A stretch of DNA of 32,000 nucleotides from Candidatus Nanoclepta minutus (GCA_003568775.1 MWMI01000003.1:30001-62000); one strand, 5' to 3'. Numbered from the stretch's first letter, positions 1 to 32,000 are shown. Notes: a model not told the origin generated them from the sequence alone. A program made the numbers and translations.

Positions 1-43
1 ATATTACAGTTTGGATAGTGGATATCGGAAAGCACTAATACCT

Positions 44-799
44 TCATCTTCTTCTCTTACAGTATTCATCGATTGAGGCATGTATCTCCTTGTATAGGAT
101 TGTTAATACCTGATTTTCATCTTCTTTTTCAATTATATCGAACGGGTTTAGTGGTAGATTATCGTTTGGCTCTCCATTATACTTTTCCCTTAATATTTCC
201 TCTCTATTCAGTTTCTTTAGTTGTTGTATAATTACTCTCCTTATTTCATCAGCATTCCTCTTTATTTCCTCTTCTAGCATTTTCTTAGCTTTATTATAAG
301 ATAATCCAGGGGTCTTTGTTATTTTATTTTCATAAAGAAGTTTTAAAGTATAAGAATCTATTACCATTTCAGGTTTTTCAGCAGCAAATAATAATATTGT
401 ATCTGCAGTTTCATTTCCTATTCCCTTTATTTTTAGGATATTTTCCCTTAACTTCTCTTTTTGTTCTTTCTTAAACTCTGTTATATCTGAAAAATTTTCT
501 ATAAAAAAATTATAAAAGTTAATTATAGTTTCATATTTTCTTTTCCTCATAGGAACTTTTATATCTTCTATTTTTAGATTGATTAGGTTATCTGGTGTAA
601 AAATAAACCCTTTCTCTTTTAAGTAAGCTATGTTTCTTTCTACAAACTCCCATTTGGTATTTTGGGTTAATATTGCTCCAAGTATTACCTCAAGTTCCCA
701 ATATCCTCCAGTCTTTTTATGGTAGTCTATATCTATAGGCCACCAAAATTGTAGTCCAACCTCATTTAGAACTTTTATTAAAAGTTCCCTAATATACAT
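44..799 (-). CDS. HhH-GPD superfamily protein, endonuclease III-related DNA glycosylase-like
   Basis: Part of track ORF 44..961. It carries WWP...ILGAILTQNTKW and the helix-hairpin-helix motif IKGIGNETADTILLFA, typical of endonuclease III-related proteins. I moved the start to the ATG at 799 (MYIRELLIKV...), because the 54 upstream codons are a hydrophobic shadow of the dcd gene on the opposite strand. Confidence 0.7.
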   Translation of the reverse strand: MYIRELLIKVLNEVGLQFWWPIDIDYHKKTGGYWELEVILGAILTQNTKWEFVERNIAYLKEKGFIFTPDNLINLKIEDIKVPMRKRKYETIINFYNFFIENFSDITEFKKEQKEKLRENILKIKGIGNETADTILLFAAEKPEMVIDSYTLKLLYENKITKTPGLSYNKAKKMLEEEIKRNADEIRRVIIQQLKKLNREEILREKYNGEPNDNLPLNPFDIIEKEDENQVLTILYKEIHASIDEYCKRRR

Positions 800-803
800 A
801 TAA

Positions 804-1415
804 ATGATATTATCGGACAAAAAGATTAAAGAATATATAAAAAGTAGGAAGATTGTTGTAGAGCCATTCGATGAAAGTTTAGTTGGACCAGCTTCTCTAG
901 ATGTTAGGTTAGGTTTTAAGTTTAGAGTTTTTAAAAACATAAACGTAGAGGCGATAGACATAAAGAGTTATAAGGAAGATGTCATTTATAGATCAGAAAG
1001 TAAGGATTATACGATACATCATGGAACATATTCAGACCTGATAATCGTTAAGGGAGAAAGCATTCCCATTATTGTACATCCCGGAGAGTTCGTTTTAGCG
1101 TCTGTTTATGAATATATAGAGCTCTCTAGGGATATAGCTGCGCAGATAAATGGTAGATCCTCTATTGGAAGGTTAGGACTTTTGGTTCATACTTCCGCCG
1201 GTTGGATAGATCCGGGATATGCTGGACATCTAACCCTTGAAATATACAATGTTAATAAAGTACCGGTTAAGTTGTATCCTCTAACGAAGATCGCCCAGAT
1301 AGTATTCTACGATCTTGGTGAGGGGGTAGAAGTTCCGTATGGTGAGAGGAAGTCTTCTAAATATTTTGGGGAAGATGGGGCAACGGAGTCCAGAATATCA
1401 GAAGATTATAAATAG
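804..1415 (+). CDS. dcd: dCTP deaminase (possibly bifunctional dCTP deaminase/dUTPase)
   Basis: 203 aa. The N-terminus MILSDKKIKEYI...IVVEPFDESLVGPASLDVRLG, the motifs GRSSIGRLGL and AGWIDPGYAGHLTLEIYN, and the length all match the Dcd family. Confidence 0.9.
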   Translation: MILSDKKIKEYIKSRKIVVEPFDESLVGPASLDVRLGFKFRVFKNINVEAIDIKSYKEDVIYRSESKDYTIHHGTYSDLIIVKGESIPIIVHPGEFVLASVYEYIELSRDIAAQINGRSSIGRLGLLVHTSAGWIDPGYAGHLTLEIYNVNKVPVKLYPLTKIAQIVFYDLGEGVEVPYGERKSSKYFGEDGATESRISEDYK

Positions 1416-2429
1416 CTATTTCATAACTTCTTTTATCAAATAGTTTTTTATACTGGGCACTATATCGTAAATGTATCTCCCCTTCACCTTTGTCCTTATT
1501 AAGTATTTCGATTCTACCATCCTCCTCAATATGTTCGATAGAGCATGAAGGCTCATATCTTTGTACCTCTCTCTAACCATCTTTAACAGTTCATTTGCAG
1601 TTTTAGGTCCATATTTAACTATAATCTCTGCTATATATCTCTGTTTTTCTGTTAATTTCAGTATGGCCTCGGGAGGCCTCCTATCCTCATATATTTTCTC
1701 TACTATATCAACATCTACAACTTTTTTACCTTCTTTATAAGCCAATAGCAAGCATTCGTAAGATATCTTTAATATTTCCCTTGGAAAGCCACCTGCCAAC
1801 CTATAAATTGCATCTATAGCATTATCGGTAAAAAGGTTCGGGTTATTGGCATATGTTAATCTCTTTTTTATCAATTCCCTTCCACTTTCCGGATCTAAGG
1901 ATTTAAGGTAAATTTTCGTTGATATCCTTTCATAGAAAGTTCTGTGTTGTTTCAATAACCTCTCCTCAAATTCTGGTAATCCGGCCAGTACGAAAGTTGC
2001 CTTTGTATGATCTACAAGAACCTTTAAGTACTCTATTATATCATCGGTCATGAAAGTTGCTTCATCTATGAATACAATTATGTTCTTTTTATTTAGTATC
2101 TTTAACTTATCTTTCGAAAAATATAGTTGTATTTTTTCAAAAAAATTTGTGTTATTTTTGTTTATTTTTTCTAGTAATTCCTTTTGGGTAGATGGAGGTC
2201 TATAAAAGAATATTTTGTTTTTATAATTAAAGTTATTGAATACCCATAGAAGTAAGGTTGTCTTTCCAGCTCCAGTCGGTCCGCTTATTAAGGTTAGTTT
2301 TTCTTTATTGTTTATAGCATTTATTACCATCTCTCTTTCAGCTTTATAACCGACGAAAGTTTCGAGTATAACTTCTAACTTAAAGGGGTTATCTCTAAGA
2401 CCGAAGAATTCTAACATGTTATCTTTCAT
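1416..2429 (-). CDS. AAA+ ATPase with C-terminal winged-helix domain (ExeA/ORC-Cdc6-like architecture)
   Basis: 337 aa with Walker A GPTGAGKTT and Walker B IIVFIDEA. The N-terminal FGLRDNPF resembles ExeA/AAA_22-type ATPases. A lid-like region (GGFPREI) is followed by a C-terminal wHTH-like segment (LTEKQRYIAEII...LSNILRRMVESKYLIRTKVKGRYIY). The specific function is unknown. Confidence 0.6.
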   Translation of the reverse strand: MKDNMLEFFGLRDNPFKLEVILETFVGYKAEREMVINAINNKEKLTLISGPTGAGKTTLLLWVFNNFNYKNKIFFYRPPSTQKELLEKINKNNTNFFEKIQLYFSKDKLKILNKKNIIVFIDEATFMTDDIIEYLKVLVDHTKATFVLAGLPEFEERLLKQHRTFYERISTKIYLKSLDPESGRELIKKRLTYANNPNLFTDNAIDAIYRLAGGFPREILKISYECLLLAYKEGKKVVDVDIVEKIYEDRRPPEAILKLTEKQRYIAEIIVKYGPKTANELLKMVRERYKDMSLHALSNILRRMVESKYLIRTKVKGRYIYDIVPSIKNYLIKEVMK

Positions 2430-2489
2430 TATTAATTTGATTTTAACTTTAAGTTTTTTAGATATTAATTTAAGTTATAAATTAGATAT

Positions 2490-2562
2490 AGCCCCGTCGT
2501 CTAGTGGCCTAGGATGCGGGGTTTTGGTCCCCGTGACCGGGGTTCGAATCCCCGCGGGGCTA
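2490..2562 (+). tRNA. tRNA-Gln (anticodon UUG)
   Basis: Hand-folded cloverleaf. Acceptor stem is 2490-2496 paired with 2555-2561 and has an A1:U72 pair, characteristic of archaeal tRNA-Gln. Anticodon stem is 2517-2521/2529-2533, and the loop TTTTGGT places TTG at 2524-2526. T arm is CGGGG-TTCGAAT-CCCCG. No intron and no encoded CCA. A GC-rich island in AT-rich DNA. Confidence 0.9.
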
Positions 2563-2570
2563 GTCAAAAA

Positions 2571-2575
2571 TTTTT
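2571..2575 (+). terminator. oligo-T tract downstream of tRNA-Gln
   Basis: A T5 run lies 9 nt after the tRNA 3' end. Archaeal RNA polymerase terminates at oligo-T tracts. Confidence 0.4.
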
Positions 2576-2602
2576 AAGATAGAGTTTCTTATATATTCTT
2601 GA

Positions 2603-3205
2603 ATGGAAACACTATTTGATCAATTATTATCGGTTTCTCAATCAATAGCTATTGTTATAGGAATCCTAATTTTAGGATATTTTGTTGGAAGATTAGTAAA
2701 GGTTATTTTAAAGTTTATATTGAAAAAAGTAATAGGATTGGATAAATTATTAGAAATAAAAAATGTTAAAGTATTTAGAGGTGAAGTATCAGATACTATA
2801 GCTACCATTGCTAAAGATTTTACATATTTAATATTCATAGCGTATTCTTTGATTTATAGCAAAGTGGATGTGTTGGTAACGTTAGGGAACATATTTTTAA
2901 CCGTCCTTTCCTATATATTAACTATTGTAGCTATAATGATCATAGTTCATTTAATTGTAAAGGTCTTCTTAGAAGATATATTGGGAAAACTATCCTTCTT
3001 TGAAAGTAATAGGATATTTCTGAGTTTTATATCGGCATTAGTATATATAATTGCATTTATAATAACTTTAGATTACCTAAACTTACTATCTAAAGCTCTT
3101 TTATATATATTCCTAATATTCTTCGGAAGTTTTATGATATTTATTTCCGTTACACTTGGAGTAGCTTATGGTGAGGAAGTAAAGGGAATAATAAAGAAGA
3201 AATAA
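2603..3205 (+). CDS. Small polytopic membrane protein (conserved-TM-helix / MscS-accessory-like)
   Basis: 200 aa with several hydrophobic helices. The N-terminal pattern IGILILGYFVGRLVKVILKFILKKVIGLDKLL resembles the TM_helix repeat family. The family call rests only on this by-eye motif. Confidence 0.45.
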   Translation: METLFDQLLSVSQSIAIVIGILILGYFVGRLVKVILKFILKKVIGLDKLLEIKNVKVFRGEVSDTIATIAKDFTYLIFIAYSLIYSKVDVLVTLGNIFLTVLSYILTIVAIMIIVHLIVKVFLEDILGKLSFFESNRIFLSFISALVYIIAFIITLDYLNLLSKALLYIFLIFFGSFMIFISVTLGVAYGEEVKGIIKKK

Positions 3206-3206
3206 A

Positions 3207-4340
3207 GTGGATAGAGATAAGTTAACTATATTATTTTTTTCTATTTTTACTAACATAGGTTATTCTCTCATACTTTATTCAATAAAAAGTTTTGGATATT
3301 CGGATATTTACTATACGTATTTTTTATCCGTTTTTTATTTGAGTAGTTTGTTATCTGCCCTCTTATACGGAAACATCGAAATAAACGAGAAAAACTATGT
3401 ATTTTATAATTTTTTAGGGATGTTTGCAACCCTAATTTCAATATTCTTTCTCTATAATCCAGATAGGTTTATAAATATTATACTATCTACAGTATTTTCT
3501 TATTTAATAGGGTCTGCAACTAGTTTTTCTATAATTAGATATAAGAAGGACGTTGGTCTTTACTATTACTTTACCCTTTATGGACTGTTCGGATATTTAA
3601 TTGCTCAAGCACTTCTTTTTTCAAATTTAGGCTTTAATATGATTGTATTAATGTCCTTCTTTTCTTTTTTCATTGTTAATATTATCTTATTTTCTTTTTA
3701 TTTTGAAAAGTTCTCTAAGTTTATTATAAATTCTATTAAAGAAGATTACGGACTTTTGGGGACTATAGATAGACTAATAAATTATGTAGAAGTTGAAGAA
3801 GAAAAATTTTCTATGAAGTTTGTTGGGAGGCCTACTATTATTTCCTTAATAAACCTACTTGTTGGAATTTTGTATTCACTATTTTGGTCTGTTTTAGTAA
3901 TTAAATCTTCTGTCTATAACGCTTATTATCCAATGTTCTTGTTCGTTAACAGTATTTCTTCTTTATTTATCTACAAATTCATGAAGAAAACTAATAGTAT
4001 GCTCCCATCCTTGGTAGGAGTAACCTTAAGGATGTTTTCTGTAGTTATACTGCTTTACATGTTAATAAAAGGAATAGATAGCTTATCCCTATACTTCGTT
4101 CTTTATATGTTAGCCGGAGTTTCATGGGCAGAGTTCTCGTATTATATGGATAACTATGTATTGATGAAGGGAGGAGAGGAGTACGGATATGTTACCTTTT
4201 TCAGAAACCTTTCCAGTATCGTAGGTGTATCTCTAGTTGGATTGATCGGAACATATTTCTCTCTTATTTTATCTTTTCCATTTTTCTTATCGGTTATGAT
4301 AGTAACTTTAATAGGGATTCGAAAGAAATATATAATATGA
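3207..4340 (+). CDS. Polytopic integral membrane protein, possibly an MFS-type transporter
   Basis: 377 aa with a GTG start at 3207, 1 nt after the upstream stop. There are about 10-12 hydrophobic segments throughout and no diagnostic motif. Its stop overlaps the rtcB start (ATGA). Confidence 0.5.
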   Translation: MDRDKLTILFFSIFTNIGYSLILYSIKSFGYSDIYYTYFLSVFYLSSLLSALLYGNIEINEKNYVFYNFLGMFATLISIFFLYNPDRFINIILSTVFSYLIGSATSFSIIRYKKDVGLYYYFTLYGLFGYLIAQALLFSNLGFNMIVLMSFFSFFIVNIILFSFYFEKFSKFIINSIKEDYGLLGTIDRLINYVEVEEEKFSMKFVGRPTIISLINLLVGILYSLFWSVLVIKSSVYNAYYPMFLFVNSISSLFIYKFMKKTNSMLPSLVGVTLRMFSVVILLYMLIKGIDSLSLYFVLYMLAGVSWAEFSYYMDNYVLMKGGEEYGYVTFFRNLSSIVGVSLVGLIGTYFSLILSFPFFLSVMIVTLIGIRKKYII

Positions 4341-5776
4341 TAGATATAAGGAAAGTTTCTGAGAACATATATGAGATACCGGTAGAAGGTGGAATGAAAG
4401 TTCCTGTAAGAGTTTATGCTTCAGAGAAGTTATTAGAAAAAATGAAGGAAGATAAGAGCTTAGTTCAGGCTAAGAATGTTGCGATGTTACCCGGTGTTAA
4501 AAAATGGGTAGCTGTAATGCCGGATGGTCATGAAGGATACGGATTCCCTGTAGGAGGAGTTGCTGCTTTTGATTTGAAGGAAGGTATTATATCTCCGGGT
4601 GGTATAGGCTATGATATAAACTGTGGAGTTAGGATTATTAGAACAAATTTGAATTATGAGGAGATAAAGCCAAAATTAAAGCAATTAGTCGATACTATAT
4701 TTAGAAACGTTCCTGCGGGGGTAGGTGAAACAGGTCATATTAAATTATCTATTGGGCAGTTTAAGGATGCTGTAGAGGAGGGACTGGATTGGGCTTATAG
4801 AGAAGGATATGCATGGAAGGATGATTTGGAATCTATAGAATCTTACGGAAGGTTAGAGAACGCTAACTTAGAAGACGTTTCAGATAGAGCTATAAGAAGA
4901 GGAATAGAGCAGTTTGGTACTTTAGGATCTGGAAACCATTTCTTAGAGATTCAAGTAGTAGAGAAGATATTTGACTATGAACTGGCAAAGTTCTTTGGAA
5001 TAGAGAGTGAGGGACAGGTAACGGTTATGGTTCATACAGGTTCCCGCGGATTCGGACACCAGATAGCAACAGATTACATAGATTACTTTATGAGCAGGTT
5101 TAGGAACGTTGTAAAGACACTTCCCGATAGAGAATTAATATATGCACCTTTCGAGAGCGAAGAAGGACAAAAGTATTGGAGGGCAATGGCCTGTGCAGCA
5201 AACTTTGCATGGGTAAATAGGCAAATAATTACTTATTGGATAAGAAAATCCTTTGAGAAAGTGTTTAACGTTTCTTCAGAGGATATTGGATTGAATTTAA
5301 TATATGATGTTGCACATAACATTGCAAAGGTAGAGACTCATAAGGTAAATGGAGGAAGGGAGAAGGTTATCGTTCATAGAAAAGGTGCTACAAGGGCTTT
5401 TCCGAGGAATCATGAGGATCTACCTGAGAAATATAGGTCAATCGGCCAGCCTGTACTGATACCCGGATCTATGGGAACGGCCTCATATATTTTGATTGGG
5501 GAGCAGGGATCGATGGATCTATCTTTTGGCTCTTCCGCTCATGGATCCGGAAGGATGATGTCGAGGGCTGCTGCAAAGAGGTCCTATAGGTACGAAGATG
5601 TAATAAGGAAGATGTCGGAGAGGGGAATTATCGTTAAGTCTACAACAAAGGAAGGGGTTGTTGAAGAGGTTCCAGAAGCTTATAAGGATGTAGATGAGGT
5701 GGTAAAGGTAACTCATAGCCTAGGTTTATCCAGAATGGTTGTTAAGCTTAGGCCGGTTGTTGTAATAAAAGGTTAA
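4337..5776 (+). CDS. rtcB: RNA-splicing ligase RtcB (3'-phosphate/5'-hydroxyl RNA ligase)
   Basis: 479 aa with the full RtcB motif set: GYDINCGVR, GSGNHFLE, HTGSRGFGHQ, HRKGAT, PGSMGTASY and SSAHGSGR. Continuous, with no intein. Confidence 0.95.
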   Translation: MIDIRKVSENIYEIPVEGGMKVPVRVYASEKLLEKMKEDKSLVQAKNVAMLPGVKKWVAVMPDGHEGYGFPVGGVAAFDLKEGIISPGGIGYDINCGVRIIRTNLNYEEIKPKLKQLVDTIFRNVPAGVGETGHIKLSIGQFKDAVEEGLDWAYREGYAWKDDLESIESYGRLENANLEDVSDRAIRRGIEQFGTLGSGNHFLEIQVVEKIFDYELAKFFGIESEGQVTVMVHTGSRGFGHQIATDYIDYFMSRFRNVVKTLPDRELIYAPFESEEGQKYWRAMACAANFAWVNRQIITYWIRKSFEKVFNVSSEDIGLNLIYDVAHNIAKVETHKVNGGREKVIVHRKGATRAFPRNHEDLPEKYRSIGQPVLIPGSMGTASYILIGEQGSMDLSFGSSAHGSGRMMSRAAAKRSYRYEDVIRKMSERGIIVKSTTKEGVVEEVPEAYKDVDEVVKVTHSLGLSRMVVKLRPVVVIKG

Positions 5777-8184
5777 TGGAATTCTTTATACTTTCTATAG
5801 AGCATGAAAAACAGAAGATTTTGATATTTGCTAGAGACGAAAATAGAAATAAATGTATAATTGAATACTTCCAACCTTTTTACGTTTACGTAATACCTAA
5901 GGGAGAATATTTTGAGGAAGTAAAAAGGAAAATAGAAGAATTGAATATAAATAAGGAGGTATCTGTTGAAAGAAAGAAGTGGATAGGTAGAGAATATAGA
6001 GTTCTTAAAGTTACAATAAGTTTAGACGATTATGAGACTTTGAAATCTCTCTGTGATAGGTTAAAAGAAGAAGGGAAGATAATTGGTAAAAAAGAGGCAG
6101 ATATTACGATTACTAAGAAATTTTCTTTAGATAATAATGTTTATCCTATGAGATGGTATGAAATGGAAGTGGAATTTAAAGGAAAGATGGGAAACGCCAA
6201 TTTATATAAGCTAAAGAGGGTAATAAGGGAAGTAGAAAAGCCTTATGAAATAAAGGCGATATCGATAGATATAGAAATTTTAGCTGGAGGTAGGAAGATG
6301 CCAGATCCGAGTAGGGATCCTATCGATATAATAGGTATATTTGATGGAAAAGATTACTATATCCTATACTGGGGAGCTGAAGGAAACGGAGGTATAAAGG
6401 TTAGGAACGAATATGAGTTACTTAAGAAGTTTGATGAGATAGTTAAAAAAATAGATCCAGACGTAATTGTTGGATATAATTCCCATAACTTTGATCTGAA
6501 CTATATTTACGAGAGGTCTAAAGTTCTAAACTTTAATTTCAGCTTTGGATGGGATGGTAAAGGGATAGTACTAAGTAAAAAGAAAGAGGAAGATAGGAGA
6601 TTCAAGATATTCGGAATACAGCATGTAGATCTATTTGTTTTCATTTCTAATATATTAGCTGGTCAGTTAAAATCAGAGGTTTTATCTCTTGATAATGTTG
6701 CTAAGGAAATATTGGGTATAGGAAAGGAGGAGGTTACTTTAGAGACCTTTAGAGATGCCGTTGATTTAAAGGAGTATTCCAAGGTAATTTCCTACAATAA
6801 GAGAGACGTAGAGATAACTTATATGTTATATAAACACTTTGAACAGCTATTAATAGAGCTATCAAAGATAACGGGACAGACACTGTACGAGACTTCTCTA
6901 TCAACCTATGGTGTCTTAGTTGAGAGTTATTTAATTAAAAGGAGTAGAGAATTTAACGAAATAATCCCAAATAGGCCAAAAGAAGAAGAAGCGAGGGAAA
7001 GGTTAAGGAAATCTTATATAGGAGCCCTTGTGTTGGAACCGGAGCCAGGTTTATATAAAAATATTGCCGTTTTTGACTTTAGATCACTTTATCCTTCAAT
7101 AATTATGGCTTATAACATATCACCCGACACTATAAGGTGTGAACATGAGGATTGTAAGAAGGAGCAGATTACCATAGAGACTTCAGATGGAAAAGTCCCC
7201 ATATGGTTCTGTAAAAAGGAAAAAGGTTTTATTCCTACAATATTAAATCAAATATTTGAAGAGAGAGTAAAAATAAAGAAAAAATTAAAGGAATTGGACA
7301 AGAACTCAGAAGAGTATAGGATTATGGATGCGAGACAATATGCCCTTAAAATTCTATTGAATTCTACCTATGGATATCTGGGTTTTGCGGTTTCTAGATG
7401 GTACTGTCTAGATTGTGCGGCTGCAGTTACTGCTTATGGGAGGACTTTCATAAAGAAAGTTATCGATTTGTTGAGGGATAAAGGGTATAAGGTTATATAC
7501 GGAGATACAGATAGTGTTTTTGTTCTATTAAGATCGAAAGAGGATATAAAGATATTGGATGAAATAAATAACATTCTCCCAAAACCGTTGGAGTTAGAAC
7601 TAGAAAACTTTTATATTTCTGGTATTTTTGTAGAAAGAAGGGGAGAAGTAAAAGGGGCTAAGAAAAAGTACGCATTACTTTCTGAAGATGGAAGTATAAA
7701 GCTAAGAGGATTCGAAGCTGTTAGAAGAGATTGGTCAGAAATAGCAAAAGTTGTTCAAGAGAATGTCTTAAGATTAGCTTTGGAGGGTAATAGAACGGGT
7801 ATTATTGAATACTTAAGAAAGATTATAAATGATATAAGGAGCAAAAAATTGTCACTAAATATGTTTATAATTAGGGAACAATTAAGAAAGAAACTAGAGA
7901 AATATGAGGTAGAAGCACCACATGTTGTTGCTGCAAAGAAATATAAGCAAAGGGGCTATAAAATCACTGAAGGTTTTATAGTAGAATATGTGGTATGCAA
8001 GGGATCTGGTAAAGTTTCGGAAAGAATCAAAATACCGGAAGAATGTACGAACAACGAGTACGATCCGGAATACTACATTGAAAAACAAGTGTTACAACCT
8101 ATAGATGGTATATTAAAGGTGTTGGGGATAACGAAAGAGCAAATAATCAGCGGTCATAAAGATATACTAAGTTTTTTTAAATAA
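5776..8184 (+). CDS. polB: Family B DNA polymerase
   Basis: 802 aa. Exo motifs are ISIDIE, YNSHNFDL and YNKRDVE. Polymerase motifs are DFRSLYPSII (A), KILLNSTYGY (B) and YGDTDS (C). Its start overlaps the rtcB stop by 1 nt (TAATG). It is unsplit and has no intein. Confidence 0.95.
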   Translation: MEFFILSIEHEKQKILIFARDENRNKCIIEYFQPFYVYVIPKGEYFEEVKRKIEELNINKEVSVERKKWIGREYRVLKVTISLDDYETLKSLCDRLKEEGKIIGKKEADITITKKFSLDNNVYPMRWYEMEVEFKGKMGNANLYKLKRVIREVEKPYEIKAISIDIEILAGGRKMPDPSRDPIDIIGIFDGKDYYILYWGAEGNGGIKVRNEYELLKKFDEIVKKIDPDVIVGYNSHNFDLNYIYERSKVLNFNFSFGWDGKGIVLSKKKEEDRRFKIFGIQHVDLFVFISNILAGQLKSEVLSLDNVAKEILGIGKEEVTLETFRDAVDLKEYSKVISYNKRDVEITYMLYKHFEQLLIELSKITGQTLYETSLSTYGVLVESYLIKRSREFNEIIPNRPKEEEARERLRKSYIGALVLEPEPGLYKNIAVFDFRSLYPSIIMAYNISPDTIRCEHEDCKKEQITIETSDGKVPIWFCKKEKGFIPTILNQIFEERVKIKKKLKELDKNSEEYRIMDARQYALKILLNSTYGYLGFAVSRWYCLDCAAAVTAYGRTFIKKVIDLLRDKGYKVIYGDTDSVFVLLRSKEDIKILDEINNILPKPLELELENFYISGIFVERRGEVKGAKKKYALLSEDGSIKLRGFEAVRRDWSEIAKVVQENVLRLALEGNRTGIIEYLRKIINDIRSKKLSLNMFIIREQLRKKLEKYEVEAPHVVAAKKYKQRGYKITEGFIVEYVVCKGSGKVSERIKIPEECTNNEYDPEYYIEKQVLQPIDGILKVLGITKEQIISGHKDILSFFK

Positions 8185-8202
8185 TGAACGATAATTTAAA
8201 TT

Positions 8203-8526
8203 ATGATAGATGAAGAGGAAGAGATAGTTTCAAAGCTAGAAGCTAAGATAAAAAACTTGGAATCCCTTTATAAAAAGTATAGAAAAGCTTATTTGGATAT
8301 TTTTAAAAGATTCAAGAAGTTAGCTTTAAGAAAAAAAGAAGAGGAAGTAAGAATTAAGAAGCTGCTTAAGGATCTCGATTTATTATTAAATAATATAAAG
8401 GAAGGGTTTGATAGATTAGAAAAAGTAGATGAGAGACTATCTGCCATAGAAGAAGAGATACAGGTAGTAAAGATGAGGCTAGATAAGATAGAGAAAAATT
8501 TATTTAAATATAAAGAAAAATTATAG
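8203..8526 (+). CDS. Small coiled-coil protein, function unknown
   Basis: 107 aa, K/E/L-rich with heptad character throughout. Same strand as polB and immediately downstream of it. Confidence 0.5.
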   Translation: MIDEEEEIVSKLEAKIKNLESLYKKYRKAYLDIFKRFKKLALRKKEEEVRIKKLLKDLDLLLNNIKEGFDRLEKVDERLSAIEEEIQVVKMRLDKIEKNLFKYKEKL

Positions 8527-8530
8527 AAAA

Positions 8531-9766
8531 ATGGATAATGTTGATTTTACAAGTATAGCTGAGGAGTTATTAAATCTTGTAAAAAACCTTCAATCAAGGG
8601 TATCATTACTCGAAAAAAGATCCAGTAAATTAGTTGATAGTAAATCTTTTTACGAAACTATAGGAGATCTAAAGAAAAGATTAGATTACCTGGAAGAGAA
8701 AATTGAAAAATTAAATAATTTAATAGATAAAGATACGATAAATAGCATAAAGAATATAAATAGCCTTAAAACTAAGTTGGAGATATTAGAGAATGAATAT
8801 AAAAACTTAATTAAAGATTCAGATCTTTTAGAAGTAAAGACAGAGTTGGTTAAGATAGAAAAAAGATTGAGAAGTTTAGAAGAATATGAAAAATTCGATG
8901 AATTAGTTTCCGAGATAAATAACATAAAGAGCAGTATAAATGTTTTCTCTAATGAAATAGAAACTCTGAAGGTAAAGTCTATTGATAGAGAGAGTCTTAA
9001 GGAGTATGCGAGTAAGATAGAATATTTAGAAAATTCCCTTAAGGAAAGGGAGTCTAAGATAAAACAAATATTATCGGAAATTTTAAACATAAACGATAAG
9101 TTGGATAAAATAGAAACGGAACGTATAGCAGTTTTAGAAGAGTCTATAAATAAATCTATTTATGACTTAAAAACTGAAATTGAAAATATAAGAAAAAACA
9201 TTGGAAATATAGACCTTTTGAGGAATATAGATGAAGATGATATAAGAAGGATAAGGAATCTGAAGTCTTATGAGGATTTATATAGTAAAATTATAAATTT
9301 GGAGAATAGGTTGAATTCCGTTATAACCTCTTTATACTCCATTGAGGAGGAGATTAAAAACACTTTGAGTGAGGGGTATGGAAAATACTCTAATAGGATA
9401 AAAGCTTTAGAAGATAGGATATCTTCAATTGAAAAATTATTTAATACAATTAAATCGGCTGCTGATGATATTAGGAAGGAAATAGTTGATATTAGGGATA
9501 TAGTAGTATACTTAGGTAAAGAGAACGATAAATTGAATAATAAAATAAAAGAGATGGAGGGTAGGCTTAAGATAATAAACTTGGATGAGCTTTATGATAC
9601 CTTAGAGAGGATAAAGCTATTAGAAATGGATGTAGAGAATATAAAAAGAGAACTATCATCTAAGGCTGGAGATGAGAGGGAGAGGATTAGAAATATAGAA
9701 TATGCTATAAAGAAACTCTATGAAAGACAGAACGAAATATTGGAAAACATAAAAAGAAATCTATGA
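8531..9766 (+). CDS. Long coiled-coil protein, function unknown
   Basis: 411 aa that is almost entirely heptad-like (repeated LE/IE...KL...L patterns). No NTPase or other catalytic motif. The purine-rich sense strand produces the spurious antisense ORF 8686..9090. Confidence 0.55.
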   Translation: MDNVDFTSIAEELLNLVKNLQSRVSLLEKRSSKLVDSKSFYETIGDLKKRLDYLEEKIEKLNNLIDKDTINSIKNINSLKTKLEILENEYKNLIKDSDLLEVKTELVKIEKRLRSLEEYEKFDELVSEINNIKSSINVFSNEIETLKVKSIDRESLKEYASKIEYLENSLKERESKIKQILSEILNINDKLDKIETERIAVLEESINKSIYDLKTEIENIRKNIGNIDLLRNIDEDDIRRIRNLKSYEDLYSKIINLENRLNSVITSLYSIEEEIKNTLSEGYGKYSNRIKALEDRISSIEKLFNTIKSAADDIRKEIVDIRDIVVYLGKENDKLNNKIKEMEGRLKIINLDELYDTLERIKLLEMDVENIKRELSSKAGDERERIRNIEYAIKKLYERQNEILENIKRNL

Positions 9767-10126
9767 TTTTGTTTTTTTGAAGTATTCTATAAGGACTATC
9801 AATCTTTCTATTACTTTTGATAAACTCAAGATCTTATTCTTGAACTCTTCATCTTCTTTGGCCCTTATATTTCTATAAATATTCTTTATTTCGTTTTCGG
9901 TAAGTACTCTATCATCTTTTATAATGTATATTTCATCAAAGAGATTGTTAAGACTTAGAGTTTCTAGATCTTTGTAAATCTTTTTAAAATCACTTTTATC
10001 ATATATATCATAATCTTTTTTAAATATTAAAGTTATTTTCTTTGTTTTTTGTTTTCTCTTTCTGATTTCTTCTATCTTTTCTTTTCTTAACTTAATAAAA
10101 TCCTCCGAAAGAGAGAACATTGGCAT
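9761..10126 (-). CDS. Hypothetical protein
   Basis: 121 aa, lysine-rich, with no recognisable motif. It overlaps the convergent ORF 8531..9766 by 6 nt. Confidence 0.45.
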   Translation of the reverse strand: MPMFSLSEDFIKLRKEKIEEIRKRKQKTKKITLIFKKDYDIYDKSDFKKIYKDLETLSLNNLFDEIYIIKDDRVLTENEIKNIYRNIRAKEDEEFKNKILSLSKVIERLIVLIEYFKKTKS

Positions 10127-10157
10127 AATATTAATTACAGAACTTCGGATATTAAAT

Positions 10158-10217
10158 AACTTTCAGTAGCTACTCCTCTCATCATTCATCAGGGGGTGCT
10201 CACCAACATCACCAATT
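10158..10217 (-). ncRNA. C/D box sRNA candidate (2'-O-methylation guide RNA)
   Basis: The minus strand reads aattgGTGATGT-tggtgagcacccc-CTGA-tga-ATGATGA-gaggagtagcta-CTGA-aagtt. That gives a C box GUGAUGU (10212-10206), a 13-nt guide and D' CUGA (10192-10189). A 3-nt loop follows, then C' AUGAUGA (10185-10179), a 12-nt guide and D CUGA (10166-10163). The flanks AAUU/AGUU can pair. This is the canonical archaeal C-12-D'-loop-C'-12-D layout within about 60 nt. It is the only GC-enriched patch in this intergenic region. Confidence 0.6.
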
Positions 10218-10249
10218 TTTATTAATCTTCTCATAAAAATAAAAACTTT

Positions 10250-11230
10250 ATGGATATTTTGTCTTATGCGAACGTGATTTGTATAATCTTACTCTTCTTA
10301 GCATCCGTTCAGGACATATTAAAGAAAAGCGTTAGTGATGTTATACATTATTTATCGCTGATTTTTTCAATTTCTTTTATAATCCTTACAGTATTTTACG
10401 GTATTTTACCTAGAAACTTATTTTTTGGTTATTTAGTTTTATTAATGTTCTTAATACTGTATGTTCTTAGGCTAGTTGCTATCGGAGACCTATACGTAAT
10501 TTTCTTCTTATTCTATTTCATTTCTTTCTTAGATCTAATTGGTTTAGTTAAGTTTACGGTTGGTTTAGCTTTTTTTGGAAATATTATGCATTCTATTGAA
10601 GCTATTAAGATATATATTAAAAATAAAGATAATTTTAAGACAGTCCTATTTATAACGATCATTCCATTAATTATAATTTCTCTTTCTTTATTCTTTTACT
10701 CTTTAGAAAACCTATATAATAGGACAAACTTTTTATTAATTTCATCTATCTTACTTTTAATACCGGCAATAGTACTAAAGATTTATGAACCAGAAATAAA
10801 GAAAAATTTAACATTTAAAAGGAAGGTATCTGATCTTGTAGAGGGCGATTGGTTAGAAGGGGAAATAGAGGTTAAGAGAATGGAATTCCTCGATGAAATA
10901 ATGAAGAATTTTCATGTAATTAGAAAGGATAATAAATATATAATAAAGTTCAATGAATTCAATTGGAGAAGAAGGATTATTATAATGCTTACAGGATTTA
11001 TACCTTTTCTTTTTATTAATAATCAAATCTACTTTATAGTTTCAATATTATTGATAGTCCTTCTATTAACCGCTTTGCATAAGTATATATTCCGTGGAGA
11101 GCTTGGTTTATCAAAGGAGCAGATCGATCTATTGAAGAGAACATTTGATGATAGTATAACTTTTGAAGTAATTGAAGGGGCACCTTTCATACCAGCCATA
11201 TTCCTATCCTATATCTTTGCCTTGTTATGA
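10250..11230 (+). CDS. flaK: Preflagellin/prepilin peptidase, A24 family (FlaK/ArlK-like)
   Basis: 326 aa polytopic membrane protein. LASVQDILKKSVSD closely resembles the first catalytic-Asp motif of Methanococcus FlaK (ASVQDFRSREIED). A second Asp in VAIGDLYV sits about 58 residues later, where FlaK has GxGD. The C-terminal PFIPAIFLSYI resembles the FlaK C-terminus. Confidence 0.75.
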   Translation: MDILSYANVICIILLFLASVQDILKKSVSDVIHYLSLIFSISFIILTVFYGILPRNLFFGYLVLLMFLILYVLRLVAIGDLYVIFFLFYFISFLDLIGLVKFTVGLAFFGNIMHSIEAIKIYIKNKDNFKTVLFITIIPLIIISLSLFFYSLENLYNRTNFLLISSILLLIPAIVLKIYEPEIKKNLTFKRKVSDLVEGDWLEGEIEVKRMEFLDEIMKNFHVIRKDNKYIIKFNEFNWRRRIIIMLTGFIPFLFINNQIYFIVSILLIVLLLTALHKYIFRGELGLSKEQIDLLKRTFDDSITFEVIEGAPFIPAIFLSYIFALL

Positions 11231-12228
11231 AATTTGAGTTCTTAGACAAGAAGACGGTAGTTATAAGGGTAGAGTCTGAAGAGGATTTGATTACGTTATT
11301 TAAGGTTATAAATCCAGAGGATATAGTTTCAGGTTACGATTATAGAGTTATAAGTATAGGAGAGAGGAAAGAGAGGAAGAAAGTATGGATAAAGTTAAAG
11401 GTAGAAGACATTAATTTTTCCGAGTATTCAGATAGTTTGAGGATTTCAGGCAGAATAGTAGAATCTTCTGAGGAGGTTCAGGGGCATTTCCATACCTTTG
11501 ATGTGAGAGTTGGAAGTGAGATAACCCTTTTTAAGGAGAAAGGTTTTAAAAAATACGAAATAGAAGAGCTTAATAGGAAGAGATATAAAAGAGAGTTCTT
11601 TATAGTCTCTTTAGATAGCAACTCTATATCTGTTGCTAAATTGAATTATAAGTTAGAGATATTGTTAGATGAAGATATTAACGTTCCGAAAGATCATCCG
11701 GAGAGAGAAAGCATCATCGAGAGTTATTATAAGAAGGCCGTTGATCTATTAAAGGATGCAAAAGTAATTGTTGTGGTGGGACCTGTCTTTTATCCAGAGA
11801 AGTTTAGGGATTATTTATCTGAAAGATTTAGAGATAAAAATATACTAACTTTTAGGATATCTTTAGGTGGTATAAGTGGTATATACGAATTCATAAATAG
11901 AACAGAATATCTAAAAGTTTTGGGAGAGCTTGAAATTGCAGAAATAAATGAAAAAATAGAGGATTTTATAGTTTCTGTTACTAAAAATAAGGGATGTTTC
12001 GGAATAGATGATTTGCTGGAAAAAATAGATTATTGCAATTTGGAGTATGTTCTATTATCTTATGAATGGTTTAGGAGGATAAAATCAGATAGAAACTACC
12101 TGGATAAGATACTGAGAGTTTTAGAGAAGGCGGATGAATGTAATATAGAGGTATACTTTGTTAGAAGGGAAAATAAGAACTTTGAATTTATAGATAAGTT
12201 TGGGATTGTAGGTAAGGTTAGATATTAA
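11227..12228 (+). CDS. Pelota (aPelota, mRNA surveillance / ribosome rescue factor)
   Basis: 333 aa. The N-terminal domain pattern EDLITLFKVINPEDIVSG...LRISGRIVE...GHFHTF and the eRF1-like length and architecture fit Pelota. Its start overlaps the upstream stop (ATGA). Confidence 0.85.
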   Translation: MKFEFLDKKTVVIRVESEEDLITLFKVINPEDIVSGYDYRVISIGERKERKKVWIKLKVEDINFSEYSDSLRISGRIVESSEEVQGHFHTFDVRVGSEITLFKEKGFKKYEIEELNRKRYKREFFIVSLDSNSISVAKLNYKLEILLDEDINVPKDHPERESIIESYYKKAVDLLKDAKVIVVVGPVFYPEKFRDYLSERFRDKNILTFRISLGGISGIYEFINRTEYLKVLGELEIAEINEKIEDFIVSVTKNKGCFGIDDLLEKIDYCNLEYVLLSYEWFRRIKSDRNYLDKILRVLEKADECNIEVYFVRRENKNFEFIDKFGIVGKVRY

Positions 12229-12255
12229 AATACCTGAAAGACTAAATAAAGAGTT

Positions 12256-13308
12256 ATGAGGGGTCAAACTATGGTGGTCGGGTTATTCGTTATACTTATT
12301 GGTATTTTAATATTTGTGTATTGGATACTATTACCTGTTCCAGAAAAAGAAAAACTATTGGAGGAAATATATGGATATAGGAACGTTAGTAATCAATCCA
12401 CTACAAACCTTAGTTATGAAGCAAACGTAGTTTCTAAGCTAATTTTAAGGGATATATACCTATATTCTGATAAAAAGGAGATAAATGTGGCTAGGGACTA
12501 TTATTTAGGTACTTTAGTCCCTGTATCGGAAATAGGCTTTGGGGATGTATATGAAGAAACGACAATTTTTTTAGGAAAAAAATATAAGATAATAAGGTTT
12601 TTTTATTCAAATGAAGACGCAATAGCCTTATCTTTTATTTCTAAATGTACGGGCGGTTATTTTACTATAAGAGTAAATGATTTTGAAGTATATAGTGGAT
12701 GTCCAAGCGGTATACAAAAGGTTCTTATACAAAAAGACTATCTTAGAAGGGGAGATAATATCATAAGGATTGATTTTTATCCTACGTCTATCTTCTCTAA
12801 GGCAACATTTTCTCTAAACAATACAAAACTCATATATATGAATAGGAGTAAGATAGAATATAACTTTTATTATCAAGGAGAGAGGGTTTATATATCATAC
12901 AATTTCTGTCCAGCAGATTCAAATTCCATAAACTTCTATATAAATGATTATAAATTACCGATCTATTTATGTCAAAATGATTACCTTGAGATTACTAACT
13001 ATTTAAAGAGTGGTCTGAACTATATAAAGGTTACTTCAGAAATAGAAACTAAAGTAGATCTGAAGTTTATAACTTCTAACAGTATTTTTTATTATCCTTT
13101 TAATTTTACAATAAAGGATATAGCATTTTTATATGTCATTAAAGAACAGGGGGATGCAGATATTTATGTAAATGGATGCAAGTATAGCTTAAATACATAC
13201 CAAACATCTTTCATGTTCCCAGTAAATAAAAGCTGTCTAAGTTTAGAGAACGTTTTAGTGATAAAGCCAAAGGGTTTTGTTAGGATTAATATGCTATCTC
13301 TGATTTAA
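12256..13308 (+). CDS. Type IV pilin-like (class III signal peptide) extracellular protein, unknown family
   Basis: 350 aa. The N-terminus MRGQTMVVGLFVILIGILIFVYWILL has a short basic segment, G-Q and a hydrophobic helix, as in the archaellins of this window (MKGQTGIGTLIVFI, MRRGQVGVGELLIFL). The rest is rich in N-x-S/T sequons and has 6 Cys. Confidence 0.55.
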   Translation: MRGQTMVVGLFVILIGILIFVYWILLPVPEKEKLLEEIYGYRNVSNQSTTNLSYEANVVSKLILRDIYLYSDKKEINVARDYYLGTLVPVSEIGFGDVYEETTIFLGKKYKIIRFFYSNEDAIALSFISKCTGGYFTIRVNDFEVYSGCPSGIQKVLIQKDYLRRGDNIIRIDFYPTSIFSKATFSLNNTKLIYMNRSKIEYNFYYQGERVYISYNFCPADSNSINFYINDYKLPIYLCQNDYLEITNYLKSGLNYIKVTSEIETKVDLKFITSNSIFYYPFNFTIKDIAFLYVIKEQGDADIYVNGCKYSLNTYQTSFMFPVNKSCLSLENVLVIKPKGFVRINMLSLI

Positions 13309-13309
13309 G

Positions 13310-15298
13310 ATGCTGTTAGATGATATAGCAAGAATACGTGGAACTTGGACATATTTAAGGGAGAGTGTATCGAGATACTCTTCTCTCAGTCAGCAAGAGA
13401 GAGAGAATGTTAAAAGGAGATTATTGGAAATGAAAAAATACGTAGAGAGCCTTATATCTAATTATAAAGATGCTCTAGTAGCTGCTACTATTCTTGACGA
13501 AGCTCAAAGGCTTTTACAGAGTATTCATTCACTGATTTCTCTTTTAAGAGGAGGAGATTATTATGGATCGGTATCTCCGGAAGAACTAAAGTTACGTTTA
13601 TCGAGAGTAGACAATAGTTTAAATGAACTTTTCAGGCTCGTAATGGAAAGACGAACAGTATTAGAGAATGTGTCATATTCTAGATCTAAGAGAGAAGAAG
13701 TCAAAGCAACAACACCAAAAGTAGAAGTTAAAGAAGAAGTAACAAAAGAGGAACCGGAAATTAAAGCTAAAGAGTCAGAAAAACCTAAAGAAGAGAAAAA
13801 AGAAGAGAAAGAGTCTAAAGAGGAGGAGAAAAAAGAAAAGAAATCCAAAGAGAATAAGATTATAAGAAAGATATTTTTAGCTTTATCTTTTCCTTTTATA
13901 TTATTATCATTATATTATCTATTTATTTCAAATTCTATTTATTTTTTGATTTTTAGTTCAGTTGCAATAGTTTTTTATTTTCTTGGTAGTAGAAAGATAC
14001 CTTTTGGAGCTATAATAATGGTTGTTTTACTATTTATCATTATTCATACATTTACAGCAACTGCATTTTCGAGATATATATGTCTATCTACAGGCTATTG
14101 TCCGGGAGAGAGTAAAGAGGAGAATAATGAAAAATACCTTGCAGCCGTAAAAGAGAATATTTTGAAGGCATTCAGAGATATGCAAATGATAATGAGCAAT
14201 CCCGAGGCTTATTTCATTGAAAAGCAAGCTGAATCGGAAGCTTTAGATGAGTCATATAAATACCTTTTAGATATAAGCAGTCCATATTCAGTTTATCCTG
14301 TTTATTATATGGTTGGTAAGTCCGAAAAAGAAGTAGATATCTCTAAATCTCCTCCGTTACTTTATTCTGTAAGGAGCTCCTTACCGGAAAACGTTCAAGA
14401 AATAAGAGTAGATAGTTACTGTATGGTCTCTCCAGGAATAAGTCTAAGCTGTATAAAGAGTATTGATTATGAGTATAATTTTTCGTATAATGGAAAAGTT
14501 TATTATGTAATAAAACAGACTAATGAAAAATTACCAATATATGGAATATTGAACTATTTCTGCTATATACCATCTTTTACTATAAATTTAACATCTTGTG
14601 AAGACTTGAGATCTTCTAGGTTTTATATGAAAAATCTATTCATTTTAAGGTTAAATGGAGTAAAGACTACTACTTATTATAAGTTCCTAGTTGTGGATTC
14701 AAATCTAATAGCGCAGGCTATTAAGAACAATAAGGACATTTATGCTTATCTTAATATGAACGAGTACGAATACGATAGGGGATACTTTAAAGGTTTTATA
14801 GATTTTCCGAAGATAAACGTTCTAAGACTTGGAGTAATATCAAAATATCCCTTAATTATATTTGAAGAGAATAAAAATGCAGGAAGAATGGTAAATGATG
14901 TAATATATATCTCTCTGTCGAATATAGAAGAAATATATAATATATTAGGGATCCGTATAAGGATTACTTATAACCCAAATGAGACATCAATAAAGACAAA
15001 CCTTCCTAAAGAAACAAACAATTCTCTTTATTCTTTAAATTGCACAGATGGTAATGGAGAGATAACGTGTAATATATGGTTTAATTATGCAGATGACGGC
15101 TTCCTAGGAAGGAACTTATATCTTAATTTGTATAAAGAGAATTCAGAAAGTCTATTTTTCTTCATACCTATAGAAGTAGGTATAGGGAGAGCTTTTAGAG
15201 AGTATTCTGAAGTTTTAATTACAGCAGAGGCAGAATACGATATAGAAAAAATTATTAGTAATTCTATAGAATACGTTCCCCTAGCGATTCCAAGTTAA
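13310..15298 (+). CDS. Large membrane-spanning protein, unknown family
   Basis: 662 aa. It has a helical, probably cytoplasmic, N-domain (aa 1-125) and a K/E-rich low-complexity linker (aa about 126-183). About three hydrophobic helices follow (aa about 186-255), then an approximately 400-aa Cys-containing C-terminal domain with N-x-S/T sequons. Confidence 0.6.
   Translation: MLLDDIARIRGTWTYLRESVSRYSSLSQQERENVKRRLLEMKKYVESLISNYKDALVAATILDEAQRLLQSIHSLISLLRGGDYYGSVSPEELKLRLSRVDNSLNELFRLVMERRTVLENVSYSRSKREEVKATTPKVEVKEEVTKEEPEIKAKESEKPKEEKKEEKESKEEEKKEKKSKENKIIRKIFLALSFPFILLSLYYLFISNSIYFLIFSSVAIVFYFLGSRKIPFGAIIMVVLLFIIIHTFTATAFSRYICLSTGYCPGESKEENNEKYLAAVKENILKAFRDMQMIMSNPEAYFIEKQAESEALDESYKYLLDISSPYSVYPVYYMVGKSEKEVDISKSPPLLYSVRSSLPENVQEIRVDSYCMVSPGISLSCIKSIDYEYNFSYNGKVYYVIKQTNEKLPIYGILNYFCYIPSFTINLTSCEDLRSSRFYMKNLFILRLNGVKTTTYYKFLVVDSNLIAQAIKNNKDIYAYLNMNEYEYDRGYFKGFIDFPKINVLRLGVISKYPLIIFEENKNAGRMVNDVIYISLSNIEEIYNILGIRIRITYNPNETSIKTNLPKETNNSLYSLNCTDGNGEITCNIWFNYADDGFLGRNLYLNLYKENSESLFFFIPIEVGIGRAFREYSEVLITAEAEYDIEKIISNSIEYVPLAIPS
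13685..13858 (+). repeat. Polypurine low-complexity tract encoding a K/E-rich linker
   Basis: It encodes SKREEVKATTPKVEVKEEVTKEEPEIKAKESEKPKEEKKEEKESKEEEKKEKKSKENK within ORF 13310..15298. It produces the spurious antisense ORF 13561..13848. Confidence 0.7.
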
Positions 15299-15373
15299 TG
15301 AGTTTAATATATAAATGTATCTACAGCTACCCACAGGTAAAAAATATAAAATATAGTAAATGTATGATATTAT

Positions 15374-16315
15374 ATGAAGAAGAGTACAATTAACCTATTG
15401 TTAATTTTGCCTTTATTAGGAGCAGTAATGTTGTTTCACGCATGTCCAATAATTATAGGAAAGGCTGAAAGTCAGGAAGTTAAGCCTTATCAGAGACCAT
15501 CATGGGCAGTTAATAAACCCGGAAGTATAGATTTGCTTGTATCGGATGTAGATGCCATAATAGATTATACAGTATCTCAGGGATACGAGACGGAATATAC
15601 ATTGTCCTATTCTTCCTCAGTATATACGGGGGAGAAAGATAAGAAGTATAAGGTTGATTATATAATCGGCTCTTCAATATCTGGTATTATTGAACAAGGT
15701 TCTAATTCCACATCAGAGGCATATTATGAGAGTGTAAGCGGTAGTTTCTATCCTGATACCGCAGATATAAAGAAGTTTAAGTTTGTTATCCCTGCCAATT
15801 TAAGTGGAATAATGTATGTGAATTTATACCTGATATACAATGTATCCGATTTTAAAACAAAGATATTGATTCCCCTGGACGTTAAGAAACCGCCTTCAGG
15901 AACATCAGAAATCTCTAGCAATATACCGATCTTCTATTCGGCATCTCCATTAGTTCCTTCTAAGAATACAGCGTTTTTACAGGTAACTCCGCGTAGGATT
16001 ATTGTAAACTTTAACATTGTAGATGCTGTTGGATGTTTAGCTGGCTATACAAGGATACAGCCCATCCAATATACAGCTAAAGTAAAGTATGGAAGCTCTT
16101 ATGTTAATTCTGAAGGCTTTATTAATTGCAAACCCTCAGATATAAAGAGCATACCAGCCAATATAACATGTATAATAGAGATATACAAGGATAATAATAT
16201 TTATAAGGCCTTTTCATTAGGTGAAGTGCATTTAGATTTGGAATTTGAGATAGATAAATATAGCTGTAGCTTTACTAGAGAATACATAATAAACATTAGA
16301 AAATATGAAGAATAA
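15374..16315 (+). CDS. Secreted/anchored protein, unknown family; signal peptide ends in LFHAC
   Basis: 313 aa. N-terminus is MKKSTINLLLILPLLGAVMLFHAC, and the body is beta-rich with several Cys and sequons. Confidence 0.6.
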   Translation: MKKSTINLLLILPLLGAVMLFHACPIIIGKAESQEVKPYQRPSWAVNKPGSIDLLVSDVDAIIDYTVSQGYETEYTLSYSSSVYTGEKDKKYKVDYIIGSSISGIIEQGSNSTSEAYYESVSGSFYPDTADIKKFKFVIPANLSGIMYVNLYLIYNVSDFKTKILIPLDVKKPPSGTSEISSNIPIFYSASPLVPSKNTAFLQVTPRRIIVNFNIVDAVGCLAGYTRIQPIQYTAKVKYGSSYVNSEGFINCKPSDIKSIPANITCIIEIYKDNNIYKAFSLGEVHLDLEFEIDKYSCSFTREYIINIRKYEE

Positions 16316-17149
16316 ATGAGTAATAGGATTATCCTTTTTGTAGATCTTTTCTTTTTTTCGGTATTGTTGTTTCAATCCTGCATTTATCCCGAAGCCAGAG
16401 GAACTGGTAAAGAGTACCTTATACAGGTCTTAGGTTATAACTTACCTTTAGTTATGAAGAAGGATATATCGTATAACATACCTGTAAGGATATACCTCGA
16501 GGATACTAGCCTTGATTGGGTGGTATGTTTAGCTTCCTTTAGATCTCCAGCCTTTGAAGTGAGTGGAAGCAATTGCATAAGGAAAGATCATGAATCTAAT
16601 ATTTACGAAATATATTTACCTAAGGATGGTTATATAAGAGTAGTCAACACAGATTACATACTCACAGAAACTTCGGATATAATTATTAACGCTTGTTATA
16701 CCTACTATAATATCTTTTCTATGATGGGATGTGCCTATAGGGATAGATCATGTGAGGTTAACATTACGGGAGTCTCGCCAAGGGTTAAGTATCTTGATAT
16801 AAGTAGAGCGGAGGTAATATACGATAGAAAGAATAACGAATTCTATTTAAGGATCTATTTATATCCAACTGAAGAAGAGAACGTTTATTTAATGTCTATA
16901 AACGAAAATATTAGTGAATGCTATGTTCGTAGTCCAACTGATAGATATAGGGTAAATTATGTGCTTAAATATAGTAATAGAAAAGTTGAAGGGAGCATAG
17001 ATCTGAGACCTGGAGTAGCTAACCAGGTAGATGTTAATTTAACAGAACTTGGTATAAGGGATGATCTATATTCTGTCTATCTTGAGTTTCGGGTAGATTA
17101 TATAGTCATGCAAAAGATATACTTAGGCTCTGTAAGGATTGAAAAATAA
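16316..17149 (+). CDS. Secreted/anchored protein, unknown family; signal peptide ends in LFQSC
   Basis: 277 aa. It starts directly after the upstream stop. N-terminus is MSNRIILFVDLFFFSVLLFQSC, and the body is Cys-containing. There is weak by-eye similarity to the previous ORF near the C-terminus (VKYGSSYVNSEGFI / LKYSNRKVEGSI; LDLEFEID / VYLEFRVD). Confidence 0.6.
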   Translation: MSNRIILFVDLFFFSVLLFQSCIYPEARGTGKEYLIQVLGYNLPLVMKKDISYNIPVRIYLEDTSLDWVVCLASFRSPAFEVSGSNCIRKDHESNIYEIYLPKDGYIRVVNTDYILTETSDIIINACYTYYNIFSMMGCAYRDRSCEVNITGVSPRVKYLDISRAEVIYDRKNNEFYLRIYLYPTEEENVYLMSINENISECYVRSPTDRYRVNYVLKYSNRKVEGSIDLRPGVANQVDVNLTELGIRDDLYSVYLEFRVDYIVMQKIYLGSVRIEK

Positions 17150-17180
17150 AAATTTAAATTTAAGTTAAACTTAGAATTGA

Positions 17181-17948
17181 ATGTATAAGAGAAGGGACCA
17201 TCCAAAGAAGGGAGAGTATGTTGTATGCATAGTAAAAGAGATAGAAGATGTAACAGTAAGAGTATCTTTAGAAGAATATGAGAACTTTACTGGAATTATA
17301 CCTATCGATGAAGTATCATCTAAGAGGATATCCAACTTGAGGGAGGTAGTGAAGGAAGGTATGATAGTGGTTTGCTATGTAATCGATGTAGATCCTTCTT
17401 CAAGGGTAGCTACGTTATCCCTAAAGAGAGTAGACGAAAATAGAAAGAAAGTAAAGATGCAGGAATATAAGAAGGAGAGACAAGCGTATATTTTACTTTC
17501 AGACTTCTGTAAAAAAGAAAATATAGATATTTCATCAATATTAGACAAGATAATTTATGCAAATGATGGAAAAAAGCTATACGAAGTATTTACTCATGCA
17601 TATATAGATGGACCGAAGGTATTAGAGTCTTTTGGGATAAATAAAAGGATATCCGAAAAACTCTTTAACTATTTAAAAGAGAATTATAACGTTCCAACTT
17701 ATGAATTAAAGATAAAAATAGACATATATACGTTGAGAGGCGACGGTTTAATAGTTTTGAAGGAATTTTTAGAGGGAATAAAAGAATTGGGATTTGTAGT
17801 AAAATATTTGGGATCTCCAACCTATTATATTTATATGCAGTCTTATAATCCGAAGGAGATAGCAGAAAAGAAGAAAAAGCTTTTTGAATATATAGATAGG
17901 AGAGCAAAAGAACTAAACATAGTTTATGAGAACGTTATTGAGGAATGA
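17181..17948 (+). CDS. eif2a: Translation initiation factor aIF2 alpha subunit
   Basis: 255 aa. The N-terminal S1 domain (PKKGEYVVCIVKEIEDVTVRVSLEEY...GIIPIDEVSS...VVCYVIDVD...LSLKRV) and the two following domains match aIF2-alpha. Confidence 0.9.
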   Translation: MYKRRDHPKKGEYVVCIVKEIEDVTVRVSLEEYENFTGIIPIDEVSSKRISNLREVVKEGMIVVCYVIDVDPSSRVATLSLKRVDENRKKVKMQEYKKERQAYILLSDFCKKENIDISSILDKIIYANDGKKLYEVFTHAYIDGPKVLESFGINKRISEKLFNYLKENYNVPTYELKIKIDIYTLRGDGLIVLKEFLEGIKELGFVVKYLGSPTYYIYMQSYNPKEIAEKKKKLFEYIDRRAKELNIVYENVIEE

Positions 17949-18106
17949 AGGAAATAAGGAAATGCTTAAACTGTAAAGTTTATACTTTCAGGGAAGTTTG
18001 TCCATATTGTGGAAATAAAACTAAGAGTATAATTCCCCCAAAGTTCTCTCCCGAAGATAAATGGGGGGAATATAGGAGGAGAATGAAGAAGGGATTATTT
18101 ATATAG
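17945..18106 (+). CDS. nop10: H/ACA RNP protein Nop10
   Basis: 53-aa ORF, too short for the track, translated by hand: MKEIRKCLNCKVYTFREVCPYCGNKTKSIIPPKFSPEDKWGEYRRRMKKGLFI. It has the zinc ribbon CxxC...CxxC and the PPKFSPEDK.G.YRR signature. Its start overlaps the aIF2-alpha stop (ATGA). aIF2-alpha/Nop10 adjacency is widely conserved in archaea. Confidence 0.85.
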   Translation: MKEIRKCLNCKVYTFREVCPYCGNKTKSIIPPKFSPEDKWGEYRRRMKKGLFI

Positions 18107-18126
18107 GTATATTGGTTATATAATTA

Positions 18127-18912
18127 ATGGTATGGGTTTATGTTAATAGGAGCGAGATAGATAAAGTAGAAGAGCCGCATTTTATATACGCTGTAGGTGG
18201 GGGAATGGGCAACCTGGCAAAGATAGTTGGTAGGACATTAATAAAGAAATATAAACCGAAGTTATTAGGATATATAGTTTCTAAAGCTTTTCCGGATATT
18301 TCTTATTCAAATAAAGACGGCATTTTAAGTAAGTCCTATCCTATAAAGCTTTATTACTTTACTCATAATGAAAGGGATTTCTTGATTTTATATGGTAACC
18401 TTCAACCAGGTTTATTGGAGGATGTTGGGATTTCGTTAGAAGAGAGGTATGATGCTACTATAAAGGTCTTAAGGATACTCAAGAAGTTGAATACGCAAAT
18501 GATAGTATCCATAGGGGGTTTAGGATTGGAGCTAGAGCCCGATTCACCAAAATTATATCTTTCTTATAATAAATACTTTGACAAAAAGTTTTTAGAGGAT
18601 AAAGGAGTGCAATTCGAAGTTTTCTATAGGAACAATATTGTTGGTATGTCTGGACTATTCGTTAGTTTATCGAGTTTCTATAAGATACCTGCCTTTATTC
18701 TTTTAGCAGAAACTTATAGTACCAATCAGATAGATGGCTATATCGGTGCATCAAAGATATTAGAGGCATTAAACAAGTTATACGAGTTCGATATAGATAC
18801 TTCTAAGATATACGAAAAAGGAAAGGAATTAAGAGAGAAAGTTAAAGAATATATAAAAGAGAGTTTAGAGAGAATGCAGAAAGATAGAAAAATGCCGGAC
18901 TATTTTGGTTAG
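18127..18912 (+). CDS. PAC2-family protein (proteasome assembly chaperone-like, COG1938 type)
   Basis: 261 aa. Its position after aIF2-alpha and nop10 matches the conserved archaeal neighbourhood. The sequence pattern (FLILYGNLQP..., IVSIGGLG, ILLAETY) and a C-terminal helical tail are consistent with PAC2/PbaA-like proteins. The family call is partly contextual. Confidence 0.55.
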   Translation: MVWVYVNRSEIDKVEEPHFIYAVGGGMGNLAKIVGRTLIKKYKPKLLGYIVSKAFPDISYSNKDGILSKSYPIKLYYFTHNERDFLILYGNLQPGLLEDVGISLEERYDATIKVLRILKKLNTQMIVSIGGLGLELEPDSPKLYLSYNKYFDKKFLEDKGVQFEVFYRNNIVGMSGLFVSLSSFYKIPAFILLAETYSTNQIDGYIGASKILEALNKLYEFDIDTSKIYEKGKELREKVKEYIKESLERMQKDRKMPDYFG

Positions 18913-19367
18913 CTTTTCTTATCCTTTTTAATATTTTTTATAGTCTCTTGAAGTATTCTATTTGCAATTAATAAATCTCCAATTGTCCTTGAAAGGTCGA
19001 TAATCCTAAAGGATATTTGATTTAGTAGGTTATTGAACTTCTCTCTTGATATTTTAATATCACCCTCATCTGTGGATATCTTTATCTCCTTAACATCTTC
19101 TATCTCTATTTTAGATGGAGAATACCATAATACAAAGTCTATTAGAGACTCTATACCATCAGCTTTTCCGTCAATTTCTATAAAGGACGACCAAACTTTA
19201 GATTTTTGGTTATTTATCTCAATTTCTTTTTCTATAGGTTCTTCTATTTTAGATTTTTCTATTGAAATTCCCTTAAATTCCTTAATTTTTCCTTCAATTT
19301 CCCCTAAAAATTTTTTCAGAAATTCTTTATCATTTCCCAGGGCTTCTATAAATGCTTTAAACTTCAT
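18909..19367 (-). CDS. Hypothetical protein
   Basis: 152 aa, acidic and Lys-rich, with no motif recognised. It overlaps the L44e stop region by 4 nt, so translational coupling is likely. Confidence 0.5.
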   Translation of the reverse strand: MKFKAFIEALGNDKEFLKKFLGEIEGKIKEFKGISIEKSKIEEPIEKEIEINNQKSKVWSSFIEIDGKADGIESLIDFVLWYSPSKIEIEDVKEIKISTDEGDIKISREKFNNLLNQISFRIIDLSRTIGDLLIANRILQETIKNIKKDKKS

Positions 19368-19678
19368 TTTGAGAACATGGATATTTCAACTTTCTTATAT
19401 CTTCCATCTATTACCCAGATATGTTGCTTGTTGCATACGCTACATTGTAGCCTTATATCAACACCTTTAGAAACTTTAAATACCCCCCTTTTTCTCTGTG
19501 ATATAGGTCTTTTACTATATTTTCCCTTGTTTCCCATACCTTTTTTACCTTCTCTAGCCCTCCTAGAACCAAAAGAAAGTCCTCTCCTAACTTTAACTGT
19601 CTTCACAATTATAACTTTATGTTGAGTAGTTTTCTTGCAGAATGGGCAGTACTTATTTACAGTTCTTGGTAACTTCAT
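19364..19678 (-). CDS. rpl44e: 50S ribosomal protein L44e (eL42)
   Basis: 104 aa and highly basic. The zinc ribbon is KYCPFCKKTTQHKV...CSVCNK, and GKRRY-like basic stretches are typical of L44e. Confidence 0.9.
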   Translation of the reverse strand: MKLPRTVNKYCPFCKKTTQHKVIIVKTVKVRRGLSFGSRRAREGKKGMGNKGKYSKRPISQRKRGVFKVSKGVDIRLQCSVCNKQHIWVIDGRYKKVEISMFSK

Positions 19679-19712
19679 TAAGAATATCTATATAATAATA
19701 TTTTAAATTTTT

Positions 19713-20333
19713 CTAGATCTCTTCTGCTACGCTTTGCTTACCTTTCGTTAACTTTTCAGCGATAGAGTTCTGTAGTATAACTATATCGTTATAGTGAAAG
19801 GGACCATAGGTCTTTCCTCCAGGTGCTAGTATTTTTGGGAGGGATTCTGCAGTTATGATTATAATTTTTTTATCCTTTACCTTCCTCTTGATTATAGATT
19901 CATCCGATAATATATTCAACAATGCATCCTCATTTGGATATTCACCTTCTAATAAGTTCTTTATAATATCCTTTATATATACAGAGATCGCTTTGTTTAA
20001 TATTTTGTAAATTGTTTTCTCTTCATCTTCTAAGTCTTTTTCTTCTATTAATTCTATATTTTCTTTATTTTGTAATATTATGCATTCTATAATTTTTTTT
20101 AATCTGATTAGCATAATTTCCCTAAGTAAAATTTTTATTTGGTTTAAATTATCTTTAAGTTTTTGTGTTTCTTCAGAATTAGGATCAGATTTTTCTATCT
20201 GTTTTTTCAATTTTCTTATTTCTTCCGATATTTTTTTAAAGAAATTTTCTGGCAATTTTTTTGGTTTTATAATGTCTTGTTTTTTCTCAAAATTTAACGT
20301 TGAGAAGAGATCCTCTATTAGGTTATTTGTCAT
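19713..20333 (-). CDS. gins51: GINS complex subunit, Gins51 (Sld5/Psf1-like)
   Basis: 206 aa. The A-domain helices include LLREIMLIRLKKII (the R..KI pattern) and an EEKTIYKILNKAI segment. The C-terminal B-domain YGPFHYNDIVILQNSIAEKLTKGKQ is comparable to the Pyrococcus Gins51 end (YGPFKAGDLVVLPKALGRVLVEKGAA, from memory). Confidence 0.65.
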   Translation of the reverse strand: MTNNLIEDLFSTLNFEKKQDIIKPKKLPENFFKKISEEIRKLKKQIEKSDPNSEETQKLKDNLNQIKILLREIMLIRLKKIIECIILQNKENIELIEEKDLEDEEKTIYKILNKAISVYIKDIIKNLLEGEYPNEDALLNILSDESIIKRKVKDKKIIIITAESLPKILAPGGKTYGPFHYNDIVILQNSIAEKLTKGKQSVAEEI

Positions 20334-20386
20334 GTATAATACATTGAAAATAAAGTTTATATTATAGCACCCCGTATAAATCTTTT

Positions 20387-22123
20387 ATGAGTGAAATTAG
20401 GGCTAGTTTAAAAGATTTATGCTTCAATTGTGGGAGGAACATATCCTCTAGTAGATTAAATGGTGGTTTTCCTTGTGAGGAAGATTTGAGTGAAAGTGAG
20501 ATAAAGGAAATAAGAGAGGATTATTTTTTGGAAGATTTATATAAAATATTAGAGAGAAAGAATAGACTTTATAATTTCAAAAAATTGTATGAGATAGAGA
20601 GGGAAAGTAAAGAATTCTTCAATTTTTTCTATAATGTTATAGGATCCGAGCCTTGGTCGATACAAATTGCATGGTTTAAAAGACTAATAAAGAACAATAG
20701 TTTTGCGATGATAGCCCCAACAGGCACCGGTAAGTCAACCTTTATTGCAGTATCATCGATTTACTTTTCTAAAAAAGGTAAGAAGATCCTAATAATCTTA
20801 CCTACTAAAGTTTTGGTTACTCAAATGTATGAAAGAATACATGATTATATGGAGAAGTTAAAAATATCGTTAGAAGTCTTAATGTATAGTGGAAAAAAAG
20901 AAGAAAAGAAAAGAATAGAAGAGGGGAATTTCGATATCTTAATACTCTCTAATCAATTTATTTCAAAAAATTTTTCAGTTTTAAAGGATAAAAAGTTCGA
21001 TTTTATATTTATAGATGATGTAGATGCCTTTTTTAAGGGATCCAAAAATATAGAAAAAGTATTAATGTTATTGGGCTTTAGTGAGGAAGATATTTCTATA
21101 GCTAAGGAGGTTATAGATTTGAAACTTAAAGGGAAGTTTGATTTTAAATCAAAGTTAAGGGAAGAGTTAGAGAATATTAAAAAGAAGGATCATGGAACCC
21201 TTATTTTATCTTCAGCTACGGGTAGTGTGAGAGGAAAGAGGGTAAAGTTATATAAAGAGCTGTTAGATTTCTCTGTAGGGACTGGCGTTAGCAAGCTAAG
21301 AAATATAGTAGATACTTTCATAGAAGATGCAGGGGATTTTAAGGAAAAGGTTTTAGAATTAGTTAAGAAGATGGAGGATGGTATATTAATATTCGTTAGT
21401 AAGGAGTATGGTACTGAATATGCAAAGGATCTATATAATTTTCTATTAGAAAATGGAATAAAGGTGGGCCTGGTTATATCTAAAGAGAAAAGCTCTTTAG
21501 ATAATATAAAGAAGTTTTCTTCTGGTGAAATAAACGTCTTAATAGGGATGGCTCATCACCATGGATTGCTAGTAAGGGGATTGGACCTTCCTACTAGAGT
21601 TAAGTATGCCATATTCATTGGAATACCTAAAATATCCATCAATATTACAAAGTATGAGAGGAACTTAAGGAATCTTTTAATATTATCAAACGTTGTTAAG
21701 GATCTAGTTGAAGAGAAGCCAATTATCGATAGGTTGATAAAATCTTTGAATAGGAAGATTAAGAGATTGTCGAGTGAAGCCATAGTCCTATTATCAAACG
21801 CTTATTCTTCAGGCGAAAACATAGAAGACTGGATGGAATACATATTAAGAGATGTTTATGAGTTAGAGAAAATAGTAATGAAATATATAAAGGATCCAGA
21901 TTTTTTGAAGAAACTAGATTCTCATCCTAGTTTAAGCTTAAGAGTAAAGGGAGAAGATATATATCTAAATATTGTTGATATCAAAACTTACATTCAGGCC
22001 TCTGGTAGGACTTCAAGGTTATATGCGGGTGGATTGACTAAGGGTTTATCGGTAATACTTTCAGATGATGATAAACTCTTAAGGGCACTGGATGCAAGGT
22101 TAAGGATATACTTCTACTATTAA
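20387..22123 (+). CDS. rgy: Reverse gyrase, helicase-like N-terminal half only (split gene)
   Basis: 578 aa with an N-terminal zinc finger (CFNCGR...PCEE) and PWSIQIAWFKRLIKNNSFAMIAPTGTGKST (Walker A). It also has FIFIDDVDAFFKGSKNIEKVLMLLGF, SSATG and TYIQASGRTSRLYAGGLTKGLSVIL (motif VI). The ORF stops about 35 aa after motif VI. No Toprim/topoisomerase IA domain follows anywhere in the window. Confidence 0.85.
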   Translation: MSEIRASLKDLCFNCGRNISSSRLNGGFPCEEDLSESEIKEIREDYFLEDLYKILERKNRLYNFKKLYEIERESKEFFNFFYNVIGSEPWSIQIAWFKRLIKNNSFAMIAPTGTGKSTFIAVSSIYFSKKGKKILIILPTKVLVTQMYERIHDYMEKLKISLEVLMYSGKKEEKKRIEEGNFDILILSNQFISKNFSVLKDKKFDFIFIDDVDAFFKGSKNIEKVLMLLGFSEEDISIAKEVIDLKLKGKFDFKSKLREELENIKKKDHGTLILSSATGSVRGKRVKLYKELLDFSVGTGVSKLRNIVDTFIEDAGDFKEKVLELVKKMEDGILIFVSKEYGTEYAKDLYNFLLENGIKVGLVISKEKSSLDNIKKFSSGEINVLIGMAHHHGLLVRGLDLPTRVKYAIFIGIPKISINITKYERNLRNLLILSNVVKDLVEEKPIIDRLIKSLNRKIKRLSSEAIVLLSNAYSSGENIEDWMEYILRDVYELEKIVMKYIKDPDFLKKLDSHPSLSLRVKGEDIYLNIVDIKTYIQASGRTSRLYAGGLTKGLSVILSDDDKLLRALDARLRIYFYY

Positions 22124-22298
22124 CGGGAATTTTACATACATTTAACAGACTATTAATGAAAGGTTAACGTTTGTATGTTATTACTATATAAAAATAATTA
22201 TTCACCACGTAGAGACAGATTAAATATATGTAACGTAATGTTAAATTTAGGTTTTATCACGTTTAAAGGTTATTAAAGGTTTGTTAAAAAAATCTTAA

Positions 22299-24632
22299 AT
22301 GAACGTTCAGGATATGTTAAATCACCTGAACAGGATGCTATGCGTAAATAAAAAGAATAATTTCAGAGGAATTATTGTTATATCTGGTTCTAAGTATAAA
22401 AAAATACTAGAAAATGTTATTTCTAGGTATTTAGAAGTTATTGATAGGATTCCAGAAGATATAAAATGTTTATATGTTACCGAGGATTATTACGGAAGTT
22501 TCTCTACAAGGTATGATGAAGTTAAGAAGGTATTAGAGGAACGCGGTCTAAAGTTAGAGAAGGGAAAATATAAAGATTCTGTTAATTATATGGGTAGATC
22601 GTTTGATTTACTAATATCAGATCTATACAGATCCTTAACACCAGACTATATAGGGAGGTTAATAGGTACAGTTTCTGGGGGAGGTTTGATAATATTCCTA
22701 GTTGAAGATTTTAATAAATTTGAGGAGATAGAGACATTTTTTCATCAGCACTTATTAACGCCACCTTATAAAATTGAGGATGTTAGAAAACTCTTTGAGA
22801 AGAGGTTTAAGAGAAAAATCTTGGAATACGAGAATATATTGGTAATAGATTCCGAAAAGGAAGAAATAATTAAGGATATAAAAGAGGAATGCAATTTAAA
22901 TGAAGTAATTCCATATTTTAGAAAGCCCCCAAGTATTCCTGCAGACATAAAGTATTCCGAAAAGATATATAAATTATGCTTAACTGAGGATCAGGTCAAT
23001 GTTTTAAAACTGCTTGAAGGTTTATTAGAAGAAGGTAAGAAGGCTTTTTTAATAATAGCAGACAGAGGTAGAGGAAAAAGTGCAGTCTTGGGTCTATCTA
23101 TTGCAGCTTTATCAGAATATTTATTGGATAAAAAGAGATTAGTAGATATAGGAATTACTTCTCCTTCAAAGGATAATGTTAGGACTCTTTTTGAATTTCT
23201 AAGAATGGGTCTAAAGAAGTGTGGAATAGAGTTTGAAGAAAAAAGGAATAAGTTGATTATAAATAGGAAGATATTTATAGAGTATAGGTCTCCACTGAAC
23301 ATTCTGGGAAAGAAATACGACTATCTCTTCATAGATGAAGCAGCTGGTATAGGAATAAACTTACTCTATCAATACCTAAATAAGTATAAGAAGCTTATTT
23401 TTTCTTCAACAATACATGGATATGAGGGTGCTGGAAGGTCTTTTTCAGTTAGGTTTATGAAATACCTAAAAGAAAGGAAGGACTTTGAGGTTTTGGAATA
23501 TAAAATGAAGGAACCTATTAGATATGGAGAAAATGACCCTATAGAGAGATGGCTATTTGATACACTGCTTTTAGATGCTGAACCTGATGAATTAAATGAA
23601 ACGGATATAGAGATGATCAAAGAGAAGAGAGTTAAATTTTATAAGATCCCATTAGAGGAATGGTTTGAGAAGAGAGAGGATAAATTGAGATCGTTTGTGG
23701 GTATATATGTATTGGCTCACTATCAGAATAGACCTAACGATTTAGGTATGATCGCAGATGCCCCACATCATGACGGTTTTGTATTAGAACTAGAGTCTGG
23801 GAAGATAGTAAATGCAATTCAGGTTGCATATGAGGGTGGTATAGACGAAGATACTATAGAAAGGATGTTGAAAGATTACAAACCTAAAGGGAACATAATC
23901 CCAGATGTTATAGCGAAACATTTTAGAGAGAAGGAGTTTCCCAAGTTAAGGGGTATAAGAATAGTTAGGATTGCTACACATCCTTCAGCTCAGGGATTAG
24001 GCTTGGGATCGATAGCTCTAAGTAATTTAACAGAATGGGCTAAAAAGAATAAATTTGATTGGATTGGAACAAGTTTTGGAGTTACTTATGAGTTATTGAA
24101 TTTTTGGTTAAAGAACGGTTTTGTTATAGTACACTTATCCCCTGAAAAGAACAAAGTATCTGGTGAGTATTCCGCAATTGTTATAAAACCTTTAAATAAA
24201 AAGACTGAAGAAATAGTAAAGAGATTAAACTATGAGTTTAGATGGAGGTTTATTAACCAAATAACGGATGTATACTTTGATCTAGAGCCTGAAGTAATTA
24301 GAAAACTGTTAGAAACACCCTATGAAATTAAACCTCATTTCGATATATTATTAACGGAAATACAAAAGGAAAAAGCCAAGGCATATCTTAAGGGACCTAT
24401 GACATACGAAGCTGCTGCGGATATCGTAAGGAATTTATTTATCTATTATTTAATGTATAATGATAAAAATAGGCCAGAAATAGCAGATCAAAAGATGGAA
24501 ATATTGATTGCAAAGATTTTGTTGGCATGGAGTTTTAGAAAGATATCAGATTATTTCGATATTACATCTGGTCAAGCTAGGAAATATATAAAGAAAGCTA
24601 CAAAAGAAATATATAAATGGTTATTTGATTAA
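22299..24632 (+). CDS. tmcA: tRNA(Met) cytidine acetyltransferase TmcA (NAT10/Kre33 homologue)
   Basis: 777 aa. The helicase-like domain has ADRGRGKSA (Walker A) and FIDEAA. STIHGYEGAGRSF is also present, as is the GNAT domain RIVRIATHPSAQGLGLGS. Confidence 0.9.
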   Translation: MNVQDMLNHLNRMLCVNKKNNFRGIIVISGSKYKKILENVISRYLEVIDRIPEDIKCLYVTEDYYGSFSTRYDEVKKVLEERGLKLEKGKYKDSVNYMGRSFDLLISDLYRSLTPDYIGRLIGTVSGGGLIIFLVEDFNKFEEIETFFHQHLLTPPYKIEDVRKLFEKRFKRKILEYENILVIDSEKEEIIKDIKEECNLNEVIPYFRKPPSIPADIKYSEKIYKLCLTEDQVNVLKLLEGLLEEGKKAFLIIADRGRGKSAVLGLSIAALSEYLLDKKRLVDIGITSPSKDNVRTLFEFLRMGLKKCGIEFEEKRNKLIINRKIFIEYRSPLNILGKKYDYLFIDEAAGIGINLLYQYLNKYKKLIFSSTIHGYEGAGRSFSVRFMKYLKERKDFEVLEYKMKEPIRYGENDPIERWLFDTLLLDAEPDELNETDIEMIKEKRVKFYKIPLEEWFEKREDKLRSFVGIYVLAHYQNRPNDLGMIADAPHHDGFVLELESGKIVNAIQVAYEGGIDEDTIERMLKDYKPKGNIIPDVIAKHFREKEFPKLRGIRIVRIATHPSAQGLGLGSIALSNLTEWAKKNKFDWIGTSFGVTYELLNFWLKNGFVIVHLSPEKNKVSGEYSAIVIKPLNKKTEEIVKRLNYEFRWRFINQITDVYFDLEPEVIRKLLETPYEIKPHFDILLTEIQKEKAKAYLKGPMTYEAAADIVRNLFIYYLMYNDKNRPEIADQKMEILIAKILLAWSFRKISDYFDITSGQARKYIKKATKEIYKWLFD

Positions 24633-25847
24633 TCTTTTTATTACTTCAAAGAATCTATCTATTTCTTCCTTAGTATTATATAAATATAAACTCGCCCTTA
24701 CCGTTCCACCTTTCTCAAATATTCCTAAATATTTTATTAAGGGGTGTGCACAATGATATCCAGATCTAACTGCAATACCCTCTAGGTCTAATATCTTAGC
24801 GGCTTCATGTGGATGATAACTCTCAAATACAAAAGAAAACACAGATCCTCTATCTTTTTCCTCTTCCGGTCCAATTAATTTGATTTTTTCATTTTTAATT
24901 TCAAGATATTTATCTAAGAAATATCTTATTAGGGTTTTTTCATAGTTTTCAATGTTTTCCATTCCAATTCTCTCTAAATATTTTATTGCCTCTGAAAAAA
25001 CAATTCCATCAACTATATTGGATGTACCCGCTTCAAACTTCCATGGTAAATCGTTCCAAACAGCATCATACATATCAACATCTTTTATCATATCTCCACC
25101 ATATAAGAACGGTTCCATTTTTTCTAATATTTCCTCTTTTCCATATAAAACACCAATACCTGTAGGTCCTAACATTTTATGAGAGCTAAATGCTAAGAAA
25201 TCTATATCTAATTTTTTAACATCAACTTTCATATGTGGAACACTTTGTGCACCATCTATAACTACTATTGCACCTTTTTTATGTGCAATCTCTATTATTT
25301 CTTTTATAGGATTTATAGTACCTAATACGTTTGACATATGAGTAACTGCAACTATTTTTGTTTTATCATCAACTTTTTTCCCTAGTTCATCAAGGTTTAA
25401 TCTATAATTTTCTAGAAATACATATTCTAATTTTGCTCCAGTTTTTTTAGAAACGAACTGCCACGGTACTATATTTGAATGGTGTTCCATTATCGTTATA
25501 ACTATTTTATCACCTCTCTTCAGATTGTTTAATCCATAAGAATAAGCTATTAGGTTTATAGATTCTGTAGTATTTCTAGTAAATATTATTTCTCTCCAAT
25601 CCTTTGCATTAATAAACTTTGCAACATCTTTATGTGCATTTTCATATAGTTCAGAGGCTTCTTGCGATAATGTATGTATACCCCTGTGTATGTTTGCATA
25701 ATGGTTTTCGTATACTTCTCTTATTTTTTCTATTACTTGTCTTGGTTTTTGAGATGTAGCAGCGTTATCAAAATAAATCAAGGGTTTTCCCCTTATCTTT
25801 CTTTTTAAGATTGGAAAGTCTTCTCTAATTTTATAAACATCGAACAT
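24621..25847 (-). CDS. sufS: Cysteine desulfurase, SufS/CsdA group (class V aminotransferase)
   Basis: 408 aa with YFDNAATSQKP, ANIHRGIHTLS, the PLP-Lys motif FSSHKMLGPTGIGVLYG and the catalytic Cys region RSGYHCAHP. It overlaps the convergent tmcA gene by 12 nt. Confidence 0.9.
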   Translation of the reverse strand: MFDVYKIREDFPILKRKIRGKPLIYFDNAATSQKPRQVIEKIREVYENHYANIHRGIHTLSQEASELYENAHKDVAKFINAKDWREIIFTRNTTESINLIAYSYGLNNLKRGDKIVITIMEHHSNIVPWQFVSKKTGAKLEYVFLENYRLNLDELGKKVDDKTKIVAVTHMSNVLGTINPIKEIIEIAHKKGAIVVIDGAQSVPHMKVDVKKLDIDFLAFSSHKMLGPTGIGVLYGKEEILEKMEPFLYGGDMIKDVDMYDAVWNDLPWKFEAGTSNIVDGIVFSEAIKYLERIGMENIENYEKTLIRYFLDKYLEIKNEKIKLIGPEEEKDRGSVFSFVFESYHPHEAAKILDLEGIAVRSGYHCAHPLIKYLGIFEKGGTVRASLYLYNTKEEIDRFFEVIKRLIK

Positions 25848-25859
25848 AATAGATACTTC

Positions 25860-26102
25860 ATGTATAAAATTATTAAGTTATGTGGTATTAGTGATTATTC
25901 TGCAACTTTTAACAAAAAGTTAGATATAGATAAAGTAATTAGTTTGTTTAATGGATACGAGGTTTTGGATAAGGATAAAGACTCTGCAAGGTTATCTAAA
26001 GGTGATAAGAAAGTTTTTATATATTCTTCGGGTGAAATAATTTTTATTGGTTTTAGTGAAGGCGAGGTTGAAGAGATGTGTAGAACTATTGATAAAGTTT
26101 AA
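25860..26102 (+). CDS. Small protein resembling a single TBP-domain repeat (monopartite TBP-domain protein candidate)
   Basis: 80 aa. KLDIDKVISLFNG...KKVFIYSSGEIIFIGFSEGEVEEMCRTI aligns by eye with one TBP repeat (QLDLEKVLDLCPN...[26 protein letters not shown] in Pyrococcus TBP, from memory). It starts 12 nt from the divergent sufS start. Confidence 0.45.
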   Translation: MYKIIKLCGISDYSATFNKKLDIDKVISLFNGYEVLDKDKDSARLSKGDKKVFIYSSGEIIFIGFSEGEVEEMCRTIDKV

Positions 26103-26129
26103 AAAGTAAAGTTAATAGATTAACATATA

Positions 26130-26204
26130 GCCCCCGTCGTCTAGTCAGGTCTAGGATACGGGGTTTTCGTCCCCGAGACCCGGGTTCAAATCCCGGCGGG
26201 GGCA
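26130..26204 (+). tRNA. tRNA-Glu (anticodon UUC)
   Basis: Hand-folded cloverleaf. Acceptor stem is GCCCCCG (26130-26136) paired with CGGGGGC (26197-26203). Anticodon stem is 26159-26163/26171-26175, and the loop TTTTCGT places TTC at 26166-26168. T arm is CCGGG-TTCAAAT-CCCGG. No intron and no encoded CCA. Confidence 0.9.
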
Positions 26205-26210
26205 TTTTTT
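26205..26210 (+). terminator. oligo-T tract immediately after tRNA-Glu
   Basis: A T6 run directly follows the discriminator base. Confidence 0.45.
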
Positions 26211-26221
26211 AAAGATTTCTT

Positions 26222-26267
26222 TTTTGATTAATCATTTTGATAAACATACCTTTTTAATAAAAGGAAG
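26222..26267 (+). promoter_or_regulatory. Archaellin promoter module, copy 1
   Basis: TTTTGATTAA, a 7-nt spacer, GATAAAC, a 5-nt spacer, the A/T box TTTTTAATAAAA and GGAAG. The module ends 16 nt before the ATG at 26283. The same module with the same spacing recurs at 27462-27506. Confidence 0.45.
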
Positions 26268-26282
26268 AAATACTAATTTCGT

Positions 26283-26870
26283 ATGAAGGGACAAACAGGT
26301 ATAGGAACTTTGATTGTATTTATAGCATTGGTATTGACAGCAGCTATAGCAGCTTTCTTAATAACACAGACTACTGTAGCTACACAGTCCAAGGCTGCAG
26401 CTGTTGCAGATCAGGCAAGGGAGAGGACTGGAACAACATTAGAGGTTGTAAGAGTAGAGGGATTTGTTAATACTGATAGTGCTTCTTCAAACTATGGAAA
26501 GATCGATAGATATATATTGTATGTAAGGTTAGCACCAGGATCCTCTCCGATAAACTTGGATACAACAACTATCTTGTATTATACAGCTAATGGAAGAGAA
26601 ACTTTAACTTATGGAAGTAACCAGACAGACGAAACTGCATTAGCAACTGCAGATGGAAAGTTCTACAAGTTAACTAAGTATTCATCAGAAAAGGGAACAG
26701 ATAATATATTAGAAGCAGGAGAGCTATTGGCATTAGGTGCTATGGTTAATTATACATTAGGAACCTCTGACTGGTGGAGGCTCTCTATAGTACCTAAGGA
26801 AGGACAACCAGCAGAGGTATACGGAATAGCTCCAGATGTATTTGTAGGAAACGTAATAGTATTAAGATGA
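26283..26870 (+). CDS. arlB: Archaellin (archaeal flagellin, ArlB/FlaB family)
   Basis: 195 aa. It has the class III signal MKGQ followed by TGIGTLIVFIALVLTAAIAAFLI, the conserved archaellin N-terminal helix. It continues with ...QSKAAAVADQARERTGTTLEVVRVEG. Confidence 0.85.
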   Translation: MKGQTGIGTLIVFIALVLTAAIAAFLITQTTVATQSKAAAVADQARERTGTTLEVVRVEGFVNTDSASSNYGKIDRYILYVRLAPGSSPINLDTTTILYYTANGRETLTYGSNQTDETALATADGKFYKLTKYSSEKGTDNILEAGELLALGAMVNYTLGTSDWWRLSIVPKEGQPAEVYGIAPDVFVGNVIVLR

Positions 26871-27445
26871 AGGCTCAGGTTTCTTCCGTTTTTTATTTAT
26901 TATTATTTGTAACAGTTGCATTTTTATCAGCTTATATAATTTACAATCTAAATGTTAAAAATGCTAATGTTTTAGCTAAGGATGTTGTTGTAAAGACAGA
27001 TCAAACTAGAATACCAGTATTTGATATAAGAGATGTATCATATAGCGAATTCGGATCTACGGCTAGTATAAGCTTTAATATGATAAATTTAGGAGACAAC
27101 TTAGTATTAAAGGGTTGGATAATAGAGTTTTTGTCTGGCGATATGTCTAAGGTAATATGTAGATCCATTATACTAACTGGGGATCCCAACGAAGCTTCTA
27201 GGATATCATCATCTTTCACAGTTACAAATAGAAACGCAACCTTAGATGTAGGAGGAATTATGCAATCTGGAGATATCGTGAATGTAGAATTAACATTGTT
27301 GCAAACCTGTTTAAACGAAACAATGCAATATGCTAGAAGAGAACCAAAGGTGATATTTAGGTTAGGTATACCGCCAACGTATAGAACTGCTATATTAACT
27401 TGTTCTGTAGATCCCAATACAGGCTATGCTACTTGTACCGAATAA
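26867..27445 (+). CDS. Archaellin-like accessory protein (class III-like signal; ArlF/ArlG-like architecture)
   Basis: 192 aa. MKAQVSSVFYLLLFVTVAFLSAYIIY is an N-terminal hydrophobic helix, followed by a beta-rich domain with 4 Cys. It lies between two archaellin genes and overlaps the first (ATGA). The family assignment is tentative. Confidence 0.45.
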   Translation: MKAQVSSVFYLLLFVTVAFLSAYIIYNLNVKNANVLAKDVVVKTDQTRIPVFDIRDVSYSEFGSTASISFNMINLGDNLVLKGWIIEFLSGDMSKVICRSIILTGDPNEASRISSSFTVTNRNATLDVGGIMQSGDIVNVELTLLQTCLNETMQYARREPKVIFRLGIPPTYRTAILTCSVDPNTGYATCTE

Positions 27446-27465
27446 TTTTTAATTTTTATATTTTT
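27446..27465 (+). terminator. Three T5 runs after the archaellin-like ORF
   Basis: TTTTTaaTTTTTataTTTTT lies directly after the stop codon at 27443-27445. Confidence 0.4.
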
Positions 27466-27506
27466 GATTAACAAAAAGGATAAACTTTTCTTTAAAAATA
27501 CGGAAG
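27462..27506 (+). promoter_or_regulatory. Archaellin promoter module, copy 2
   Basis: TTTTGATTAA, a 7-nt spacer, GATAAAC, a 5-nt spacer, the A/T box TTTAAAAATAC and GGAAG. The module ends 18 nt before the ATG at 27524. It is collinear with copy 1. Confidence 0.45.
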
Positions 27507-27523
27507 TTCCTTAATCATTTCTT

Positions 27524-28207
27524 ATGAGGAGAGGTCAGGTAGGTGTAGGTGAACTATTAATTTTCTTAGCTACAATCGTTGTAGCAGTTGTAGCAGCAGT
27601 AGTATTCATTACAACAGCAACAAACTTGCAGCAAAAAGCATTTGCAGTTGGTAGTGAGGCTAGGGAAAGAGTTTCAGCTACAGTCGATGTAGAATCTATT
27701 ACAGGATATAAGGGAAGTGGAACGGCAACATATGATTCTAAAAGTGTAGATAGATTCGTAGAGAATATAACCTTAGTAATTAAATTAGCACCCGGTGCAG
27801 AACCAATCAAGTTGGATGACGAAGCTACAACATTGCAAGTATTAACGCCAAGCTGGCAGTCATTAGCTATTAGATTGGGAGGATTTGCAGCTAGTAGTAC
27901 CTCTGGAGAGACATGGCCCTCTGGATTCTATTCAGACTCAGATCTAAATAACGCTCTTCAACAAGTAGATCCAGAAAAGTTCTATGTATGGGTAAACCAG
28001 TCTGTAAATAGAGATGAAATATGGCAGGTATTGTCTCCAGGTGAGCTATATACATTAGTAGTTCCATTAAACAAAAATTCTAATCATATATTACCAGAGG
28101 AGACAGAAGTTGTAGTAAAGTTCGTATCTAGAACGGGTATATCTACCACATTAAAGTTTAGAACACCATCAGTAATAAAGGATCCAATAATATTGCTATA
28201 TCCATAA
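27524..28207 (+). CDS. arlB: Archaellin (archaeal flagellin, ArlB/FlaB family), second paralogue
   Basis: 227 aa. MRRGQVGVGELLIFLATIVVAVVAAVVFITTATNLQQKAFAVGSEARERVSATVDVESITG has the same signal, N-terminal helix and ARER motif as the first archaellin. Confidence 0.85.
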   Translation: MRRGQVGVGELLIFLATIVVAVVAAVVFITTATNLQQKAFAVGSEARERVSATVDVESITGYKGSGTATYDSKSVDRFVENITLVIKLAPGAEPIKLDDEATTLQVLTPSWQSLAIRLGGFAASSTSGETWPSGFYSDSDLNNALQQVDPEKFYVWVNQSVNRDEIWQVLSPGELYTLVVPLNKNSNHILPEETEVVVKFVSRTGISTTLKFRTPSVIKDPIILLYP

Positions 28208-28211
28208 AGGC

Positions 28212-28231
28212 TTTTTAAATTTTCGTTTTTT
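28212..28231 (+). terminator. oligo-T tracts after the second archaellin
   Basis: T5 at 28212-28216 and T6 at 28226-28231, a few nt after the stop codon. Confidence 0.4.
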
Positions 28232-28302
28232 GCATATCTTTTTAGGTTACCTTTAATAAAAATCATATTTTTATATTTGATAAGGTTCTTATTATAAATT
28301 CT

Positions 28303-31300
28303 ATGAAGAGCAATTTGCTCAAGGTGTTTATGGTATTACTTTCTTTGCTGTTAATCTCTTTACCTGTTTATGCCCAATGGTGGGACACAAACTGGAAATA
28401 TAGAGTTCCAATAACAATTAAAGAAAACTCTGGAAGTAGTTTAACAAACTATCAGGTTAATATAACAATAGATACGCAATCTTTAATTTCTGCTGGAAAG
28501 ATGAGATCAGATTGTGGAGATATAAGGTTTACAGATGCTAATGGAAATCCCTTAAGTTATTGGATTGAATCAAATACTTGTAATACTCAGAATACAAAAA
28601 TTTGGGTTAAAGTTCCATCTATTCCAGCTAATGGACAAGTAACAATTTATATGTATTATGGAAATCCATCTGCAACTAGTTTAAGTGATCCTAAGAATGT
28701 ATTTTATTTTTATGAAGATTGGGAATCTGGAAGTGTAAATAATACCATATGGACAGTTACTACGACTGGAACAGCATCCGTAACTAATACACAAAAATAT
28801 CAAGGTACCTATTCTTTCTATACTAATTTGGGGGGTAAAAACCAGCAAACCACCCTTTCTACAAATTCAGGAGTTGTTAATTGTCCAATGACTTGTAGAG
28901 TAGATTTTTATTGGTATATGCCAACAGTAAGCCAGAATCAGGCTACTCTTTCATTTTCAATAGATGGAACTACAAAGGCTTCTTCAACAACAGCCATTAC
29001 TTCATGGACTCTTGTATCTGCTACAAATATAGCTTCTGGTACTCATACCTTAACTTGGAGCGCCTCTACTCAAAATAATAAAAACGCAGCGCTTACCGCT
29101 TATATAGATTATATTATAGTTAGAGGTTATGCTTCCGTAGAACCTTCTGTTACGCTAGGTCAAGAGCAGACTTATGTATATATAACAGTTAATAATTATG
29201 ATAGTGTAACATGGAATGTTTCATCTTCTGTAGAAAGTAAAACAAATTCTTCTTCTGTAAGTAATGTTTTAATGATAACTCTTTCATCCGATACTTTAAC
29301 TTCAAGTATAGCAAATAATCCATTATATCCGAACTATACTTGTTCAATATCTCCGAGTTCTATTTCGATCACACCAGCAGGATCTTATACATTTAATGTA
29401 AGTTGTGTACCTTCTATAGTAGCTTCTCTTAACCCATCTTCCATAATAGTTTATATAAGTTCATATAATACCTCAACTCTTTCCTTAACAATTAATGATC
29501 CTAATATAAACTCAGTAAGCTTTAGTTGTTCAGCTCCATCCGGATTAACCTGTTCGGTTTCACCAGGTAGCCTATCTTCTAATGAAACTGCAACAGTAAA
29601 TGTATCTGCATCTACATCAATTTCAGAGGGAACATATCAGGTTAGTATTACTGCAACATCAAATACAGGTGCAACCTTAACTCAAACTTTAACAGTTAAT
29701 GTCTTGCAGAGAATGAAGGTTTCACTTAGCCCATCTTCCATAACTGTTTATATAAGTTCATATAATACCTCAACTCTTTCCTTAACAATTAATGATCCTA
29801 ATATAAACTCAGTAAGCTTTAGTTGTTCTTCCCCATCCGGATTAACCTGTTCGGTTTCACCAGGTAGCCTATCTTCTAATGAAACTGCAACAATAAACGT
29901 ATCTGTCTCTAACTCGGTTTCGGAAGGAACTTATCAAGTCAATATCACTGCAACATCAAATACAGGTGCAACCTTAACTCAAACTTTAACAGTTAATGTC
30001 TTGCAGAGAATGAAGGTTTCACTTAGCCCATCTTCCATAACTGTTTATATAAGTTCCTATAATACCTCAACTCTTTCCTTAACAATTAATGATCCTAATA
30101 TAAACTCAGTAAGCTTTAGCTGTTCAGCTCCATCCGGATTAACTTGTTCAATTTCTCCAAGTAGCTTATCTTCTAATGGAACTGCAACAGTAAATGTATC
30201 TGCATCTACATCAATTTCTGAGGGAACATATCAGGTTAGTATTACTGCAACATCAAATATAGGTGTAACCCTAACTAAAACTTTAACAGTTAATGTTAAA
30301 CAAGTAAAAGTATACTTTACTTCAAACACACCTTCAGATGGAGCAAATCTTACTTATCTATATTTACCAATAGAGTTTTATACATCAACAAATACTGTAA
30401 ATATTGAAATAAATGGAATAAACTATACCTTAACTGTAAGTCCAAATAGTATAAATAGAGTAGGACTTTACTATACATACTCAAGTCCATCTGGATTACC
30501 TAGTTTACAGAGTTTTATAGGAATCTCTGGAGGATATGTAAGCTTTAGGGTATATGCAATAGGTCCTGTAGTAAACTCAACTGAAATAAGGACGGTATAC
30601 CTACCACCATTGCAGTTTTACGTGAATTATCTATCTCCAACACCAAATAATGGTACAACATCAAACCTATGGTTATTACAAGTTGCAGGAGAAGTAGTTG
30701 ATAATACCTTATCACAGGATTATTGTTACTTAGAATTGCTAAATCCAAATACTTCTACGTGGGATAATGTATCTTACTTACCAAACTGTAATGGATATAT
30801 CTATAATACAAACTTGCAAGCATATGCAAAGGATACTGGAACGAACTATGAAGTCTGGTATAGGATAAGATTAGTTAACTCCCAGGGATTAAGCTATATA
30901 GTACCTGCAAGGGTTATTTACTATTCATATAATTCACAAACAGTATCTATAGTAAATCCCTCATTAAGCTATCAGAACTTAACTTATACAATTTATAATG
31001 CAATTGCAAGCGGATCTAACTATATTGTATTTGCTCCAGGTTCTTATAGGCTAAATCTAGTAATAAACACTACGGGTTCTGTTACTTTCTTAGGAACCGG
31101 CGTTACATTACAACCCTTATCCGTGGCATCTCCAATAATAACCGTTCTAAATGGAAACGTTACGATAGATGGTTTAACTATGTATTCAAAGTTATTTGTG
31201 GTAAGAGTTGATAACGGAAATCTTGTAATCAAGAACTCAAACATAAACTCTGATTTATATGCAATTCAAACAACTTCCAATTCAACCGTTTCTATTGAAA

Positions 31301-32000
31301 ACTCAAACGTATATGGGAAGGTTGCAGGAATATATGCAGTTAACGGTTTATCAAGCTCTTACATATATAACTCAAAGGTTTCTTCAAACGTATGGGGAAT
31401 ATATCTAAAAGATGCTTATAGTGTTATTGTAAACTATTCCAGTGTGGATGCAAAAGTATTTGGAATAGTAATTGAGGGTAATTCTACAAACAATGTAATT
31501 GAGAATACAAATGTAAGTGCAAAGGTATTTGGAATTTACGTAAAGAGCGGGGAGAACAATATTATAAGGAATTCTTTGATAAATTCTGAAGTATTTGCAG
31601 TAAAGTTTGATTCTGGAAATAACGTAATAGAAAACTCTATAATAAACAATAAGAAAGTATTTGGAATATATTCGTTAGCGAATAACTCGATAAGAAATGT
31701 AACGATTTATGGTGGATTGTTTGGTGCTTATATGACAGGTAATGCACAAAACTTAAGACTATATGGAGCAAAGTTAGGAATAAACATATTCGGAAGCGGA
31801 TATATAGGAAACTTATCATTAGATTCCGGTAATTTCTCAATACAGTATAACGGATCTGTGATAATAAGGTCAACGAACAAGGCACCTTCTGTTGTAGGAT
31901 CGTATGTATTCGTAGGAAATCAGATAGAAATACTTGGTAGTATAAATGCAAATATAACGTTTATAACAGATTTAACAGGTAATTTGTCAGTTATAAAAAT
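28303..32000 (+). CDS. Giant secreted surface protein (partial; continues beyond the window): DUF2341-like N-domain, lectin/jelly-roll-like domain, Ig-like tandem repeats, parallel beta-helix repeats
   Basis: Not in the supplied track because it has no stop in the window. I translated the frame starting at ATG 28303 by hand and found it open to 32000 (more than 1232 codons). It has a signal peptide (MKSNLLKVFMVLLSLLLISLPVYAQ). WWDTNWKYRVPITI...CGDIRFTDANGNPLSYWIE...IWVKVPSIPANGQVTIYMYYGN matches the DUF2341 consensus. Three 99-aa repeats follow. From about 31200 there are PbH1/NosD-like repeats (NSNINSDLYAIQT.., NSNVYGKVAGIYA.., NTNVSAKVFGIYV.., NSLINSEVFAVKF..). The protein is very Asn/Ser/Thr-rich with many N-x-S/T sequons. 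Confidence 0.8.
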   Translation, partial: MKSNLLKVFMVLLSLLLISLPVYAQWWDTNWKYRVPITIKENSGSSLTNYQVNITIDTQSLISAGKMRSDCGDIRFTDANGNPLSYWIESNTCNTQNTKIWVKVPSIPANGQVTIYMYYGNPSATSLSDPKNVFYFYEDWESGSVNNTIWTVTTTGTASVTNTQKYQGTYSFYTNLGGKNQQTTLSTNSGVVNCPMTCRVDFYWYMPTVSQNQATLSFSIDGTTKASSTTAITSWTLVSATNIASGTHTLTWSASTQNNKNAALTAYIDYIIVRGYASVEPSVTLGQEQTYVYITVNNYDSVTWNVSSSVESKTNSSSVSNVLMITLSSDTLTSSIANNPLYPNYTCSISPSSISITPAGSYTFNVSCVPSIVASLNPSSIIVYISSYNTSTLSLTINDPNINSVSFSCSAPSGLTCSVSPGSLSSNETATVNVSASTSISEGTYQVSITATSNTGATLTQTLTVNVLQRMKVSLSPSSITVYISSYNTSTLSLTINDPNINSVSFSCSSPSGLTCSVSPGSLSSNETATINVSVSNSVSEGTYQVNITATSNTGATLTQTLTVNVLQRMKVSLSPSSITVYISSYNTSTLSLTINDPNINSVSFSCSAPSGLTCSISPSSLSSNGTATVNVSASTSISEGTYQVSITATSNIGVTLTKTLTVNVKQVKVYFTSNTPSDGANLTYLYLPIEFYTSTNTVNIEINGINYTLTVSPNSINRVGLYYTYSSPSGLPSLQSFIGISGGYVSFRVYAIGPVVNSTEIRTVYLPPLQFYVNYLSPTPNNGTTSNLWLLQVAGEVVDNTLSQDYCYLELLNPNTSTWDNVSYLPNCNGYIYNTNLQAYAKDTGTNYEVWYRIRLVNSQGLSYIVPARVIYYSYNSQTVSIVNPSLSYQNLTYTIYNAIASGSNYIVFAPGSYRLNLVINTTGSVTFLGTGVTLQPLSVASPIITVLNGNVTIDGLTMYSKLFVVRVDNGNLVIKNSNINSDLYAIQTTSNSTVSIENSNVYGKVAGIYAVNGLSSSYIYNSKVSSNVWGIYLKDAYSVIVNYSSVDAKVFGIVIEGNSTNNVIENTNVSAKVFGIYVKSGENNIIRNSLINSEVFAVKFDSGNNVIENSIINNKKVFGIYSLANNSIRNVTIYGGLFGAYMTGNAQNLRLYGAKLGINIFGSGYIGNLSLDSGNFSIQYNGSVIIRSTNKAPSVVGSYVFVGNQIEILGSINANITFITDLTGNLSVIK
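29428..30318 (+). repeat. Three in-frame tandem repeats of 297 bp (99 aa) inside the giant surface protein gene
   Basis: Copies start at 29428, 29725 and 30022 (CTTAACCCATCTTCC / CTTAGCCCATCTTCC). Long stretches are identical at the DNA level. Each unit encodes SLSPSSITVYISSYNTSTLSLTINDPNINSVSFSC..PSGLTCSVSPGSLSSNETATVNVS...GTYQVSITATSNTGATLTQTLTVNV. A degenerate related unit lies upstream (about 29200-29427). Confidence 0.9.

Follow-up and report, generated by a model that had tools for sequence, protein, structure and literature searches.

Nanoarchaeota spend their lives attached to a host archaeon, from which they obtain lipids, nucleotides and probably ATP across a contact only a few nanometres wide; genomes of the lineage measure only about 0.5-0.8 Mb. 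A 32,000-nucleotide stretch of the Candidatus Nanoclepta minutus genome (GCA_003568775.1, MWMI01000003.1:30001-62000), here called the window, contains four adjacent genes in which a preliminary description, made from the DNA alone, had seen a possible surface or cell-contact apparatus of a DPANN-type ectosymbiont. The guess about the source was right. The locus raises the question of what kind of proteins these genes encode, and whether they stand side by side for a functional reason or by inheritance.

Four new families of predicted envelope proteins

The four genes (ORF1 to ORF4, Table 1) have the same direction and are separated by 1, 75 and 0 nt. Pfam and NCBIfam searches with the window proteins gave no match above noise, Pfam searches with about 46 orthologues gave no consistent match, and profiles of the four families found no match among PDB sequences. 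The failure to recognize a known motif in them was thus borne out, and ORF1-ORF4 define four new protein families for annotation. Paralogy or a shared domain among the four was not supported by hhalign, nor were internal repeats in ORF1: the best probability across these tests was 21 %.

Table 1. Features of the ORF1-ORF4 locus. Positions are counted from the first nucleotide of the window.
Feature	Position	Strand	Remarks
FlaK-like gene, polytopic membrane protein	10250-11230	+	profile match to FlaK, I-G-D motif
TATA-like element ATATTAAAATA	12222-12232	+	24-34 nt before ORF1 start; overlaps pelota stop codon
ORF1	12256-13308	+	350 aa
ORF2	13310-15298	+	662 aa
ORF2 residues 1-121, cytoplasmic four-helix bundle	13310-13672	+	AF2 pLDDT mostly 88-96
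ORF2 residues 123-179, disordered K/E-rich linker	13676-13846	+	pLDDT <50; length differs among relatives
ORF2 residues 183-255, three TM helices	13856-14074	+	hydropathy and AF2 helices
ORF2 residues 256-662, ectodomain of about 400 aa, 8 Cys	14075-15298	+	AF2 pLDDT 80-95
TATA-like element AAAAATATAAAATATAG	15340-15356	+	centred about 27 nt before ORF3 start (about 25-35 nt)
ORF3	15374-16315	+	313 aa
ORF4	16316-17149	+	277 aa

Each product carries an N-terminal membrane-targeting or anchoring signal, in agreement with the proposal that all four are envelope proteins, and the hydrophobic N-termini are preserved in the orthologues. The abundance of cysteines and glycosylation sequons, also pointed out before, is a genuine enrichment: the Cys content of the block is 1.2-2.5 %, compared with 0-0.6 % in most cytoplasmic neighbours, and N-X-S/T sequons occur at 0.9-2.0 per 100 aa, compared with mostly 0-0.7 in the neighbours. 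Cys numbers are nearly constant and the residues mostly paired, with six in every ORF1, eight in 11 of 13 ORF2 sequences, and five or seven in ORF3 and ORF4. We infer that the proteins are stabilized by disulfides and N-glycosylated.

ORF1 opens with a short, basic N-terminus and a conserved Gln. A hydrophobic helix of roughly 20 residues (YWILLPVPEKE) follows and leads into an ectodomain predicted to be all-beta; on this layout ORF1 is a protein held in the membrane by its N-terminal helix. The ectodomain contains three conserved Cys pairs (131/149, 218/239 and 308/327), all six residues being invariant or nearly so across 10 orthologues (C149 in nine of the 10 rows). A single-sequence AF2 model indicated an N-terminal helix followed by beta strands, but its pLDDT of 43 made it unusable, and it was left out of the fold search.

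ORF2 has a clade-specific cytoplasmic part and a conserved ectodomain

The model of ORF2 was built from an 18-sequence alignment and had an overall pLDDT of 79. Hydropathy and AF2 reproduced the layout described earlier, namely a helical N-domain, a K/E-rich linker, three membrane helices and a Cys-containing ectodomain. An N-in, C-out topology fits the charges read from the sequence, with basic residues before TM1 and in the TM2-TM3 loop. The first two parts of this layout turned out to be specific to one clade. The N-domain was found in P0018, P0019, P0020 and P0042 and is absent from the orthologues of 408-456 aa, which are the majority and have one short anchor. The idea that ORF2 couples the cytoplasm to an external structure had to be corrected, since the cytoplasmic domain and linker on which it was based are limited to the Nanoclepta-proximal clade. 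A 247-aa ORF upstream of ORF2 in locus L007 had no detectable likeness to the Nanoclepta N-domain (BLAST E=0.4). An antisense ORF of 95 aa that overlaps the linker region (13561-13848) is a low-complexity artefact. ORF2 is, as judged from hydropathy, a protein held by an N-terminal helix, or by three helices in the Nanoclepta clade.

The conserved core of the ORF2 family is the ectodomain. In the AF2 model and the alignment, a long helix with an NPExY motif comes first, and then two or three beta-sandwich domains in which Cys pairs are conserved. Five of the Cys residues (C371, C381, C430, C578 and C587) do not vary at all and C418 hardly does; the first pair, C258/C264, occurs only in Nanoclepta-proximal sequences. 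Arg506 and a YDxGYYxG...PxIxIxR motif are also conserved. The invariant residues are Cys, aromatic residues, Pro and one Arg, and do not form a catalytic-looking constellation; an enzymatic role is unlikely, as conserved residues of catalytic type are lacking. A solute-binding or transport role was rejected: the block contains no ABC or permease gene, and the predicted structures are beta-rich rather than alpha/beta, as seen with good confidence in the ORF2 ectodomain and in the low-confidence single-sequence model of ORF1.

An exhaustive HMMER profile search of 1.84 billion representatives recovered 17 proteins of the ORF2 family. All those with a source name were labelled as Nanopusillaceae MAGs; one cluster also has members labelled Aenigmatarchaeota. 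The best PDB matches of the ectodomain in Foldseek were integrin alpha legs, RbmA, FnBPA/SdrG and cohesin. These are generic matches (TM-score 0.07-0.14 on the query, identity 5-16 %), and with scores this low 'adhesin-like' describes the fold class of ORF2 only. The ectodomain has in common with tandem beta-sandwich adhesion modules (integrin alpha thigh/calf, Vibrio RbmA, staphylococcal FnBPA/SdrG, cohesin) that it consists of several all-beta domains and is extracellular, but its long NPExY helix and its Cys-pair pattern have no counterpart in them.

ORF3 and ORF4 are probable lipoproteins

ORF3 and ORF4 had been described as secreted proteins whose signal peptides end in a Cys, and their N-terminal hydrophobic signals do end at Cys24 and Cys22, respectively. 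A Cys closes the hydrophobic region in every orthologue with a complete N-terminus. The window proteins have relaxed, lipobox-like forms (FHAC in ORF3, FQSC in ORF4); the contexts in orthologues include FSSC, LAGC, FLGC and GLSC, the last three being canonical. Thus the families as such have the lipobox pattern of an h-region ending in [LVI][ASTVI][GAS]-Cys with the Cys conserved, although Phe is frequent at -3 and the residue at -2 is His or Gln in this genome, a departure from the textbook motif. Because the signal peptides end in a conserved lipobox-like Cys, ORF3 and ORF4 are probably lipoproteins. The mature part of ORF3 is predicted to be beta-rich and contains the conserved motifs WAVNKPG, SSPIVP and DAxGC.

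The nearest known counterparts are the archaeal lipobox lipoproteins, which are Sec-exported and, in Haloferax volcanii, lipidated in an AliA/AliB-dependent manner. ORF3, ORF4 and a fifth, paralogue-like lipobox gene in locus L005 share with them the basic n-region, the h-region and the Cys. They differ in that -3 is usually Phe and positions -2 and -1 vary more than [LVI][ASTVI][GAS]C allows, and the mature domains of ORF3 and ORF4 match no known lipoprotein family. To our knowledge, no nanoarchaeal protein has yet been demonstrated to be lipidated. The conserved Cys of ORF3 and ORF4 offers a clear test case for protein lipidation in DPANN archaea, in which lipoproteins are predicted to be prevalent and AliA is present (PMC12462473).

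The FlaK-like gene and the class III signal

A gene for a FlaK-like peptidase had been noticed about 1 kb upstream. It ends 1025 nt before ORF1, with pelota in between, and precedes pelota in all loci that extend far enough. The assignment itself is weakly supported: a family profile of six sequences matched FlaK (3s0x) over residues 6-123 with E=0.0093, and Pfam gave no match at E<1. The hallmark of peptidase A24, two catalytic Asp residues, the second in GxGD, within a polytopic protein, is recognizable. I78-G79-D80 is invariant, the first Asp (SVQD) is present in five of the six sequences, and there are six or more hydrophobic segments. The product is probably a GxGD aspartyl (prepilin/prearchaellin) peptidase of the FlaK/PibD type.

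ORF1 had been described as pilin-like, with a class III signal. In the window this signal is canonical: MRG/QT followed by the hydrophobic helix (RGQTM) fits the [KR][GA][Q][T] rule. The window protein is, however, the only one of 10 ORF1 sequences with complete N-termini that fits [KR][GA]; in the other nine, position -1 is occupied by N, Y, S or L instead of G/A. The Gln at the boundary between charged and hydrophobic residues is present in all of them. Among 13 ORF2 sequences only L012 (KGIIG) fits the rule, although many short orthologues have K/R..G directly ahead of the hydrophobic stretch.

These features could be read to mean that the block is an accessory set of a type IV filament. 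ORF1, and ancestrally ORF2, would then resemble prepilins, be processed by the FlaK-like peptidase encoded two genes upstream, and join or attach to a filament whose assembly ATPase and platform are encoded elsewhere, like the scattered archaellum genes. The signal of window ORF1, the boundary Gln, the K/R..G of short ORF2 proteins, the fit of L012 and the syntenic FlaK-like gene agree with such a role, and Nanoclepta does make archaella from dispersed arl genes (PMC10117864). As in archaeal class III signal-peptide proteins (pilins, archaellins and ArlF/ArlG-like proteins), ORF1 and short ORF2 combine a charged N-terminus, one helix and a beta-rich extracellular domain, with a FlaK-like peptidase gene nearby. 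The cleavage motif, on the other hand, is not conserved. Pfam and NCBIfam matches to pilin, archaellin or DUF361 families were found neither in the window proteins nor among the 10 ORF1 orthologues. In one clade ORF2 accommodates a cytoplasmic extension of 250 aa and three TM helices, an architecture that prepilin processing would not allow, and ORF3 and ORF4 have a lipobox and are not pilins. The block was also correctly said to contain no PilB/ArlI ATPase and no PilC/ArlJ platform. Neither was detected by Pfam among the window ORFs scanned, which lie before position 26283, or in the gene tables of the related loci. The scan of window ORFs gave one sub-threshold T2SSE match, to an AAA ATPase at 1416-2429. 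Archaellins require the peptidase in any case, and pelota lies between its gene and the block. We consider a filament-related role unlikely.

Two probable transcription units

The block had been taken for one operon. Direction, tight packing and conserved order speak for this, but a single operon is doubtful in view of a TATA-like element inside the ORF2-ORF3 spacer. In related loci the distance from ORF1 to ORF2 is -4 to +2 nt (seven of eight loci) and from ORF3 to ORF4 -32 to +7 nt (nine of 10), whereas the ORF2-ORF3 spacer measures 25-75 nt and includes the conserved element. In nine of 10 loci TTTATAWA-type elements occur at the same distance before ORF3 in spacers that are otherwise divergent, which makes AAAAATATAAAATATAG a candidate promoter of an ORF3-ORF4 unit. 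A similar A/T element is found at about the same distance before ORF1 in the loci compared. ATATTAAAATA may be the promoter of an ORF1-ORF2 unit, a role that is tentative because the genome is AT-rich and the element is partly pelota coding sequence. The block probably comprises two bicistronic units, ORF1-ORF2 and ORF3-ORF4, rather than one operon.

Tight packing is found throughout the genome. The unrelated pairs RtcB/PolB and peptidase/pelota are spaced by -1 and -4 nt, and since unrelated genes overlap or abut too, the spacing of the block alone does not rise above the genomic background.

Conserved order and accelerated divergence

In 12 independent loci (GC 22-37 %), two of them found by scanning with the ORF1 alignment, the order pelota-ORF1-ORF2-ORF3-ORF4-eIF2-alpha is preserved, or the part of it that the contig covers. 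All named contigs among them are labelled Nanopusillaceae. None of the loci has lost or moved a single member while keeping the others. None of the findings that the preliminary description had named as refuting its proposal turned up: the order is kept, the families are unassigned and the envelope signals are present. Gene order alone is no proof of a functional link, because the housekeeping neighbours on both sides are as syntenic as the block; where the contigs are long enough, collinearity extends from the FlaK-like gene to L44e/GINS, with RtcB/PolB upstream in some loci. The adjacency of the four genes may simply be inherited.

The four genes have diverged faster than their neighbours, by a factor of about 1.5-2. 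In L003, identity to the window is 20-32 % for the block and 39-50 % for pelota, eIF2alpha and PAC2, and the same pattern recurs in all seven loci with both data sets. This fits a report that, in Nanoarchaeota, hypothetical external proteins have an elevated density of non-synonymous SNPs (PMC6142677). For the same pelota-eIF2alpha interval of the cultured Nanopusillus acidilobi, only three genes are listed, Nps_02065-02075, each with a single TM helix and annotated as 'uncharacterized'. They lack an arCOG assignment, which suggests that there is no recognizable N. equitans orthologue. None was detected in the proteome either, but this is weak evidence because the predicted S-layer protein of N. 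acidilobi was also missed.

It is possible, though we find it doubtful, that the four surface proteins are functionally unrelated, held together by retained ancestral chromosome order and packed by genome compaction. The collinear surroundings, the equally tight neighbours, the lack of detectable homology among the four and the candidate promoter before ORF3 would all be expected in that case. Gene number also varies, with the fifth gene of L005 and the three annotated genes of N. acidilobi. Such a history does not readily account for the compartment, anchoring logic, Cys-pair pattern and accelerated divergence that the four have in common. The ORF1-ORF2 and ORF3-ORF4 junctions moreover stay at zero to a few nt, or overlap, even at 20-30 % identity, and no single member was lost or relocated in the 12 loci.

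A putative envelope assembly

We give a probability of about 0.5 to the reading that the block encodes lineage-specific, membrane-tethered surface proteins of terrestrial nanoarchaea (the Nanopusillaceae/Nanoclepta group), which form an envelope assembly with fast-evolving, host-facing parts. ORF1 and ORF2 would be anchored by an N-terminal helix, with three helices and an added cytoplasmic four-helix bundle in ORF2 of the Nanoclepta clade. ORF3 and ORF4 would be exported by means of Sec-type signal peptides, with the conserved Cys at the signal end as their probable site of lipid anchoring. The exposed domains of all four, located between membrane and S-layer or farther out, would be rich in beta-sandwiches, stabilized by disulfides and probably N-glycosylated. 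Expression would most likely proceed from two translationally coupled pairs, each with its own TATA-like promoter. The four products would form a membrane-anchored assembly, whose exposed parts may evolve quickly because they face the host. The function is most likely structural or adhesive rather than enzymatic or transport-related.

Another role was also weighed, in which the proteins are pseudo-periplasmic scaffold or S-layer-anchoring proteins with a host-independent housekeeping function, in a position like that of SlaB or ArlF/ArlG. As membrane-tethered beta-sandwich proteins, the four are conserved in every sampled member of the lineage, whatever its host or habitat, and resemble in overall design such N-terminally anchored beta-sandwich proteins as ArlF/ArlG. 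In the libraries searched, however, SlaB, ArlF/G and the S-layer proteins proposed for nanoarchaea were matched neither in sequence nor in fold, the rate of divergence is very high for a scaffold with a housekeeping role, and a recognizable arCOG or N. equitans counterpart is lacking. We regard this role as improbable; if the block were ordinary envelope furniture, its value would be limited to annotation. A major S-layer protein is unlikely among the four, as size and anchors, the only features compared, differ from the approximately 1000-aa candidates of the NEQ300/MJ1_0160 type.

Comparable proteins are listed for cultured relatives. The hypothetical cell-surface proteins of Nanobdella aerobiophila MJ1 and N. 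acidilobi Nps_02065-02075 / Nst1_409-411 belong to the same lineage and are of the same kind as the block proteins: cultured Nanobdellota have surface proteins with an N-terminal TM helix or signal, Ig-like or lectin-like beta folds and many sequons, a likeness that for MJ1 is one of kind only. The N. acidilobi interval differs in listing three genes where the block has four. Because the four are kept together in all sampled relatives of a small-genome lineage and evolve much faster than their neighbours, they are candidates for host contact, a putative and unproven role, and make up a short and specific list of proteins to consider for functions in the envelope or in host contact.

In Nanobdella aerobiophila, YN1 and YN4, cryo-ET recently revealed an elaborate attachment organelle, a repetitive cone and portal at the outer surface of the symbiont's membrane, of which no protein component is known so far (PMC11104419, PMC11420986, bioRxiv 10.64898/2026.06.04.730037). 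There is a small chance that the four proteins help to build this organelle or anchor it in the membrane. If so, the four-helix bundle of ORF2 in the Nanoclepta clade would link it to the cytoplasm.

Gene order around the block

Exact-sequence look-up assigned the window to Candidatus Nanoclepta minutus (RIB35302-RIB35308), a cultured nanoarchaeal ectosymbiont; the DPANN-type ectosymbiont inferred in the preliminary description was thus correct. The four ORFs lie as it had placed them, on one strand, and the gaps of 1, 75 and 0 nt from ORF1 through ORF4 matched exactly. The neighbours are housekeeping genes: RtcB, PolB, pelota, eIF2-alpha, an unlisted Nop10, PAC2, L44e, GINS, the helicase half of a split reverse gyrase, TmcA and cysteine desulfurase. 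Short gaps alone are no evidence for an operon, because genes are packed tightly throughout the window, unrelated ones too (RtcB/PolB -1 nt, peptidase/pelota -4 nt).

Coordinates of the block and of other features in the window and in related loci
Feature	Position	Strand	Product
ORF1	12256-13308	+	350 aa
ORF2	13310-15298	+	662 aa
ORF3	15374-16315	+	313 aa
ORF4	16316-17149	+	277 aa
AAA ATPase	1416-2429	-	
ORF pair upstream of RtcB	2603-4340	+	200 and 377 aa
Three genes upstream of FlaK-like gene	8203-10126		411, 107 and 121 aa (121-aa ORF on minus strand)
Nop10	17945-18106	+	~53 aa
Reverse gyrase, part	20387-22123	+	578 aa
Signal peptides of ORF3 and ORF4 orthologues, locus L003	9263-9340, 10236-10310		
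Fifth lipobox protein, locus L005	9350-10408		352 aa
ORF2 orthologue and preceding ORF, locus L007	5300-7614		537 and 247 aa

A word-indexed search with ORF2 found two relatives (46 % identity), on whose contigs the same four genes again precede eIF2-alpha. Exhaustive HMMER search of 1.84 billion representatives with an ORF2-ectodomain profile yielded 17 proteins in total. Those with a named source were all labelled Nanopusillaceae MAG, and one 90 % cluster also has Aenigmatarchaeota-labelled members. Gene order was compared, as far as each contig reaches, in the fetched contigs and in two more found with an ORF1 pattern. The order FlaK-like membrane protein - pelota - ORF1 - ORF2 - ORF3 - ORF4 - eIF2alpha - Nop10 - PAC2 is common to 12 loci with GC contents of 22 to 37 %, wherever the contig extends. 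The most divergent locus, L005, carries a fifth lipobox gene between ORF4 and eIF2alpha; its product (LFLAGC) aligns loosely with the ORF4 family.

In the cultured Nanopusillus acidilobi the gene table lists three single-TM 'uncharacterized' genes in the equivalent interval, Nps_02065-02075 (Nst1_409-411 in Nanobsidianus). The lack of arCOG assignments for Nps_02065-02075 suggests that N. equitans has no recognisable orthologue; the Nps equivalence is by gene position only.

Since collinearity extends over the whole region, gene order by itself is no proof of a functional link. That the four are unrelated surface proteins whose adjacency was simply inherited is the less likely account, and it stays a serious one because the neighbours are equally syntenic.

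Family assignment and divergence

The impression that none of the four proteins can be placed in a family was upheld. Pfam and NCBIfam searches with ORF1-ORF4 returned noise only, no consistent family emerged across the members of the four orthologue alignments (~46 proteins scanned), and profile searches against all PDB sequences gave no match. By hhalign no relationship was found among the four, and internal repeats in ORF1 gained little support. They define four new protein families restricted to terrestrial nanoarchaea; their general kind, lipoproteins and anchored surface proteins with beta-sandwich folds, is familiar.

At each related locus (7/7 comparable) ORF1-ORF4 are far more divergent than the housekeeping proteins that flank them. 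In L003 their identities are 32, 25, 25 and 20 %, against 45 % for pelota, 50 % for eIF2alpha and 39 % for PAC2. A high density of non-synonymous SNPs has been reported for hypothetical external proteins in Nanoarchaeota (PMC6142677), in line with this pattern. A housekeeping scaffold made of the four proteins is hard to reconcile with such fast divergence and is improbable.

Putative transcription units

The ORF1 to ORF2 junction is tight in 7/8 loci (-4 to +2 nt) and the ORF3 to ORF4 junction in 9/10 (-32 to +7 nt); between ORF2 and ORF3 the gap is 25-75 nt in 8/9 loci. The ORF2-ORF3 spacers are divergent except for a TTTATAWA-like element ~25-35 nt ahead of the ORF3 start, and comparable elements stand upstream of ORF1 and eIF2alpha. 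From the junction gaps and this conserved element we infer two putative bicistronic units rather than one four-gene operon. Of the single operon first proposed, co-directionality and the tight ORF1-ORF2 and ORF3-ORF4 spacing stand, whereas the candidate promoter element before ORF3 would speak against its unity.

Anatomy of the four proteins

ORF1 begins with a short basic N-terminus; a conserved Gln and a hydrophobic helix that ends in YWILLPVPEKE come next. Past the helix lies a predicted all-beta region whose three Cys pairs are strictly or almost strictly kept across 10 orthologues. The window protein carries the canonical class III motif [KR][GA] before the helix (RG|QT), the signal first noted for this pilin-like protein. 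Of the other sequences whose N-terminus is complete 0/9 have it, position -1 being N, Y, S or L, so that a single genome supports the pilin reading.

The layout described for ORF2 was reproduced in an AlphaFold2 model (18-sequence alignment, mean pLDDT 79): residues 1-121 form a four-helix bundle (pLDDT above 90), residues 123-179 a disordered K/E-rich linker, and three TM helices, with flanking charges consistent with N-in, C-out, lead to an ectodomain comprising a long helix with a conserved NPExY motif and two or three beta-sandwich domains. Of the eight cysteines, six (C371, C381, C418, C430, C578, C587) are invariant or nearly so family-wide; the C258/C264 pair occurs only in Nanoclepta-proximal sequences, and distant orthologues have a different pair. 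The bundle and the linker are likewise limited to the Nanoclepta-proximal clade, as are two of the three TM helices; orthologues outside this clade are mostly 408-456 aa with a single short anchor. Any coupling of the cytoplasm to an external structure is thus a clade-specific addition and not the conserved function. Foldseek against PDB matched the model only to tandem beta-sandwich adhesion modules with very low TM-scores (integrin alpha legs, RbmA, FnBPA/SdrG, transglutaminase barrels, cohesin); a BFVD search gave no useful match. In L007 a helical K/E-rich ORF lies ahead of the ORF2 orthologue and overlaps it in a different frame; this ORF has no detectable similarity to the Nanoclepta N-domain (BLAST E=0.4). 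P0037, an 864-aa partial protein in the same 90 % cluster as this orthologue, suggests a frameshift or a fused form.

The hydrophobic region of the ORF3 and ORF4 signal peptides terminates in Cys (Cys24 in ORF3, Cys22 in ORF4), as first noted. All orthologues whose N-terminus is complete keep this Cys, and its context ranges from the canonical LAGC, FLGC and GLSC to FSSC, FHAC and FQSC. The motif is a lipobox and the proteins are predicted lipoproteins; both lipoproteins and the enzyme AliA are predicted to occur widely in DPANN (PMC12462473). The signal peptides of the L003 ORF3 and ORF4 orthologues are near-identical (S[IV]LPIFLLGTTLFYFSSC) despite mature parts that cannot be aligned, a pattern suggestive of either gene conversion or a common constraint on targeting.

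The reported abundance of cysteines and sequons was borne out relative to neighbouring proteins: Cys content is 1.2-2.5 % in ORF1-ORF4 versus 0-0.6 % in most neighbours, and sequons are likewise denser. Both features suit extracellular proteins of a thermophile that carry disulfide bonds and glycans.

A pilus-like accessory set is a doubtful reading: the class III signal of the window's ORF1 would suit it, but the cleavage motif is not conserved, the block contains lipobox proteins and ORF2 tolerates a cytoplasmic extension.

Proposed role at the cell envelope

There is good support for ORF1-ORF4 being envelope proteins that are conserved throughout the group. The reading with the best support has them as four membrane-tethered ectoproteins particular to the lineage, two anchored by a helix and two by a lipid; they would be produced as two coupled pairs and may serve a structural or adhesive purpose at the envelope. 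They may also act together and face the host. For roles in the envelope or in host contact the four proteins form a sensible and testable list of candidates, not a demonstrated apparatus.

Nanobdella aerobiophila, YN1 and YN4 have, by cryo-ET, an attachment organelle in which a cone built of repeating units sits on the outside of the symbiont membrane, together with a portal and a tube; the literature to mid-2026 names none of its proteins (PMC11104419, PMC11420986, bioRxiv 10.64898/2026.06.04.730037). Membership of ORF1-ORF4 in this organelle is unlikely, the shared ground being compatible location and conservation only. The syntenic Nps_02065-02075 proteins were not detected in the N. acidilobi proteome, which says little because the predicted S-layer protein was missed as well.

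Other features of the neighbourhood

Nop10 (MKEIRKCLNCKVYTFREVCPYCGNK...) overlaps the eIF2alpha stop and accounts for an apparent 178-nt gap ahead of PAC2; it occupies the same position in the related loci with gene tables long enough to include it (L001, L003-L011). The three genes immediately upstream of the FlaK-like gene are kept in L003, L006, L007 and L008. The largest encodes an all-coiled-coil protein with weak matches to FlaC_arch, DUF1664 and PEP_C; its N. acidilobi counterpart, Nps_02095 (annotated 'chromosome segregation ATPase'), was detected in the proteome at rank 44. The adjacent ORFs directly upstream of RtcB, the longer with a GTG start, have no Pfam match and overlap RtcB by 4 nt. 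The AAA ATPase (AAA_22, ATPase_2) has a C-terminal winged-helix-like match and a sub-threshold T2SSE match (22.4 bits versus a cut-off of 24.9), probably P-loop similarity only and not PilB/ArlI. The reverse gyrase gene encodes the zinc-finger and helicase half only, a split already known in Nanoarchaeota (NEQ318-434 / Nps 2030-2705; Wurch et al. supplement).
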